A DNA stretch of 64,000 nt from IMGVR_UViG_3300034012_003212:186001-250000, one strand, 5' to 3'. Counted from the stretch's first letter, positions 1 to 64,000 are shown. Notes: a model not told the origin generated them from the sequence alone. Program-made: numbers and translations.

Positions 1-36
1 CTGTCCCGATCCGTCGGAAGTCGGTTGGTTATCCAC

Positions 37-273
37 TCACTCATCTGTTTTCCCTCCTGGATTGTCGCGACTTCCAAATTTCAGCTCATGTAACTCGTGG
101 TATATTTTAGCGTGTCGTTCGAATAAATGTATGGCAGTATTTAGCATCTCTCTGAGGTACAACTCATTCATAATATCAAGGTCGTGAGAATATGATCTGG
201 CCTCAATCATGATGGCCTGTACATGTTCCATCACGGCGATCGAGAACGAAGGTTTATTCTGAGTCATGATCAA
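37..273 (-). CDS. hypothetical phage protein
   Basis: 78-aa ORF in tightly packed minus-strand gene run. Confidence 0.6.
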   Translation of the reverse strand: MIMTQNKPSFSIAVMEHVQAIMIEARSYSHDLDIMNELYLREMLNTAIHLFERHAKIYHELHELKFGSRDNPGGKTDE

Positions 274-421
274 ACTCCATTATTTTAAAAATGATGAACA
301 CGATGAACTTCCCTATCCAGTATAGCCCACATGTGATTCCAGCAATTCTGAAAAAATGCATGAAATCACTGGACACTTCCCATGCGATCGATGCCATGAG
401 CACACCCATCAATATGTACAT
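254..421 (-). CDS. small membrane protein (two hydrophobic segments)
   Basis: Likely start MYILMGVL at 421; the longer ORF 254..598 runs through an AT-rich promoter-like region. Confidence 0.5.
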   Translation of the reverse strand: MYILMGVLMASIAWEVSSDFMHFFRIAGITCGLYWIGKFIVFIIFKIMEFDHDSE

Positions 422-533
422 TATGGTGTAGTGTATCGCTTGATCCGTTCCTCTCGTACGGGCCTTGCTATTCCGCGCATGACGCCTCCAAAAAATTAGT
501 GTGAAACGTTGAACTGTTGCGATCTGTCTTGTG

Positions 534-565
534 CAAAAATACAAAAAAAACGTGAAAGTTTTCAA
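534..565 (-). promoter_or_regulatory. sigma70-like promoter TTGAAA-N18-TATTTT
   Basis: Minus-strand TTGAAA...TATTTT in AT-rich intergenic DNA; same TATTTT box as the 57-bp modules. Confidence 0.4.
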
Positions 566-661
566 TTTTTTTATTTTTTGGAAAAAAAATATCCGCACGG
601 AAGATCAGGCCAGTAGCTCCTTTTTGTAGTTGGAGCGCAGTTCACGAATTCTGTGCCTGGC

Positions 662-877
662 TTATTCTGCGTGATCCTCAAACCACTCGATCCCGCAGAA
701 GTAGATTTCCCCATCTTCTGCCAGAAAATGGGTTATCCCGTGTGACCAAGATGGGTAGTGAACTTTCATGAGTTCATGATCCTCTCCGTTTATTGGCGTC
801 ACATCCCCGAAATCTTTCAGGTGGAATTTCCTGTTCTGGAGATACTTCGGAGTTGGACCTTTGTGCCATTTTTCCAT
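662..877 (-). CDS. hypothetical phage protein
   Basis: 71-aa ORF in operon. Confidence 0.6.
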   Translation of the reverse strand: MEKWHKGPTPKYLQNRKFHLKDFGDVTPINGEDHELMKVHYPSWSHGITHFLAEDGEIYFCGIEWFEDHAE

Positions 878-895
878 GATTCTAAAGTATTTGTG

Positions 896-1189
896 TTACA
901 ACCGTCCTTTGACCTTCCACCCATATTGGAGGTTAAACATTCTCACGGCTTCTTTGCTCTTGTACTTTGGCTCTCGGAAAGTCTTGGAATATGAATCAAT
1001 CATCCACTCCATGAAAGACCTTTCTTCCTCTAGTGTCCACTCTCGGAGCGCGTACCACTTGTCCTGCTCAGTGAACGCAGGGTCATAGCCGCTGAACCCC
1101 ACACGGCGGAACATCTCGTCGAGGGCTATTTTGCGGAAGTCTTCGATCTTCTTCTTTACATCGAGTGTGCTCATATAGTTTATTCCCAA
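896..1189 (-). CDS. hypothetical phage protein
   Basis: 97-aa ORF overlapping neighbour. Confidence 0.65.
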   Translation of the reverse strand: MGINYMSTLDVKKKIEDFRKIALDEMFRRVGFSGYDPAFTEQDKWYALREWTLEEERSFMEWMIDSYSKTFREPKYKSKEAVRMFNLQYGWKVKGRL

Positions 1190-1839
1190 TTGTTGTTCTC
1201 TACACGTGATTTTGCAGACTCCCTATCCACAAAAGTTCCAACATACTTAAACGAACGTTCTGCTCGAGACCATAATGACACGCTACATTTTCCGCTGTTT
1301 CGTTCCATACTTAGTTCTGCAATGACCTGTCCTTTTGCGTCTATTGCGAACATATTAAATAATCCTTTTTCTTTCCAGGTGATTGTGCCCGGATACTCAG
1401 GATCTGTGGTAAATTTAGTGGGTTTACTTTGTGCATAGCGAAGATTGTTGTTGATTGCGCGGATCCACTCTTTGCACTGAAATATGATGTACTCCCTCAA
1501 TTCTGGTGTTAAAAGACCTAAACCATGGTCGTAGCTCAGACAAACGTTCCCGATAAAATTATCATCAGTAGGAACGCTATAGGGCGTCTCCGTATTGCTG
1601 TTATCTTTTGTTTTTTGTGGTTGTTGATCTTCGTTAATTACATGGCCCTCTGGCGGTACCGGAGGCTCTGGCTTGACGTATGGCGCGGGTTTATTTGCAA
1701 TAGTTTGCCACGGTGTACCAAGTTTTACTTGATCAAACTGCTCAACATATACGTATCCGTCGCAATCTGAGATCCATACCTGTCCGTGAATATCAGAATT
1801 TTCTACATTTGGCAGCCTGTCTGTTATCCACTCACTCAT
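1180..1839 (-). CDS. hypothetical phage protein (MSEWITDRLP N-terminus, DUF551-like)
   Basis: 219-aa ORF; N-terminal EWI..RLP motif common in phage accessory proteins. Confidence 0.65.
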   Translation of the reverse strand: MSEWITDRLPNVENSDIHGQVWISDCDGYVYVEQFDQVKLGTPWQTIANKPAPYVKPEPPVPPEGHVINEDQQPQKTKDNSNTETPYSVPTDDNFIGNVCLSYDHGLGLLTPELREYIIFQCKEWIRAINNNLRYAQSKPTKFTTDPEYPGTITWKEKGLFNMFAIDAKGQVIAELSMERNSGKCSVSLWSRAERSFKYVGTFVDRESAKSRVENNNWE

Positions 1840-2044
1840 TTTCGCCTCCTAAAAAATTAAATTCTTTTGTTTCTTGCCTATTCCATCTGTCAATGAGCAT
1901 ATTGATATGCATCAGATGAAATTCGCCTTTTGTCCCTCTGAACCTGTCTGCACTCATCATACTATATCTCGTGGATAAACGCTTAGTCCCGACGTTTTGT
2001 TGACGTTCTATTGTGATCGTTATGAGTTCTTCGCCGGTTATCAT
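1832..2044 (-). CDS. hypothetical phage protein
   Basis: 70-aa ORF, start/stop overlaps with neighbours. Confidence 0.6.
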   Translation of the reverse strand: MITGEELITITIERQQNVGTKRLSTRYSMMSADRFRGTKGEFHLMHINMLIDRWNRQETKEFNFLGGENE

Positions 2045-2358
2045 TGATTTTCTCCTTCATTTACGAATGTTTGAATTACACTTCTCATACCAGTAAAGCG
2101 ATGCATTCCGGCGAGATCACACGCCCTATCTACGTTGTCCATGTCTCGGAGAAGAGCACGGAACGCCCTTAACATTAGTTCGTGTTGTTCTTCTAACTTC
2201 TTCACATCTTCGCCAATAACCCAATAACCATCAGCCATTGGATACTCACACCCACATTCGTCTATATCATATCTTTCTAGGGGTTTCGTGTTGTCAATCC
2301 TTTTTATTGTTGTTAATAATTCTACCGGTGAAGTAAGACCCAATGACACCCAGTCCAA
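2041..2358 (-). CDS. hypothetical phage protein
   Basis: 105-aa ORF, ATGA overlap. Confidence 0.6.
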   Translation of the reverse strand: MDWVSLGLTSPVELLTTIKRIDNTKPLERYDIDECGCEYPMADGYWVIGEDVKKLEEQHELMLRAFRALLRDMDNVDRACDLAGMHRFTGMRSVIQTFVNEGENQ

Positions 2359-2527
2359 TTAATCCCCCAAAACGTATCTCTGGTGTTACGAATGGAGACA
2401 TGAGAAAATAGACTATCACGTCTGTCGTTATGATTACTCTGATTAAGGGCATACCACGTTCCGATGTCTCCATGATATGTATCAAGAACTCACCGATTGA
2501 ACCGCCTTTTGAATTCTTACTATCCAT
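2294..2527 (-). CDS. small membrane protein
   Basis: Two hydrophobic stretches. Confidence 0.5.
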   Translation of the reverse strand: MDSKNSKGGSIGEFLIHIMETSERGMPLIRVIITTDVIVYFLMSPFVTPEIRFGGLIGLGVIGSYFTGRIINNNKKD

Positions 2528-2948
2528 TGGTTTTTTCTCCTATTATTTCAAATTCGTTCGCGTACATATAGTGGCATTGTAGTACCTGTCCAATATCTGG
2601 CTTATACCCGGCCTTTTTTGCCATTCTTATTACGTCAGGATATATGCTATCTTCTCCGTATGCTGCCTCTATGTTCAGAGTCTTCAGTAACATCATGTCA
2701 TCTTTCATTCCAACAAATTCAAATTCTTCTCGTCCTGGTATCAAGTTATCATCCGAATCAGACGTGTATTTCCTTCTGAGGATGACGCCTGGATTAAAAG
2801 GATTTGGGTCTTCATTATATCCTAGGGATAGGGCCCATTCAGTGTAACTCTGTACCTTATCTGTTGTCTTATCCGCACTTTTAAAGATGCGGCCAAATGT
2901 CTTTCCGATGTTGTCCATCATGACTGTTCTCCTATTGTTTAAGATCAT
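2520..2948 (-). CDS. hypothetical phage protein
   Basis: 142-aa ORF in operon. Confidence 0.65.
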   Translation of the reverse strand: MILNNRRTVMMDNIGKTFGRIFKSADKTTDKVQSYTEWALSLGYNEDPNPFNPGVILRRKYTSDSDDNLIPGREEFEFVGMKDDMMLLKTLNIEAAYGEDSIYPDVIRMAKKAGYKPDIGQVLQCHYMYANEFEIIGEKTNG

Positions 2949-3156
2949 TCAACAAACTTCTTATCTTCTTTGCTGCTTTGATTGCTTCCTGCTTCGAGGG
3001 AAAGAGATTCCCAAGTTTCCAACGTGTATAGTGATACCTTTCCTCATACTCATAACAATCAACCAATCCAGCGGAATATAAACACTTTGGCGAGCTGATG
3101 TTTACGTACCACACCAAGTCTTCCTCTTTCGGTTTCCATCTCTTCGTTTTCATCAT
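2932..3156 (-). CDS. hypothetical phage protein
   Basis: Start MMKTKRWKP preceded by AGGAG Shine-Dalgarno. Confidence 0.6.
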   Translation of the reverse strand: MMKTKRWKPKEEDLVWYVNISSPKCLYSAGLVDCYEYEERYHYTRWKLGNLFPSKQEAIKAAKKIRSLLNDLKQ

Positions 3157-3234
3157 GTTTCTCCTGTGTTGTGTGAGCCGTGGACAATAGTACCTATGTC
3201 TTGTTGTGCTCACGGTTAGAGTTGTGATTTTGAC

Positions 3235-4059
3235 TTATTGCACTGCCTTCAAAAAATCTTCTTCACTCCATACGGTGACGCCATGTTCCCGTGCTCTATT
3301 CAGCTTATTTCCTGGCGCCTTACCTACAATGATGATGCTTGTGTTTTTATTAACGCTCCCGGAGATTTTACCACCACGTTTTTCTATAAACTCAGTGGCA
3401 TTAGATCGGGTCATAGAGTTTAACTCACCGGTGAGAACAAAGGTCATGCCAGACCATTCGTCGGATGTTCCAGGGTTTGAAACATCGGAGTTCATATCGC
3501 AGTTTGGTGAGTAGACACTTATGCTTCGTTTTATATCATCACGCTGGCGAATCCGATGTTCCAACGCTTCTTTTAGAAATTCAATTTCACGTTCTATCCC
3601 CAATAAAATCATATCCGTATTGTTTCCATACCAGGGGGCGCACTCCTCATCTTTTTGTCCTTCTTTCTCGAGAAGATCCTTAACACGCGCACGAGGATTT
3701 GAAAAATCAGAATAGTACCACTCGCCTTTGGTGAAGATGTAACCGCACTCATTCAAATCATACTCTCCGAGGTCTTTATACACAACAACTCCGCCAAACA
3801 CATCATCATCGGTCACATCGGGGTCGTCTTTAAAGTCATCTGCATAAAAAACTGTTGCGTCCTTGTCTTTCCACGGATCTCCTATGCACTTTCCTAATGT
3901 TGTTATCTCGCCCCGTGAAAGAAGATCCTTAATGATAGATGCGTCTTTATAGTGCATCACAAGAATCTTTCCTGTGTGGGATAGATACCCGTCGGATGAC
4001 ACGGGAACAACTTTGATTGTTCCGTCTTCCATCTCCATAGCTATAGTTGCTTTTGTCAT
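3235..4059 (-). CDS. phage protein with C-terminal BRCT domain
   Basis: C-terminus GMTFVLTGELNSMTRSNATEFIEKRGGKISGSVNKNTSIIIVGKAPGNKLNRAREHGVTVWSEEDF matches NAD-ligase-type BRCT; N-terminal SDGYLSHTGKIL..HY phage domain. Confidence 0.8.
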   Translation of the reverse strand: MTKATIAMEMEDGTIKVVPVSSDGYLSHTGKILVMHYKDASIIKDLLSRGEITTLGKCIGDPWKDKDATVFYADDFKDDPDVTDDDVFGGVVVYKDLGEYDLNECGYIFTKGEWYYSDFSNPRARVKDLLEKEGQKDEECAPWYGNNTDMILLGIEREIEFLKEALEHRIRQRDDIKRSISVYSPNCDMNSDVSNPGTSDEWSGMTFVLTGELNSMTRSNATEFIEKRGGKISGSVNKNTSIIIVGKAPGNKLNRAREHGVTVWSEEDFLKAVQ

Positions 4060-4093
4060 TGATGCATCCTTTGATTGTGTGAATCTTCTTGGT

Positions 4094-4150
4094 TCAAAAA
4101 TAACATTTTTTGACGCACGGAAAAAATAAATTTTGATTAAAGATTGTTAA
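4094..4150 (-). promoter_or_regulatory. 57-bp conserved early-promoter-like module, copy 1
   Basis: TCAAAAATAA..TTTTTTG-N7-GAAAAAATA...TTAAA..TTGTTAA; four equal-length copies. Confidence 0.7.
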
Positions 4151-4380
4151 TCTCTTTCCCTGCTGTTCATCAAAACTGCAATTTCTGGCATCATCGACAC
4201 AATCGTGAGTCCTATCATGATGGGCATGGTTAATAGTAGTGCACAGTTTGTCAAGCAGTCCGTCCACCCAGAATCCGGCATGACCATCGCATTGTGCACG
4301 TGCGCGAGGCTCCTCACATATGCTGCAAATATCAAAACAAGCATGAGGACCTTCATCATTAGAATGTTCTTGTGTTTCAT
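4147..4380 (-). CDS. two-TM small membrane protein (holin-like candidate)
   Basis: Two hydrophobic helices, AAGGAG SD, directly downstream of muramidase. Confidence 0.5.
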   Translation of the reverse strand: MKHKNILMMKVLMLVLIFAAYVRSLAHVHNAMVMPDSGWTDCLTNCALLLTMPIMIGLTIVSMMPEIAVLMNSRERD

Positions 4381-4411
4381 GGCTTTCTCCTTATTGTTAG
4401 AATGTTGAACA

Positions 4412-4999
4412 TCACCCATTTGCATCTCGCATCAAAACAGCCAACTTCTCGTGGTACCTGTTCTTTCTGTACGCAGGACCGTTGTACCTTGATGCGAATG
4501 ATCTGTACTTTCCGTCTCTCAGAAGCCGGTCGAGTTTCTCATTTCTGATGAACTTACGGAACGCCTTCACCTGCCGTGCGCTATCGGCCCTGAACATCTC
4601 ATCGAGGCTAGAGAACCCGGCCTTCTTGTAGTTCATTCCCATTATCTGAAACATCCCGGCAGAACTGCTCATGAGGGCTGCGCGGTAGTTCATTCTTCTC
4701 GCTTGGTCGAAAGTCTTTGCCCTTCTTCCGGTCAGACGGCGGAACACGTGGCTTTCAAATCGGCGTGCCCTCGGGTTCGAATTGCTCTCGATTCGGGCTA
4801 TTGCTTTAGTCGCCATGATGAGCACATCGGGCCTTGGTTTTACTTCAGGCTTTGGTTCAATGACATCCGCCTGCACAGAAAACTGAGGCGCCATTGCAGG
4901 CGCAGGAATAACATTCTTTCTGACGGGCGGCACATTAGAGATGTTTGCGAGGAACACGATAGACGAGCAAGCAGCTAAGCACATCAAGAAGATTTTCAT
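4412..4999 (-). CDS. N-acetylmuramidase (DUF3380-type lysin) with N-terminal hydrophobic leader
   Basis: SSAGMFQIMGMNY..AGF and FASRYNGPAYRKNRY motifs. Confidence 0.8.
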   Translation of the reverse strand: MKIFLMCLAACSSIVFLANISNVPPVRKNVIPAPAMAPQFSVQADVIEPKPEVKPRPDVLIMATKAIARIESNSNPRARRFESHVFRRLTGRRAKTFDQARRMNYRAALMSSSAGMFQIMGMNYKKAGFSSLDEMFRADSARQVKAFRKFIRNEKLDRLLRDGKYRSFASRYNGPAYRKNRYHEKLAVLMRDANG

Positions 5000-5019
5000 G
5001 ACAGTTCTCCGTTGTTTCG

Positions 5020-5190
5020 TTAAGCCAAAAGATCAATTACATAATCAGGTTCGAGGCCTTCATCATAAAGGACTTCCTCCGGGTCCTCTCCGTCAATGAA
5101 CACACGGTGCCGCATTTCGCGGATCACATCAGCCGCCTCTTTGCGATCGAGACCGTCTCGCTCGATCAGCGTTCTCATGAGATCTGACAT
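5020..5190 (-). CDS. small acidic hypothetical protein (56 aa, below ORF-track cutoff)
   Basis: MSDLMRTLIERDG...DLLA, GGAGG SD, directly after 57-bp module copy 2. Confidence 0.7.
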   Translation of the reverse strand: MSDLMRTLIERDGLDRKEAADVIREMRHRVFIDGEDPEEVLYDEGLEPDYVIDLLA

Positions 5191-5250
5191 AAAACCTCCA
5201 GAAAAATGTGGGTGAATGTTTCCCGGTCCAGTATTGGTCCGTCATCTGGG

Positions 5251-5307
5251 TCAAAAATAATATTTTTTGAGGTGGGGAAAAAATAATTTTCGATTAAACG
5301 TTGTTAA
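5251..5307 (-). promoter_or_regulatory. 57-bp conserved early-promoter-like module, copy 2
   Basis: Aligns gap-free to copies at 4094, 10229, 10946. Confidence 0.7.
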
Positions 5308-5322
5308 CCATAGGCCTAAAAC

Positions 5323-5350
5323 AAAAAAAGAGGTTGGGAACCCCAACCTC
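5323..5350 (-). terminator. rho-independent terminator
   Basis: Minus strand GAGGTTGGG-GTT-CCCAACCTC followed by T7. Confidence 0.8.
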
Positions 5351-5403
5351 CTGCATCTTTAACACTTTAACATGTCATGGTCCAATAGGTCCCATGGCTA
5401 GAT

Positions 5404-5844
5404 CTAAGCGTTCTTCAATTCCTTTACAAGCTCTTCAAATGAGTCATTGTAGCAGAGTGTTACGTTGAATATCACTTGTGAATCCTTTGTGGCCACTACA
5501 TATGGTTCGTTTTCTTCAGTATCGAATTTGAACATCGGAGCCCGTTTCGTGTTTCCGGGGACTTGGACAATGCACAACATGATCCATTGGTCGGCAATTG
5601 CTTCATCTGTCGGCCCGTTCTCTTCGCCCATGGTTCTTTCGATATCGTTTATGAACAAACGATAGAGCTCCTTGATATTTTCCTTTGCCTCTTCTTTGCT
5701 GCCATGCTTCGACACTTCAATTACATCATCCAGATCAGGGATAAGGTAGAATTCATCCCGGTTGAAGGAGTAGCCCATTGCATAGAACGAGTCGCTATAG
5801 TTATTATGGCCGCTCCATTGCTCAATTAACTTAACATGTTTCAT
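5404..5844 (-). CDS. hypothetical protein, probable late/virion (MKHVKLIEQW N-terminus)
   Basis: 146-aa ORF, AATATATA box upstream, own terminator. Confidence 0.7.
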   Translation of the reverse strand: MKHVKLIEQWSGHNNYSDSFYAMGYSFNRDEFYLIPDLDDVIEVSKHGSKEEAKENIKELYRLFINDIERTMGEENGPTDEAIADQWIMLCIVQVPGNTKRAPMFKFDTEENEPYVVATKDSQVIFNVTLCYNDSFEELVKELKNA

Positions 5845-5870
5845 GATAATGTTCCTTTGTATTTTTTTAC

Positions 5871-5878
5871 TATATATT
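5871..5878 (-). promoter_or_regulatory. putative late promoter AATATATA
   Basis: Recurrent (G/A)ATATATA box upstream of structural genes. Confidence 0.5.
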
Positions 5879-5967
5879 CAAACCGGAGTTAAACAGCTAA
5901 CAGATTGATTAAACGTTTTAATGGAAGTGGGCGCAAACAAACTCGTAGTTCATGGATATAACACAAC

Positions 5968-6942
5968 ATGGAAAATATACTCATCACAGGGGGAATGGGG
6001 TTCATAGGCTCGCACCTCGTTCAAAGATTCACGCGAGAGGGGAAATACACTGTGTACAACGTCGACTGTTTGACATATGCAGCGAACCTCGATAATCTCA
6101 CAGAGCTCAAAGATGATCGACGCCACGTGTTCGTGCGCGCGAGGATAGATGATATGGAAAGCATGGACAAGCTCTTTGAGAAGTGCAAATTCACGTACGT
6201 CATCAATTGTGCGGCAGAGAGTCACGTGGATCGTTCGATAGAATCATCCACAGATTTCATAAGAACCAACGTCCTTGGAACCACGGTGCTACTCGAGTGC
6301 AGCAGAAAACACGGGGTGAAGAGGTTCCTGCAGGTGTCGACTGATGAGGTCTATGGATCCCTTGGCCCTGAGGGAACATTCACCGAAGAATCACCATTCG
6401 ATCCAAGGTCCCCGTATTCTGCGTCAAAGGCGTCTGCCGACCTTCTTGTGGCGGCGTTCTCCCATACACATTCGATGGACTGTGTCATCACCAGGTGCAC
6501 GAATAATTACGGAACACGCCAACACACGGAGAAGCTCATACCCAACACAGTGACGAAGGCATTCAACGGAGAGAAGATCCCAGTGTATGGAAAAGGTGAC
6601 AACGTCAGGGACTGGATACATGTGACAGACCACTGCGAGGGCATATTCGATGCACTCTTGAAAGGAAGACCAGGAGAGGTCTATAATTTCTCGGGTGGAA
6701 ACGAATTGTCGAACATCGATTGTATCATGTTGCTCCTGGAATTTGTTTCAGAATTATCCGGAACTGCTATCGAGAAGCTGAAGGATACTGTGTGTTTTGT
6801 CCAGGACCGTAAAGGCCACGACTACAGATATTCTATGGATTCTTCGAAAGCAAAGAGGGAACTCGGTTGGAGTCCTAAAGTACGGCTAAGCGATGGATTG
6901 AGAGAAACAGTGGGATTCTACTTTGAGCGCATGAGGCGCTGA
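5968..6942 (+). CDS. rmlB: dTDP-glucose 4,6-dehydratase
   Basis: ITGGMGFIGS, YAANL, AAESHVDRSI, STDEVYGS, PYSASKAS, NNYG, RDWIHV, DRKGHDYRY motifs. Confidence 0.95.
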   Translation: MENILITGGMGFIGSHLVQRFTREGKYTVYNVDCLTYAANLDNLTELKDDRRHVFVRARIDDMESMDKLFEKCKFTYVINCAAESHVDRSIESSTDFIRTNVLGTTVLLECSRKHGVKRFLQVSTDEVYGSLGPEGTFTEESPFDPRSPYSASKASADLLVAAFSHTHSMDCVITRCTNNYGTRQHTEKLIPNTVTKAFNGEKIPVYGKGDNVRDWIHVTDHCEGIFDALLKGRPGEVYNFSGGNELSNIDCIMLLLEFVSELSGTAIEKLKDTVCFVQDRKGHDYRYSMDSSKAKRELGWSPKVRLSDGLRETVGFYFERMRR

Positions 6943-7191
6943 TTACATGGAGGATTCCACTCGTAAGAGATCGCCGGACTCACAATCAAACGTGAGCAAC
7001 GCGCCCGATAGTTTCATGGAAACAGGGCCCTTTAATCCTGAATCGTGGGATGCATTTTTCAGGTAGCCCGACACGAATGTTATGACGAGGCTCAAGTCAT
7101 TTGGATTCTCGAACCCATCGAGGTATGGTCCTATGATCGATTCCGGGAGTTGGAATGTGTCGCCGGATTCTATGTGAGTGAACTCGAACAT
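6943..7191 (-). CDS. hypothetical phage protein
   Basis: 82-aa ORF converging on rmlB. Confidence 0.55.
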   Translation of the reverse strand: MFEFTHIESGDTFQLPESIIGPYLDGFENPNDLSLVITFVSGYLKNASHDSGLKGPVSMKLSGALLTFDCESGDLLRVESSM

Positions 7192-7215
7192 TTTTCTTTA
7201 GGCTCTTGCTGAGTT

Positions 7216-7275
7216 AAAAAAATGAGAAACAGGGGGTTGCAGTTTTTTTTTGGAGGATTGCGCCCCCTGCTTCTC
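7216..7275 (-). terminator. hairpin with T-tract downstream of tRNA
   Basis: GAGAA-CAGGGGG...CCCCCTG-TTCTC imperfect stem, then ATTTTTTT on minus strand; long loop. Confidence 0.4.
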
Positions 7276-7327
7276 TGCCAACACGTCCGCGATCAGCATT
7301 TCGTTCGTATGGCATCTATGTTCTTCG

Positions 7328-7400
7328 TGGGACCTGAGGGAGTTGAACCCCCAACCAACAGATTATGAGTCTGCTGCTCTAACCATTGAGCTAAGATCCC
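7328..7400 (-). tRNA. tRNA with CAT anticodon (Ile2-like or elongator Met)
   Basis: GGGATCT/AGGTCCC acceptor, GCTC/GAGC D-arm, GCAGA-CTCATAA-TCTGT anticodon arm, TTCAACT T-loop; lacks initiator features; no encoded CCA. Confidence 0.9.
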
Positions 7401-7411
7401 CGCGTGACAAT

Positions 7412-7816
7412 TTACAATGATAGATTCACGCCTATGCATGACGACAATCTATTTTTCCAGTCGGGCCAGATGTTCTTATCTATGAAAGAAAGATCAACAT
7501 CTGTGAAATCTGCGCCCGTGAAGTTGCATGAATAGAACGTAGGGATTCCATTCTCATCTGGCTTCGTCATGCCAAATCCCCTGCTGCCAGAGAAATCGGC
7601 ATTCGTGAAATCACACCGGTTAAGAATTGAATACGTGAAATCACAATTTCTAAGTATTGCCCCGGAGTGATCCCCGTCAAATTGTGCATTTACAAATGAT
7701 GCGCCAACGATCTCAGTTCTAATGTCCTTAGGGAAGTAATCGCCTGCCGCATCCTCATCTGAAGAAGCCTCATGCATCTTTGAGTATCTCTCAAATGATT
7801 CGACTCTGTTATCCAT
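7412..7816 (-). CDS. pentapeptide-repeat protein
   Basis: ASFVN AQFDG ... AILRN CDFTY SILNR CDFTN ADFSG repeats. Confidence 0.8.
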   Translation of the reverse strand: MDNRVESFERYSKMHEASSDEDAAGDYFPKDIRTEIVGASFVNAQFDGDHSGAILRNCDFTYSILNRCDFTNADFSGSRGFGMTKPDENGIPTFYSCNFTGADFTDVDLSFIDKNIWPDWKNRLSSCIGVNLSL

Positions 7817-7840
7817 AATTCAATCCTAGTATGACGGCGA

Positions 7841-8092
7841 TTAATTGATGATCTGCTTCGTTATCCTGGCCTCGCAACGGTTCTCATTGAGGACCGAATG
7901 GATCTTGTCTTCTGCTTTCCTTGCGCTCTTCGTGTACTTGAACCGGGCGACAATGAAGTTCTCACTCTCGGCCATCGACACTCTGTTTGCTATTCCTATG
8001 TTAGATAGAATTTGATTCTTCATTCTCGCTGTGTTCATTCCTTCAGGGAAGTCCACTCTGAGCTCTATCACATGTGTCTTTTTGACGTTCAT
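7841..8092 (-). CDS. hypothetical phage protein
   Basis: 83-aa ORF. Confidence 0.6.
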   Translation of the reverse strand: MNVKKTHVIELRVDFPEGMNTARMKNQILSNIGIANRVSMAESENFIVARFKYTKSARKAEDKIHSVLNENRCEARITKQIIN

Positions 8093-8172
8093 ATAAAATC
8101 CGTCTGATATAGTTAAACATTTCCAAGCCCCCCTTTTTGTTACCGTTAGATGATCGATAAATCTTCCTCTAG

Positions 8173-8246
8173 TACACCCGATAGGAATCGAACCTACAAC
8201 CTAGAGTTTAGGAAACTCTTGCTCTGTCCAGTTGAGCTACGGGTGC
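8173..8246 (-). tRNA. tRNA-Arg(CCT)
   Basis: GCACCCG/CGGGTGT acceptor, AGAGT-TTCCTAA-ACTCT anticodon arm, GGTTCGATTCC T-arm. Confidence 0.92.
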
Positions 8247-8328
8247 ATCGTTTGATTCCCTCGATGCGCAAATTTAAATAATATCTTTTTAACAAAAAAA
8301 GATTTTTTTGTTTTTTTTTTCAGGAGTC

Positions 8329-8658
8329 CTAGGAGATACTTCGGTATGCATCAAGGAGAAGGTTCAAAGATTCAATCTCCTTCTCGAGGTCATTCTTTTC
8401 AATGATCAGCTTCTTGATTGTGTTCCTCAGTGCCATGACTTCCGTGCTGTTTCCGCCTGTTCTCACCGTCATGTTGGTATACATGTCAGGGTATGTAACT
8501 TCCCTAAATTCTTGGTCAAGTGCTCCCGAAATCATGATGTTTCCGCATGAACACGAAGGGGCGTAATTTTCTTTTGTGCTCTCGATTATTTCACAGCAGT
8601 TCATGCATTTGGCTGCATTGATCAGTATGGAATCCTGTATGCCTTTTGTTTCTTTCAT
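8329..8658 (-). CDS. putative Zn-ribbon protein (CxxC...CxC) with coiled-coil tail
   Basis: NAAKCMNCCEIIES...SCSCGNIMISG; start at 8658 chosen for AAGGA SD (ORF track extends to 8712). Confidence 0.6.
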   Translation of the reverse strand: MKETKGIQDSILINAAKCMNCCEIIESTKENYAPSCSCGNIMISGALDQEFREVTYPDMYTNMTVRTGGNSTEVMALRNTIKKLIIEKNDLEKEIESLNLLLDAYRSIS

Positions 8659-8744
8659 GGTCCTTCTTGTATTTTTTGTGTTACTTGTTTCTTTTATATG
8701 AGTCTGATCCATTTGTTACAATTACAATGCAGCAAAATCTTGTG

Positions 8745-9293
8745 TCAGTGGCTGTACTTGTAGATGTATTCAACGCCTTCGTCCCAGCCTTGCACCTGAG
8801 TCAGGGCCTCTAGCTGCTTTACTGTATTTTCGGTTTTTTCCATGTACACTGAATCATACTCAACACTTCCGTAGAATTTTCCATTTCCGGCCATTGTCGG
8901 CAGAAGATTATGTCCCGATGATGGATCACGCAGAACGGACTTGCACAGCTTCAACAGTTTTACGATGTCGCATGGCTGGACCATGCATTCCTGCTTGGAA
9001 GAAACATCCTCCGATGAATTCATGATGAACCATCGGTGTATGTGGTTGGCCTTTGTCCATTTGGCATGTGTGTGCAACACGACTGCTGTGTCGAAGCTCA
9101 AATCATTCTTCGAAAGAGAGCATGACACTTTTTTCAACAACTGGTCAGGAAGAAGAACCGAAGCGGAAAGGTCCATGCGGTCCACTGTGACATGTGATAC
9201 TGCTTTGAAATCGAACCCCAGGCTCTTTGCGAAGAACTTCCTAAGCATGTCCTGCGCGTTCATTCTTGAGTGGAGCATCATTGACAGTGCCAT
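8745..9293 (-). CDS. conserved phage hypothetical protein (WxKANxIH family)
   Basis: WTKANHIHRWF...LLPT...FYGSVEYD motif pattern. Confidence 0.7.
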   Translation of the reverse strand: MALSMMLHSRMNAQDMLRKFFAKSLGFDFKAVSHVTVDRMDLSASVLLPDQLLKKVSCSLSKNDLSFDTAVVLHTHAKWTKANHIHRWFIMNSSEDVSSKQECMVQPCDIVKLLKLCKSVLRDPSSGHNLLPTMAGNGKFYGSVEYDSVYMEKTENTVKQLEALTQVQGWDEGVEYIYKYSH

Positions 9294-9329
9294 ACCGGTT
9301 CCTCTTTATCGATGTTGTGGGAAATATTC

Positions 9330-9368
9330 AAAAAAACCCTGGGGGCTCCTGTGGCCCCGCCCCCAGGG
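9330..9368 (-). terminator. rho-independent terminator
   Basis: CCCTGGGGG / CCCCCAGGG stem followed by T-tract on minus strand. Confidence 0.75.
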
Positions 9369-9394
9369 GAGGGTGGTGAACGGAAGAACTTCGG

Positions 9395-9784
9395 TTACTC
9401 TTCTGGGTTTTCGCCTTCTTTTGCTTCATTTATCGCCTTCGAGACCATGTTTTCCACGATCTTCAGCTGGACCAGGTTGTGTATGATCGACACCACGTGC
9501 GCAACGAGGACGACGTCGAGTTTATTCTTGCTCATGCAGTAATCGATGATGATGTTGGAATCATCGTTCGACATTCCAACTGCATGGTTTGTGCGAAGAA
9601 ATGAATCGAATTTTTTGAAACACTCCCTGAGATCATCCTCGCTCTTGTGGTAGAGCGAATCGATGAGTTCTGTTGCCTTTCTCTCTCCTAGCGAGTGCAT
9701 GTTGTCACAAAGCACCTTGTCGAATTCTGAGTCATTGAGCTCAGAGATAGAAGAAGAGAACACTCTGCTGATCTTGGTTTTCAT
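9395..9784 (-). CDS. hypothetical phage protein
   Basis: 129-aa ORF, GGAGG SD. Confidence 0.65.
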   Translation of the reverse strand: MKTKISRVFSSSISELNDSEFDKVLCDNMHSLGERKATELIDSLYHKSEDDLRECFKKFDSFLRTNHAVGMSNDDSNIIIDYCMSKNKLDVVLVAHVVSIIHNLVQLKIVENMVSKAINEAKEGENPEE

Positions 9785-9824
9785 ACATCCTCCATGTATG
9801 TTAGTGAAACAACTAAAACAACAT

Positions 9825-10187
9825 CTACTGCTTTACCTGAATCTTTGGAAGTTCGACGACTTTTCCGATGAGGCTAGACTCATCAACCAGCTCGATTGTC
9901 TCTCCTATGAGACCGTTTGCGAGAGAGTAGGTTTTTCCATTTGCGTGTATCCATTCGATAGAATCTATGGATATGGATCTGATTGCCTTCTTGACGTGAT
10001 CCCGCACGATGAGGAGGTTCTTCTCCTCTGGCGAGTATGCGAGTTCACCACCTTTGGTGAGATTCTGATAGTTGACCGAGCAGTTCATGATGCGGCGCTC
10101 TCCGGTGGTGCGTTTGATGAAACTCACGGTGAATATCCGGGTTCCGACCATGTCTCGCATCTGTCGCATGAGTGATTTCGGTTCCAT
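9825..10187 (-). CDS. SH3/WYL-like phage protein
   Basis: IFTVSFIKRTTGERRIMNC...VRD...IRSI pattern. Confidence 0.55.
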   Translation of the reverse strand: MEPKSLMRQMRDMVGTRIFTVSFIKRTTGERRIMNCSVNYQNLTKGGELAYSPEEKNLLIVRDHVKKAIRSISIDSIEWIHANGKTYSLANGLIGETIELVDESSLIGKVVELPKIQVKQ

Positions 10188-10228
10188 GGCTTTGCTCCTT
10201 GTGTGCTAGTGTAACAACTAATCTTGGG

Positions 10229-10285
10229 TCAAAAATAACTTTTTTTGAATTACCGAAAAAATACTTTTCAATTAAAGGTTGTTAA
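10229..10285 (-). promoter_or_regulatory. 57-bp conserved early-promoter-like module, copy 3
   Basis: Gap-free alignment to other copies. Confidence 0.7.
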
Positions 10286-10494
10286 TCTTCGGCTTCCACG
10301 AAATCGACGTACTTTGAGAGCGTGTCGATGAAAACCCCGCGGGGCATTGTGCCATCGACTTTGGAGAACAGTTCACTCGCTTTATCATCCATTCCGGCCT
10401 TGCGGAGCTCGTTCATGGATCTCAGGAAGAGTGTTGTGATGGATCCTGACACTCTGCCATTTTTTCCGATTGCAGGGACTTTGGGCTTTTCCAT
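10282..10494 (-). CDS. hypothetical phage protein
   Basis: 70-aa ORF, AAGGA SD; its TAA lies in the end of the 57-bp module. Confidence 0.65.
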   Translation of the reverse strand: MEKPKVPAIGKNGRVSGSITTLFLRSMNELRKAGMDDKASELFSKVDGTMPRGVFIDTLSKYVDFVEAED

Positions 10495-10524
10495 ATAGAT
10501 GGTCCTTTCGTTTGTTGGTGGTGG

Positions 10525-10908
10525 TTATGAAATTGTGACGTGCATTACGAGCTTCGGGGGAAAAACTGGCTCTCTCATGGATAAATCTGTCTTGAATCCA
10601 GGACTGCAGGGGCAGGAGCAGCCGAGCCGTTGTCTCCATCTGAAGTTCTCAATTCTCATTCCAAATTCTTCTATGAGCCGGTTGATCTCCGGTAGTATCT
10701 CCTTTTTGTAGTAGCTGTAGGGTCTTGACCTGCGGTTCTGGAGGTTTTCCAAGAGCGTCTCGCCTTCTGGCCATATGTATACAAAGCATTCTCCTGGGCG
10801 TGGATCGTGCGATGACCCCATTTGCCTGGATTCATTGATAGAAATCTCGATGCTCACGTCGCGTCCGCTTCTATCGACCATCTTGCTGCTGATGCTCTCG
10901 AACTTCAT
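10525..10908 (-). CDS. conserved phage hypothetical protein (GCSCPCSPGF motif)
   Basis: WRQRLGCSCPCSPGF, GGAGG SD. Confidence 0.7.
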   Translation of the reverse strand: MKFESISSKMVDRSGRDVSIEISINESRQMGSSHDPRPGECFVYIWPEGETLLENLQNRRSRPYSYYKKEILPEINRLIEEFGMRIENFRWRQRLGCSCPCSPGFKTDLSMREPVFPPKLVMHVTIS

Positions 10909-10945
10909 AAATCCTCCGTAGATTGGTGTGTTACTTAATCTCAGT

Positions 10946-11002
10946 TCAAAAATAATATTTTTTGTGACGCTGAAAAAATAATTTTCGGTTAAACGTTGTT
11001 AA
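10946..11002 (-). promoter_or_regulatory. 57-bp conserved early-promoter-like module, copy 4
   Basis: Gap-free alignment to other copies. Confidence 0.7.
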
Positions 11003-11098
11003 TCCAAATGTCCCTTTTTTTAAAGACTGCACACCCCAACTTACTATAAATCTAAGAATGTTATGGTTAACGTGGAAATACTTTTGGGTTAAAAGAAA

Positions 11099-11395
11099 TT
11101 AACCTCGAAGGATGGTGATGCGTCCCTTTGATGCGGTGATTGTGGCAGCTGATTCGTCTATCGGCCCGACTGTGGATTCATGGAGCCTGATTGATCCATC
11201 GAGCTCCACTGTGTATGTTGCTATGATCTTCTGTTTCGCCGGAGGATTCTGGGTCATCACGAGTTCATCGAACCCGTTCTTCCCGTATGTGACATAGACC
11301 GTGTCACGGGGGAAAATTCCACAAGCGCGCAGGACTATAGACCAGATGCGAACCCTCCTCCTGCTACATTTTGATATGCCAGTCGTGTTTACCAT
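11099..11395 (-). CDS. hypothetical protein, possible AbrB/MraZ-like fold
   Basis: RVRIWSIVLRACGIFPRDTVYV and TVELDGSIRL segments; overlaps the stop of the last minus-strand LRR gene. Confidence 0.45.
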   Translation of the reverse strand: MVNTTGISKCSRRRVRIWSIVLRACGIFPRDTVYVTYGKNGFDELVMTQNPPAKQKIIATYTVELDGSIRLHESTVGPIDESAATITASKGRITILRG

Positions 11396-11784
11396 TCAGT
11401 GTACTTCAACTTGTGCTTCAGGTGCTTAGGAATCACACCGGGCACATGCACACGGCCATAGAACCCTGTGTCCGAATCATAAGAGATCTCTTCTCCCGTA
11501 TGAAGGTCATCAGGCAGCTTCTTGATCCCTGAGCATCTACTAAGATGCACACCTCCTCTAACTATGAGTCCATCAGGCAGCTTCGTGAGGCCCTTGCAAT
11601 CCCATAGACTCAAATACCCATTCACCTTGAGTCCATCAGGCAGCTTCGTGATCCCTGTGCAATAATAGAGACGCAGATCGCCATTCACCTTGACAACCTC
11701 AAGTGTTCCAAATGAATCCAAAGCCTCCTGGGAACACCTTCGAAGTTCCACCCTCGTTTCTTCTTCTACATTTATTTCTATCAT
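11389..11784 (-). CDS. capped LRR protein, 3 repeats
   Basis: CSQEALDS N-cap, 21-aa LxLxxCxGLxxLPxxLxVxG repeats, TGF..PGVIP C-cap. Confidence 0.9.
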   Translation of the reverse strand: MIEINVEEETRVELRRCSQEALDSFGTLEVVKVNGDLRLYYCTGITKLPDGLKVNGYLSLWDCKGLTKLPDGLIVRGGVHLSRCSGIKKLPDDLHTGEEISYDSDTGFYGRVHVPGVIPKHLKHKLKYTEW

Positions 11785-11809
11785 ATTCAGTTTCTATTTT
11801 GGAATCCCT

Positions 11810-12325
11810 TTACACCATCCTCAACTTGTGCTTCAGCCTCTCGGGGATCACACCGGGCTCGTCCTCATGGCCAGAGAACCCTGTCTCTGAATTATAATAT
11901 ATTCTTCCTTCCACCTGAAGATCTTCAGGCAGCTTCGTGATCCCTGAGCAACCATAGAGACTCATCCCGCCATTCACCTTGAGATCAACAGGCAGCTCCG
12001 TGAGTCCTGTGCAATAATCGAGATTCAATTCCCTATTCACCATGAGGCCATCAGGCAGCTTCGTGATCCCTGTGCAATAATTGAGAAACAAATACATATT
12101 CACCATCAGGCCCTCAGGCAGACTCGCGAGTCCTGTGCAATTTCTGAGACTCAAATACCCATTCACCTTGAGATCATCAGGAAGCTTCTTGAGTCCTGCA
12201 CAATAATAGAGACTCAGATCCCCATTCACCTTAAGGGCCCTGAGGGACCCAAATGAATCTAAAGCTTCCTGGGAACACTTCCTGAGGTGTACCCTCGTTT
12301 CTAGTTTTACTTCTATTTCTATCAT
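11810..12325 (-). CDS. capped LRR protein, 5 repeats
   Basis: Same caps and 21-aa repeats. Confidence 0.9.
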   Translation of the reverse strand: MIEIEVKLETRVHLRKCSQEALDSFGSLRALKVNGDLSLYYCAGLKKLPDDLKVNGYLSLRNCTGLASLPEGLMVNMYLFLNYCTGITKLPDGLMVNRELNLDYCTGLTELPVDLKVNGGMSLYGCSGITKLPEDLQVEGRIYYNSETGFSGHEDEPGVIPERLKHKLRMV

Positions 12326-12345
12326 ATTCAGTTTTTATTTTGGAA

Positions 12346-12801
12346 TCAATCCCATTTCTTCAATTTGTGCTTCAGGCCCTCAGGGATCACTCCAGGTTCA
12401 TCCTCGTGGCCAGAGAACCCTGTGTCCGAATCATACAAGATGTTTTCTTCCACATGAATGCCCTCAGGCAGCTTCGTGATCCCTGTGCAACCATAAAGAA
12501 TCATACCCCCTTGCACATGGAGTCCATCGGGCAGCTTCGTGATCCCTGTGCAACCATAGAGATCCAGATGGATTCTAACCTTAAGATCTTTGGGCAGCTT
12601 CGTGAGCCCCACGCACCAACGTAGATTCAATTGCCCATTCACCTTGAGTCCATCGGGCAGCCTTGTGAGCCCTGAACAATTCCTAAAAATCAAATACCGA
12701 TCCACCTTGACGGCCTCAAGGGACCCAAATGAATCCAAAGCCTCTTGGGAACAATACTCAAGGTCCACCTTCGTTTCTAGTTTTACTTCTATTTCTATCA
12801 T
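12346..12801 (-). CDS. capped LRR protein, 4 repeats
   Basis: Same architecture; close paralog of 19152..19607. Confidence 0.9.
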   Translation of the reverse strand: MIEIEVKLETKVDLEYCSQEALDSFGSLEAVKVDRYLIFRNCSGLTRLPDGLKVNGQLNLRWCVGLTKLPKDLKVRIHLDLYGCTGITKLPDGLHVQGGMILYGCTGITKLPEGIHVEENILYDSDTGFSGHEDEPGVIPEGLKHKLKKWD

Positions 12802-12826
12802 ATTCAGTTTCTATTTTGGAATCCCT

Positions 12827-13222
12827 TTACACCATCCTCAATTTGTGCTTCAGCCTCTCGGGGATCACACCAGGTTCATCCTCGTGGCCGTAGAACCCTG
12901 TTTCTGAACCATAAAAGATCTTTTCTCCCATATGAAGGTCATCAGGCAGCTTCGTGAGTCCTGTACAGCCATTAAGATGCAGATACCCTCCCACAATGAG
13001 ACCATTAGGAAGTCTTGCGATCCCTGTGCAGTCAATAAGATTCAAATACCCATCCACCCTGAGACCCTCAGGAAGCCTCGTGAGTCCTGTGCACATAAAG
13101 AGATCCAAATCCCCATTCACCCTGACGGACTCAAGGGACCCAAATGAATCCAAAGCCTCCTGGGAACAATACTCAAGGCGCACCCTCGTTTCTACTTGTA
13201 TCTTTATCTTCTTCTTTCTCAT
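12827..13222 (-). CDS. capped LRR protein, 3 repeats
   Basis: Same architecture, MRKKKIK start variant. Confidence 0.9.
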   Translation of the reverse strand: MRKKKIKIQVETRVRLEYCSQEALDSFGSLESVRVNGDLDLFMCTGLTRLPEGLRVDGYLNLIDCTGIARLPNGLIVGGYLHLNGCTGLTKLPDDLHMGEKIFYGSETGFYGHEDEPGVIPERLKHKLRMV

Positions 13223-13248
13223 GTCTTGTTTCTATTTTGGAATCACAA

Positions 13249-13650
13249 CTACCACATCTTCAACTTGTCCCGTAGGTGGTCAGGGATCACACCAGGCTCA
13301 TCCTTATGTTTAAAGAACCCTGTGTGTGAGTTATACCATATCTTTGCACCTACAGTGAGACCCTCAGGCAGCTTCTTGATCCCTTTGCAATATGAGAGAT
13401 TCAGAATTTCTCCTACTATGAGATCTCTAGGAATCTCTGTCGTTGTATCACGTAGAATCAGACCCTCTTTCACCCTGAGATCTCTAGGAAGCTCTTTGAG
13501 CCCTACACAACCAGCGAGATTCAGGTACCCATTCACCCTGAGACCCTCTATCCTTCTTAAGGAGTTCAAGGCCTGCCTAGAACACTCCATTAGAGACACA
13601 ATAGTAAGCTCAGGTACTTGTATTTTTCCATTTATTTCTGTCATGCTCAT
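13249..13650 (-). CDS. capped LRR protein, 3 repeats (diverged)
   Basis: Same architecture, more diverged framework. Confidence 0.88.
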   Translation of the reverse strand: MSMTEINGKIQVPELTIVSLMECSRQALNSLRRIEGLRVNGYLNLAGCVGLKELPRDLRVKEGLILRDTTTEIPRDLIVGEILNLSYCKGIKKLPEGLTVGAKIWYNSHTGFFKHKDEPGVIPDHLRDKLKMW

Positions 13651-13671
13651 GTTTTATTTATTTTTTATTTA

Positions 13672-14244
13672 TTAATGCCATCTCTTCAACCTTTCCTTCA
13701 GATGGTTAGGGATCACTCCCCGCTTGTCCTTACTTTTAGAGAACCCTGTGACTGAGTTATACCAGATCTTTCCTACCACCTGGAGATCTTCAGGCAGCTT
13801 AGTGATCCCTTCACAACCGCGTAGATCCAGATCCTTTCTAACTATGAGGTCATCAGGAAGCTCCGTGAGCCCTGTGCAATTGCATAGATCCAGATCCTTT
13901 CTAACTATGAGGTCATTAGGAAGCTCCGTGAGCCCTTCACAATTACTGAGTGTTAGGCTCCCTCCTACAACAAGACCCTCAGGCAACTCTGTGAGCCCTG
14001 TGCAATCTTCTAGATCCAGTCTCTCTCCTACAACAAGACCCTCAGGCAGCTCTGTGAGCCCTGCACAGTCTTGGAAAAACAGACTCCCACTCACCTTTAG
14101 ATCATCAGGCAGCCCTGTGCAGCTGACGAGACCTATATTCCCTTTCACCCTTAGAGTTCCGATCTTCCTTAAGGAGTCAATAGCCTCACGAGAACAACTT
14201 CCGGCATTCACTTTCGTGTAATCTTCTACATTTATTGTTACCAT
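13672..14244 (-). CDS. capped LRR protein, 6 repeats
   Basis: Same architecture with internal repeat duplications. Confidence 0.9.
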   Translation of the reverse strand: MVTINVEDYTKVNAGSCSREAIDSLRKIGTLRVKGNIGLVSCTGLPDDLKVSGSLFFQDCAGLTELPEGLVVGERLDLEDCTGLTELPEGLVVGGSLTLSNCEGLTELPNDLIVRKDLDLCNCTGLTELPDDLIVRKDLDLRGCEGITKLPEDLQVVGKIWYNSVTGFSKSKDKRGVIPNHLKERLKRWH

Positions 14245-14269
14245 ATTCAGTTTCTATTTTGGAATCCCT

Positions 14270-14659
14270 TTAATATTTCCTCAACTTGCACTTCAGGTGC
14301 TTAGGAATCACACCGGGCACATGCACACGGATATAGAACCCTGTGTCTGAATTATAATATATAACTCCTATCAGATGAAGATCTTTAGGCAGCTTCGTGA
14401 TCCCTGTGCAATTTCTGAGGTTCAGAAGCCCTCCCACGGTGAGGCCATCAGGCAGCTTCTTGAGTCCTGCACAATAATAGAGACTCAGGTTCCCTCCCAC
14501 AGTAAGGCCATCAGGCAGCTTCGTGAGGCCTGTGCAACCCACCAAATACAAACCCCCATTCACCTTAGGGGACTCAAGGGACCCAAATGAATCCAAAGCC
14601 TCTTTGGAACACTCTCTAAGGACCACTAACGTTTCTTTTCTTACCTTTATTTCTATCAT
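14270..14659 (-). CDS. capped LRR protein, 3 repeats (mosaic)
   Basis: Each repeat matches a different plus-array gene. Confidence 0.9.
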   Translation of the reverse strand: MIEIKVRKETLVVLRECSKEALDSFGSLESPKVNGGLYLVGCTGLTKLPDGLTVGGNLSLYYCAGLKKLPDGLTVGGLLNLRNCTGITKLPKDLHLIGVIYYNSDTGFYIRVHVPGVIPKHLKCKLRKY

Positions 14660-14681
14660 ATTCAGTTTCTATTTTGGAATC

Positions 14682-15140
14682 TTATTTATATTTCTTCAAC
14701 TTGTGTTTCAGTCTGTCAGGGATCACACCGGGCACATGCTCATGGCCATAGAACCCTGTCAATCCATTATAGTAAATTGTTTCACCCACATGAAGGTCAT
14801 CAGGCAGCTTAGTGATCCCTGAGCAACCATAGAGAAACAAATACCCCACCATGAGGTCATCAGGCAGCTCCGTGAGCCCTGTGCAGCCTACTAGATTCAA
14901 ATACCCATTCACCATGAGATACACGGGCAATTTTTTGAGCCCCTTGCGGCCACTAATATCCAAATCCCCATTCACCCTGAGGCCCCCAGACAGCTTCGTG
15001 AGCCCCTTGCAATCATAGAGACTCAAATGCCCATTCACCTTGAGGGCGTCAATCCTTCCTAAGGAGTCAATAGCCTCCTGAGAACAGCCCCTAAGGTTCA
15101 CTGTTGTTTCTTCTTCTACATTTATTTCTATCATATTCAC
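14682..15140 (-). CDS. capped LRR protein, 4 repeats
   Basis: Same architecture. Confidence 0.9.
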   Translation of the reverse strand: MNMIEINVEEETTVNLRGCSQEAIDSLGRIDALKVNGHLSLYDCKGLTKLSGGLRVNGDLDISGRKGLKKLPVYLMVNGYLNLVGCTGLTELPDDLMVGYLFLYGCSGITKLPDDLHVGETIYYNGLTGFYGHEHVPGVIPDRLKHKLKKYK

Positions 15141-15159
15141 TTTATATTTTGGAATCCCT

Positions 15160-15744
15160 TTACACCATCCTCAACTTGTGCTTCAGCCTCTCGGGGATCA
15201 CACCAGGTTCATGCTCATGGTCATAGAACCCCGTGTATGAATTATACCAGATGACTCCATCTACATTAAGATCATCAGGCAGCTTAGTGATCCCCTTGCA
15301 ATCATAGAGATCCAAATCCCCATTCACCTTGAGTCCATCAGGCAGCTTAGTGATCCCCTTGCAATCATAGAGACTCAAATACCCATTCACCTTGAGACCG
15401 TCAGGCAGCCCTGTGAGCCTTATGCAATGATTGAGAGCCAAATCCCCATTCACCATAAGATCATCAGGCAGCTTCGTGATCCCTGTGCAACCATAGAGAT
15501 CCAGATGCCTTCCAACCTTAAGATCTTTGGGCAGCTTCGTGAGCCCTGTGCAACCACGAAGACTCAAATACCCAGCCACCATGAGATCATCAGGCAGCTT
15601 CTTTATCCCTGTGTGTTTCCATAGACCCAGATCCCCATTCACCTTGACAACCTCAAGGGACCCAAATGAATCCAAAGCCTCTTGGGAACACCTTCCAAGG
15701 TTCACTATTGTTTTTTCTTGTATCTTTATCTTCTTCTTTCTCAT
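15160..15744 (-). CDS. capped LRR protein, 6 repeats
   Basis: Same architecture; first LRR gene of minus array. Confidence 0.9.
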   Translation of the reverse strand: MRKKKIKIQEKTIVNLGRCSQEALDSFGSLEVVKVNGDLGLWKHTGIKKLPDDLMVAGYLSLRGCTGLTKLPKDLKVGRHLDLYGCTGITKLPDDLMVNGDLALNHCIRLTGLPDGLKVNGYLSLYDCKGITKLPDGLKVNGDLDLYDCKGITKLPDDLNVDGVIWYNSYTGFYDHEHEPGVIPERLKHKLRMV

Positions 15745-15780
15745 GTCTAGTTTCTATTTTGGAATCCAACGAACCCTAAT

Positions 15781-15945
15781 CTACACAAAATACCAGTGTG
15801 ATCGTGCAGCTTCTTCGTATTCTTCTTCGTCCTCTTCATCCTCGTCTTCGTAGTCCTCTTCGTACTCATCAGAATCATCAGGAGGAAAGAACCACGGGGC
15901 GGTGGGCCTTACGAACACTGCGAACTTTGTCTCGGGGTCTTTCAT
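15781..15945 (-). CDS. 54-aa highly acidic peptide heading the minus LRR operon
   Basis: MKDPETKF...DDSDEYEEDYEDEDEEDEEEYEE...HWYFV; GATATATA box 5 nt before ATG. Confidence 0.7.
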   Translation of the reverse strand: MKDPETKFAVFVRPTAPWFFPPDDSDEYEEDYEDEDEEDEEEYEEAARSHWYFV

Positions 15946-15950
15946 GGTTT

Positions 15951-15958
15951 TATATATC
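15951..15958 (-). promoter_or_regulatory. putative late promoter GATATATA (minus LRR array)
   Basis: GATATATA-AAACC-ATG, same 5-nt spacing as at 45298 and 57921. Confidence 0.6.
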
Positions 15959-16055
15959 ACGCGGGGCGTGGTGTTACATTGTGCTACAGGGAGGCTGGGG
16001 TGGAAGAGAGGGCCCCAGGGGGAACGCGCGCCAGGATTGACCAGGTGACTCGAAA

Positions 16056-16080
16056 GGGAAAATGGGTGGGGTAACATGGG
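16056..16080 (+). other. canonical G-quadruplex motif
   Basis: GGG-AAAAT-GGG-T-GGGG-TAACAT-GGG fits G3N1-7 x4. Confidence 0.6.
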
Positions 16081-16198
16081 TATGATGAGTTTCATTAGAC
16101 CTGGGTGGAACAGTAGTGTCAGAAAATGAACAGGGGTAAAGGGTCGGGGGTTTTTTAAAAAAACATTTATATTGTATCAACCTCATCCGCTTTCCGCT

Positions 16199-16347
16199 CT
16201 CCTGGGCAAAAAGTGCCCTGGTTGTGCCCATTCACATATCACCCTCATGGGCAAAACGTTCCGTGGCTGCGCCTTTTTGTATACCGTACCCTCCTGGGCA
16301 AAAAGTTCTATGGCCCGGGCGAGTCCACTTACTGTGCCCTCCTGGGC
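16199..16347 (+). repeat. four regularly spaced CTCCTGGGC(AAAAAGT) repeats
   Basis: Copies at 16199, 16244, 16291, 16339; copies 1 and 3 identical over 16 nt. Confidence 0.65.
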
Positions 16348-16877
16348 CCTCAGTCCTGGTCCTTGGTCCTTGGTCCTGATTGTCTTGAGGGCCTGTGCGA
16401 GTGTGTCCTGACAGAACAGAGGGGTGGAACTGATTCATCTACTCTGTTCTCAGGTTTCCTTGTCTTTTTTCTTCTTTCTCTCTGTGGGTGTGGGTGGATC
16501 TTCTGGATCCTGTGCCCCCTTTTGATCTTCTCTCTCTCTCTTTCTTTCCTTTCTTCCAGGCTGGGTTGGGTGTGAGTGTGAGTGTGAGAGGAGGGTCATT
16601 CCTTTTTCTGGTCCTTCTGGTTGTTGGTCGGTGGGCACACAGAGAGAGTGGGGGGTTCTGGCATCTTGGAGGGTTTTTTTTTGGAGGGGGAGGGGGAGGG
16701 GGGTGTGAGTAAAAATGTTATTTTTGTTATTTTTGTTAGTTGGAGTCTTCTTCCCGGGTCTGATCATCAGAGGGAAGATGTTGGGCCGTTGTGGTTATGA
16801 AGAGAAGCTGATCCGTCATCGGGCACAGGGGCGATGATTTTAATGGCAGAAGGTTCCATCAGGGGTGGTTTATTTTT

Positions 16878-16885
16878 GATATATA
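16878..16885 (+). promoter_or_regulatory. putative late promoter GATATATA (plus LRR array)
   Basis: GATATATACAGC 12-mer identical to that upstream of the portal gene. Confidence 0.6.
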
Positions 16886-16941
16886 CAGCCCACCGTGGAT
16901 TATGAATAGACGGCGCGCGCTAGGTGAAATAAAAACTGAAT

Positions 16942-17460
16942 ATGATAGAAATAAATGTAAGAAAAGAAACGTTAGTGTACCTTAGAGAGTGTTCCAAAGA
17001 GGCTTTGGATTCATTTGGGTCCCTTGAGGCCCTTAAGGTGAATGGGCATTTGGATCTCTATTATTGCACTGGGCTCAAGAAGCTGCCTGATGGCCTAATG
17101 GTGAATGGGGATCTGAATCTCTATGGCTGCACAGGACTCACGAAGCTGCCTGATGATCTTAAGGTTGGAAAGCATCTGATTCTATGGAGTTGCCCGGGGC
17201 TCACAGAGCTGCCTGATGATCTCAAGGTGAATGGGAGTCTGAATATATGGAATTGCACGGGCCTCACGAAGCTGCCTGAAGGGCTCAAGGTTGAAGGGAC
17301 TCTGGATCTATGGTATTGCACAGGGATCACGAAGCTGCCTGAAGATCTTCAGGTGGAAGGATTCATATATTATAATGAAGGCACAGGGTTCTATGGACAT
17401 ATGGATGAGCCTGGCGTTATCCCTAACCACCTGAAGAACAAGTTGAAGAAACGTAAATAA
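16942..17460 (+). CDS. capped LRR protein, 5 repeats
   Basis: N-cap, 21-aa LRRs, C-cap. Confidence 0.9.
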   Translation: MIEINVRKETLVYLRECSKEALDSFGSLEALKVNGHLDLYYCTGLKKLPDGLMVNGDLNLYGCTGLTKLPDDLKVGKHLILWSCPGLTELPDDLKVNGSLNIWNCTGLTKLPEGLKVEGTLDLWYCTGITKLPEDLQVEGFIYYNEGTGFYGHMDEPGVIPNHLKNKLKKRK

Positions 17461-17476
17461 GACTTTAAAATAGAAA

Positions 17477-17878
17477 GTGAATATGATGGAAATAGAGGTA
17501 GATGTAGAAACGAGTGTGGTCCTCCGAAGGTGTTCCCAAGAGGCTTTGGATTCATTTGGGTCTCTTGAGGCCGTCAAGGTTAATGGGGATTTGGGTCTGC
17601 ACCGTTGCACAGGGCTCACGGAGCTGCCTGATGATCTCAAGGTGGATGGGTATTTGAGTCTATATGGTTGCCCGGGGATCAAGAAGCTTCCTGGGGGCCT
17701 CAGTGTGAATGGGGACCTGGATCTAGGTCATTGTCCAGGGATCAAGGATCTTCCTGAAGATCTTCAGGTGGAAGGAAGCATATATTATAATTCAAAGACA
17801 GGGTTCTCTGGCCATGAGGACGAGCCTGGCGTGATCCCTGATCATCTGAAGAACAAATTGGAAAAATATGGTAGATGA
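17477..17878 (+). CDS. capped LRR protein, 3 repeats
   Basis: N-cap, 21-aa LRRs, C-cap. Confidence 0.9.
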   Translation: MNMMEIEVDVETSVVLRRCSQEALDSFGSLEAVKVNGDLGLHRCTGLTELPDDLKVDGYLSLYGCPGIKKLPGGLSVNGDLDLGHCPGIKDLPEDLQVEGSIYYNSKTGFSGHEDEPGVIPDHLKNKLEKYGR

Positions 17879-17900
17879 GATTCCAAAATAGAAACTGAAC

Positions 17901-18290
17901 ATGACAGAAATAAAGGTAAAAGAAAAAACACTAGTGAAACTTAGTTGGTGTTCTCAGGAGGCTTTGGATTCATTTGGGTCCCTTGAGGCCCTTAAGGTGA
18001 ATGGGGGGCTGAGTCTCTATTATTGTGTAGGCATCAAGAAGCTGCCTGATGATCTCAAGGTGAATGGATATTTGAATCTCACCAATTGCGCAGGGCTCAC
18101 AGAGCTGCCTGATGGACTCCATGTGAAAGTTAGTGTGATTCTTTATGGTTGCTTAGGGATCACGAAGCTGCCTGATGACCTTCATGTGGGAGAAGAGATC
18201 TGGTATAATTCATACACGGGGTTCTACGGCCGTGTGCATGTGCCCGGTGTGATCCCTAAGCACCTGAAGCGCAAGTTGAAGAAATTTTAA
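17901..18290 (+). CDS. capped LRR protein, 3 repeats
   Basis: N-cap, 21-aa LRRs, C-cap. Confidence 0.9.
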   Translation: MTEIKVKEKTLVKLSWCSQEALDSFGSLEALKVNGGLSLYYCVGIKKLPDDLKVNGYLNLTNCAGLTELPDGLHVKVSVILYGCLGITKLPDDLHVGEEIWYNSYTGFYGRVHVPGVIPKHLKRKLKKF

Positions 18291-18314
18291 GAGATTCCAA
18301 AATAGAAACTGAAT

Positions 18315-18734
18315 ATGAGAAAGAAGAAGATAAAGATACAAGAGAAAACAATAGTGCACCTCTGGAATTGTTCCCAAGAGGCTTTGGATTCATTTGGGTC
18401 CCTTGAGGCCGTCAAGGTGAATGGCGATCTGCGTCTCAATTATTGCACAGGGATCACGAAGCTGCCTGATGGACTCAAGGTGAATGGGTATTTGAGTCTT
18501 ATTGGCTGCACAGGACTCACGAAGTTGCCTGATGGCCTCAAGGTGGATGGGAATTTGAATCTCTTTATGTGTACAGGACTCGCGAAGCTGCCTGAAGATC
18601 TTCAGGTGGAAGGAGTCATATATTATGATTCAGACACGGGGTTCTCTGGCCATGAGCATGAACCTGGTGTGATCCCTACAAGGCTGAAGCACAAGTTGAA
18701 GAAATGGGAGATGAGATTCCAAAATAGAAACTGA
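18315..18734 (+). CDS. capped LRR protein, 3 repeats, read-through tail
   Basis: GAG where siblings have TAG extends ORF through spacer (EMRFQNRN). Confidence 0.9.
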   Translation: MRKKKIKIQEKTIVHLWNCSQEALDSFGSLEAVKVNGDLRLNYCTGITKLPDGLKVNGYLSLIGCTGLTKLPDGLKVDGNLNLFMCTGLAKLPEDLQVEGVIYYDSDTGFSGHEHEPGVIPTRLKHKLKKWEMRFQNRN

Positions 18735-18736
18735 AT

Positions 18737-19126
18737 ATGATAGAAATAGAGGTAAAAGAAAAAACGACAGTGAACCTTCAATGGTGTTCCCAAGAGGCTT
18801 TGGATTCATTTGGGTCCCTTGAGGCCGTCAAGGTGAATGGGGATCTGGGTCTATGGGATTGCAGGGGCCTCACTAAGCTGCCTGATGGACTCAAGGTGAA
18901 TGGGTATTTGAATCTTATTGACTGCACAGGGATCGCAAGACTTCCTAATGGTCTCATTGTGGGAGGGTATCTGCAACTTTATGGTTGCACAGGGATCACG
19001 AAGCTTCCTGATGACCTTCATGTGGAAGAAAAGATCTTGTATGATTCGGACACAGGGTTCTCTGGCCATGAGGACGAGCCCGGTGTGATTCCTAAGCACC
19101 TGAAGCGCAAGTTGAGGAAATATTAA
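18737..19126 (+). CDS. capped LRR protein, 3 repeats
   Basis: N-cap, 21-aa LRRs, C-cap. Confidence 0.9.
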   Translation: MIEIEVKEKTTVNLQWCSQEALDSFGSLEAVKVNGDLGLWDCRGLTKLPDGLKVNGYLNLIDCTGIARLPNGLIVGGYLQLYGCTGITKLPDDLHVEEKILYDSDTGFSGHEDEPGVIPKHLKRKLRKY

Positions 19127-19151
19127 AGGGATTCCAAAATAGAAACTGAAT

Positions 19152-19607
19152 ATGATAGAAATAGAAGTAAAACTAGAAACGAAGGTGGACCTTAGTGAGT
19201 GTTCCCAAGAGGCTTTGGATTCATTTGGGTCCCTTGAGGCCGTCAAGGTGGATCGGTATTTGATTTTTAGGAATTGTCCAGGGCTCACGAAGCTGCCTGA
19301 TGGACTCAAGGTGAATGGGCAATTGAATCTACGTTGGTGCACAGGGCTCACGAAGCTGCCCAAAGATCTTAAGGTTGGAAGCCATCTGGATCTCTATGGC
19401 TGCACAGGACTCACGAAGCTGCCCGATGGACTCCATGTGCAAGGGGGTGTGATTCTTTATGGTTGCTTAGGGATCACGAAGCTGCCTGATGACCTTCATG
19501 TGGGAGAAGAGATCTATTATGATTCGGACACAGGGTTCTATGGCCGTGTGCATGTGCCCGGTGTGATCCCTGAGAGGCTGAAGCACAAATTGAAGAAATG
19601 GGATTGA
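19152..19607 (+). CDS. capped LRR protein, 4 repeats
   Basis: Close paralog of 12346..12801. Confidence 0.9.
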   Translation: MIEIEVKLETKVDLSECSQEALDSFGSLEAVKVDRYLIFRNCPGLTKLPDGLKVNGQLNLRWCTGLTKLPKDLKVGSHLDLYGCTGLTKLPDGLHVQGGVILYGCLGITKLPDDLHVGEEIYYDSDTGFYGRVHVPGVIPERLKHKLKKWD

Positions 19608-19627
19608 TTCCAAAATAGAAACTGAAT

Positions 19628-19954
19628 ATGATGGAAATAGAGGTAAGAAAAGAAACGACGGTGGACCTTGAGTATTGTTCCCAAGAGGCTTTGGATTCAT
19701 TTGGGTCCCTTGAGGCTGTTGGGGTGAATGGGCATTTGTTTCTTGATGGATGCCGAGGGCTCACGGAGCTGCCTGATGGCCTCAAGGTGGATGGGCATTT
19801 GTTTCTCAATTATTGCACAGGGATCACGAAGCTGCCTGAAGATCTTCAGGTGGAAGGATTCATATATTATAATTCAGAGATAGGGTTCTATGGCCATGAG
19901 GATGAACCTGGCGTGATTCCTAAGCACCTGAAGCGCAAGTTGAGGAAATATTAA
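19628..19954 (+). CDS. capped LRR protein, 2 repeats
   Basis: Minimal unit, 108 aa. Confidence 0.9.
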   Translation: MMEIEVRKETTVDLEYCSQEALDSFGSLEAVGVNGHLFLDGCRGLTELPDGLKVDGHLFLNYCTGITKLPEDLQVEGFIYYNSEIGFYGHEDEPGVIPKHLKRKLRKY

Positions 19955-19979
19955 AGGGATTCCAAAATAGAAACTGAAT

Positions 19980-20399
19980 ATGATAGAAATAAAGGTAAGA
20001 AAAGAAACGACGGTGCATCTCTGGAATTGTTCCCAAGAGGCTTTGGATTCATTTGGGTCCCTTGAGGCCCTCAAGGTGAATGGCGATCTGAATCTCTTTA
20101 GGTGCAAAAGACTCACGAAGCTGCCTGACGTCCTCAAGGTGAATGGGGGGCTGAGTCTCAGAAATTGCGCAGGACTCGCGAGTCTGCCTGATGGCCTCAA
20201 GGTGGATGGGCATTTGGATCTCTATGGTTGCTCAGGGATCACGAAGCTGCCTGGCGACCTTCATACGGGAGAAGAGATCTGGTATAATTCAGAGACAGGG
20301 TTCTATGGTCATGAGGATGAGCCCGGTGTGATCCCTGAGAGGCTGAAGCACAAGTTGAAGAAATGGGAGATGAGATTCCAAAATAGAAACCGAATATGA
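19980..20399 (+). CDS. capped LRR protein, 3 repeats, read-through tail
   Basis: Ends EMRFQNRNRI overlapping next start. Confidence 0.9.
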   Translation: MIEIKVRKETTVHLWNCSQEALDSFGSLEALKVNGDLNLFRCKRLTKLPDVLKVNGGLSLRNCAGLASLPDGLKVDGHLDLYGCSGITKLPGDLHTGEEIWYNSETGFYGHEDEPGVIPERLKHKLKKWEMRFQNRNRI

Positions 20400-20725
20400 T
20401 AGAAATAGAGCTACAAAGAGACGCGACAGTGGACCTTATGAAGTGTTCCCAAGAGGCTTTGGATTCATTTGGGTCCCTTGAGGCCGTCAAGGTTAATGGG
20501 GATTTGAATCTGCACCGTTGCACAGGACTCACGAAGCTGCCTGAGGGCCTAATGGTGAATAAGGATTTGTTTCTCAATTATTGCACAGGGATCACGAAGC
20601 TGCCTGAAGATCTTAATGTATATGGAGACATCTGGTATAATTATTGCACAGGGTTCTGTGGCCACGAGGATGAACCTGGAGTGATCCCTGAGAGCCTGAA
20701 GCACAATTTATATAAATTCTCCTGA
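20396..20725 (+). CDS. capped LRR protein, 2 repeats
   Basis: Minimal unit, 109 aa. Confidence 0.9.
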   Translation: MIEIELQRDATVDLMKCSQEALDSFGSLEAVKVNGDLNLHRCTGLTKLPEGLMVNKDLFLNYCTGITKLPEDLNVYGDIWYNYCTGFCGHEDEPGVIPESLKHNLYKFS

Positions 20726-20773
20726 AGTGCAATTTATATAAATTCTAGAGAGATTCCAAAATAGAAACTGAAT

Positions 20774-21163
20774 ATGATAGAAATAAAGGTAAAAGAAAAA
20801 ACGACAGTGTACCTTAGATATTGTTCCCAAGAGGCTTTGGATTCATTTGGGTCCATTGAGTCCCCTAAGGTGGATGGGGATCTGGTTCTATGGCAACACA
20901 CAGGGATAAAGAAGCTGCCTGATGATCTCAGGGTGGCTGGGTATTTGAGTATCAGAAATTGCACAGGGCTCACGGAGCTGCCTGATGATCTCAAGGTGAA
21001 TGGCGGAATGAGTCTCATTGGTTGCTCAGGGATCACGAAGCTACCTGAGGGCATTCATGTGGAAGGAGAGATCTTGTATAATTCAAAGACGGGGTTCTGT
21101 GGCCATGAGGATGAGCCCGGTGTGATCCCTGACAGACTGAAACACAAATTGGAAGAATTGTAG
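20774..21163 (+). CDS. capped LRR protein, 3 repeats
   Basis: N-cap, 21-aa LRRs, C-cap. Confidence 0.9.
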   Translation: MIEIKVKEKTTVYLRYCSQEALDSFGSIESPKVDGDLVLWQHTGIKKLPDDLRVAGYLSIRNCTGLTELPDDLKVNGGMSLIGCSGITKLPEGIHVEGEILYNSKTGFCGHEDEPGVIPDRLKHKLEEL

Positions 21164-21189
21164 ATGAGATTCCAAAATAAAAACAGAAC

Positions 21190-21702
21190 ATGATAGAAAT
21201 AAAGGTGAGAAAAATAACGAGGGTAGTCCTCCGCAGGTGTTCCCAGGAGGCTTTGGATTCATTTGGGTCCCTCAGAGCCCTCAAGGTGAATGGGGATCTG
21301 GATCTAACATGGCACGAAGGGCTCATAGAGTTGCCCGAGGGACTCATAGTTGCAGGGGATCTGGATCTATGGGGTTGTACACTGCTCACAGAGCTGCCTG
21401 AGGGTCTCACTGTAGGAGGGAGTATGGATCTAGACGGTTGCATAGGGCTCACAGAGCTGCCTGAGGGTCTCACTGTAGGAGGGAGTATGGATCTAGAAGG
21501 TTGCATAGGGCTCACAGAGCTGCCTGAGGGTCTCACAGTTGCAGGAAATCTCGATCTCCGAGGTTGTGAAGGAATAACAATGCTGCCCGAAGATCTTCAT
21601 CTAGGAGGAGGCATCTGGTATAACTCAGAGACGGGGTTCTGTGATCAAGAGCATGAACCTGGTGTGATCCCTAAGCACCTGAAGGGTAAGTTGTGGAAAT
21701 AA
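21190..21702 (+). CDS. capped LRR protein, 5 repeats
   Basis: Contains near-perfect 63-bp tandem duplication. Confidence 0.9.
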   Translation: MIEIKVRKITRVVLRRCSQEALDSFGSLRALKVNGDLDLTWHEGLIELPEGLIVAGDLDLWGCTLLTELPEGLTVGGSMDLDGCIGLTELPEGLTVGGSMDLEGCIGLTELPEGLTVAGNLDLRGCEGITMLPEDLHLGGGIWYNSETGFCDQEHEPGVIPKHLKGKLWK

Positions 21703-21724
21703 GATAATAAAATAGAAACTGGGT

Positions 21725-22177
21725 ATGATAGAAATAAAGGTAAGAAAAGAAACGAGGGTAGTCCTCCGCAGGTGTTCCCAGGAGGCTTTGGATTCATTTG
21801 GGTCCCTCAGAGCCCTCAAGGTGAATGGGGATCTGGATCTAATGTATTGCGCAGGGCACATTAAGTTTCCTGATAATCTCATAGTTGCAGGGGATCTGGA
21901 TCTATGGAGTTGCCTAGGACTCACTGAGCTGCCTGATGGCCTCAATGTGGATGGGAGTCTGGATCTATATAATTGCGCAAAACTCACAAGACTTCCTGAT
22001 GGCCTTGTGGTAATGGGGCGGTTGGATCTTAGGTATTGTGCAGGAATAACAATGCTGCCTGAAGATCTTCAGGTGGAAGGAATCATATATTATAATTCAG
22101 AGACAGGGTTCTATGGTCATGAGGATGAGCTTGGTGTGATCCCTGATCATTTGAAGAACAAGTTGATGAAATTTTAA
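21725..22177 (+). CDS. capped LRR protein, 4 repeats
   Basis: N-cap, 21-aa LRRs, C-cap. Confidence 0.9.
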   Translation: MIEIKVRKETRVVLRRCSQEALDSFGSLRALKVNGDLDLMYCAGHIKFPDNLIVAGDLDLWSCLGLTELPDGLNVDGSLDLYNCAKLTRLPDGLVVMGRLDLRYCAGITMLPEDLQVEGIIYYNSETGFYGHEDELGVIPDHLKNKLMKF

Positions 22178-22201
22178 GAGATTCCAAAATAGAAACTGAA
22201 T

Positions 22202-22594
22202 ATGATAGAAATAAATGTAAGAAAAGAAACGGTAGTGAAACTTTATAAGTGTTCCCAAGAGGCTTTGGATTCATTTGGGTCCCTCAGAGCCCTCAAGGTG
22301 AATGGGGATCTGAGTATATGGCATTGTCCAGGGCTCACGGAGCTGCCTGATGGACTCAAGGTGAATGGGTATTTGTATCTTAATGGATGCACAGGTCTCA
22401 TGAGTCTGCCTGATGGCCTTACTGTGGGAGGGAACCTGAGTCTCTATTATTGCGCAGGACTCAAGAAGCTCCCGAAGGGACTCACAGTTTTTGGTGTCAT
22501 ACGGTATACCTCAGGGACGGGATTCTATGGCCATGAGGATGAGCCTGGGGTGATTCCTGAGGGCCTGAAGCATAAGTTGAAAAAAATGGTTTAA
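22202..22594 (+). CDS. capped LRR protein, 3 repeats
   Basis: N-cap, 21-aa LRRs, C-cap. Confidence 0.9.
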   Translation: MIEINVRKETVVKLYKCSQEALDSFGSLRALKVNGDLSIWHCPGLTELPDGLKVNGYLYLNGCTGLMSLPDGLTVGGNLSLYYCAGLKKLPKGLTVFGVIRYTSGTGFYGHEDEPGVIPEGLKHKLKKMV

Positions 22595-22601
22595 ATAGAA
22601 T

Positions 22602-23129
22602 TTGAATATGATAGAAATAGAGGTAAGAAAAGAAACGAGGGTGGAACTTCGAAGGTGTTCCCAGGAGGCTTTGGATTCATTTGGGTCCCTTGAGGCTGTC
22701 AAGGTGAATGGGGATCTGGGTCTATTGTATTGCACGGGGATCACGAAGCTCCCTGGCGCCGTCAAGGTCACAGGGTCCCTGGATCTTAGGTATTGCACGG
22801 GCCTCACAAAGTTGCCTGATGGTCTAAAGGCGGGAGGCCATCTGTATCTACGGAATTGCACAGGACTCACAGGGCTGCCTGATGATCTTATGGTGAATGG
22901 GGATTTGACTCTCAATCATTGCATAAAGCTCACAGGACTGCCTGATGGTCTCAAGGTGAATGGGTATTTGAGTCTATGGAATTGCACAAGACTCAAAGAG
23001 CTTCCTGATGACCTTCATGTGGGAGAAGAGATCTGGTATAATTCAAAGACAGGATTCTATGGACATATGCACGAGCCTGGTGTGATTCCTGATGCCCTGA
23101 AGCGCAAGTTGAGGAAAAATGGTAGATGA
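22602..23129 (+). CDS. capped LRR protein, 5 repeats
   Basis: N-cap, 21-aa LRRs, C-cap. Confidence 0.9.
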   Translation: MNMIEIEVRKETRVELRRCSQEALDSFGSLEAVKVNGDLGLLYCTGITKLPGAVKVTGSLDLRYCTGLTKLPDGLKAGGHLYLRNCTGLTGLPDDLMVNGDLTLNHCIKLTGLPDGLKVNGYLSLWNCTRLKELPDDLHVGEEIWYNSKTGFYGHMHEPGVIPDALKRKLRKNGR

Positions 23130-23151
23130 GATTCCAAAATAAAAACAGAAC

Positions 23152-23541
23152 ATGATAGAAATAGAGGTAAGAAAAGAAACGAAGATGTACCTTAGTGGGT
23201 GTTCCCAAGAGGCTTTGGATTCATTTGGGTCCCTCAGGGCCCTTAAGGTGAATGGGGATTTGAATCTCCTATTTTGTGTAGGGCCCACGAAGCTGCCCGA
23301 TGGGCTCAAGGTGAATATGGGTTTGAATCTTATTGGCTGCACAGGGCTCACGAAGCTGCCTGATGGACTCACTGTTGGAATGAATTTGTTTCTCTATGGT
23401 TGCTCAGGGATCACGAAGCTGCCTGAAGATCTTCAGGTGGAAGGAAGAATATATTATAATTCAGAGACAGGGTTCTATGGTCATGAGGATGAGCTTGGTG
23501 TGATCCCTGAGAGGCTGAAACACAAGTTGGAAAAATGGTAG
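23152..23541 (+). CDS. capped LRR protein, 3 repeats
   Basis: N-cap, 21-aa LRRs, C-cap. Confidence 0.9.
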   Translation: MIEIEVRKETKMYLSGCSQEALDSFGSLRALKVNGDLNLLFCVGPTKLPDGLKVNMGLNLIGCTGLTKLPDGLTVGMNLFLYGCSGITKLPEDLQVEGRIYYNSETGFYGHEDELGVIPERLKHKLEKW

Positions 23542-23567
23542 ATGAGATTCCAAAATAAAAACTGAAT

Positions 23568-23957
23568 ATGATAGAAATAGATGTAGAAGAAGAAACAATA
23601 GTGGTCCTTAGATATTGTTCCCAAGAGGCTTTGGATTCATTGGGAACGCTTGACGTCCTCAAGGTGAACGGGGGGTTGTTTCTCTATAGTTGCACAGGGC
23701 TCACTGAGCTGCCTGATGATCTTAAGGTGAATGGGAGTCTGAATCTATATAATTCCGAAGAACTCACAAGACTTCCTGATGGCCTTAGGGTAGCGGGGCG
23801 GTTGGATCTTAGGTATTGTGCAGGAATAACAATGCTGCCTGAAGATCTCAATGTAGATGGAGGCATCTGGTATAATTCAGAAACAGGGTTCTTTGACCGT
23901 AAGGATGAACCTGGTGTGATCCCTGATCATTTGAAGAACAAGTTGATGAAATTTTAA
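23568..23957 (+). CDS. capped LRR protein, 3 repeats
   Basis: N-cap, 21-aa LRRs, C-cap. Confidence 0.9.
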   Translation: MIEIDVEEETIVVLRYCSQEALDSLGTLDVLKVNGGLFLYSCTGLTELPDDLKVNGSLNLYNSEELTRLPDGLRVAGRLDLRYCAGITMLPEDLNVDGGIWYNSETGFFDRKDEPGVIPDHLKNKLMKF

Positions 23958-23981
23958 GAGATTCCAAAATAGAAACTGAAT

Positions 23982-24371
23982 ATGATAGAAATAAATGTAA
24001 AACCAAGCACGCATGTGCAACTTCGATGGTGTTCCCAGGCGGCTTTAGATTCTCTGGGAATGCTTGACACACTCAGGGTGGATGGGGATTTAAATTTCTA
24101 TACTTGCAGAGGACTTACAGGGCTATCTGATGATATAAATGTGAAAGGGACTCTGAATCTCAGTTTCTGCACAGGGCTTACAGAGCTTCCTGATGGTCTC
24201 ACTGTGAAATGGGGCCTGGCTCTTTTTGGTTGCAAAGGGATCACGAAGCTGCCTGAAGATCTTCAGGTGGAAGGAGTCATATATTATAATGAAGGCACAG
24301 GGTTCTATGGACATATGGATGAGCCTGGCGTGATCCCTAACCACCTGAAGAACAAGTTGAAGAAATTTTAA
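23982..24371 (+). CDS. capped LRR protein, 3 repeats
   Basis: N-cap, 21-aa LRRs, C-cap. Confidence 0.9.
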   Translation: MIEINVKPSTHVQLRWCSQAALDSLGMLDTLRVDGDLNFYTCRGLTGLSDDINVKGTLNLSFCTGLTELPDGLTVKWGLALFGCKGITKLPEDLQVEGVIYYNEGTGFYGHMDEPGVIPNHLKNKLKKF

Positions 24372-24395
24372 GAGATTCCAAAATAGAAACTAGAC

Positions 24396-24851
24396 ATGAG
24401 AAAGAAGAAGATTAAAGTACAAGAAAAAACGAGTGTGGACATTCGAAGGTGTTCACAAGAGGCTTTGGATTCATTTGGGTCCCTCAGCGCCCTCAAGGTG
24501 AATGGGGATCTGTTTCTAGACTGGCGCGAAATGCCCGCTAAGCTGCCTGATGATCTCATAGTTAGAGGAGGTGCGCATCTTAGTAGATGCAGAAGGCTCA
24601 TAGAGCTTCCTATGGGTCTAATTGTGGGAGAGCATCTGGATCTAAGATGGTGCGAAAGACTCACAGAGCTGCCTAATGATCTAATTGTAGGAGAGAATCT
24701 ATATCTCTATGGCTGTGTGGAGATCAAAAAGCTCCCTGGAGATCTTACAGTTTGTGGAGACATCTACTATGATTCAGAGACAGGGTTCTATGGTCGTGTG
24801 GATGAACCTGATGTGATCCCTAAGCACCTGAAGGGTAAATTGTGGAGATAA
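24396..24851 (+). CDS. capped LRR protein, 4 repeats
   Basis: N-cap, 21-aa LRRs, C-cap. Confidence 0.9.
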   Translation: MRKKKIKVQEKTSVDIRRCSQEALDSFGSLSALKVNGDLFLDWREMPAKLPDDLIVRGGAHLSRCRRLIELPMGLIVGEHLDLRWCERLTELPNDLIVGENLYLYGCVEIKKLPGDLTVCGDIYYDSETGFYGRVDEPDVIPKHLKGKLWR

Positions 24852-24873
24852 GATAATAAAATATGAACTGGGT

Positions 24874-25275
24874 ATGAGAAAGAAGAAGATAAAGATAAAG
24901 GTAAGAAAAGAAACGAAGGTGTACCTTAGTGGGTGTTCTCAGGAAGCTTTGGATTCATTTGGGTCCCTCAACGCCCTCAAGGTGGATGGGTATCTGGGTC
25001 TATGGTATTGCGCAGGGCTCAAGAAGCTGCCTGATGGACTCATGGTGGGCGGGGTTTTGAATCTCGGTTATTGCATAGGACTCACGAGGCTGCCCGATGG
25101 ACTCATTGTCGCAGGTGGGTTGAATCTCGGTCATTGCATAGGACTCACGAGTCTGCCTGATGATCTTAATGTGGGAGAAGTCATCTGGTATAATCTAAAA
25201 ACAGGGTTCTGTGGCCATGAGCATGAACCTGGCGTGATCCCTGATCATCTGAAGAACAAATTGCACAAACATTAA
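24874..25275 (+). CDS. capped LRR protein, 3 repeats
   Basis: N-cap, 21-aa LRRs, C-cap. Confidence 0.9.
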   Translation: MRKKKIKIKVRKETKVYLSGCSQEALDSFGSLNALKVDGYLGLWYCAGLKKLPDGLMVGGVLNLGYCIGLTRLPDGLIVAGGLNLGHCIGLTSLPDDLNVGEVIWYNLKTGFCGHEHEPGVIPDHLKNKLHKH

Positions 25276-25300
25276 AGAGATTCCAAAATAGAAACTGAGT

Positions 25301-25690
25301 ATGATGACGATAAAGGTAAAAGAATACACGAAGGTGGACTTTCGAAGGTGTTCCCAAGAGGCTTTGGATTCATTTGGGTCCCTTGAGGCCCTCAAGGTGG
25401 ATGGGGGTTTGTATTTGGTGGGTTGCACAGGCCTCATGAGGTTGCCTGATGGACTCAAGGTGAATAGGGGTCTGTATTTGGTGGGTTGCACAGGCCTCAC
25501 GAAGCTTCCTGATGGCCTAAATGTGAGACATAGACTGGAGGTCACATGGTGCTCAGGAATCACAAAGCTTCCCTATGATCTTCACGTGGGTGGATACATC
25601 TACTATAATTCAAAGACGGGGTTCTATGGCCATGAGGATGAACCTGGAGTGATCCCTGAGAGGCTAAAGCACAAGTTATATAAATTCTAG
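25301..25690 (+). CDS. capped LRR protein, 3 repeats
   Basis: N-cap, 21-aa LRRs, C-cap. Confidence 0.9.
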   Translation: MMTIKVKEYTKVDFRRCSQEALDSFGSLEALKVDGGLYLVGCTGLMRLPDGLKVNRGLYLVGCTGLTKLPDGLNVRHRLEVTWCSGITKLPYDLHVGGYIYYNSKTGFYGHEDEPGVIPERLKHKLYKF

Positions 25691-25715
25691 AGAGATTTCA
25701 AAATAAAAACTGAAT

Positions 25716-26108
25716 ATGATAGAAATAAATGTAGAAGGACACACGACGGTGGACCTTAGTGATTGTTCCCAAGAGGCTTTGGATTCATTGGGAACGCTTG
25801 ACACACTCAGGGTGAATGGGGGTCTGAGTTTTTTTAGGAATTGCTCAGGGCTCACAAGGCTGCCTGATGGACTCATGGTGAATGGGAATTTGAATCTCGA
25901 TCATTGCATAAGGCTCACAGGGCTTCCTGGTGGTCTCAAGGTGGATGGGCATTTGAGTCTATGGGATTGCAAGGGCCTCACGAAGCTGCCTGATGACCTT
26001 CATGTGGGAGAAGAGATCTATTATGATTCGGACACAGGGTTCTATGGCCGTGTGCATGTGCCCGGTGTGATTCCTAAGCACCTGAAGCGCAAGTTATATA
26101 AATTCTAG
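25716..26108 (+). CDS. capped LRR protein, 3 repeats
   Basis: N-cap, 21-aa LRRs, C-cap. Confidence 0.9.
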   Translation: MIEINVEGHTTVDLSDCSQEALDSLGTLDTLRVNGGLSFFRNCSGLTRLPDGLMVNGNLNLDHCIRLTGLPGGLKVDGHLSLWDCKGLTKLPDDLHVGEEIYYDSDTGFYGRVHVPGVIPKHLKRKLYKF

Positions 26109-26133
26109 AGAGATTCCAAAATAAAAACTGAAT

Positions 26134-26541
26134 ATGATAGAAATAAATGTAAGAAAAGAAACGTCGGTGAACCTTCGAAGGTGTTCCCAGGAGGCTTTGG
26201 ATTCATTGGGAACGCTTGACACACTCAGGGTGAATGGGGGGTTGTTTCTCTATAATTGCACAGGACTCACGAAGCTGCCTGAGGGACTCAAGGTGAATAG
26301 GGGTTTGTATCTTAATGGATGCGCAGGGCTCAGAGAGCTGCCTGATGGACTCACTGTTGGAATGAATTTGGTTCTCTATGGTTGCTCAGGGCTCACGAAG
26401 CTGCCTGAAGATCTTAATGTGGGAGAAGTCATCCGGTCTGATTCAAACACAGGGTTCTCTGGCCGTGTGCATGTGCCTGGTGTGATCCCTAAGCACCTGA
26501 AGGATAAGTTAAGTATCGCATGGTTATCATGGATATCATAG
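26134..26541 (+). CDS. capped LRR protein, 3 repeats, SIAWLSWIS tail
   Basis: Tail identical to 28555..28962. Confidence 0.9.
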   Translation: MIEINVRKETSVNLRRCSQEALDSLGTLDTLRVNGGLFLYNCTGLTKLPEGLKVNRGLYLNGCAGLRELPDGLTVGMNLVLYGCSGLTKLPEDLNVGEVIRSDSNTGFSGRVHVPGVIPKHLKDKLSIAWLSWIS

Positions 26542-26572
26542 TAGAGATAAGATTCCAAAATAGAAACTGAAT

Positions 26573-27025
26573 ATGACAGAAATAAAGGTAAAAGAAAAAA
26601 CGACAGTGAATCTTCAATGGTGTTCCCAAGAGGCTTTGGATTCATTTGGGTTCCTTGAAGCCGTCAAGGTGAATGGGGATTTGGATTTCTATCGTTGCAA
26701 AAGACTCACGAAGCTGCCTGTTGATCTCAAGGTGGCAGGGGAACTGCGTCTCAATCGGTGCACAGAGCTCACAGAGCTACCCGACGATCTCATAGTGGGA
26801 GGGGGCATCTATCTCTATAGCTGCGAAAAGATCACGAAGCTGCCTAGGGGTCTCATAGTGGGAGAGTGGATGAATCTAGGTCAATGCAAAGGGATCACGA
26901 AGCTGCCTAAAGATCTCACAGTTTTTGATGACATATGGTATAACCCAGAGACGGGATTCTCTGGCAGTGTGCATGAGCCTGGTGTGATCCCTGTCCACCT
27001 GAAGCACAAGTTGAAAAACTATTAA
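26573..27025 (+). CDS. capped LRR protein, 4 repeats
   Basis: N-cap, 21-aa LRRs, C-cap. Confidence 0.9.
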   Translation: MTEIKVKEKTTVNLQWCSQEALDSFGFLEAVKVNGDLDFYRCKRLTKLPVDLKVAGELRLNRCTELTELPDDLIVGGGIYLYSCEKITKLPRGLIVGEWMNLGQCKGITKLPKDLTVFDDIWYNPETGFSGSVHEPGVIPVHLKHKLKNY

Positions 27026-27049
27026 GAGATTCCAAAATAAAAACTGAAT

Positions 27050-27508
27050 ATGAGAAAGAAGAAGATACAGATACGAAAAGAAACGCATGTGCAACTTCGA
27101 TGGTGTTCCAAAGAGGCTTTGGATTCATTTAAGTCCCTTGATGCCGCCAGTGTGAATGGGAATTTGAATCTTAGTGGTTGCACAGGACCCACGAAGCTTC
27201 CTGATGGTCTAATCGTAGGAGGGTTTTTATATCTCGGCAATTGCACAGGGCTCAAGAAGCTGCCTGATGGACTCATGGTGAATGGGGATTTGAATCTGTA
27301 TGGTTGCTCAGAGCTCACGAAGCTTCCCGATGGCCTCAGGGTGATTGGGGATCTGGATCTCTGTTATTGCCCAGGGATCAAGGATCTTCCTGCGGATCTC
27401 ATTGTTGACGGTGTTATCACCTATGATTCAGACACGGGGTTCTATGGCCGTGTGCATGTGCCTGGTGTGATCCCTAAGCACCTGAAGAACAAATTGCACA
27501 AATATTAA
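27050..27508 (+). CDS. capped LRR protein, 4 repeats
   Basis: N-cap, 21-aa LRRs, C-cap. Confidence 0.9.
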   Translation: MRKKKIQIRKETHVQLRWCSKEALDSFKSLDAASVNGNLNLSGCTGPTKLPDGLIVGGFLYLGNCTGLKKLPDGLMVNGDLNLYGCSELTKLPDGLRVIGDLDLCYCPGIKDLPADLIVDGVITYDSDTGFYGRVHVPGVIPKHLKNKLHKY

Positions 27509-27533
27509 AGAGATTCTAAAATAGAAACTGAAT

Positions 27534-28055
27534 ATGCTGGAAATACAGGTAAAAGAAGAAACGAAAGTGGACCTTGGGTATTGTTCACAAGAATCACTTG
27601 ATTCCTTGGTGACTATCAAGCGCCTCAATGTGAACGGGGATTTGGATCTATTGGGTTGCCCAGGGATCACAGAGCTGCCTGAAGATCTTAAAGTGGGAGG
27701 GAATCTGGATCTACGTTGGTGTGACGGGCTCACAGAGCTGCCTAAAGAGCTCACCGTCGCTGGGAAACTGAATCTAGAGAATTGCACAGGACTCACGAGG
27801 CTGCCTGAGGGACTCCGTGTGAATGTGTATTTGTTTCTCTATGGTTGCTCAGGGATCAAGAAGCTTCCTGGGGGCCTCAGTGTGAATGGGGACCTGGATC
27901 TAGGTCATTGTCCAGGGATCAAGGATCTTCCTGAAGATCTTCAGGTGGAAGGAAGCATATATTATAATTCAGGGACAGGATTCTTTGGCCATATGCAAGA
28001 GCCCGGTGTGATCCCTGATCATCTGAAGAACAAATTGGAAAAATATGGTAGATGA
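27534..28055 (+). CDS. capped LRR protein, 5 repeats
   Basis: Shares 120-nt identical tract with 17477..17878. Confidence 0.9.
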   Translation: MLEIQVKEETKVDLGYCSQESLDSLVTIKRLNVNGDLDLLGCPGITELPEDLKVGGNLDLRWCDGLTELPKELTVAGKLNLENCTGLTRLPEGLRVNVYLFLYGCSGIKKLPGGLSVNGDLDLGHCPGIKDLPEDLQVEGSIYYNSGTGFFGHMQEPGVIPDHLKNKLEKYGR

Positions 28056-28077
28056 AATTCCAAAATAGAAACTGAAT

Positions 28078-28530
28078 ATGAGAAAGATAAAGGTAAAAAA
28101 AGAAACGAGGGTGAACCTTCAATTGTGTTCCCAAGAGGCTTTAGATTCATTTGGGTATCTCAGCGCCCTCAGGGTGGATGGGTACCTTAATCTCGCTTAT
28201 TGCGCGGGGGCCACGAGGATTCCCGAGGGGCTCAAGGTGAATGGGGATCTGAATCTTAATGGTTGTGTAGGGATCACAAGTCTGCCTGATGGATTCAGGG
28301 TTGGAGGGGATCTGATTCTGTATAAATGTTCAGGGTTCGCGGAGCTGCCTGATGATCTCACTGTTGCAGGGGAATTGTTTCTATGGGGTTGTACAGGGAT
28401 CACAAGTCTGCCTGACGATCTCCATGTGGCAGGAAACATACTTTATGATTCAAAGACAGGATTCTTTGGCCATGTGCACGAGCCTGGTGTGATACCCGGT
28501 AACCTGAAGAACAAATTGAAAGAAATATAA
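28078..28530 (+). CDS. capped LRR protein, 4 repeats
   Basis: N-cap, 21-aa LRRs, C-cap. Confidence 0.9.
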   Translation: MRKIKVKKETRVNLQLCSQEALDSFGYLSALRVDGYLNLAYCAGATRIPEGLKVNGDLNLNGCVGITSLPDGFRVGGDLILYKCSGFAELPDDLTVAGELFLWGCTGITSLPDDLHVAGNILYDSKTGFFGHVHEPGVIPGNLKNKLKEI

Positions 28531-28554
28531 GAGATTCCAAAATAGAAACTGAAT

Positions 28555-28962
28555 ATGATGACGATAAATGTAAAAGAAGAAACTAGGGTGATACTTTATG
28601 AGTGTTCTCAGAAAGCTTTGGATTCATTTGGATCACTCAGCCGGATGAGAGTGGGTGGGTTTCTGAGTTTCTATGGTTGCACAAAGCTCAAAAAGCTGCC
28701 CGATGGCCTCAGGGTACGAGGGGGTTTACAAATTACGTGGTGTGTAGGACTCACGAGGCTGCCCGATGGACTCATTGTCGCAGGTGGGTTGAATCTCGGG
28801 GCTTGCGAAGAACTCACAAGTATCCCTCAAGATCTCCAGGTGGGCGGCACCATCCTCCATGATCAAGGAACGGGGTTCTATGGCCACGAGAATGAGCCTG
28901 GTGTGATACCCGAGATGCTGAAGGATAAGTTAAGTATCGCATGGTTATCATGGATATCATAG
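28555..28962 (+). CDS. capped LRR protein, 3 repeats, SIAWLSWIS tail
   Basis: N-cap, 21-aa LRRs, C-cap. Confidence 0.9.
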   Translation: MMTINVKEETRVILYECSQKALDSFGSLSRMRVGGFLSFYGCTKLKKLPDGLRVRGGLQITWCVGLTRLPDGLIVAGGLNLGACEELTSIPQDLQVGGTILHDQGTGFYGHENEPGVIPEMLKDKLSIAWLSWIS

Positions 28963-28993
28963 TAGAGATAAGATTCCAAAATAGAAACTGAAT

Positions 28994-29389
28994 ATGATAG
29001 AAATAAATGTAAGAAAAAAATACACGAGGGTGGACCTTAGTGAGTGTTCCCAAGAGGCTTTGGATTCATTTGGGTCCATTGAGACCCTCAAGGTGAATGG
29101 GGATCTGAGTCTTCGTGGTTGCTCAGGGCTCACAAGGCTGCCTGATGGCTCCACTGTGGGAGGCGGTTTGTATATTAGTGGTTGCACAGGACTCATAAAG
29201 CTGCCTGATGGCCTCACCGTGGGAGGGCTTCTGAACCTCAGAAATTGCACAGGGATCACAAGACTTCCTGAAGATCTTCAGGTGGGTGGAATGATCTGGT
29301 ATAGTCTAAAAACAGGGTTCTTTGGTCATAAGTATGATCCTGGCGTGATACCCGATAGGCTGAAACACAAGTTGGAAAACCGGTGGTAA
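28994..29389 (+). CDS. capped LRR protein, 3 repeats
   Basis: N-cap, 21-aa LRRs, C-cap. Confidence 0.9.
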   Translation: MIEINVRKKYTRVDLSECSQEALDSFGSIETLKVNGDLSLRGCSGLTRLPDGSTVGGGLYISGCTGLIKLPDGLTVGGLLNLRNCTGITRLPEDLQVGGMIWYSLKTGFFGHKYDPGVIPDRLKHKLENRW

Positions 29390-29414
29390 TAAGGTCGTAA
29401 AATAAAAACTGAAT

Positions 29415-29930
29415 ATGATAGAAATAAATATAAAAGAACATACTCATGTGAACTTCCAGCGGTGTTCTAGGGAATCACTGGACTACTTGGGATCCCTTTA
29501 TGGCTTCAAGGTGAATGGGGAATTGGTTCTTAATGGTTGTGGAAAACTTACAAAGCTTCCAAATAGTCTTATTGTACGTGGGAACTTGGATCTTGTGGAT
29601 TGTGATAATTTAAAAAAGCTTCCCGATGATCTGAAGGTTGGGGGTACTTTATATCTAATGCGCTCTATGCTAAAAAATCTGCCCGACAATCTCGAGATAG
29701 GAGAAGATCTTAGTATTTGGGGATCTATAGAACTTTCATCACTTCCTAGTAGTCTTACTATAGGATCGGATTTTTATTTAGGTAGTTGTTTTAAGCTTAA
29801 AAAACTGCCCGATGATCTTCATGTGGGCGGATACATTTACTATGATTCAAACACAGGATTCTCAGGTCATGTGCATGAGCCCGGTGTGATCCCTGACCAC
29901 CTGAAGCACAAGTTGAAGAAATGGGATTGA
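29415..29930 (+). CDS. capped LRR protein, 5 repeats (diverged body, canonical C-cap)
   Basis: AT-rich diverged repeats joined to canonical KHKLKKWD end. Confidence 0.88.
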   Translation: MIEINIKEHTHVNFQRCSRESLDYLGSLYGFKVNGELVLNGCGKLTKLPNSLIVRGNLDLVDCDNLKKLPDDLKVGGTLYLMRSMLKNLPDNLEIGEDLSIWGSIELSSLPSSLTIGSDFYLGSCFKLKKLPDDLHVGGYIYYDSNTGFSGHVHEPGVIPDHLKHKLKKWD

Positions 29931-29950
29931 TTCCAAAATAGAAACAGAAT

Positions 29951-30406
29951 ATGAGAAAGAAGAAGATAAAGATACAAGAGAAAACAATAGTGGACCTTAT
30001 GAAGTGTTCCCAAGAGGCTTTGGATTCATTTGGGTCCATTGAGGTTGTCAAGGTGAATGGGGATTTGAATCTCTATTATTGCACAGGGATCACGAAGCTG
30101 CCTGATGGACTCAGGGTGGCACTGAGGTTAAGTATTAAATATTGCACAGGGCTTACAGAGCTGCCTGATGATCTCAAGGTGGGGGTGAATATGGATATAC
30201 AAGGTTGCACAGGGCTCACGAAGCTTCCTGGGGGCCTAAGGGTAGGAGGTTATCTGAATCTGCATGGTTGCGCAGGACTCACGGAGCTGCCTGATGATCT
30301 TCAGGTGGGTGGGATGATCTGGTATAATTCAGAAACAGGGTTCCATGGCCATGAGGATGAACCTGGGGTAATTCCTGATCACCTGAAGGACATGTTGTTG
30401 TGGTAG
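29951..30406 (+). CDS. capped LRR protein, 4 repeats
   Basis: N-cap, 21-aa LRRs, C-cap. Confidence 0.9.
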   Translation: MRKKKIKIQEKTIVDLMKCSQEALDSFGSIEVVKVNGDLNLYYCTGITKLPDGLRVALRLSIKYCTGLTELPDDLKVGVNMDIQGCTGLTKLPGGLRVGGYLNLHGCAGLTELPDDLQVGGMIWYNSETGFHGHEDEPGVIPDHLKDMLLW

Positions 30407-30432
30407 TTAGGATTCCAAAATAGAAAAAGAAT

Positions 30433-30888
30433 ATGATGACGATAAAGGTAAAAGAAAAAACATTGGTGGACTTTGATGGGTGTTCACAGAATGCACTCGA
30501 CTCCTTAGTTTCACTTGGATCCCTCAAGATTTCAGGAAATGTGTTCCTCAATTATTGCACAAAGCTCACGAAGCTGCCTGATGGTCTCATTGTAGGAGGT
30601 CATTTGGATCTATGGATGTGCACGAGCCTCACGAAGCTGCCCGATGAATTCAGGGTGAATGGGGATTTGAATCTGTATGGTTGCTCAGGGCTCATGAAGC
30701 TGCCTGATGACCTCAATGTTGCAGGGGATTTGAATCTTTGTGGATGCAAAGGAATCCAGAGCCTGCCTGTTGGTCTCAATGTGAATGGAAACATATGCTA
30801 CGATTCAGAGACGGGATTCCATTGGTTTGAGGGTGATCCAGGAGTTATACCAGATCATCTAAGAAACAAGTTGAAGTTTATTTCATAG
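30433..30888 (+). CDS. capped LRR protein, 4 repeats
   Basis: N-cap, 21-aa LRRs, C-cap. Confidence 0.9.
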   Translation: MMTIKVKEKTLVDFDGCSQNALDSLVSLGSLKISGNVFLNYCTKLTKLPDGLIVGGHLDLWMCTSLTKLPDEFRVNGDLNLYGCSGLMKLPDDLNVAGDLNLCGCKGIQSLPVGLNVNGNICYDSETGFHWFEGDPGVIPDHLRNKLKFIS

Positions 30889-30909
30889 ATTCCAAAATAT
30901 AAACTGAAT

Positions 30910-31365
30910 ATGACAAAGAAGAAGATGAAGATAGAGGTAATAGAAGAAACGAAGGTGAAACTTAGTGAGTGTTCCCAACATGCGTTGGATTCCTTGGCGT
31001 CACTTGGATCCCTCAAGATTTTAGGTAATATGTCTCTCAATTATTGCACAGGACTCACAGGGCTCCCTGATGAACTCAAGGTGGCTGGAGATTTGAATCT
31101 ATGGGATTGTACGAGCCTCATGAATCTATCCGATGACATGAAGATCAAAGGGGATTTAAATCTATGGTCTTGCACAGGACTCACAGGGCTCCCTGGTGGA
31201 CTAGCGGTGATCGGAGATTTGACTCTATATGGATGCAAAGGAATCAAGAGCCTGCCGGATGACCTTCAAGTAAGTCGCATATTCTGTGATGCAAAGACGG
31301 GGTTCTCTGGCCATGAGCATGAGCCCGGCGTGATCCCTGAGAGTCTGAAGCACAAGTTACGTTAA
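30910..31365 (+). CDS. capped LRR protein, 4 repeats
   Basis: N-cap, 21-aa LRRs, C-cap. Confidence 0.9.
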   Translation: MTKKKMKIEVIEETKVKLSECSQHALDSLASLGSLKILGNMSLNYCTGLTGLPDELKVAGDLNLWDCTSLMNLSDDMKIKGDLNLWSCTGLTGLPGGLAVIGDLTLYGCKGIKSLPDDLQVSRIFCDAKTGFSGHEHEPGVIPESLKHKLR

Positions 31366-31390
31366 AGAGATTCCAAAATAGAAACAGAAT

Positions 31391-31843
31391 ATGATAACAA
31401 TAGAAATAAGAAAAGAAACGACAGTGAACCTTAGAGGGTGTTCTCAAGAAGCACTTGATTCCCTGGGAACGCTTGACGCCCTCAAGGTGAATGGGGATTT
31501 GAGTCTATGGCGTTGCACAGGAATCACAAAGCTGCCTGGGGGCCTCAGGGTGAATGGGGATTTGAGTCTATGGGGTTGCACAGGAATCACAAAGCTGCCT
31601 GGGGGCCTCAGGGTGAATGGGGATTTGAGTCTATCGGGTTGCACAGGAATCACAAAGCTGCCTGGGGGCCTCAGGGTGAATGGGGATTTGAGTCTATCGG
31701 GTTGCACAGGAATCACAAAGCTGCCTGAAGATCTTCAGGTGGAAGGAGTCATATATTATAATTCAAAGACGGGGTTCTATGGCTATGAGCATGTGCCTGG
31801 TGTGATCCCTGATCATCTGAAGAACAAGTTGAATAAATGGTAG
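31391..31843 (+). CDS. capped LRR protein, 4 near-identical repeats
   Basis: 63-bp tandem repeat x~4 at 31481-31727. Confidence 0.9.
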   Translation: MITIEIRKETTVNLRGCSQEALDSLGTLDALKVNGDLSLWRCTGITKLPGGLRVNGDLSLWGCTGITKLPGGLRVNGDLSLSGCTGITKLPGGLRVNGDLSLSGCTGITKLPEDLQVEGVIYYNSKTGFYGYEHVPGVIPDHLKNKLNKW

Positions 31844-31869
31844 AGAAGATTATAAAATAGAACCTAGAT

Positions 31870-32259
31870 ATGATGACGATAAAGATAGAAGAAAAAACAA
31901 AGGTGGACTTCACATGTTGTTCTCAGGAAGCTTTAGATTCCTTGTCGTTCCTCGATGGGCTCAAGGTGAATGGGTATTTAAATCTCTTTGATTGCTGGAG
32001 ACTTGAGAAACTCCCTCAGGGTTTTGAGGTGTCGGGTGGTTTGCAAATTGCATGGTGTAGGGGAATCACAAGGTTGCCTAATGGACTCAAGGTGGGCGGG
32101 TGGCTGGGCATCAGACATTGCCCGAAAATTACTGTGCTTCCTGAAGATCTCCAGGTGGGTGAAACAATTAACTATAATGGAGCGACGGGGTTCTATGGCT
32201 ATGAGCATGTGCCTGGTGTGATCCCTGATCATCTGAAGAACAAGTTGAATAAATGGTAG
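31870..32259 (+). CDS. capped LRR protein, 3 repeats
   Basis: C-cap identical to preceding gene. Confidence 0.9.
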   Translation: MMTIKIEEKTKVDFTCCSQEALDSLSFLDGLKVNGYLNLFDCWRLEKLPQGFEVSGGLQIAWCRGITRLPNGLKVGGWLGIRHCPKITVLPEDLQVGETINYNGATGFYGYEHVPGVIPDHLKNKLNKW

Positions 32260-32285
32260 AGAAGATTATAAAATATAAATTGAAT

Positions 32286-32735
32286 ATGAGAAAAAGGAAG
32301 ATAAAGATAGGAGATTTTACATTCGTGGATATTAGGTCCTGTTCTCAGAAGGCAATGGAATCCATAACATCATTGGACAATAAGTTAAGGATCAAGGGAT
32401 ATTGGTGGTTTAACAATCTCACGAGAATTCCTGAAGGACTTAGAATTGACGAAGATCTGGATCTCTATGAGTTCGGATTCAAAGAGCTGCCTTCTGGCAT
32501 AAAGGTTGCGGGAAGTTTGTCTCTTTCTGATTCAACAGAACTCGCTGGACTCCCTGATGACCTCAAAGTGGGAAAGAATTTGTATTTAGGCGGATGCAAA
32601 GGACTCTTGTCTCTTCCTGCGAGTCTTCAAGTAGGAAGATATATTTACTATGATACACGAACAGGATTCTATGATCATATTCGTGAATCTGGTGCCATCC
32701 CTGTAGGCCTCAGGCGTAAATTGAAGAAGTATTAA
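32286..32735 (+). CDS. capped LRR protein, 4 repeats (diverged)
   Basis: Start MRKRKIKI after TGAAT motif; ORF track starts at 32253. Confidence 0.85.
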   Translation: MRKRKIKIGDFTFVDIRSCSQKAMESITSLDNKLRIKGYWWFNNLTRIPEGLRIDEDLDLYEFGFKELPSGIKVAGSLSLSDSTELAGLPDDLKVGKNLYLGGCKGLLSLPASLQVGRYIYYDTRTGFYDHIRESGAIPVGLRRKLKKY

Positions 32736-32747
32736 TGGGATTTCAAA

Positions 32748-33161
32748 ATGCAAACTGGATATGAAAAAAAAGCTATAGAAATACAAGTAGGGGAAGTAGG
32801 GACCGTAAAACTCAATGGCTGCTCCGGGTGTGCATTAGACAGTATTATGTCTCTTTCACGTCTAAATGTCAGAGGACACTTGATTCTATGGGATTGCTCA
32901 AACATCAATAAGCTTCCTGATTGCCTAAATGTGGTTTGGGATCTATGTCTCCAAAGTTGCGAAAACCTCACTAAGCTTCCCGACGATCTCAAGGTAGGAA
33001 GGAATTTGTATATTTACGGATGCATAAAGCTCAAGAAGCTGCCCGAGAGCCTTCAAGTTGGGGATCTTATTTTATACAACGTCTTCACTGGATTCAGAAG
33101 AAGTGACCCAGGAATCCCCTTTCACTTACTCGATAAAATAACAGATGTTGGCAAAAAATAA
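32748..33161 (+). CDS. capped LRR protein, 3 repeats (diverged)
   Basis: LPDCLNVVWDL, LPDDLKVGRNL repeats. Confidence 0.85.
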   Translation: MQTGYEKKAIEIQVGEVGTVKLNGCSGCALDSIMSLSRLNVRGHLILWDCSNINKLPDCLNVVWDLCLQSCENLTKLPDDLKVGRNLYIYGCIKLKKLPESLQVGDLILYNVFTGFRRSDPGIPFHLLDKITDVGKK

Positions 33162-33170
33162 ACACTGGTC

Positions 33171-33713
33171 ATGAAACATCAGATAAAGACACAAGAAATA
33201 TCAGTCATTAATCTTAGGGAATGTTCTCAAAAGGCACTGTATTCCATAAAATACATGCATGGTTCGTTCAATGCGCAGGGTTGGTTGATCCTCTCGGGTT
33301 GCATAGTACTTGATGGGCTTCCCGATACACTCAAAATAGCGGAGCGTTTGAATCTCCATGGTTGCACAGGGCTCAAGAGCCTGCCTGATGGTCTCAAGAT
33401 CGGAGGGAATTTGCACCTTAATCGGTGCACTGGACTCATTAGTTTGCCCGATGGACTCACCGTGGGAGGGAATTTGTATCTCAATGACTGCACAGGGCTT
33501 AAGAGTTTACCTAATGGCCTCAGTATTGCAGGGGATTTGAATCTCTCGGGATGTGCAAACATTAAAACGTTACAGAAAGATCTACGTGTAGGAGGATATA
33601 TCAAATATGATGAATCAACAGGATTCTATGATCATATATATGAACCAGGGGTGGTTGAATACTTAATGAACGGCGGTAGATTCCAGAAAGTGATGAGATA
33701 CGATATAAACTGA
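33171..33713 (+). CDS. capped LRR protein, 5 repeats (diverged caps)
   Basis: LPDGLKIGGNLHLNRC-type repeats. Confidence 0.85.
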   Translation: MKHQIKTQEISVINLRECSQKALYSIKYMHGSFNAQGWLILSGCIVLDGLPDTLKIAERLNLHGCTGLKSLPDGLKIGGNLHLNRCTGLISLPDGLTVGGNLYLNDCTGLKSLPNGLSIAGDLNLSGCANIKTLQKDLRVGGYIKYDESTGFYDHIYEPGVVEYLMNGGRFQKVMRYDIN

Positions 33714-33718
33714 GCACG

Positions 33719-34114
33719 ATGACAAAGATACATATACGCAAAGTAACAGAAGTGAAACTCGTTCAATGTTCACAGCGTGCGCTGAACTCTATAATGTTTC
33801 TTGATGGTAAGTTAAAAATCAAAGGACATTTGAATCTACGATGGTGTAGGGGAATCCCAAAACTCCCAGATGAACTCATGGTTGAAGGTAGTGTTGGGCT
33901 CGATCATTCGTATACAGTCAAAATACTTCCTATTGGGCTCAGGATTGGAGGCAGTCTGTGGATCCGCGGTAGCATGATATCATCACTTCCTGATGATTTG
34001 CAAGTTGGAGATAAAATATACTATAGTTACAGAAAGGGATCACAGAAGGATGAAAGATTTTTTAGGGAGATTCCAAGTCACCTCATAAATAAACTATATG
34101 GCATTGAAACGTGA
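33719..34114 (+). CDS. capped LRR protein, 3 repeats (diverged)
   Basis: LPDELMVEG, LPIGLRIGG, LPDDLQVG. Confidence 0.85.
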   Translation: MTKIHIRKVTEVKLVQCSQRALNSIMFLDGKLKIKGHLNLRWCRGIPKLPDELMVEGSVGLDHSYTVKILPIGLRIGGSLWIRGSMISSLPDDLQVGDKIYYSYRKGSQKDERFFREIPSHLINKLYGIET

Positions 34115-34132
34115 TTCGAATATAAACAATCC

Positions 34133-34534
34133 ATGATAACAATAAAGATAGAAGAAGAAACTTTAGTCAATTTTCAGAAATGTACACAAGCTGCATTAGA
34201 CTCCATTTTAGTGCTTGATGACAAGATAAGGGTCAAAGGATGCTTGAGTTTCTGGGGATGCACTGGAATTACGACGATTCCTCGCGGAATTATCGTATCG
34301 GAGGAACTGAATTTATGGTATTGTAAGAATCTTGTAACACTTCCTTCTGGGATTGGGGTTGGATTAGATTTACATCTAGGTGCCTGTGAACTTCTCCTGT
34401 CGCTTCCCGAAGATCTGAGAGTGGGAGGCAGGATTCGATATAATTACAGAACCGGTTTATCCGGCCATGAGCATGAACGCGGTGTGATACCAAATAACTT
34501 ACGGAAAAAAATGATTAAATCAGTATATTGGTGA
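34133..34534 (+). CDS. capped LRR protein, 3 repeats (diverged)
   Basis: Retains GHEHERGVIP C-cap. Confidence 0.85.
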   Translation: MITIKIEEETLVNFQKCTQAALDSILVLDDKIRVKGCLSFWGCTGITTIPRGIIVSEELNLWYCKNLVTLPSGIGVGLDLHLGACELLLSLPEDLRVGGRIRYNYRTGLSGHEHERGVIPNNLRKKMIKSVYW

Positions 34535-34552
34535 AAAATAAAATTAAACACT

Positions 34553-35011
34553 ATGATTGAGATAAAGGTAAAAGAATCAGCGGTTGTAAAATTTATCTGG
34601 TGCTCTGATGATGCACTTAAATCTATAGAAGGACTAAGGAGGTTGACGGTTTATGGAAGATTGGACTTATATCAATCTAAAATAAAAAGGATTCCTGACA
34701 ATACTATGGTTGAAGGAATTCTATCAATAGATTATTGCAGAAAAATAGAGAATCTTCCTACTGGACTAGTGGTCGGAGGTAACCTAGAACTACAGGAATC
34801 TACTCATATACGGAACTTGCCAGAGGACTTATTAGTAGGAGGGAACATGAACCTCATGGGTTGTAGCTTAATTAAATCCCTTCCAAAAGGTCTGCGTTTC
34901 TCTGGAATTATCTTTTGTGATTCTTCCACCGGGTTCTCAGATGAAACAATATGGGGAAGAAATTGGAGGCACCATATTCCAGACCATCTTAAAGATAAAT
35001 GCTGGAAATAA
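34553..35011 (+). CDS. capped LRR protein, 4 repeats (diverged)
   Basis: LPTGLVVGGNL, LPEDLLVGGNM. Confidence 0.85.
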   Translation: MIEIKVKESAVVKFIWCSDDALKSIEGLRRLTVYGRLDLYQSKIKRIPDNTMVEGILSIDYCRKIENLPTGLVVGGNLELQESTHIRNLPEDLLVGGNMNLMGCSLIKSLPKGLRFSGIIFCDSSTGFSDETIWGRNWRHHIPDHLKDKCWK

Positions 35012-35146
35012 TTAAATTATGATAAAATACCTTTAAAAATAAAACATTGAAACAGAAATAAAGTGTACAATATGAAGCAGTGTATACAAAAGACACCTGA
35101 CTATATTGCCTTCTTTTACTTTATTCAATAAACTTTTTGAAAAAAA

Positions 35147-35548
35147 ATGAAAGACAATTACGATTTTGATACGCGCGTTAACTTAAGCAACTGCCCTTTA
35201 CGAGTGATAGACAATCTTCCTATAGGGATGAAAATAAAAGGAATTCTCAATATAGTTGGAATTAAAAAGGATTTCTCCCTTCCTGAAGGATTATGTGTAT
35301 CTTGGCTCATGCAGTTAATAGGGGCAGTGAAACTAAAAAGCCTTCCACGCGATATGAAGATAGGCGGATGGATCAATCTACTTGATTGTCAATCACTACT
35401 CGATTTACCTGATGATATCTTTATATGTGGTGGAGTGTGGTATAATAAAGAAACTGGATTTATCGCAGCAGGACAAGACATACATGAACTAGAGGAGCGC
35501 TTTAGGGCAGAATTTAACATGTTTAACTCCAGCACTATAACACGATGA
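35147..35548 (+). CDS. LRR protein, 3 repeats (distant paralog)
   Basis: LPEGLCV, LPRDMKIGG, VWYNKETGF. Confidence 0.8.
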   Translation: MKDNYDFDTRVNLSNCPLRVIDNLPIGMKIKGILNIVGIKKDFSLPEGLCVSWLMQLIGAVKLKSLPRDMKIGGWINLLDCQSLLDLPDDIFICGGVWYNKETGFIAAGQDIHELEERFRAEFNMFNSSTITR

Positions 35549-36145
35549 ATATATCACAAATATGTACAGTAGATTTCAGCAAGTGTGATCAAAAGGTGTT
35601 TGATAGTATGAAGACAAATTCATGCATAAAAGCACTAACAATAATCAGTCGGAATCCTAGAATCAATAAGCTTCCCGATGGATTGCATATTGGTGGTTAC
35701 GTTGATATTAGCCGATGCAAAGGAATCGAGGACCTCCCCGGGGGGTCTGAGAGTTCTACACGGCATAATGATGATAGAGACTCGAATAAAAGAGATTCAT
35801 TCTGATGTGGTTGTTCTCGGCGAAATCGATCTACATGGAAGCCAAAGATTTAACAAAATCCCTGAGAACTTTACGGTATACGATGATTTATGTTTATCTG
35901 GAATCCCAATCAGTAATCTCCCAAAAGGATTACATGTACTAGGTAATCTGTTTGTTCGTAACTGTGAATTTCTCAAGGATCTTCCCGATGATTTACGTGT
36001 ATCTGGTACAATCTATTATTCAGAGAAGACGGGGTTCTACAGAGATAAACGTAAATTTAATAAATTAATTAAACGGTTAAATCTTCGGATTCCCCCTGAC
36101 TCCGATTTATACTCAATACAGTTATGGAAGAAAAAGCAAGAATAG
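35545..36145 (+). pseudogene. LRR gene split by +1 frameshift in G6 tract
   Basis: EDLPGG in ORF 35545..35805 continues as GLRVLHG in ORF 35678..36145; run of 6 G at 35740-35745 where 5 would keep frame. Confidence 0.75.
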
Positions 36146-36558
36146 ATATAGGCGCATGTAGTTTACGCGCACTCCGGAGTCTACCCCATGGGATGTGTGT
36201 CTGCGGTGCGTTGATATCCAAAACCCGGGTTGACCCTATGTTTCTGCCTGAACAACTAAGGGCGTTGAAGCTTGACTTATACAATTGTCAAGGGGGTGTT
36301 GAGGTTTCCCATGGGACATGTATTGCAGACGGTATGTTTCTGGAAAAATGTAGGATATCAAAATTACCCACGGGTCTAATTGTAGGTGACTTAATATATG
36401 TATCCAACTGCAAAGATCTAATGGATCTACCCAAAGATATGTTGTTGTCATTGGATGGTAGAGTATATTACAATAATCACACAGGGTTTGCTGGTAATAA
36501 AGAGAAACTAGAGGAGTTGCAAGAAAGGTTCCCTGGACAAATAAAAACCTTGTTTTGA
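36124..36558 (+). CDS. LRR protein (distant paralog)
   Basis: LPHGMCVCG, LPTGLIVGD, VYYNNHTGF. Confidence 0.8.
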   Translation: MEEKARIDIGACSLRALRSLPHGMCVCGALISKTRVDPMFLPEQLRALKLDLYNCQGGVEVSHGTCIADGMFLEKCRISKLPTGLIVGDLIYVSNCKDLMDLPKDMLLSLDGRVYYNNHTGFAGNKEKLEELQERFPGQIKTLF

Positions 36559-36571
36559 AAGTAAGAATTAA

Positions 36572-36868
36572 TTGAGTGTTCAGATAAAAACAAATTTTTT
36601 GAATAGTGTTGTGTGTGAAGAACTTTTTCTCTTTGGCGTTACATCAGGTTTTTTTTTGAAGTGGATCGATTCCGTCGTCTTCGCAAAATTCATCTTCTTG
36701 AAAGATTTGTACAACTATGTTAATGGTGATTTTGTGCCTTACAGGGGGGAGCTCCACAATTTGAATATTATCACAGCGAAAGTGAAAGATGGGCTATTTC
36801 TCACAAGAAGTATGGATGAACTTCCTAAAAATGCCAAAGTCTTAGACGACAAGAATCACAATAGTTAA
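36572..36868 (+). CDS. hypothetical protein, degenerate solenoid-like
   Basis: TTG-start ORF filling the gap; VVCEELFL segment. Confidence 0.45.
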   Translation: MSVQIKTNFLNSVVCEELFLFGVTSGFFLKWIDSVVFAKFIFLKDLYNYVNGDFVPYRGELHNLNIITAKVKDGLFLTRSMDELPKNAKVLDDKNHNS

Positions 36869-36882
36869 TAAAAGAATATGAT

Positions 36883-37341
36883 ATGAGTAAAAATAAACTT
36901 TCAAATAGTAATCCAAAAAACGACAAGGCAGTTGTCATGTTTAAGAAAGGAAATTTGAGGTTTCCCAATGGAATCAAGGTCAATGGAATGTTGACGATAC
37001 ATATTGCTGCAAATATCGAGATCACAGGTGATATTGTCTGCGATTATCTGAACCTAAATTCTCTATTTTCTGCCATGCCTCTTATCGTGAGTACGAGATT
37101 CATATGCAAAACTGCATCACTGCGTACTGTTGTGCTTCCTAGTGAATCTTTTCAAGATTGGATTCATAATGTGATATTCGTAGAAAAAATCACACTTCAT
37201 TACTATATGCACCATGCAGTTACTACAGCTATAGAATCTTCACAGGAAGAAGAAAATTATTCGTACCTCGATAAACTAGGATTTAAAACAGATTTTGATA
37301 CATACAATCATCTGATAATCAGAAGGAAAGGGGATGCATGA
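36883..37341 (+). CDS. hypothetical protein with one LRR-like unit
   Basis: FPNGIKVNGMLTI then non-LRR body. Confidence 0.6.
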   Translation: MSKNKLSNSNPKNDKAVVMFKKGNLRFPNGIKVNGMLTIHIAANIEITGDIVCDYLNLNSLFSAMPLIVSTRFICKTASLRTVVLPSESFQDWIHNVIFVEKITLHYYMHHAVTTAIESSQEEENYSYLDKLGFKTDFDTYNHLIIRRKGDA

Positions 37342-37823
37342 TGAAATATCAGGAGTTCAAAACAAACATAAATGATGCTAATTTTCTTCCCTTTTCAGGT
37401 GTTAGCAAGATAACTATAAGGGATCTTTCGAAGATATCTGTGAAGAATCACATAAGAGTCCGAGGGGTGATGTCTTTGGCCACAAAGGTTGATATGAATT
37501 CTGATCTCACACACACATTCCCTCATGGGTTCTCGTGTGAAACACTAGAGTTTGCTAGAGGACTTGTATCAACAATTTTAAACAGTACTGGATTGATTGG
37601 GCCCTCGTTCAAGTTTCTTGAGCTGAACGTATTTCTTTTTTTTATGCCTTTACACGCAGCGAGAGACATCATCAAGTCTCATGATGAATGTCTACGGGTA
37701 TACTGCAAAACGGACTTAAGCAATAGTGACAAGGATCTCAAAGGAACTGGTTTAAAATATTTACCTGTTGCAAAAAGTAATACGCCCAGAGAACTATACT
37801 GGACTATAGTGAGTCGAAAGTAA
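37338..37823 (+). CDS. hypothetical protein
   Basis: 161-aa ORF, ATGA overlap, FPHGFSCETL segment. Confidence 0.6.
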   Translation: MMKYQEFKTNINDANFLPFSGVSKITIRDLSKISVKNHIRVRGVMSLATKVDMNSDLTHTFPHGFSCETLEFARGLVSTILNSTGLIGPSFKFLELNVFLFFMPLHAARDIIKSHDECLRVYCKTDLSNSDKDLKGTGLKYLPVAKSNTPRELYWTIVSRK

Positions 37824-37865
37824 AAGGCTACGTAAGATCTATGAGATTTTGCAAGTTCACATAAG

Positions 37866-37873
37866 AATATATA
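37866..37873 (+). promoter_or_regulatory. putative late promoter AATATATA
   Basis: Intergenic, upstream of 37898. Confidence 0.45.
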
Positions 37874-37897
37874 AAAGAAGAGAAATGATGTAGAGTT

Positions 37898-38542
37898 ATG
37901 ATAGATGAACTTAAAATAAAAACAATCACAGAAATAAAATTGCAACGCTGCGAAGGACCAGTAACGAATAATCTCCCAAGGGGCATGAGAGTGGACGGCA
38001 ATTTAATATTTGATTATAATCCGGATCTGATTAAAGCGCCAGACGATCTTCTAGTTAATGGGTCCTGTTCATTTAGAGCGTGCGACAATCTTAAACACGT
38101 GTCAGAGAATTTAATCGTCAAAGACTCATTATTGATCCAATACTGCCAAAATATTACTGAATTGCCAAAAGGGATGATTGTATACCGCCTATTTCTTAGT
38201 GCGAACAAGAATCTAAACAAAATTGCAGAAGATATATCAGTCAGGTTATTATCCATGCGGGGGTGCGTCAATATCAATAAACTTCCTAAAGCATTCGCCG
38301 GAAGGAGTATGGTATTCCTTGATATAAAGAATTCTGCTATTGATGAAATACCAGATGGAATGAATTTGGAATTGCTCAACATAGAAGGATGCCGGTCTAT
38401 CCAAGATCTTCCTCAGAGTCTGACTGTCATCGATGAAGTAGTGTATAATGCTGACACCGGATTTGCATCTGACAAGAAAAAAATCAAAGAGCTCAAACAA
38501 AGGTTTAGGATGAGGTTTGCGCGAAATAGAAGGTGGAGATGA
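37898..38542 (+). CDS. LRR protein, long distant paralog
   Basis: LPRGMRVDGNL, LPKGMIV, VVYNADTGF. Confidence 0.82.
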   Translation: MIDELKIKTITEIKLQRCEGPVTNNLPRGMRVDGNLIFDYNPDLIKAPDDLLVNGSCSFRACDNLKHVSENLIVKDSLLIQYCQNITELPKGMIVYRLFLSANKNLNKIAEDISVRLLSMRGCVNINKLPKAFAGRSMVFLDIKNSAIDEIPDGMNLELLNIEGCRSIQDLPQSLTVIDEVVYNADTGFASDKKKIKELKQRFRMRFARNRRWR

Positions 38543-38578
38543 TGAAGACCGTAAAAATAAATAAATAAAATCATCAAA

Positions 38579-38941
38579 ATGCTGAAAAATATAGCCATTT
38601 TCACAACAGTGGAGATCGACAGAAATACTGTGATAAGGGATGGGTCAAAAATAAAAGGCAATCTTCGTATAGGGTATAGGTCAAAAACTTTACTAAATCT
38701 ACCAGTAGGACTTAGAGTAAAAGGCGACATAAATTTATACTATGAGCAGGATTTAGTTTCGCTTCCAGAAGGACTTGTAGTATTACATGATATTGATCTA
38801 CGAGGTTGTATGGAATTGAAATACATACCTACAGATGCAATCATAGGCGGCGAGATACACTATGACGGTAACACATATGAAAAAACTGTAGATGTATTGA
38901 AGAAACGATTTAAAGGTAAGGTGATCTATGATAATGATTGA
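38579..38941 (+). CDS. LRR protein, terminal distant paralog
   Basis: LPVGLRVKGDINL, LPEGLVVLHDIDL. Confidence 0.8.
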   Translation: MLKNIAIFTTVEIDRNTVIRDGSKIKGNLRIGYRSKTLLNLPVGLRVKGDINLYYEQDLVSLPEGLVVLHDIDLRGCMELKYIPTDAIIGGEIHYDGNTYEKTVDVLKKRFKGKVIYDND

Positions 38942-38944
38942 TTC

Positions 38945-40069
38945 TCACTTCTTACTGAAGAAGTAGTGAACGTCCTGGGTTTCGTTGTATACGAAGAATA
39001 TCGCAGCTTCATCGATGGGTATGTCCATCCCTAAATGCTTGGATATGTAGTAAAATTTCGCCCTTCCGTTTATAGAGTTCTTTGGGAGATTTGATTCCCC
39101 TACGAATTTCATAAATTCTTCTCTTGTTATCTCAGTGGAGTCTCCTACGTCCCCTTCGTCGGGATTACCTACCTTTTGTGCCATGCTAGTAGCATCCGTA
39201 AATATGTCGCACACGGGCATTCTATTACCTGATTCCATATTGACGTCAATGCAGCTTCCTATGTATTTGGCGCCTTCGTTGATTTTTATGCTTTCTACTA
39301 CTCCCTGCACTGGAGGTACGCCAAGAGATGAATGAAAGGCTTGTGAGTCTTTCTTGTATCCTTCTTGAGTTTCATCTGTGACGTCCTGTGTGTACTGCCA
39401 TGACCACGTCAATTCGCTAGGGGTTTCGAAACCATAGAAACTGAGAACTTCTTTCTGTTTTTCTGACTCATTCTTCCCATTCCAGTTGTGGCCTATACAG
39501 ATGAATCCAGCATTTTTCCCCTCTATGGGATTCGCTCCGCCGAGGGTCGTGTGCATGTTTTGCATCCACGTCAGCCTCTCTATGAGTTTCTGGTATTCTG
39601 CGTTTGCTGAACCCCATCGTATGCTAGCAAAAAATATGACTGCGTCTGATTCAAATATTTCACGGCTGATTCTCCAAAGCTCGTCCTTATTATCATTCAC
39701 ACTCGCCCAACATCTATGGAGCCCTGATGGATTTTTCTTCTTGTCCTTTAGGATGGCATCTTTCACTCCACATGTATTTCCGGATGCATGACTAACATTT
39801 CCTTCACACGGGAGGATGTTAAGCCGTGGAACATCTATCCATGAAGTGGGGTGAAGAACCTGGCTCTTTATATGTAGCGCAAGTAGTGTCGACCTGGGAA
39901 CCTCAGGAGAATGGCCTCCGAGGTCATACCCTGTGTTGTAGGGATACCTTGTACTCGTGGTGAGGAACAGCGTTTTTTTGCTATTGTTATTCAAAAAATC
40001 CACTGTCATCTGAACAGGGTTGGAGCTAGAGTAGTCTAACGATACATCTGAGTTTCCTATGTAGGGCAC
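38945..40069 (-). CDS. flavodoxin-fold NAD(P)H-dependent FMN reductase-like protein with C-terminal extra domain
   Basis: LFLTTSTR, PCEGNVS, SDAVIFFASIRWGS, KLIERL motifs; GTG start uncertain. Confidence 0.7.
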   Translation of the reverse strand: MPYIGNSDVSLDYSSSNPVQMTVDFLNNNSKKTLFLTTSTRYPYNTGYDLGGHSPEVPRSTLLALHIKSQVLHPTSWIDVPRLNILPCEGNVSHASGNTCGVKDAILKDKKKNPSGLHRCWASVNDNKDELWRISREIFESDAVIFFASIRWGSANAEYQKLIERLTWMQNMHTTLGGANPIEGKNAGFICIGHNWNGKNESEKQKEVLSFYGFETPSELTWSWQYTQDVTDETQEGYKKDSQAFHSSLGVPPVQGVVESIKINEGAKYIGSCIDVNMESGNRMPVCDIFTDATSMAQKVGNPDEGDVGDSTEITREEFMKFVGESNLPKNSINGRAKFYYISKHLGMDIPIDEAAIFFVYNETQDVHYFFSKK

Positions 40070-40087
40070 GTTACTTTGTTTTTTTTT

Positions 40088-40423
40088 TTAATTGAATTCC
40101 GCAACTTTCCACTTATCCGGGGCGGATTCTATCTTCTCTGTTGATATCCTGATTCCCGATTCGTTGAGTGAATCCATGTCATCATTGACTTTGAAGTGAC
40201 TTGTGAATTCTTCGCACACAACTTCATTGGGTACATGTTCAGTGGAATCATGTAGCCATGTCACTCCGAGGGAACACATGATTCTATCCACTGATTCATT
40301 TTTGAACTTAACATCTAGATTCCCTAGAACCTTGAGTTCAGAGCACCCAGGATCATTCTTCAGAACAACAAGTGTCTCGTATTCACTTCCTAAACCTAAC
40401 TTATGTAAGAAGAACCTTGACAT
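40088..40423 (-). CDS. hypothetical protein
   Basis: 111-aa ORF. Confidence 0.6.
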   Translation of the reverse strand: MSRFFLHKLGLGSEYETLVVLKNDPGCSELKVLGNLDVKFKNESVDRIMCSLGVTWLHDSTEHVPNEVVCEEFTSHFKVNDDMDSLNESGIRISTEKIESAPDKWKVAEFN

Positions 40424-40610
40424 ACATCCATTTCGGTGTTACAATTCTGGTATAATATACACAATTCTTTCTAACGGATGAAATTTTTTTTATCAAAAAT
40501 TGAACAAACGTTTCATCACAGAATCTCAGGTATATATACACCTATCGGATGGTTTAATAAAAAATGCAATCGGAATTCACACCCCGGGAGCGGAGAAAAA
40601 AAGTAACAAC

Positions 40611-41399
40611 ATGGAATTTTTGGGCGTTTCGAACATAATAAGCATGATAGAAAAGATAGGAGTACTCCAGACGATCTTCGTCACTATTGTGATGACATGT
40701 ATCTATCTGCTATCACGTCACTGGTTAAAACGCATAGACTCAAACTATGAGAAGATAAAAAAAGATAACGAGATCCTCCAGGATAAGATAACAGCGCTAA
40801 AGACTGAACACGAGGATAAGATGTCATCGATAGAGGCCGAGATAAAGAAGAAACTCGACCAGAGGACAAACTTCATGAAGAACCACCCATTTTTCTCAAC
40901 CATGGATTATCTTGTGGATGTGAAAATACCCGGGATATACTACCGATCACAGTTCAAGAAGATTGTGTTCACCGATATACTTGTTAACATGGTATCGAGC
41001 GCCAATGAAGTTTTCAAAAATTTCGTCTTCGATTCGAAGAATTACGAAACCGGAGCGATAGAATTCAGGAACAATATAACCACGTCCATGAAGAACATGC
41101 ACCAGTCATTCGCTGCCGCATGTAACAAGGACGCGGTACCTGCTATTGTCATGGAATCTTTCAGCGCGTGGGTGGCGCCTCTGACGCGTTTTGTGTTCTC
41201 TGCGACAGAGAGTATATGCGACAGCAAAATGTATGAAACTAACATAGATAAGATAAACACGATACTGAGCATCAATCTTGCAGTCTATGACGAGATGGTT
41301 TCTAATATAGAGGTGTATTTAGACGAGATAAATGGCGATTTCAACGGACTCACATACAAAGGAATCGTGTGTGAAGAAGAGCACCACCATCATCCTTAG
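40611..41399 (+). CDS. single-TM membrane protein with coiled coil (holin-like candidate)
   Basis: TM IGVLQTIFVTIVMTCIYLL near N-terminus, then coiled coil and large soluble domain; ATG at 40611 with GGAG SD (ORF track starts 40500). Confidence 0.5.
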   Translation: MEFLGVSNIISMIEKIGVLQTIFVTIVMTCIYLLSRHWLKRIDSNYEKIKKDNEILQDKITALKTEHEDKMSSIEAEIKKKLDQRTNFMKNHPFFSTMDYLVDVKIPGIYYRSQFKKIVFTDILVNMVSSANEVFKNFVFDSKNYETGAIEFRNNITTSMKNMHQSFAAACNKDAVPAIVMESFSAWVAPLTRFVFSATESICDSKMYETNIDKINTILSINLAVYDEMVSNIEVYLDEINGDFNGLTYKGIVCEEEHHHHP

Positions 41400-42991
41400 A
41401 TGTCGTCGGCTCCTGCGAAGTCTGATGGCTTTTCTTCCCGTAGGCGCTTCTTTATCTCCTCAAAATTCATGTCGTCTAGCTTTTCTTCCTTCTTCTTTTC
41501 GTCGAAGTCCTTGCTAACGAGCATGAGGGTTTTTCCATTCGGAGATTTTGTTATATCCTCGAATGATACGCGCATTCCTTTGAGTCTTCCTTTTTTCTTA
41601 TTTGCTATAAGAGACAGTTCAAGATCTGCCAAAGTTAGCTTTTTGTTTCCCTTTGTTCCAACCGGAATGCCATCTAATGTGAGGACCACTTCTCGCAGCG
41701 GGGATCCTTCTACCTTCTTTTTTATACCAAGGGACCTAAGGGGCATGAAATCACCATCTCTTAGTTTTGCGTAAAACACCGATGAGTTATCGGATGGAAC
41801 TATCCGGTATTTTGATGCATTGTTCTTCACCCATGAACTAAGTTCTTCTTGGCGTATGATGAGGTTCTGCCCTTCTGATATGAGCTTTACGATTATTCTT
41901 CCTGACGTGTAAAACCATGGGCATGATTCGAACACAGCAGGATTTTTTGAATCATTGTTACACGCAACATTGAGCCTTGTCATGAATGTTCTGAAGCTCC
42001 GGCTGACTTCATCATCAGACTCACAGAAAGATTCGTAGTAACTGTCTATGTAATTATTCTTTCCTGTATTCCAGGACTTAATTGGATTATCATCGGAGCC
42101 ATACTTACTCTGTCCCATGCACATGTTCCATGCATCGTATATCACCATCATCATGGTATTGAATACAGAGAAGTATGATGCACTAATGGGATCATCACCA
42201 AAAATCCCCACAAAGTCTTTGTTCAAGTACGGTGATATCCACGATAGAAGCACATCATCTTCGATCTCTTCTATATCCCCGTATGCTATGTATTTCCAAG
42301 CGCCACTAACTATATCCCATACGATGTAGTCGATTGCCAACACAGCTACGGCAGGAAGGGCTTCATTGACAGAGGACTCATTCACCTTTTTTTTGAAGAG
42401 AGCGGATACCTTTTTGAACAGCCCATCTAATGAATTAGAGGCGCTCGGTATCACTTTTTTTCCGATCTTCAGGAGATCTTTTCCCACCTGAGCTGCCGCG
42501 ATGGCCTGAGTGGGATCCGAACGAACGACCCCTGACACTGTGAGATTTGCTAGATCGTCGTCATTCTTTATGTAATCAATGAGAACTGATTTAGCACTGC
42601 TTGCATCTGGCCATCTGTACCACTCCTCTATAACGGAGCACAATACATCTGCGTATGTTCCTTCCTTTTTCTGCTGGATGAATTCGTGTAGTTTAATGCT
42701 AAGGTTCGTGTTTCCGATTATATCCTCGGCCTTTGCTTCAATGCCATATAGCTGCTTGTAACTACTTGCGATGGTTGATTTCACGAAGTCGGGAGAGTCT
42801 GATTTTCTTTTAGTCCAGCCCTTTAGTATTTTTTTGGCATTGACGTACTTATTTGGATTCCTCGACGGGCGCACATCGGGCATATTACGATAAGCCTCGA
42901 TGATTTTTGCCATGTACTTTGACTTGGGCTTCATCTCGGTTAGTTCATCTACCTCATTTACAATATTCCATTTTTTAAAGTCTTTGATCAT
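41396..42991 (-). CDS. large hypothetical, probable virion-internal protein
   Basis: 531 aa, MIKDFKKWNIVNE start, in run downstream of portal. Confidence 0.65.
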   Translation of the reverse strand: MIKDFKKWNIVNEVDELTEMKPKSKYMAKIIEAYRNMPDVRPSRNPNKYVNAKKILKGWTKRKSDSPDFVKSTIASSYKQLYGIEAKAEDIIGNTNLSIKLHEFIQQKKEGTYADVLCSVIEEWYRWPDASSAKSVLIDYIKNDDDLANLTVSGVVRSDPTQAIAAAQVGKDLLKIGKKVIPSASNSLDGLFKKVSALFKKKVNESSVNEALPAVAVLAIDYIVWDIVSGAWKYIAYGDIEEIEDDVLLSWISPYLNKDFVGIFGDDPISASYFSVFNTMMMVIYDAWNMCMGQSKYGSDDNPIKSWNTGKNNYIDSYYESFCESDDEVSRSFRTFMTRLNVACNNDSKNPAVFESCPWFYTSGRIIVKLISEGQNLIIRQEELSSWVKNNASKYRIVPSDNSSVFYAKLRDGDFMPLRSLGIKKKVEGSPLREVVLTLDGIPVGTKGNKKLTLADLELSLIANKKKGRLKGMRVSFEDITKSPNGKTLMLVSKDFDEKKKEEKLDDMNFEEIKKRLREEKPSDFAGADDI

Positions 42992-43881
42992 GAGCTTAGT
43001 TTTTTGAACATAGAATATGTCGAGAACGTCATAGCATTAAGTTTCATAAGCGATTCCATAAATGTGGAATCAAAGTCTTTGAATAGTGAGTACGACTCAT
43101 ACGGGGCTTCTGCTGTCTTCTTACCAGAGGCGATACGCTCTATATTTTGTATAGTTGTCGTGTAGTATGCCCCAGATATCTGAGATGAAATGTCTCCCAA
43201 TTCTGTGAATAGGGATGTGCTAGGCACATTCTTTGATGCCCTTCTGCAGAAACTAAGAACGCCTTCGAGTGCATCCTTTGTGAGATCTTTGTCGAAATCA
43301 GAAGAGTTATTTGTCAAACATGCAGTATCTATCCCTCGGTCTTCGAGTTTTGAATTAAGTTCAGACCTGTCCGCTAGACCAAAGAGGAATGCCAGTTTTT
43401 TCCAATCTTCCTTCACCCCGGAATCCAGTTTTTTATCGCTGTACTCAACATCAGATGAACCGAAAACATTTGTGAGAAACATGCTCGTTCTATCCGATCG
43501 AAGAGATTCGAACCATTCTGTTTCAAACCAATCACAGAACTCTTTTGCCTGTTTTTTCATATCATCCAGGGGCACATCTTCTCCGGCTTCCTTTTTGATG
43601 ATGGCCTCTAATACCAATTTCTTTTCCTGGGTTTTGTTTAGACCCATTCTCGGCAGATTCTCCAGGACCTGAGAAGATTGACACAAGAAATTCTTCTTTT
43701 GTGCAATATCGGCGAAGAAATTGAAGCAGTGCTTTAGAAGAATCCTCTGTGAAGAATACGCTAAAAATTCTTTGGTTGTGCACCCAGATTTTGAGAGCTG
43801 CGATAGCCTTGGAAACGAAAATTCAACTCCATGGTCTCTTATCCACGTGCTCGCATTAACCTCTGCAATATTTTTTTCCAT
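42988..43881 (-). CDS. hypothetical, probable virion protein
   Basis: 297-aa ORF in late operon. Confidence 0.65.
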   Translation of the reverse strand: MEKNIAEVNASTWIRDHGVEFSFPRLSQLSKSGCTTKEFLAYSSQRILLKHCFNFFADIAQKKNFLCQSSQVLENLPRMGLNKTQEKKLVLEAIIKKEAGEDVPLDDMKKQAKEFCDWFETEWFESLRSDRTSMFLTNVFGSSDVEYSDKKLDSGVKEDWKKLAFLFGLADRSELNSKLEDRGIDTACLTNNSSDFDKDLTKDALEGVLSFCRRASKNVPSTSLFTELGDISSQISGAYYTTTIQNIERIASGKKTAEAPYESYSLFKDFDSTFMESLMKLNAMTFSTYSMFKKLSS

Positions 43882-43924
43882 GAATTGTGTTTATAGTTTA
43901 TCGGCCAAATATAGAATCACGACG

Positions 43925-45292
43925 CTACTTTTCCATCAGCGCATTGTAGAGCTTTATCGGGATTATCAACCTCGATGAGCCGTCTGTCCTCAGGGCCTTG
44001 AGTAATCTAGGGTATTTTGTTTTGGAGTACCCATTTGAATTACCCCAGTAAATTATCTGGGTTCGTATCTGGCGAACGAGAAACTTTATATCTTTTTTAG
44101 ATTCTATCTGCGTCATCAGAGAATCATATTGAGATTTTCCTATCTGATTCTCTGACAGCAACTTGCTTATTATTGAAGCCATTGTACTGCTGGAGTAGTG
44201 TATGTAATACACGTCAACTCCTTCGTATACGTCTTTTCTTACATCAGGATCCTGTGCTTCTTCTTGGTCTGTTATTTTTTCCTGGCCTTTTTCAGCTTCG
44301 GCTGATCCAGAAGAACCATCTGGCATCTGAATCATCTTTGCCATTCCTAACTGGTCGTAGACCCACGCACACATTCCTATGACAACCAACGATTGGAATA
44401 GATAGAATAGGTCTGTTGTGAGAAGAACGCTGGACCATGTTTTACTGGATTCCGCCTTTTCCCTCAATTCGAGAGTTTTCTTTATTGCTATGCTGCATAC
44501 GTAGTTGATCGCAGATAGACCACTCGTCATTGAAGGTATGGGAGCCACTAGACCTGCATCAACGACAAATCCCTCAAAAGCGTCCTCGGGAGATGGGGAT
44601 ATTCCCGTTTTTATCGATAATGGTTTGTACTCATTCGAGCTGAGCCATTTCACGTGATCATCGTCATCAGCTATGTTTTTAAAGAGCCAAGATACTGCAC
44701 GCTTCCAGCTTTTTTCCGAAAAGTACGTCGTCAACATGCTCACTGCTTGCTTTAACGCAGAACTCCCTGGTTGTTTCTGTATGTCTATATGAGCAGATCC
44801 TTTATAGAGATCAATTCCTAGATTTCCCCCTGATAAGAATTCATCCATCTTTAAAAAATAGTCCGCGACAGTCTCTCGTTCTGATTTAAGGTCCTCGAGG
44901 TTCTTTTTGCTGAACCAAGTTCCTTTCATCTTTGACCTAGCAGTACTGCGTTCCTCTGAGGTAAGCATCGTTGCAGCGATCGTTCCATTCTTTACGTTAT
45001 TCCATGTTTCCTTGGCGAATGTGTTCACCACTTTTGCAGCAAACACAGAAAGTATATCGTCTTCCTTCAGCAGTGGGGTGTATGCATTTCCAGATGTGGG
45101 AAAGTCATTTTTCATGAGATCAAAGTCCCACATCCAGTCGGAAACTTTCACCTGATTCATTTTCTTCCCCTCGAGGTTTATACCCTCTCCCTTCTTTTCA
45201 TACAGCACGCCTCCAGTAAACAGATCACCGACCTCTTTGTTCTGGAACCGTACTTCTGGTAAAAACTCGTCTATTTTCTTAAGATTGTTCAT
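43925..45292 (-). CDS. large hypothetical, probable virion-internal protein
   Basis: Start MNNLKKIDEFLPE 5 nt after AATATATA box. Confidence 0.65.
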   Translation of the reverse strand: MNNLKKIDEFLPEVRFQNKEVGDLFTGGVLYEKKGEGINLEGKKMNQVKVSDWMWDFDLMKNDFPTSGNAYTPLLKEDDILSVFAAKVVNTFAKETWNNVKNGTIAATMLTSEERSTARSKMKGTWFSKKNLEDLKSERETVADYFLKMDEFLSGGNLGIDLYKGSAHIDIQKQPGSSALKQAVSMLTTYFSEKSWKRAVSWLFKNIADDDDHVKWLSSNEYKPLSIKTGISPSPEDAFEGFVVDAGLVAPIPSMTSGLSAINYVCSIAIKKTLELREKAESSKTWSSVLLTTDLFYLFQSLVVIGMCAWVYDQLGMAKMIQMPDGSSGSAEAEKGQEKITDQEEAQDPDVRKDVYEGVDVYYIHYSSSTMASIISKLLSENQIGKSQYDSLMTQIESKKDIKFLVRQIRTQIIYWGNSNGYSKTKYPRLLKALRTDGSSRLIIPIKLYNALMEK

Positions 45293-45296
45293 ACGT

Positions 45297-47537
45297 CTAT
45301 ATATTTCTATCCAATTCATTCATGACCCATTCGAGAAGAACTGGTATCTCATTTATCTTCGGGGATTCGCTCTTTAGATTGGCTACAACTTTTATATTTT
45401 TCCATGCGTTCACTGTTTCGGTGTCCATCACTCCGTTTGGAACAACACTAGAAACTCCTTCTAACAGAATCTCCGCCTGTTGAAGAAGAGACTGCAATCT
45501 TGTTACATTTTCATGTGAAACGTTCTCAATTCCTTCATTGGCTTTCTTTGGAATTAGCATTGAACAAGTTTCATTCATCATGCACAGTGCCATTATATCT
45601 CGCATGACAGAAAAATAGTGCCCATTAGTTCCGTACTTATCTATGAGGGATCCTTTTTCAGGAGAGCGCCCTTTGATAGTGCTTGTCACCTCATCAACGT
45701 AATCACCAAAAATAGAATTAAGTATTTTTGATTGTCCTATTTTTTCATATCCAGAAGGGGTTCCTGCGATAAACGACATCGCCTTGATACAGTTGCCCAA
45801 TTGGCCACTTCCAAATAAAGAGGCTGATAGGTATTTTCCTGACTGAAATGGACTGTTGCTCGATGGAATAGAAGCAAGGCACGTGAACAACCAATCGCAC
45901 CATAGTGCAAAATCACTAGCAGAACTTTTATTAGACTGGATTGTCTGCATTTCTTCATTGAATTTTTCGAGGTTCTTTAGCTGTACGTCCTTTCCCTCAT
46001 CCGACTGCATAAAACGATAAACATCAGTCTTTACTCTTCCTGATTCAACTGTGTTTTTAAATGATGAAAACATACCACAGAACACGGAAGCGCCGTTTAA
46101 TGCAGCTGCAGCATCCCCGGAATCACCGCGGAGGTTTTCGGTGTAGAATAGATTCTTAACGCCCTTGTCCGATAAAGACAATTTATGGTTACCGAAACGA
46201 ATAGGTGAACCATTTTCATAAAAATCAGACAGTCCTTCCTTTCCTTTTTCTGATACTTTAACAAAAACACTGTACAGATCCTTTGATTTGTTCAGCTCAG
46301 TCAACATGGAAAACATCCCATCTTGGTTGCTGATCAAACTATCCCGATAGTATGAAAAGTATGTTATAGGCTTACTTATGAACGCATCTTGTGTGTTTGC
46401 CGCTATATCTGCGATTGTTTTTTCTGTCCCCGATTCTGAATATTTAACATCAGTCGGGAGAGCTTCCTGTTTGAACCCTGGTATGCTATCCGAAGATGTG
46501 GTCGTGCTGAATGAATTAAGGTCTATGTATTTGTTTATACTATCACTAACGCCAGCTGTAGCGCTTCCTCTAGCGTTTGATGCTACATTCTCAGGAGTCT
46601 CTCCTTTTGAGAAAAATTCACGCCTCATCCATTCGCCAACCGCAAACAGAAAAATACTAGCTGTTACCCATTTAGACACTTTGTATAACTTCTTCGCCTT
46701 TGCCAATACATTAAGATTCTTCTTAGGACCTTTCACGTCGCCAGAAGATTCAATGGAATCTGTTGCATCATTCTGAAGCTCCTTGCCTGCATCATCCACC
46801 AATCCTTCGGCCTTTTTGTTTAGCTCGTCTCTTAGTTCACTTCTTGAACTTGTTCCCATGCTAGATGCGTCACTTATAGCATTGTCCACATTCTGTAATA
46901 TCTCCTGGGGCTCATCATTTTTCAATGAATTGACTATATCAGCAACAACTTCATCTGCTGGTTTTACTGCTTTTGACGCTTTAGCTGAAAGCTTACCTAC
47001 ATTCTTCTTCCATCTGTTTCCATCCTTTATCAAACCGTTCACGGCTGATATCTCAGTGTCATAATCCTTGAGTTTGCTCGAGGCTGCTATCAAATAATCA
47101 TCCATCGAATTCTTCGCCTTCAAGAGAGCGTTCTTCGTCTCTCCTTTAGGCCAATCGATAAAATCAGTGAAGTCCTCTATTCTTTTATGTGTATCCTGTA
47201 ATTTTTCTACCTGTTTTCCGAATTTTTCAAAATTCTTTATGGCATCATCCAACTCCTGTTTACTCATGGTGTTGTATGCCTTTTTGAAATCATCGACGAG
47301 GTCATTCGCATTTTTCTTCAGATTGATGCGAACCTCCAACGGGAGTTCTTTGAATTCTTTCTGCGACAATTTCTCGAATGCTTCTCGTATCTCTGGGGTG
47401 AAATTCTTCCATTCCTTTTCAGTGAATTTGAAGAGGTTGGAAACATACTTAGGTATGTTTTTTAATAACCCTGAGCCAGTGGCTTCATCTATAGATTGGT
47501 TTTTATTTTCTTCCCACTGATTAAAATTCTTTATCAT
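45297..47537 (-). CDS. large helical hypothetical, probable virion-internal protein
   Basis: 746 aa, MIKNFNQWEE start, one hydrophobic segment. Confidence 0.65.
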   Translation of the reverse strand: MIKNFNQWEENKNQSIDEATGSGLLKNIPKYVSNLFKFTEKEWKNFTPEIREAFEKLSQKEFKELPLEVRINLKKNANDLVDDFKKAYNTMSKQELDDAIKNFEKFGKQVEKLQDTHKRIEDFTDFIDWPKGETKNALLKAKNSMDDYLIAASSKLKDYDTEISAVNGLIKDGNRWKKNVGKLSAKASKAVKPADEVVADIVNSLKNDEPQEILQNVDNAISDASSMGTSSRSELRDELNKKAEGLVDDAGKELQNDATDSIESSGDVKGPKKNLNVLAKAKKLYKVSKWVTASIFLFAVGEWMRREFFSKGETPENVASNARGSATAGVSDSINKYIDLNSFSTTTSSDSIPGFKQEALPTDVKYSESGTEKTIADIAANTQDAFISKPITYFSYYRDSLISNQDGMFSMLTELNKSKDLYSVFVKVSEKGKEGLSDFYENGSPIRFGNHKLSLSDKGVKNLFYTENLRGDSGDAAAALNGASVFCGMFSSFKNTVESGRVKTDVYRFMQSDEGKDVQLKNLEKFNEEMQTIQSNKSSASDFALWCDWLFTCLASIPSSNSPFQSGKYLSASLFGSGQLGNCIKAMSFIAGTPSGYEKIGQSKILNSIFGDYVDEVTSTIKGRSPEKGSLIDKYGTNGHYFSVMRDIMALCMMNETCSMLIPKKANEGIENVSHENVTRLQSLLQQAEILLEGVSSVVPNGVMDTETVNAWKNIKVVANLKSESPKINEIPVLLEWVMNELDRNI
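45298..45305 (-). promoter_or_regulatory. putative late promoter AATATATA
   Basis: AATATATA-GACGT-ATG. Confidence 0.55.
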
Positions 47538-47549
47538 GACAGATTTATT

Positions 47550-49883
47550 TTACTTTTTAGATGGAGCACCTTTCTTTGACTGCTTTTCATTACCAGCAAC
47601 CGGTTTATCCAAATTTTGTGAAATAGAAGAGCCCTTTAATTTTTTGGACAAAACTGATTCCAACTCATCCTTTAGACTCGAAACGAGTTCTTTCCATTCA
47701 CCCTCCTCAATGTCCTGCTTTCCGTTCGCATCCTCGATTCGATTCGTCAACTCCTCGTTGCGTATCATTTTATGAGAATTATTGATGAACGCCCTCAAAC
47801 CGTACTTTAATGTCTCCAGCAAAAACGGGGTTACGAGTTCTCCGAAGTTCATTAGTCTGTAAGACTCCTTGAGCTTCGGGTCTTTGGAAACATTTATGAT
47901 ATACCAAGACAAAACATTATCGTATTTTTTATACATCTCTTGTATTGTAGCTGCGTCATTGTGTATAGATTCTCCTGATGGAGAGAACACTATCTTTCCG
48001 TGACATAGTATACACGCAAAGGACTTACCTTGCTTCTGTATGTAGTTTATCCAATCGGCTGTGTTCTTGATCTCAACGGTGTTATCACCAACTGTGATGA
48101 CGATCTTCTTCTGATCGCCTTCCAGCTTGTTTATCACTTCTTTTTCCGGAAACCATTTCTGCACAACTCCGTCCATAACAGCCGACTTCAATTCTCCCAT
48201 GGCGGTCCATACTGACTTTCCATTTTTGATCACGTCATACACAGGTTTTGCCAGATTATATGCAAGTCCTATTGTTACGTCATTTCCAAATTCCAACGTC
48301 TTCAGGAGCGCATCTTTAGCCCCGAGTTCTGATACTGTATTTGTGGAAGATTTTACGTCGTATGAAGCAACATTTCTTGCAGCATACTTTATCGGCATGC
48401 TGAGATCAACACCAGAAGAACTCTTCAATTCTGATTCAGGCTCCGTCGTGGGTTCAAAAAACCACGAATTTAATTTCTCGACAGTTTTTCCAACATCTGA
48501 AGTCCCGAATATGTCCATGAACCCTGTGAGGTTGAGTATGTTAACTATGGTTTTTTTATCGTTTGAACTAAGATCATCATAGCTCTGGGCGAATGCGTTC
48601 GATTCCTTGTCGGTTAACATTACAGAACCTTTGAAGTTTTCAATACTCATCTGAGTGAAGTAATTGACCTTCTTGGACATTCTTTCCATCATGTCGTTGA
48701 GATCATACACGATGTTCTTTATCTCCTGTATGTTAGGATTATCCGATGTTTTTAGCGTTTCGTAGAACGCCATGTTGTTTATAAAATGTAATCCGCCATC
48801 CTTTTCGTTTGAATCAAGAAACTGAGTGTATTTCCTGGTCTTGATGTCGACCGCCTTTGCAGCCTTTCCGATGCTCTCATCTATTTCAGCAAGGGATTTT
48901 ATCGCAAGTATGATCTTCACAAACGGTTTCCATTTCGATCCAATAAGCCATGACATGCCAAAAGACTCTAACATGGAATCATCGATTCCTTCTGCAAGTT
49001 CATTTAGTATATCATCTGCTATTGGCGAGGATTTTGAAAGGAACGATGGAACAGGAAAAAGATCATACTTCTTGGAATTTTCTCCTGAGAATTTTTCAAC
49101 GTCGAAATCAAACGTTCCATCTTCTTTAATAAACTGTGAAAAGAGTCCAACAGACAATGCTTGTTGGTTCTTGAGCTCATCTGATTGGGCTGCTATTTTC
49201 AGCGAATCGAACACTGCGTCGACTGCTTTTGCAATATCTGAATCCGCTTTTTCAGCATCAAATTCAACAGTGAACCTGCTGCTTATAGGATATTCGGTGA
49301 ACATGCTTATGTTCTTGTTCGCAAACGCCTCGATGAAATCACGCCTGGACTCTTTAGTAGATACCACATCAGAGGCTCGCTGGTCAACGAGGAACATCTT
49401 CATGCATGATTTGTAGATATTCTTGAGGCCCTCAATGATGTCTTCCTGTGCTGATTCGTTCCTTCTTAGTATCTTCTTTGCATTTTCGATTCCTTTGGAA
49501 TTCTTTACTCTAAGGTCAATTTGCGAAGAAAGAGCCTTTATGAAAACCTGGTAGTATATGTAGATGAAAAATGTTTCAACATACTCATCATAATATAGCT
49601 CTCCTTTTGACTTTCCGTCTTTTACGTAACTCTTTTCACCGAATGCTTGAATTTTTTTAGCATTGTCCAATCCAATTCCAAAAGGACTCGTCGGACCCGT
49701 GCTAAAAAGATCCTTGAATTTACCGTATGAAAAATTGCTATCATTGAAGAATCTTTCGATCTTACTGTACATGTCCTGAATGGAATCAGCTTTCACGAAA
49801 GACGAGAGCTTTTCTGGTTTTGCGTTATCCCCTTTTCTGGTTATATCGCGATCGATCGTTTCGAGTAAATGTTGAATTTTCAT
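47550..49883 (-). CDS. large hypothetical, probable virion-internal protein
   Basis: 777 aa, directly downstream of portal. Confidence 0.65.
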   Translation of the reverse strand: MKIQHLLETIDRDITRKGDNAKPEKLSSFVKADSIQDMYSKIERFFNDSNFSYGKFKDLFSTGPTSPFGIGLDNAKKIQAFGEKSYVKDGKSKGELYYDEYVETFFIYIYYQVFIKALSSQIDLRVKNSKGIENAKKILRRNESAQEDIIEGLKNIYKSCMKMFLVDQRASDVVSTKESRRDFIEAFANKNISMFTEYPISSRFTVEFDAEKADSDIAKAVDAVFDSLKIAAQSDELKNQQALSVGLFSQFIKEDGTFDFDVEKFSGENSKKYDLFPVPSFLSKSSPIADDILNELAEGIDDSMLESFGMSWLIGSKWKPFVKIILAIKSLAEIDESIGKAAKAVDIKTRKYTQFLDSNEKDGGLHFINNMAFYETLKTSDNPNIQEIKNIVYDLNDMMERMSKKVNYFTQMSIENFKGSVMLTDKESNAFAQSYDDLSSNDKKTIVNILNLTGFMDIFGTSDVGKTVEKLNSWFFEPTTEPESELKSSSGVDLSMPIKYAARNVASYDVKSSTNTVSELGAKDALLKTLEFGNDVTIGLAYNLAKPVYDVIKNGKSVWTAMGELKSAVMDGVVQKWFPEKEVINKLEGDQKKIVITVGDNTVEIKNTADWINYIQKQGKSFACILCHGKIVFSPSGESIHNDAATIQEMYKKYDNVLSWYIINVSKDPKLKESYRLMNFGELVTPFLLETLKYGLRAFINNSHKMIRNEELTNRIEDANGKQDIEEGEWKELVSSLKDELESVLSKKLKGSSISQNLDKPVAGNEKQSKKGAPSKK

Positions 49884-49923
49884 CTATTATTGGTCTTGTT
49901 GTTTTCGTGCAACATGAATATCA

Positions 49924-51618
49924 CTATTCGGCTGCTTCTTCCTCGGTTGCTCCACCTTCTTGCGGGCTCTCTTCAGGTGTCTCTGTTTCCTCTGGTGCCT
50001 CTTCGGTTTCGGGTTCGGATGTAACTTCTTCTGAAGCTGATACTGTTTCGCTGGATTCTTCTGTTCCTTCTGACTGAGATTCTTCCGATTCCGCCGTAGC
50101 TTTCTCAAGCAGGGACTTATTCTCTTTCAGCTCAGTCTCTGTGAAGTCCAGGAATTGTTCCACAAGCCAATCAACAGAGAAGAACGCTTTGTCGTTCTGA
50201 TCCTTGAAGTCTCTGAGTTTTGTGATGTGGTCTATCTCCTTCTGGAGTATCTCCATCTTCTTCGCTTTTTCGAAGAGGTTATCGCTGTTGAACTTTATTC
50301 CTATGCTACTCTTGAGGATGATGTCATCCTTTAATTCAGGGTACTTTAGAAGGAACATTGTCCATACAGGCTTCCATATTATCTCCTGGAATCCAGATCT
50401 CAGACGGTTTATGAACTTGGCAAATCGTATCTCGTCTCTCTCGGCACCATCCGCGTTAAACGTTATTGTGCCGCTACCACCATCTTGATTGAACCGGCTG
50501 AATGGTACGTTAGATTCCTGTCTCATCTTGTCCCTGAAGTACTTCAGCGCGTCCATGTTTGAAAGATCAGGACCACCATTTTCAACGGCATCTATCGACA
50601 CCTGTTCTCCGCCTTTGTTTGGGAATATGTAGTTCTTGTAGAATGGAATGTTCGGCCTTCCTTGAACAGAAAGCTCACCACTATCGTTATCGAGGTACAG
50701 GTCTTCCCTGTATATCGCGGCGAACTGACTGAGGCTTTGAACCCATCTCTGAGGACTCTTTGTGCCCACCGGAACAACCATCTTCATTCGCCACTGGGAG
50801 TTCATTATGTTCCATATCACTCTCGAGTTCTCGAGAACTCGCAGAAGGTTGAAACTCCTTACAAGTGGTTCTATGTACGATATAGGACCCACTCCAGTTC
50901 TGGCGTAGGATATGTATATGATCTGTGAATCGTACAGCATTCTCTCCTGCGAGAGGTTTCCTGCATATTGGACCCACACCTTCTTCTTTTGGCCGCCTTC
51001 GTCTATTATATCGGGCCTAAGACTCGATGGGTCAAGTTCCTTAAAGCCTATGATCTTTTTACCCATTTGATCGAATACCATCTCGAATGCGAGGGCTCCT
51101 TCTATCAGGAACTGACGGAAGAATGCGAAAGCCTGGTGATCTTCATTGAAACGAAACGCAGCATATACGTGATTGAATATTTCTTCAAGGTTAGATTTTA
51201 TCTCTTCTGCCTTATCATCGCTGACGACGCTGGTTATTCCTTTGGTGTCTATATAGCAGAACCTGTTCTTGTTGTCGTAAACGATGCTCTCGTCTGCTAT
51301 GATATTGATGATAAAGTTCACTTCTCCGTTACGGCTGAACTTCCTGAGCATTTCTCGCTTTCCGATGTAGTCCTTATCGAAATACGTGACATACTTTTTA
51401 GGCCCGATGTCCTGCATCGCAAGCGCGTACTGGAGTTCAGTCTGTGTGAGCAGATCCGCCCCGGCAACACTAGCTAAGGTCGATTCAGTGGATCCTATCG
51501 CCATGGATTGCTTTACCACCATGTCATCATAGGACATTCCGAGATTCGAGATCTTTCTCAGTGTCGTTGCAAGTCGGGCGACGACGCCACTCTGTTTTCT
51601 ATCAAAAAATCCTGCCAT
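49924..51618 (-). CDS. gp20: portal protein (T4 gp20-like)
   Basis: FRQFLIEGALAFE, IIYISY, YIEPLVRSFNLLRVLENSRVIW, YFRDKMRQESNVPFSR, RDEIRFAKFINRLR motifs. Confidence 0.9.
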   Translation of the reverse strand: MAGFFDRKQSGVVARLATTLRKISNLGMSYDDMVVKQSMAIGSTESTLASVAGADLLTQTELQYALAMQDIGPKKYVTYFDKDYIGKREMLRKFSRNGEVNFIINIIADESIVYDNKNRFCYIDTKGITSVVSDDKAEEIKSNLEEIFNHVYAAFRFNEDHQAFAFFRQFLIEGALAFEMVFDQMGKKIIGFKELDPSSLRPDIIDEGGQKKKVWVQYAGNLSQERMLYDSQIIYISYARTGVGPISYIEPLVRSFNLLRVLENSRVIWNIMNSQWRMKMVVPVGTKSPQRWVQSLSQFAAIYREDLYLDNDSGELSVQGRPNIPFYKNYIFPNKGGEQVSIDAVENGGPDLSNMDALKYFRDKMRQESNVPFSRFNQDGGSGTITFNADGAERDEIRFAKFINRLRSGFQEIIWKPVWTMFLLKYPELKDDIILKSSIGIKFNSDNLFEKAKKMEILQKEIDHITKLRDFKDQNDKAFFSVDWLVEQFLDFTETELKENKSLLEKATAESEESQSEGTEESSETVSASEEVTSEPETEEAPEETETPEESPQEGGATEEEAAE

Positions 51619-51641
51619 CTATTCTCCTAGTTTTGGTGCTG

Positions 51642-51649
51642 TATATATC
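51642..51649 (-). promoter_or_regulatory. putative late promoter GATATATA
   Basis: Upstream of portal, followed by AGGAG SD. Confidence 0.6.
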
Positions 51650-51688
51650 TTTTTGAGCGCAGTTGAAAATGAAAAAATCCAATTAACG

Positions 51689-52297
51689 CTAAAAATCGCA
51701 ATGGATCAAGTGCTTCCAGTGTCTGTAGTCTATGCATCTCAGGGTGTTCCTGAGTATCAGACGATTGTCATATTTCCTTATCCTAGGGTTAATGTTCGCT
51801 GAACCGAATAGGAATTTTCTGGTGCCTTCCTCATGCAGAGGCAATGCCCTCTGTTCTGGTACATTTTTGTGCAAAAATTCCATATTTTCTTGCAGTATGA
51901 ACCCGAACATCGTTAAAATTGCTTTAAACAATCTGGCGCGTTCTCCTGGATCGATGCTCTTTATTTCAAACCCGTAATCAGTAAAAACATCATTGACGGC
52001 GAGTCCGTTCATGACACAGAAGATTGTATGCCTCGTGGCCTTATTATCCTTCTGTGAAACGAACGTGTATATTTTACCTGGAACCATTCCAAGCCCTGAT
52101 GATATCATCATGTCATCGGTTGTGTCCTTGAATGAATCCCGCCAGGATACATAATATTTGTTGGATATAAAATCCAATGCATCTTTCGATGATATGATAT
52201 CGTCCCCGAGAATTGAAGGCCCTCTTCGGTACACATCATCGATGTTTCCTATTATGTTCGATGGTTCTATCATAGGCCAAGATTCTCCTCTGTCCAA
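51689..52297 (-). CDS. hypothetical, possible gp2-like DNA end protector
   Basis: PGKIYTF motif and position next to gp4-like gene; weak. Confidence 0.35.
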   Translation of the reverse strand: MDRGESWPMIEPSNIIGNIDDVYRRGPSILGDDIISSKDALDFISNKYYVSWRDSFKDTTDDMMISSGLGMVPGKIYTFVSQKDNKATRHTIFCVMNGLAVNDVFTDYGFEIKSIDPGERARLFKAILTMFGFILQENMEFLHKNVPEQRALPLHEEGTRKFLFGSANINPRIRKYDNRLILRNTLRCIDYRHWKHLIHCDF

Positions 52298-52752
52298 ACT
52301 TTAAATTCAAACCCTATAGACTTTGCATACAATTCTGCTGCCTCCCACTTGGCCCTATTTGTTACGTATGTCTCCAGATGTTGTCTGTATCTTTCCATGG
52401 TCTTGAAAGAACCTGGATTCTTCATCTCAAACAGAGTCTGGTTTTTAGGTTTTATCTCGACGAGAAAATTCTTGATGGTCCCATCCGGATCTGAGAACTT
52501 ATAGTAAAAATCAACAAAGTAACGATGCGTCTTCCCATCGATCGGGGAAACGTATGGTATTGCTATGGGCTCACTCGACCAGGATATTACAGATTCGTTC
52601 GTATCACACATTATCATAAAGATCCTCTCCCAGGAGGAACGATATATTATGTTTGATATATTCCCAGTGTATTTATGGGGGTTCGACGGAATGAAATATC
52701 CCTGCTTGAATGTTGAGTTTGGATTTGGTGCAAGTTCTTTTATGCTTTTCAT
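52270..52752 (-). CDS. gp4: head completion nuclease (T4 gp4-like, TnsA-type endonuclease)
   Basis: YRSSWER.FM..CD, WSSEPIAIPY.SPIDGK.HRYFVDF, VEIKP, KWEAA motifs. Confidence 0.9.
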   Translation of the reverse strand: MKSIKELAPNPNSTFKQGYFIPSNPHKYTGNISNIIYRSSWERIFMIMCDTNESVISWSSEPIAIPYVSPIDGKTHRYFVDFYYKFSDPDGTIKNFLVEIKPKNQTLFEMKNPGSFKTMERYRQHLETYVTNRAKWEAAELYAKSIGFEFKVWTEENLGL

Positions 52753-52761
52753 GATCTAGTG

Positions 52762-52769
52762 AATATATA
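52762..52769 (+). promoter_or_regulatory. putative late promoter AATATATA
   Basis: Upstream of plus-strand ORF 52804. Confidence 0.45.
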
Positions 52770-52803
52770 AAAAGCATCACACAATAAACTTGAAAGGAAG
52801 AGA

Positions 52804-53085
52804 ATGAAGGATGCTTTACGCATGCTTAACAGCGAAACACCTGGGTTTGGTGAGAGAAAAGAAAAAACCCATTCAACGTACAGAATGGATGACCAGGTTA
52901 GAGAAATGGCAGATCTTGTTATCGTCATTCGTTCATTGATGTTTGGAAATCGTGCAGAAACTTACACGAAACTGTACGCGAACCTAGTAAAAGAAGAACT
53001 ATACCGACTAAAGAACCATGAACGGTTCGCAGAGGTGATAGAATCCACCATAAATAAAGATAACGAGAATAAGGAAAGTAACTAG
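52804..53085 (+). CDS. hypothetical protein
   Basis: 93-aa ORF with AGGAAG SD. Confidence 0.6.
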   Translation: MKDALRMLNSETPGFGERKEKTHSTYRMDDQVREMADLVIVIRSLMFGNRAETYTKLYANLVKEELYRLKNHERFAEVIESTINKDNENKESN

Positions 53086-53432
53086 ATGTTACTAATACCA
53101 TCCGACTCGTTTATGTTTATGATGCGAATGTTTTGCGTCTTTCCATGGAGCTTCTTCCAGCCTTTAGCAAGACCATTCTTTGCTATTTGTGTATAATACG
53201 CAAATGCGTTGCTTGACATGTTAGGATCGAACCCCCTCCAATATCGAAGAAGATCCTCGATTGCAAATGCTATGCAATCCTTTCTATCCTCTTCATATTT
53301 GAACTTCAGCGCCTTTGATAGCTCATTTGGTATTACTATGAGCATCTCTAATGCTAACGGTGTTAATTCCCCATCCCTTTTTGAGATTATTATCTCTTGG
53401 AATAATTTCTTTTGATCTATGTATTTTGCCAT
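53082..53432 (-). CDS. gp55: late-transcription sigma factor (gp55-like)
   Basis: YIDQKKLFQEI, DRKDCIAFA, YWRGFDP..SSNAFAYYTQIAKN pattern of T4-superfamily late sigma. Confidence 0.8.
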   Translation of the reverse strand: MAKYIDQKKLFQEIIISKRDGELTPLALEMLIVIPNELSKALKFKYEEDRKDCIAFAIEDLLRYWRGFDPNMSSNAFAYYTQIAKNGLAKGWKKLHGKTQNIRIININESDGISNI

Positions 53433-53466
53433 AACAAATTATATCATTTTAAGTATAGTTTGTTAA

Positions 53467-53736
53467 CTATTCAGATATTGTCTTTATTATCGAGGCAAGT
53501 TCATAGTATAGTGTGTTCAACCTATCTGTTTCTATCTCCATCCTGTCTAAATCCTGAGTGATGAGTCCTATGGAATGCAGTATCTCTTTTAATTGATCAA
53601 CTGACGTCAATAGATCGAGCTTTTTACTTTCCCGTTCTTGGGTCTCCTTCGCCTTCATCATAACTCCCTGATAGTCAACATCATCGTAATTAAGTTGACC
53701 TTCAAGAAACATGTCGATTGATGTTATGTTTTTCAT
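53467..53736 (-). CDS. hypothetical protein
   Basis: 89-aa helical ORF. Confidence 0.6.
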   Translation of the reverse strand: MKNITSIDMFLEGQLNYDDVDYQGVMMKAKETQERESKKLDLLTSVDQLKEILHSIGLITQDLDRMEIETDRLNTLYYELASIIKTISE

Positions 53737-53789
53737 AAGCAGTGTATGTAATTTTAAAGGGGACTTTTAAGAAGTAATCATTTCCATAT

Positions 53790-53822
53790 AAAAAACCCCC
53801 TACACTGAGAAGTTATAGGGGG
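53790..53822 (-). terminator. rho-independent terminator
   Basis: CCCCCTA / TAGGGGG stem then T6 on minus strand after 831-aa gene. Confidence 0.75.
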
Positions 53823-53850
53823 TGTAGATTAATTACTCATTCAGTCAGAG

Positions 53851-56346
53851 TTATTCTTCTTCTATCATTCCGGATCCAGAGCCTTCTAGATCTTCATTTT
53901 CTTCTTCGCCATATTCATCGTCGTCATCGACATCTTCTGCAGCCTCTGTACCAAAATCAGAGATTTCTTCGCCTTCGTCGTTCATTGTTTCATCGCCTTC
54001 GCTGTAGTTCTCATATGCTCCATCATACTCATCATATTCCTCATCATCATATGAAAATGGTTGGACTGTATCTTCTATTTCAATTTCATCATCATTGATA
54101 TCGTCGAGGCTCTTATAACCATAATCGTCACCCTCTTCTGCTTCTTCGCGCTCCATTTCGTCATAATTAAATTCCTGATCTTCTACGCTAGTGTCATCAT
54201 CATACATTGTGTGGTTAGGTTCCGTTTCGTGCCCATCATAAAACACTATGGATTCTTCCATTTCTCCTTCTTCGTCGAACGGGCGTTCTTCGAGGGGTGT
54301 ACCAAACTCATCTTCTTCAGCAGCAAAATCTTCAGCATACTCTTCGGTTTCACTGTCCATTCCATACTCATCCTCAGAAGGATATAGTTCTTCATCTTCC
54401 TCGGGAGAATAATCACCGAATCCTCTTTGTACCCTTTCTTCGAAGTTCTCCTCGTCTGTATCATATACTGTTCCAAAGTCTGGGTGCTTCATGACAGCAG
54501 AAGGGTCATTGTACAGTCCTTCAACCTCTTCAGGGGATACTTCTTCAACCTCGTCAAATTCTGTTTCCATGAAGGATTCTTTCAACTTCTTTGCACCTTT
54601 CATGCTCTTTGTGTCAAGAGGAGTGGCCTTCGAACCCTTTATTGCGTCTATCGCAGCTTCAGCTGAAGCTACTCTGCTCTTCTTAACAACGGGGTCCAAG
54701 ATGCTTATCTCGTTTCCGTTGCAACGGCAAGTGCTGCCATTTTCCAGCATTACGGTGAATTGCTTGTTAACTCCATCTACTGAAAGAACTGTTCCGTTTC
54801 CCTTTTTTCCCACCTTCACTTTATCGCCTACTGCGGGAATGGGAACAAAACTCATCATTTCGTTCAGCTTCAACTGTGCGGAGTTATACGTCTTCTTCAG
54901 GATATTCAATTCGGAATCGAGTGATTTGAACAGCATCTGTATGTGCTTGTTTTCGTTCACTGCTTCGTCACTTTCCATTGCAGCTTTAACCTTCCTGTGT
55001 TCCCTTTCGATTTTAACCAGGTTCTCAAATATTTTTGAGATGACATCCTTTTGTTTTTGGATTCCGGCTTCTTCTTTCGTGAGAACTTCGGAGAATGCTT
55101 CAGAAATGTCATACGATAATTTTTCCATGACAAAATTCCTCAGCTTCCTTGCTGATATAAAATCAAGGCACCTTGATTCATTCATTGCACCGTTTCGGAA
55201 ATTGACCAAATAATTTTTGCCTTTCACGATGTTGATGCGAACGCCTTCGAATATGTTTGACTTTATAGTCTTTGCGAAATCGATGTCCATCAATTTCTGT
55301 GCATGGAGGTTGAGAGTCAGTGCGTCGTAGAGGTTCTTTACCTGCGAACGATCCACGATAGATGCCATGTTAACTCTGTGTGTCAACTGATCACGGCTGA
55401 TCTTCTCTTCATTCACATATATGCTACCGTCATCTGTGAGGCGGATTGTCGTGCTGCCCATCGGTACCATGATAGAATCTTCGAGTATGTACGCGCCTGT
55501 CCTTGACATTGCACCGTGTATTTCAACGAGATCACTACATTCCTTCAAGGCCTCAGATTCTTTAACATACGAGAAAGACTGACCTTCTTTGCGGTATATG
55601 ACACCGTCTAAGAGGAAGTAATCGCATTTTTCATTTATCTTAACAAATCCTATCGCCGATTTTATCGAACATTTGGAATCATTCGACAGAGGGTTAAAGT
55701 TTCCATTCTCGTTCTCGAGCATTCGAAGTCCATTTGCGAGCCTATTGATAGTGGAATCGAATTTGTATTTATCGAGTTCCTGTATAATCATCTTCCTTGA
55801 ACCAGATGAAAGATCATACACATAGTTATCTAACTTCTCAAGCAGCGGTTTGTATATGATTCGATTTTTTGATGCACTTATGATATCAGCATGCTTTTTA
55901 ACGAGGATTTCTTCCCTGAGGCCAGAAATCTTCGATTCAAGCAGGTCGTACTCCCTTTTGATTACGGGGTCCCACAATAGATTCTTAAGACTGTTCATGT
56001 AGTTCTCTGCTATGATATAATCCGCAGATTGACCACTGACATTCCTAAATTGTCCTATGGGGTTCCTCAAGTGAGGGTATTTAGATATAGAGCTCTCCTG
56101 GAGTATACGATTAACAGACTCGGATATTCCCATGTCTTTTAATGTCGATATCCTCTTCTCATTCGCTATAAATGACCTCACAGCGATGTCTGAAGTATAC
56201 GGTTCCAACTTTTCAATCGAAATGATTGAAAGATTGTGATCGGGAATGTTATCGGCCATTTCGAGGAGCGATTCACATATCCTCCTCACGGCGCTCTTTA
56301 CCGTTTTGTTCGAAAGGACTGCCAACCTGAGTTTAGCTGTATTCAT
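53851..56346 (-). CDS. large coiled-coil structural/scaffold-like protein with long acidic C-terminal tail
   Basis: 831 aa; roughly the last 230 aa D/E-rich; GATATATA upstream. Confidence 0.65.
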   Translation of the reverse strand: MNTAKLRLAVLSNKTVKSAVRRICESLLEMADNIPDHNLSIISIEKLEPYTSDIAVRSFIANEKRISTLKDMGISESVNRILQESSISKYPHLRNPIGQFRNVSGQSADYIIAENYMNSLKNLLWDPVIKREYDLLESKISGLREEILVKKHADIISASKNRIIYKPLLEKLDNYVYDLSSGSRKMIIQELDKYKFDSTINRLANGLRMLENENGNFNPLSNDSKCSIKSAIGFVKINEKCDYFLLDGVIYRKEGQSFSYVKESEALKECSDLVEIHGAMSRTGAYILEDSIMVPMGSTTIRLTDDGSIYVNEEKISRDQLTHRVNMASIVDRSQVKNLYDALTLNLHAQKLMDIDFAKTIKSNIFEGVRINIVKGKNYLVNFRNGAMNESRCLDFISARKLRNFVMEKLSYDISEAFSEVLTKEEAGIQKQKDVISKIFENLVKIEREHRKVKAAMESDEAVNENKHIQMLFKSLDSELNILKKTYNSAQLKLNEMMSFVPIPAVGDKVKVGKKGNGTVLSVDGVNKQFTVMLENGSTCRCNGNEISILDPVVKKSRVASAEAAIDAIKGSKATPLDTKSMKGAKKLKESFMETEFDEVEEVSPEEVEGLYNDPSAVMKHPDFGTVYDTDEENFEERVQRGFGDYSPEEDEELYPSEDEYGMDSETEEYAEDFAAEEDEFGTPLEERPFDEEGEMEESIVFYDGHETEPNHTMYDDDTSVEDQEFNYDEMEREEAEEGDDYGYKSLDDINDDEIEIEDTVQPFSYDDEEYDEYDGAYENYSEGDETMNDEGEEISDFGTEAAEDVDDDDEYGEEENEDLEGSGSGMIEEE

Positions 56347-56371
56347 GTGCTAAAATTTTTTTTGGATGATC

Positions 56372-56379
56372 TATATATC
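56372..56379 (-). promoter_or_regulatory. putative late promoter GATATATA
   Basis: Intergenic upstream of 56346. Confidence 0.6.
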
Positions 56380-56403
56380 AAATTTTGTGTAAAAGTAATA
56401 GCA

Positions 56404-57915
56404 TTAATTGCGTATTATCTTCGTTGAATCCGATTCTTTGAATATTCGAAGGTTTAATTCCATGAAATCTGTCTTCGGTATATTCGTCCAGAATTCTAAT
56501 GCGACGTCATTAAAGTCGTCATCTGAAGAGTATTGTGCTATGATGATATCCTGGTCAAAGAATTTTGCATTTCCAGATACATGTTCAACGTCGATTATCA
56601 CATAGTTCACAGTGCCAGAAGGATTCAATTCATATGCTACTTTCTTCGTGTGGAATGTCGCAGAGCCACCAATGCTCATATTGCGCAATGAAATCTTCTT
56701 ATCGAACCTTTCTTCTTTAATGTATGCAGAAAGAAACCATTCAGATAGATCGTTTTGATTGAAATCCTGGCCTGAGATATATATCTGTGTTATCTGGTTT
56801 AATGTATTCGCCTGTAAAAGCGATGACTCTTCTTCTGGGACTCCTGGAACTTCTATAGAGAAACACAGAGCACCTTGTGTGATTTCCCCCTCTCCTCCTG
56901 CTATATACTTGAACGTTTGGAAAGGATTGTTCGAACCGTTTATGTCGATCCTGAATTTTGTGATGTCATTGTATACTGCATCACTTAGATCATTGCTGTC
57001 CACAACCGGAACTGTGATCGTGTTTCCTGACTTTGAAACCGGATCGCTGATTATAAGATAGAACTCATCTCCCGATTCGTTGGATACCTTTATCCTCTGG
57101 CCTACTGTGAAATTTGACGTCGGATAGAAGCCGTCGAACACCAGTTTCATAGACCCTGATGTTGCACTCGTATTGGAAGAAAGAACGGGATTTGCATTAC
57201 TTACCTGCTTTTTTGATTTCGACATCTCGATGCTTGATGCAAATGTCTGCATCGTGTTTCCTTTAAAGAACTCCGTCGTGAGATCGAGCACAGGCATATA
57301 TGTCTCCACTTCGACAGAGAAATCCATTTTTATCCTTTGATCGCCCCCGACGTCATAGTTGAAGTTCTTTTCTCCTGGTATCGGAGCCGGAAACATAGCC
57401 CTTGCAGGTATCCTGAAGGTTTTATACCTGAAACTGAAAGGGACACTTTTGAAAAACTGGGAAAAAGCAACCTCGAATATCCTGAAATAATCTAAGATTA
57501 TGTCAGCATACATCTTAACCTGAAATGTTACCCTCAGGGGCACGGCAAACCCTCTCGCTGAAAACGTCTTCATCTGGCCATCTACCAGCTTCTGGTATTC
57601 CATGCGAACGAAATTATTGGTCAATGCATCTTCTGCCACACTGACTGATGCCATATTCACCACTCCTCTAGGTATGGGGTCGAAGTTTCCATCAGCAAAA
57701 TCGAATTTACAGTTATCGAAATTGATGAAGTTATCCTGTATAAATCTCCCGTCTCCGACTATTGAGTAGTAAAATGGAACAGAATAAGTTCGAGTCTCTG
57801 TAGGAGATACAACCACATCGTATTTTATCCTATCGTTGAGAGTGTTTATGAATGCGATGATCAGAGATCGCAGAAAAACATCATCTGTGTTTGTCTTAAA
57901 GTTAAATGGCAGCAT
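56404..57915 (-). CDS. gp15-like tail terminator/sheath stabiliser with C-terminal extension
   Basis: DDVFLRSLII, VPFYYSIVGDGRF, PIPRGVV, VPLRVTF, FSVEVETYMP; start MLPFNF 5 nt after GATATATA. Confidence 0.6.
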   Translation of the reverse strand: MLPFNFKTNTDDVFLRSLIIAFINTLNDRIKYDVVVSPTETRTYSVPFYYSIVGDGRFIQDNFINFDNCKFDFADGNFDPIPRGVVNMASVSVAEDALTNNFVRMEYQKLVDGQMKTFSARGFAVPLRVTFQVKMYADIILDYFRIFEVAFSQFFKSVPFSFRYKTFRIPARAMFPAPIPGEKNFNYDVGGDQRIKMDFSVEVETYMPVLDLTTEFFKGNTMQTFASSIEMSKSKKQVSNANPVLSSNTSATSGSMKLVFDGFYPTSNFTVGQRIKVSNESGDEFYLIISDPVSKSGNTITVPVVDSNDLSDAVYNDITKFRIDINGSNNPFQTFKYIAGGEGEITQGALCFSIEVPGVPEEESSLLQANTLNQITQIYISGQDFNQNDLSEWFLSAYIKEERFDKKISLRNMSIGGSATFHTKKVAYELNPSGTVNYVIIDVEHVSGNAKFFDQDIIIAQYSSDDDFNDVALEFWTNIPKTDFMELNLRIFKESDSTKIIRN

Positions 57916-57920
57916 ATGTT

Positions 57921-57928
57921 TATATATC
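57921..57928 (-). promoter_or_regulatory. putative late promoter GATATATA
   Basis: GATATATA-AACAT-ATG. Confidence 0.6.
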
Positions 57929-59597
57929 AATTTACGGGCTCTAGTTCTATTGAACTGAAACCATTTGCCTTTTTCGTTCTGAGGATGTAATCGAATTCCT
58001 CATGTGGAAGCTGTGCATGGTTCACAACTATCGTGTTTAGCCTCATATCCCTCGTTATCTTTCCTAGTATTCTGATGACATGGTAGACGTTTCCCTGATC
58101 AACGGATGAAAAGACCTCATCGAGGAACAATATGTTAAGCTCAGGGAACCTCATCTTCATCAGTTTTATGAGGCCGACGAGAACTATTATGTCGAGCTTC
58201 TTTGTCTCGCCTGTCGAGAGAGTTTTGGGTGATATCTCTTCTCCGAGGTGAAAAAGTTTTGCCTCAAATTCTTCGTCGAATGATGCAGCATACTCCGACC
58301 CCATTTCAGTCGATAGATCTGATATGTACGTGTTTAATACAGGCAGGAGGTTTCGTATTGCCATGGTCTTTATTCCACCATCTCCTAGTATAGAATCAAG
58401 GACTCTTATGTATGAGGATTTTGATTCTGCTTTTGTCCGTATTTCTTGCTTCTCTTCAAGAAGGGCTTCTGATTCTTCTATGAGTTTGGCTATGACCCCA
58501 ACATCTTCATTCTTTGATCCCTGGTTCTCCAGAAAATCTATCTTTGACTTTATCGTCTTTATTGATGATTGAGTGTTGATTCGCCTTTCTCGAATGGATT
58601 CGTTGAGTTCCTTAAGTTTATCTATAGATTCATTGACCTCTTTGAGGAGATTCTTTTTATCCAGCATGTTGCTCTTCAGGCTATCTATCTCTGCCAATAT
58701 GCTTTGTTTTGAACTCTCTCTGAAACTCAGTTCCATTTCACGGCCACATGTTGGGCAGCTGTCTTTTTCAAACAGCGTGAGTTCTTTTTCTTTTATGTCT
58801 ATAGTGTATTTAGTTTTCCTCACTTCTTCCTCGAGGTTACTCCTCTTTGGCGAGAGATTATTGTAAGATTCTTTCACTTTAGAGTCTTCGATACTTATCT
58901 CTTTTGATTCCTCCTCGAGGTGCTGGGCATTTAATGTGAGTCGTTCTATTTCTTCGCTCGCATCCTGTTTCATCTTCTTTTCTATTTCTGCCCTTTTTTC
59001 TATGCTCTTCTGTATCGATGATTCTATCCATGTGATTTCTTTGTTGACGGAATCGAGGATGTTCTTAACATCCCTGGAATCAGCCTTCAACAATTCGCGC
59101 ATCTGGTTTATTATATCCAAAGAAAAAAGACGGTCTATGATCGCCCGTTTATCTGAAGGCGTCATGTCTATAAAACTCTTAAAGTCATTTATGTTCAGGC
59201 TTATGAGGTTGTCGAAAACATAGAAGGGCATTTTGAATATCTCGTCCTCGAGGTACTTCTGGATGTTTGCCTTTCCAGCCTCTCCGATGACTGCGCCGTC
59301 AACTGTGACTTCAAATGTATTCGGGGATATGCCTCTTTCTATTACCACGTTTCGCTGTGACGCTTCTAACTCTATCCTCACCCATGCATTTTTGTTCTTT
59401 CGATTCGCCAGGTCCTTCAAACTCTTGTTTGTGACCTTTCCATAGAGTGCGAATGTTATGCAGTTCAAAAAACTTGATTTACCAGTTGCATTGTCTCCTG
59501 TGAGCATGAAAAATCCAGGATTGTTCTCGAAATCAATCCTCTGTACCTTGTTGCCGTAGGAAGATATGTTCCTCCATGCTATCCTCTTTATCCTCAT
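57927..59597 (-). CDS. gp46: recombination endonuclease ATPase subunit (gp46/SbcC-like)
   Basis: Walker A GDNATGKS, CPTC zinc hook, LSTGE signature, LFLDEVFSS Walker B. Confidence 0.93.
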   Translation of the reverse strand: MRIKRIAWRNISSYGNKVQRIDFENNPGFFMLTGDNATGKSSFLNCITFALYGKVTNKSLKDLANRKNKNAWVRIELEASQRNVVIERGISPNTFEVTVDGAVIGEAGKANIQKYLEDEIFKMPFYVFDNLISLNINDFKSFIDMTPSDKRAIIDRLFSLDIINQMRELLKADSRDVKNILDSVNKEITWIESSIQKSIEKRAEIEKKMKQDASEEIERLTLNAQHLEEESKEISIEDSKVKESYNNLSPKRSNLEEEVRKTKYTIDIKEKELTLFEKDSCPTCGREMELSFRESSKQSILAEIDSLKSNMLDKKNLLKEVNESIDKLKELNESIRERRINTQSSIKTIKSKIDFLENQGSKNEDVGVIAKLIEESEALLEEKQEIRTKAESKSSYIRVLDSILGDGGIKTMAIRNLLPVLNTYISDLSTEMGSEYAASFDEEFEAKLFHLGEEISPKTLSTGETKKLDIIVLVGLIKLMKMRFPELNILFLDEVFSSVDQGNVYHVIRILGKITRDMRLNTIVVNHAQLPHEEFDYILRTKKANGFSSIELEPVN

Positions 59598-60688
59598 TTT
59601 CCTGTGCTCCTCTGGGAAATTGCTCTTGTGTAGAGATCCTGTAAGTGGTTCTTGAGTTTATTTTTAACTTTGACGTTGTACCTGTCCATTGAATTTATCA
59701 TTTCTTCGCTGAGTTTCATAACATCCATCGGAGAATTATCATGCGAACTCACGGATTCTACTGGCTCCTCTTCTGTTTTCTTCTTGCCCACAGGAAAGAG
59801 GCTCCTCGCACAGCCTTCGAATATCCTCACAAATTCCTGATATGGGAAATCTGGATACTTATAGAAATCAACTACGACATCGACGAAATTATTTTTCACT
59901 AGATTTTCTATTTCATAGATGGGCATATCCAACAGGGAATCCATCTCAACTTTAAGGAACTCCGGGCAGTTCCTGTTCTTTATGAACTCATACTCAAGGG
60001 TTTCGGTATCGATGATCCAGAAACCTTTTTCGTTTCCAACATCAGACCTTGTCATTGAATAAGGAGGTCCGACGAATATCACGTTTCCGTTTTTCTGTCT
60101 GTGGTGTATGTGTCCCGAGAAAACTAGTTTGAACTTTGAGAAATCTTCTGCTATGCACCCTTCTTCTATCTTCCTCCATGGATTAAAGTCTGCGCCCTTC
60201 ATGTCAGTGTGTGCGAAGAGCACTTCTGCTTTCTGTGATGCCAATAAGTCCATTGCAGACCTCTCAGAATCGTGGCGGTTTTTGTCGTCTCCGTATCTCC
60301 ATGGCATCAGACCAAATATTCGATTTCCGTACTTCTGCGTACACGGCTCTCGAAAAACCCGTATGTTCTCTATCAGTCCTAGCGTGGGTTCGACTGAGTT
60401 GATGTCATTCGTATTCCTATCGTGGCAGTCGTGGTTTCCTAGTATTATGTCTATTGGCGCTATCTTGGATAGTTCCTCAAATTTCCTGGGAACTGAATCC
60501 AGGACCTTCATATGGATAGACTGCCGGGAATCAAAAACATCGCCAAGGTGTATTATCCTGTCGCCGTTATTCATCCTCTTCTTAACTTCTCTTTTGAACC
60601 AGTCGAGGGTTGAAAGCTGAATCTCCAACCACTCCTGCGAACAGTTCCTGACTCCAAAGTGTGTATCACTGATAATGAATAGTTTCAT
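59594..60688 (-). CDS. gp47: recombination endonuclease subunit (gp47/SbcD-like metallophosphoesterase)
   Basis: SDTHFG, LGDVFD, GNHD, SGHIH motifs. Confidence 0.92.
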   Translation of the reverse strand: MKLFIISDTHFGVRNCSQEWLEIQLSTLDWFKREVKKRMNNGDRIIHLGDVFDSRQSIHMKVLDSVPRKFEELSKIAPIDIILGNHDCHDRNTNDINSVEPTLGLIENIRVFREPCTQKYGNRIFGLMPWRYGDDKNRHDSERSAMDLLASQKAEVLFAHTDMKGADFNPWRKIEEGCIAEDFSKFKLVFSGHIHHRQKNGNVIFVGPPYSMTRSDVGNEKGFWIIDTETLEYEFIKNRNCPEFLKVEMDSLLDMPIYEIENLVKNNFVDVVVDFYKYPDFPYQEFVRIFEGCARSLFPVGKKKTEEEPVESVSSHDNSPMDVMKLSEEMINSMDRYNVKVKNKLKNHLQDLYTRAISQRSTGK

Positions 60689-61146
60689 CAGAATAACTTT
60701 TTAATGTTCATTTTTGATAAAATACGGTATTCGCTGTCGAGTTCACTGAGTATCTTCTCCTTGTGCGTTAGGCTGAGCTTTTTGAACATGTTCTCATAGC
60801 TACAACCAAGGTATTCACAGGATCCTATCATCATCTCCACAATAGTGTATGTGGAATCTTTTGCCTTTACATTTTCCACGATGAAGCAGAAGAAATCGTT
60901 TAATTTTGCTTTTGGGAACTTCCGTTTCACCTGGAGCTTTAGGCTGTACTTGCTATCGTGTGTTATTTCTTCTATGATATGGAGAAGGTTGGTCAATCGT
61001 GCATACTTCTCATTGTCATAGTATTCATTCAAATAATCATCGGCGTATTCATTACTGATCTTCATATCGCGCACGTGGAAATGTTCGTGCTCTATCTGGC
61101 CAGTGTTGAAACTGTTATCCAGTATTTTGTCCCCTGTTCTTCTCAT
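60688..61146 (-). CDS. conserved hypothetical phage protein
   Basis: 152-aa ORF between helicase and gp47. Confidence 0.65.
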   Translation of the reverse strand: MRRTGDKILDNSFNTGQIEHEHFHVRDMKISNEYADDYLNEYYDNEKYARLTNLLHIIEEITHDSKYSLKLQVKRKFPKAKLNDFFCFIVENVKAKDSTYTIVEMMIGSCEYLGCSYENMFKKLSLTHKEKILSELDSEYRILSKMNIKKLF

Positions 61147-61161
61147 GCTGTATGTGTTTTT

Positions 61162-62466
61162 TTATTGAGCGGGTTCTAATGTCTCTCTTATCATCATCTT
61201 TGGGTACTCTACCAAGAATTTTTTCCTCATGCCAGAGTCTTCTGAATTCCTAAGTGCGAGTGATTTAAGGACGTATTCTCCCTCTGCTTTCATGAGATCA
61301 CTCTGTATGATTCCATATAGAGTATCTACAGTTGAAGCGAGACCCATGGATTCAGATATATCGGTCATGCTCATATCAGTCGAACCCACATTAGTCCTGT
61401 TTATCTGTGTTGCTGATGCTATAGCCCAGTTATTTCGAAGAGCCATAGCTCGAACATCTTCTGATATCTGCTTAACCTTTATATAGAGGTTCTCCGTGTT
61501 AGGGTTCCTCCAGTTCTTCATTATGTTAAGATAATCTATAACGATGAGATCAAATTTTATGCCTTTGGTCTCTTCCTTTTTTCTGATAAACGATTCTATG
61601 TCATTAGCAGACGCAGTCGACGTTGGATAAGACTTTATGTACAATGCACCGAACGGATTGTAACCATCGCCGTAATCTATAACCTTACGTATATTCTTCT
61701 TCAGCCACAAGGAATCCTTTTCGATGAGTTTTTTGGAATACTCACCAGTGGAAACACCCATGAGATTGGAAGATATCCTTTGGAGGTACTGGTAATCAAG
61801 GAGCTCAAGCGTTATGATCATCACATTCTTCCCTGTTCTTACTGCATTCGCAGCTAGATTAAGGAGCCACACAGACTTACCAGATTTTTGTGCACCCATG
61901 AGAACATTGAGTGTTCCGGGTATCCAACCTCCCCCCATGGTCTGATCTATGAAATTATATCCCGTGGAGAACGATTTCATTGTTATAGACCTATGGTTCT
62001 CGGGATCAGAGAAGTCCAAACAGTCATCGTTTGCGAGATCTATACTAGCGCCATCTCGTATGATATTGACAACACGATCCGCAACATCCTTTGCATTCTG
62101 TGCCGTTACCTTCTGGCCTTTCATGAATGTGAAAGCATCGAATAGAGTTGTGTTCAATGCTCTCCAGGATATCCAGCCTTCGAGTGTCTGCTGGAGCCAA
62201 TCTTCATCGTAACCGCTGTTGTTCTCTATTAGGCTATCAATGTAATCGACCGACAATACATCCTCTAGCTTGTTGGTCTGAACAAGGTGCTTGAGCTGCC
62301 TTTTCTCCGGAGAATGTTTGTATTTTTCAAAGAACCTCCTGCTGAGCTCGTATGCTTTACGTATCTCCGGTGTCTCAAAGTATTCATCCTTTACCGATTC
62401 AAAGTACTTGTAATCAGCAAGAATCTGGTTGAGTATTATCTTTTCCGTCTGCACATCGCCGTTCAT
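61162..62466 (-). CDS. gp41: replicative DNA helicase (gp41/DnaB-like)
   Basis: STG...D...GGG, GAQKSGKS, ITLE, IVIDYL, SATQINR, SESMG motifs. Confidence 0.93.
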   Translation of the reverse strand: MNGDVQTEKIILNQILADYKYFESVKDEYFETPEIRKAYELSRRFFEKYKHSPEKRQLKHLVQTNKLEDVLSVDYIDSLIENNSGYDEDWLQQTLEGWISWRALNTTLFDAFTFMKGQKVTAQNAKDVADRVVNIIRDGASIDLANDDCLDFSDPENHRSITMKSFSTGYNFIDQTMGGGWIPGTLNVLMGAQKSGKSVWLLNLAANAVRTGKNVMIITLELLDYQYLQRISSNLMGVSTGEYSKKLIEKDSLWLKKNIRKVIDYGDGYNPFGALYIKSYPTSTASANDIESFIRKKEETKGIKFDLIVIDYLNIMKNWRNPNTENLYIKVKQISEDVRAMALRNNWAIASATQINRTNVGSTDMSMTDISESMGLASTVDTLYGIIQSDLMKAEGEYVLKSLALRNSEDSGMRKKFLVEYPKMMIRETLEPAQ

Positions 62467-62759
62467 AGGTATGGACTCCGAAGGAATTGTATGGTTCTTT
62501 TTGTTTTTGTTGTTGTCACTTCAGCGTACCCTTCTTTGCCACACCACTCGATGAATTTATTCCTCCATGATTCTTCCGTCGGATGCTTGAATGCATATGA
62601 CAACGAGTGCTCACTTATAGAATCGCTTTCCTTCTCTTTCAAAAAAACAAGAAGGTCGTACAGTGCATCGTTAAATGACTTGTACTCGTCATTTTTATGA
62701 TGTAATTTTAATGTAAGGCAAAGTGGAACTTTCTTCTCATCAAATAATATCTTCGTCAT
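62463..62759 (-). CDS. hypothetical protein between uvsX and helicase
   Basis: 98-aa ORF overlapping neighbours. Confidence 0.6.
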   Translation of the reverse strand: MTKILFDEKKVPLCLTLKLHHKNDEYKSFNDALYDLLVFLKEKESDSISEHSLSYAFKHPTEESWRNKFIEWCGKEGYAEVTTTKTKRTIQFLRSPYL

Positions 62760-63984
62760 ACAGCTCTTCCTCGATGTGACTTAAATCCTCTGTTATTTCT
62801 GTTATGTTAGGGAGTTCAAATAACGGACGAATTATTTTAGAATCAAGTTCCCTTAGTATTTCTTCCGTGAAGACTTCTTTTCTGAATATTTGGCTCGATT
62901 TAATGTTTTCTCCTAAGTGACGAACTGCGTACGTTTTAGGATTTGCTGAATCGTCTGGAACGTAAATGAATTCGCCAGTAGGAACGCTGTCGTATACCGG
63001 TTTACCCCTTTTGACGACTTGTACTCCGTTTTCATCAAGAACCGGGACCATGTCTATTTTTTCTTCTAGTTTACCGGGCCCTATTCCAATGCTTTCCCAC
63101 GACACATATTTCTCGAGTCCAACGTATGGATTCATTCCTGTCAAGAATGATATATGGAATTTGACTGGTATAGTCTTCGTGAACCTGCTCTTTTTCAATT
63201 TAGAGGTAACAACAATACCCGTTCCCGTCATCCCTTGTTTTTCTGCTTCCTTGTTGTTCTCCTTTAGTTTTGCCTTTTGGAGCATCAGAATCATAGAAGC
63301 TGCATATTCTGGTCCACCTCCGCCACTCATCCTCTGGGAGGGAACATACGAACCTATTTCTGCGTAGCTGTGGTTTGTGAAGACGAGCGGTATCTTGAGT
63401 TCGGCGAGATCTGTTGTTATGATCCTGAAAAGGCTCCTGAGACCGGCCTGGCGAGTCATGTCTTTCTTCTCGCTACCGGAGACCGCGTCATCCCTCTCTT
63501 TATCTGTTCCAAGATTTCCGAGTGAGTCTATCACCATGAGAATTTTCGGGAGTTCAAATCCTTTGTTCTTTTTTTCCTTCATCTCTATGTAGAGATTCGA
63601 ACATATCTTCTTTAATGCTGTTATCGTTTTAACGGGCTCGTGCCTGAACCTGTTCAGATCAACACCAAATTTTCCACACACATCCCTATCGACTGCTGCT
63701 TCAGTGTCACAATAGATCACGGCGTAGCCCATCTTCTGGGCCTCTCTTGCTATGTTAAGACACAGAAATGTTTTTCCCGTGCCACTCTCTCCTGAAAGAG
63801 CAACACTTCTTGTGTTTGGTATTCCGCCAAAAAGTGAACCTGTCATCTGTGCATTTACCATGTAATTACCGGTTGGTATATGCTCATCTATGATGCTAAA
63901 CTTACTATCTGCTATTATTGAACCCAGGTCGTTCACCTTCGACATGGTCTTCGAAAGGTCCTCGAACGAAAATACTTTGCTCAT
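62740..63984 (-). CDS. uvsX: RecA-like recombinase UvsX
   Basis: GESGTGKT Walker A, DTEAA, VIDSLGNL, DMTR, TNH, SGGGG motifs. Confidence 0.93.
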   Translation of the reverse strand: MSKVFSFEDLSKTMSKVNDLGSIIADSKFSIIDEHIPTGNYMVNAQMTGSLFGGIPNTRSVALSGESGTGKTFLCLNIAREAQKMGYAVIYCDTEAAVDRDVCGKFGVDLNRFRHEPVKTITALKKICSNLYIEMKEKKNKGFELPKILMVIDSLGNLGTDKERDDAVSGSEKKDMTRQAGLRSLFRIITTDLAELKIPLVFTNHSYAEIGSYVPSQRMSGGGGPEYAASMILMLQKAKLKENNKEAEKQGMTGTGIVVTSKLKKSRFTKTIPVKFHISFLTGMNPYVGLEKYVSWESIGIGPGKLEEKIDMVPVLDENGVQVVKRGKPVYDSVPTGEFIYVPDDSANPKTYAVRHLGENIKSSQIFRKEVFTEEILRELDSKIIRPLFELPNITEITEDLSHIEEELYDEDII

Positions 63985-64000
63985 GGTTGATCCTCTGATA

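Follow-up and report, generated by a model that had tools for sequence, protein, structure and literature searches.

The analyzed window is a 64,000-nt stretch of a 260,658-bp IMG/VR virus contig (IMGVR_UViG_3300034012_003212, 186001–250000), and coordinates are counted from its first nucleotide. The IMG/VR record, a T4-type portal, and homologues of UvsX, DnaB, and SbcCD encoded on the same contig together support a phage origin. The portal has its nearest relatives in uncultured huge phages and in Lak phages. The contig carries a large family of genes for very small LRR proteins (mini-LRR genes), which gave 59 HMM matches genome-wide, 55 of them contiguous, and account for 26.6 kb (10.2%) of the genome. 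Each gene encodes a stand-alone protein composed of an N-cap, two to six repeats, and a C-cap. The genes lie head to tail and their lengths step by 21 aa, while one dispersed family copy contains 12 repeats. A preliminary description of this DNA had overlooked that the repeats are spread over about 55 separate small phage genes rather than lying within a single protein.

The array has two arms that diverge from a common centre. The left arm (11389–15744, minus strand) holds nine complete genes of 129–194 aa, separated by spacers of 20–26 nt and transcribed away from the centre. The closest relatives of several left-arm genes sit in the right arm (e.g. the genes at 12346 and 19152, 91% identity; 12827 and 18737, 83%), which indicates an inverted segmental duplication of one block. 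The divergent centre itself (15745–16941) is G+C-rich, low-complexity sequence unrelated to the family, with three to four 45-bp direct repeats (16184–16347). It is presumed to be the control region of both arms. The core of the right arm (16942–35011, plus strand) contains 40 complete genes of 108–180 aa with two to five units each, and no pseudogenes were found among them. Their N-cap follows the consensus MIEIKVRKETxVxLxxCSQEALDSFGSL and their C-cap IYYNSxTGFYGHEDEPGVIPxHLKxKL. Six divergent members make up the right end of the array (35147–38941, plus strand; 86–214 aa; HMM E-values of 1e-10 to 1e-30), its older edge.

A conserved spacer precedes almost every array gene. At 31366–31390 (plus strand), for example, it consists of the consensus GAGATTCCAAAATAGAAACTGAAT followed by ATGATAGAAATA. 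This spacer looks better conserved than the coding sequence around it. Leaders are SD-poor and A-rich, which is only a hint as to the host.

Repeat fold, relatives, and cellular location

Each 63-bp unit encodes one 21-residue LRR with the consensus LxVxGxLxLxxCxGLxxLPxx. A PSSM scan identified 168 units of 21 residues, with L6, L8, C11, L17, and P18 near-invariant. The AlphaFold2 model (pLDDT 92.5) contained short strands at a regular period. Aligning this model with VIA-align gave FlrP (PDB 8Z5U) as the best structural match (Z 14.3, rmsd 2.2 Å, 28% identity), followed by further structures including the XopL LRR (Z 11.8) and a Leptospira LRR (Z 10.6). FlrP was also the best sequence match to the family profile (E = 1.4e-45), which further matched the LRRs of RPP1 (5.8e-16) and Roq1 (9e-12). 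No curated Pfam LRR model scored above its gathering threshold; LRR_EndoS reached 19.5–22.6 bits (cut-off 27.9) and DUF5649 22.2 (cut-off 25). Pfam covers this repeat type poorly, and the sub-threshold scores do not contradict the fold evidence. Profile matches and model together place the array proteins in the LRR superfamily, with short bacterial-type repeats and a predicted curved solenoid.

FlrP (PDB 8Z5U chain 0; PMC13626733) is an LRR protein from the polar flagellar motor of Vibrio. It has a Sec signal peptide and resides in the periplasm, where it attaches to the flagellar rod and the FliF loops in five copies (PMC13626733). The array proteins share its 21-residue repeat (LPxGLxVxGxLxL...) and its architecture as a small single-domain beta-solenoid. 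However, FlrP is of bacterial origin, its caps differ, and the conserved Cys is missing from it, whereas the phage proteins lack a signal peptide and belong to a family of about 59 members on a phage contig. Direct reading of the array sequences found no signal-like hydrophobic N-terminus or h-region (N-termini read MIEIKVRKETxV...). The absence of an h-region and the location of the genes on a phage contig led us to reject identity with FlrP.

The LxLxxCxxLxxLP motif is common to the array proteins and the plant TIR-NLRs RPP1 and Roq1. In plants, NLR clusters evolve through tandem duplication, unequal crossover, and gene conversion, and the solvent-exposed residues of xxLxLxx are hypervariable; the same evolutionary pattern was measured in the phage array. 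In contrast, plant NLRs are eukaryotic immune receptors with repeats of about 24 residues and TIR and NB-ARC fusions, while the mini-LRR proteins are stand-alone, 108–194 aa long, and phage-encoded. Lamprey variable lymphocyte receptors (VLRs) and engineered repebodies, chains of which were among the family profile matches, likewise combine an N-cap, a few LRR modules, and a C-cap with diversity on the beta-sheet face. VLRs are assembled somatically from cassettes, whereas each variant of the phage array is a complete germline gene. Bacterial effectors such as IpaH/SspH/SlrP, YopM, and XopL also use short LRRs of 20–22 residues to recognise host proteins (structural Z 8–12, with SlrP and SspH1 among the sequence matches). 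These effectors are type III-secreted, mostly fused to E3 ligases, and act in eukaryotic cells; the genes in the window lack both catalytic domain and secretion signal.

Large eukaryotic DNA viruses carry multigene families of repeat proteins, including poxvirus ankyrin/PRANC and giant-virus ankyrin, LRR, and FNIP proteins, and an entomopoxvirus 'LRR gene family' protein was among our structural matches. Like these families and that of phage G, the array is a lineage-specific tandem expansion of a small interaction module, but it differs from the eukaryotic-virus families in its bacterial host domain and its 21-residue LRR module. A survey of 224 jumbo phages described the zinc-ribbon expansion of Bacillus phage G, with about 35 copies, as 'unprecedented' (PMC7824862). 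At 55–59 copies the mini-LRR array exceeds it, and is the largest phage paralogue expansion found in our literature search.

Gene context and sequence features suggest that the mini-LRR proteins are probably cytoplasmic binders of host proteins. The homologue Edno5_0047 lies in an early region between CI and exo/recT, and in L010 an array of seven genes adjoins NUDIX and RNA-ligase genes. Some homologues are LRRs fused to PcfJ, and another phage of 257 kb encodes N-domain–LRR fusions with the same C-cap motif. Alternatively, the proteins could be host-recognition modules of the virion, with caps docking on a fibre or baseplate and alternative receptor specificities widening the host range. Jumbo-phage host-recognition fibres do contain LRR and beta-helix domains, the Goslar DUF7941 paralogues pair a common docking module with variable binding domains, and a variable aromatic-rich surface would suit receptor binding equally well. 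The portal gene is also no more than about 12 kb away from the array, and a weak match to a PHROG tail-fibre family (E = 5.8e-4) leaves room for such a role. However, the proteins measure only 108–194 aa and lack fibre, collagen-like, and trimerisation domains, and their modelled caps resemble ordinary solenoid caps. The neighbours of the array on both sides are not recognisable as tail genes, the Edno5 and L010 homologues sit among early or accessory genes rather than tail genes, and fusion partners elsewhere are PcfJ-like or enzyme-like rather than structural. We therefore consider a virion role unlikely.

Site variability and selection

Entropy over the LRR positions peaked at 9, 7, 5, 10, and 12. 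Non-synonymous change gathered on these exposed x positions (54 non-synonymous to 9 synonymous codon differences at the face; 121 to 70 elsewhere), while scaffold codons changed almost only synonymously. Substitutions are not uniform over the 63 bp, which supports the preliminary description in its general form only. Estimates of dN/dS were 0.21 for the scaffold, 0.5–0.6 for the caps, 1.42 for positions 5, 7, 9, and 10, and, across 20 paralogue pairs, 1.76 (1.34–2.34) for positions 9 and 10. Restricting the latter to pairs of at least 75% identity gave 1.59 (0.89–2.49). These data show that the scaffold residues L, V, G, C, and P are under strong purifying selection, and that the beta-strand face (5, 7, 9, and 10) with the flanking position 12 is the most variable part of the unit, changing at a rate similar to or above that of synonymous sites.

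A dN/dS above 1 at the face is suggestive, yet saturation and gene conversion confound it. The strong selection proposed in the preliminary description is plausible, given face point estimates of 1.2–2.1 and an aromatic-rich composition. It is nevertheless unproven, since random non-orthologous unit pairs, used as a saturation control, already yield a pN/pS of 1.36. In close relatives from other samples, 13 of 36 LRR replacements fell at positions 5, 7, 9, and 10 (p = 0.012), an enrichment that was not significant when tested against the remaining non-scaffold positions (p = 0.27).

Could the array be a neutral by-product of a recombination-prone repeat, amplified selfishly or as filler, with variable positions that are simply unconstrained and serve no repertoire? 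At the unit level, dN/dS at the variable positions was about 1.0 for pairs picked by unit identity, saturation by itself yields ratios above 1, and the fresh duplications outside the discovery set (below) have no focus on positions 9 and 10. Against this, none of the 55 contiguous genes is disrupted, their starts, spacers, and caps are conserved, and both scaffold and caps are constrained. Composition at the face is also far from mutational expectation. W, Y, and F make up 32% of positions 9 and 10 (9% expected), aliphatics only 7% of face positions (31% expected), and positions 5, 7, 9, 10, and 12 are enriched in Tyr, Trp, Asn, Asp, and Gly. These same small-LRR families are found in many phages; the nearest Atlas cluster of small LRR proteins has 1,437 members, 98% of them viral, without assigned function. 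Neutral amplification is accordingly an improbable account.

Gain and loss of units and genes

The freshest duplications lie in two right-arm genes. In the four-unit gene at 31391–31843 (plus strand; units 31481–31543, 31544–31606, 31607–31669, and 31670–31732), TRF reported 3.9 copies with a 98% match. Three substitutions separate units 1–3: AAG>AGG (K>R) at LRR position 1, CGT>GGT (R>G) at position 10, and TGG>TCG (W>S) at position 9. All three are non-synonymous, and two of them lie in the codons before Cys. Unit 4 equals unit 3 up to the gene-specific ...LPED end. In the five-unit gene at 21190–21702 (plus strand), a single change, GAC>GAA (D>E) at position 9, separates the duplicate units 21406–21468 and 21469–21531 within a perfectly periodic stretch (21384–21536). 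The preliminary description had reported both cases exactly, apart from a shifted phase in the second. Against a background identity of 0.634 on average for all family unit pairs (sd 0.09; 99th percentile 0.825), these discovery copies stand far above the family, and the expansions at 31481–31732 and 21406–21531 are the youngest such events in the array.

A third case was correctly noticed but incompletely described. In the five-unit gene at 13672–14244 (minus strand), units 13849–13911 and 13786–13848 share their first 27 nt (LIVRKDLDL) and then switch from CN to RG, as part of a partial, phase-shifted duplication (13822–13936). The remaining 36 nt carry 12 differences, some of them synonymous (TGC/TGT, ACG/ACT, CTT/CTG, GAC/GAT). 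The switch is therefore a duplication or conversion boundary and not a pair of point changes. Older unit duplications were found at 15271–15396 (minus strand; gene 15160–15744), with 92% identity and differences at LRR positions 5, 7, and 20, and at 25391–25516 (plus strand; gene 25301–25690), with 87% identity and differences at positions 3, 4, 6, 15–17, and 20 but none at 9 or 10.

The preliminary description further held that new copies diversify first at the pre-Cys codons. In the two freshest arrays, chosen post hoc, three of the four changes indeed fell in the two pre-Cys codons (binomial p = 0.003). A phase-free lag-63 scan recovered seven fresh duplications with 17 differences, and four of these lay in pre-Cys codons where 1.35 were expected (p = 0.04). 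However, the five fresh duplications outside the discovery set contributed only one of 13 (p = 0.73). With four substitutions behind it and no replication in the non-discovery cases, a precedence of these codons is not established.

Expansion of repeat number by slippage or unequal crossover, also proposed there, was supported by several observations. The independent ENA assembly ERZ27272050 is identical over 5,543 nt and carries a three-unit allele of 31391–31843, with one SG unit fewer. The four-unit allele is present in JGI 3300042518 as well, and this gene occurs letter-for-letter in at least two independent samples. Whole genes also come and go. Identical 92-nt gene 3′ ends (31768–31859 and 32184–32275, plus strand) bracket the gene 31870–32259, and a 913-bp contig from another sample (L016) has the four-unit gene but lacks 31870–32259, with the join at the 92-nt identical end. 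In a related phage, flanks were 98.4% identical and positional array genes only about 76%. Paralogues have 409 exact common tracts of at least 30 nt (longest 120 nt); they exchange tracts, which indicates gene conversion. At the level of assembled sequence, these comparisons, together with the 21-aa length steps, show that the array gains and loses in-frame units, and whole genes at conserved gene ends and spacers. Copy number of tandem paralogues thus differs among close relatives, as expected of birth-and-death evolution, although every variant stems from a short-read assembly, where repeats may be collapsed or mis-joined.

Because short-read metagenome assemblies are error-prone at repeats, the near-identical units, or even the whole array, might be artefacts. 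We regard this as very improbable. Besides the exact recurrence of the four-unit gene, a separate ENA assembly reproduces 5.5 kb of the array at 100%, L005 reproduces the left array–flank junction, paralogues are easy to assemble at about 25% divergence, and reading frames are all intact. That a diversity-generating retroelement or a similar mechanism hypermutates the binding-face codons is just as remote, and targeted mutation was unsupported as a part of the preliminary description: its sole support is the clustering of three of four substitutions in two codons, a pattern absent from the other fresh duplications, whereas the whole 260,658-bp record (~88% complete) gave no PF00078 reverse transcriptase match with positive controls, changes between fresh copies (A>G, C>G, G>C, C>A) had no adenine bias, no template/variable repeat pair was evident, and the synonymous rate at face codons showed no consistent excess.

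A putative repertoire of binders

The array looks like a fast-evolving repertoire of putative binding proteins. In our preferred reading, to which we assign a probability of roughly 70%, the 63-bp unit is the module of a birth-and-death array that would encode a germline repertoire of binders, most likely cytoplasmic. Units and whole genes are gained and lost, tracts are exchanged, and one block was duplicated in inverted orientation. Each gene would supply a free-standing mini-LRR solenoid with its own binding specificity, expressed in long operons from the central divergent region. The few differences in the youngest expansions fall at sites where the family tolerates or favours change. The binders probably engage host proteins, in counter-defence or host take-over, as part of an arms race with the host. 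A more far-reaching version, that about 59 germline LRR binders neutralise many host proteins in the cell, probably defence proteins, as a viral analogue of an innate-immune receptor family, is possible but on balance doubtful. Such a repertoire would have the build of lamprey VLRs or repebodies and the evolution of plant NLR clusters, and would combine unit slippage, unequal crossover, and gene conversion with diversifying selection on the aromatic-rich face.

If the proteins are specific binders, this phage spends a tenth of its genome on a diversifying recognition repertoire. Immune receptors of plants and animals and multigene families of large eukaryotic viruses follow such a strategy, and we found no published report of a phage gene family this large. 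If true, the array would offer a tractable system for the generation and selection of repeat-protein repertoires, and could reveal which host proteins, perhaps those of defence systems, uncultured huge phages target. For binder engineering, it would provide natural, very small LRR scaffolds (108–194 aa) whose variable positions are mapped. A function found for the array would, in turn, annotate many genes in large, almost entirely viral clusters of small LRR proteins.

Organization of the mini-LRR gene array

Period-63 arrays called by Tandem Repeats Finder extend between about 11.5 and 33.5 kb in the window, a wider span than the preliminary description had reported, and the program also detected higher-order periods of 352, 415, and 476 nt. 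The 63-bp periodicity arises because the translated region is a head-to-tail run of small complete genes, with each higher-order period corresponding to one gene plus its spacer. Nine genes lie on the minus strand in the left arm (11389-15744) and 40 well-conserved genes on the plus strand in the core of the right arm (16942-35011), beyond which translation revealed divergent family members out to 38941. All share an N-terminal cap (MIEIKVRKETxVxLxxCSQEALDSFGSL), a middle of two to six 21-residue leucine-rich repeat (LRR) units (LxVxGxLxLxxCxGLxxLPxx), and a C-terminal cap (IYYNSxTGFYGHEDEPGVIPxHLKxKL). Their lengths group near 108, 129, 150, 171, and 192 aa, in steps of one unit. A family HMM identified 59 members in the whole record, 55 of which are contiguous (11389-38941) and together make up 26.6 kb, 10.2% of the genome; none of these 55 genes is interrupted. 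A dispersed 320-aa member with the same caps and 12 LRR units lies outside the window (C1:26221-27183 of the whole record, minus strand); other divergent members occur at C1:136747-137436 and C1:180132-181090.

The window covers bases 186001-250000 of a 260,658-bp IMG/VR virus record (JGI 3300034012 Ga0334986_0000005; CheckV completeness 88%) and encodes a T4-type portal. This portal is most similar to those of uncultured huge phages (41% identity to LR756500) and, at 36%, of Lak megaphages. To the right of the array are UvsX-, DnaB-, and SbcCD-like genes. To its left are a BRCT-domain protein (3235-4059), a muramidase (4412-4999), a sugar epimerase, and, nearer the array, a 134-aa pentapeptide-repeat protein (7412-7816). 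The only Rfam matches were two tRNAs in the same region, tRNA-Met(CAT) at 7327-7400 and tRNA-Arg(CCT) at 8172-8246.

Nearly every array gene is preceded by a spacer of 20-26 nt, GAGATTCCAAAATAGAAACTGAAT (e.g. 31366-31390, 19127-19151, and 14245-14269), which contains no Shine-Dalgarno (SD) motif. As this spacer and the first four codons, ATGATAGAAATA, are apparently better conserved than the coding sequence, they are probably functional, whether as a translation start, a processing site, or a recombination site. Between the arms, the 1.2-kb centre (15745-16941) stands apart from the remainder of the window, being G+C-rich and of low complexity, with CT- and GA-rich runs and poly-G/T. At 16184-16347 it carries three to four direct repeats, each about 45 bp long and built on the core CCCTCCTGGGCAAAAAGT. 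The centre had no Rfam match and could be a control region or a set of protein-binding iterons. We infer that the array forms two long operons diverging from this centre; a scan for sigma-70 promoters and terminators, which found no excess inside the array over shuffled sequences, fits this arrangement. Across the genome, the leaders of 203 ORFs of at least 150 aa contain 50-58% A at positions -16 to -11, and 23% carry an SD-like 4-mer, compared with 11% at random positions. These A-rich, SD-poor leaders, together with a portal related most closely, among named phages, to Prevotella Lak phages, hint at a host with SD-independent initiation.

Repeat fold and variation at the predicted binding face

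AlphaFold2 modelled the family alignment confidently as a solenoid (pLDDT 92.5, pTM 0.86), placing short strands at positions 1-2 and 6-7 of the unit. The best structural match by VIA-align was FlrP, an LRR protein from the polar flagellar motor of Vibrio (8Z5U chain 0; Z 14.3, rmsd 2.2 Å, 131 of 150 residues). Next came the LRRs of XopL, Leptospira, Roq1, and IpaH/SspH. Profile comparison likewise matched FlrP (E = 1.4e-45), the RPP1 LRR (6e-16), and the Roq1 LRR (9e-12), while Foldseek returned no match at E <= 0.001 against PDB or BFVD. Pfam LRR models scored under their cut-offs on the array proteins, and the repeat type is under-modelled in Pfam.

The canonical LRR core is LxxLxLxxN/C, and outward residues of its beta-strand contact ligands in solved LRR complexes. 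Mapping the unit onto this core with the help of the modelled strands, positions 6, 8, and 11 would be the inward L, L, and C, and positions 5, 7, 9, and 10 the outward, predicted ligand-contact residues. Amino-acid entropy was highest at position 9 (3.60 bits), followed by 7, 5, 10, and 12, and near zero in the scaffold. Among independent close unit pairs, non-synonymous changes fell mostly on x positions and synonymous changes mostly on scaffold codons, giving non-synonymous to synonymous counts of 54:9 on the face versus 121:70 elsewhere (Fisher p = 9e-4).

The preliminary description took early divergence of new copies at the predicted ligand-contact positions as a sign of strong selection or targeted mutation. 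Nei-Gojobori estimates from 20 independent nearest whole-gene paralogue pairs gave dN/dS of 0.21 for the scaffold, 0.5-0.6 for the caps, 1.42 [1.08-1.81] for positions 5, 7, 9, and 10, 1.55 for position 12, and 1.76 [1.34-2.34] for positions 9 and 10. With pairs of at least 75% identity, the values were 1.59 [0.89-2.49] at positions 9 and 10 and 1.80 [1.35-2.28] at positions 9, 10, and 12. Unit pairs picked by their own identity gave an omega of about 1.0; this estimate was discounted as biased, since choosing pairs in that way discards the differences under test, and is retained as a caution. In a saturation control, random non-orthologous unit pairs yielded pN/pS = 1.36, so that gene-conversion mosaics could inflate the dN/dS estimates, and we downgraded the whole-gene values above 1 accordingly.

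Close relatives of eight window genes in other samples contained 36 replacements within LRR units, 13 of them at positions 5, 7, 9, and 10 (p = 0.012) and seven at positions 9 and 10 (p = 0.05). Compared with other non-scaffold positions, 9 and 10 were not special (p = 0.27). Residues at these two positions are 32% Trp, Tyr, or Phe, versus 9% expected from base composition, and are poor in aliphatic residues and Lys/Glu; shared ancestry makes the composition p-values optimistic, and the effect is large. This composition is unlike that of unconstrained sites. Positive selection at the face codons is likely, as judged from these comparisons, with estimates confounded by recombination and saturation. 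Strong selection is plausible, with dN/dS point estimates above 1 and aromatic enrichment at positions 9 and 10 in its favour and the saturation value of 1.36 against it.

The fresh copies singled out in the preliminary description are 94-98% identical, against a family background with a mean of 63% (sd 9%, 99th percentile 82.5%). The near-identical copies reported in gene 31391, about four in number, were confirmed: three changes separate units 31481-31543, 31544-31606, and 31607-31669, namely K>R at position 1, R>G at position 10, and W>S at position 9, and the fourth unit equals the third as far as the LPED end of the gene. Likewise, a lone GAC>GAA change, at position 9, separates units 21406-21468 and 21469-21531. 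In gene 13672-14244, the duplicated LIVRKDLDL units do switch from CN to RG, as described. The two units have 27 nt in common, followed by 12 differences in 36 nt, some of them synonymous, so the switch is the edge of a duplicated or converted tract and not a pair of point mutations.

A phase-free lag-63 scan recovered seven fresh duplications with 17 nucleotide differences in all. Codons 9 and 10 held four of these (1.35 expected; p = 0.04), and codons 5, 7, 9, and 10 held seven (2.8 expected; p = 0.014). Once the two cases that had prompted the hypothesis were removed, only 1 of 13 differences fell in codons 9 and 10 (p = 0.73), so that the five remaining duplications do not replicate the proposed pattern of new copies diversifying first at the contact codons. 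Substitutions were nonetheless clearly non-uniform across the 63 bp, and family-wide they concentrate on the binding-face codons. There is no support for targeted mutation, given a lack of adenine specificity, of a consistent synonymous excess at face codons, and of any reverse transcriptase in the whole record (88% complete). A diversity-generating retroelement was rejected on the last ground.

Turnover of units and genes

Variation in unit and gene number was seen between assemblies. An ENA contig (L004, ERZ27272050) is 100% identical to window 26122-31664 and carries three units rather than four in gene 31391, one of two identical SG units being missing; a single SNP lies downstream. The four-unit allele recurs without a single difference in a second JGI sample (3300042518), on contig L016. 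On this contig, gene 31391 is joined straight to gene 32253 and gene 31870-32259 is missing, the join sitting in a 92-nt tract identical at both gene ends. This loss matches the prediction of unequal crossover, although a 913-bp short-read contig could be mis-joined at such a tract. Expansion of repeat number by slippage or unequal crossover, as originally proposed, is therefore supported by the three- and four-unit alleles and by the gene loss, with all population evidence on unit and gene number coming from short-read assemblies.

Exchange between paralogues is also suggested. In a related phage (L005, ERZ27315755), the flank is 98.4% identical across 9,050 nt, whereas the array genes at corresponding positions reach just ~76% identity to those of the window; for one of them, gene 17483 in the opposite arm is the nearest relative (94.7% aa). 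Within the array, paralogues with an overall identity of about 75% have 409 exact tracts in common, each at least 30 nt long and reaching 120 nt across 10 kb, which points to gene conversion. The minus-arm genes 12346 and 12827 are nearest to the consecutive plus-arm genes 19152 and 18737, a pairing that points to an inverted segmental duplication.

The C-caps come in two forms, GHEDEP and GRVHVP. Many of the differences cluster in the C-cap when genes such as 26134-26541, 14682-15134, and 23982-24371 are compared with their close relatives P0014, P0013, and P0016, and look like segment swapping by gene conversion rather than point mutation. Separately, the non-adjacent genes 26134 and 28555 have an identical 80-nt 3' end (26497-26576 and 28918-28997), which encodes an aberrant C-terminus (…KDKLSIAWLSWIS); the spacer after it is longer, at 31 nt. 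The variant end was copied inside the array.

Homologues and putative function

Family-alignment scans of metagenome contigs and genome contigs returned no relatives. In phages, however, homologues carrying the window's LRR are common: of the 1,437 members of the nearest Atlas cluster, 98% are viral, and BFVD contains entries named 'Leucine-rich repeat [uncultured Caudovirales phage]' at 47-50% identity. The temperate Edwardsiella phage Edno5 has its homologue in the early region, with the CI repressor on one side and exo/recT on the other. This 247-aa 'hypothetical protein' (Edno5_0047; L018 3860-4603) is 54% identical to the window LRR over 112 aa. Seven tandem paralogues adjoin NUDIX and RNA-ligase genes on an 85-kb phage contig (L010), and a PcfJ-like domain (PF14284, E 1e-14 to 1e-15) is fused to a window-type LRR on two further viral contigs (L007 197-1252 and L009 5453-6784).

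A 257-kb phage (G001, IMGVR_UViG_3300011113_000805) encodes about 12 paralogues (L019, L020, and L021; 179.5-187.5 kb, 250-257 kb, and 1-3 kb), all starting MTHLLRSLIRE. Each has one of two N-terminal domains of ~200 aa, after which most carry 21-residue LRRs that end as in the window family (LPEDLQV...VPxHLKxKL). Pfam and PDB profiles matched the LRR part only, and an AlphaFold2 model had pLDDT below 50 over residues 1-239. Motifs in these domains (YHGT...GKGLYT; LYRG...SWT...ExE) may resemble those of ADP-ribosyltransferases. Wherever genomic context was readable, the surroundings of homologues are non-structural.

Neither phage LRR proteins nor tandem repeat-protein expansions in large viruses are new in kind. 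A survey of 224 jumbo phages described the zinc-ribbon family of phage G, with ~35 copies, as 'unprecedented' (PMC7824862). The literature searched held no description of a phage LRR array, and the combination of the two at such scale appears to be new in a phage.

Caps enclosing a few repeats, an aromatic-rich variable face, and an invariant scaffold together make up what is, by analogy, a binding-protein architecture. VLRs and repebodies have a like architecture, and both are among the family's profile matches. The array proteins have no signal-like N-terminus and are thus presumably cytoplasmic. The main alternative, that the mini-LRR proteins are borne on the virion for host recognition, draws on a weak tail-fibre PHROG match and on the jumbo phage Goslar, whose DUF7941 paralogues join a shared docking module to variable binding domains; we consider it unlikely. 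The architecture, the missing signal-like N-terminus, and the non-structural context of homologues favour an intracellular role. Within our overall model, we tentatively assign a probability of 45-50% to the array being a repertoire of intracellular binders of host proteins, which would act in counter-defence or host take-over. As the product of a cultured temperate phage, Edno5_0047 offers a tractable model for tests of function.
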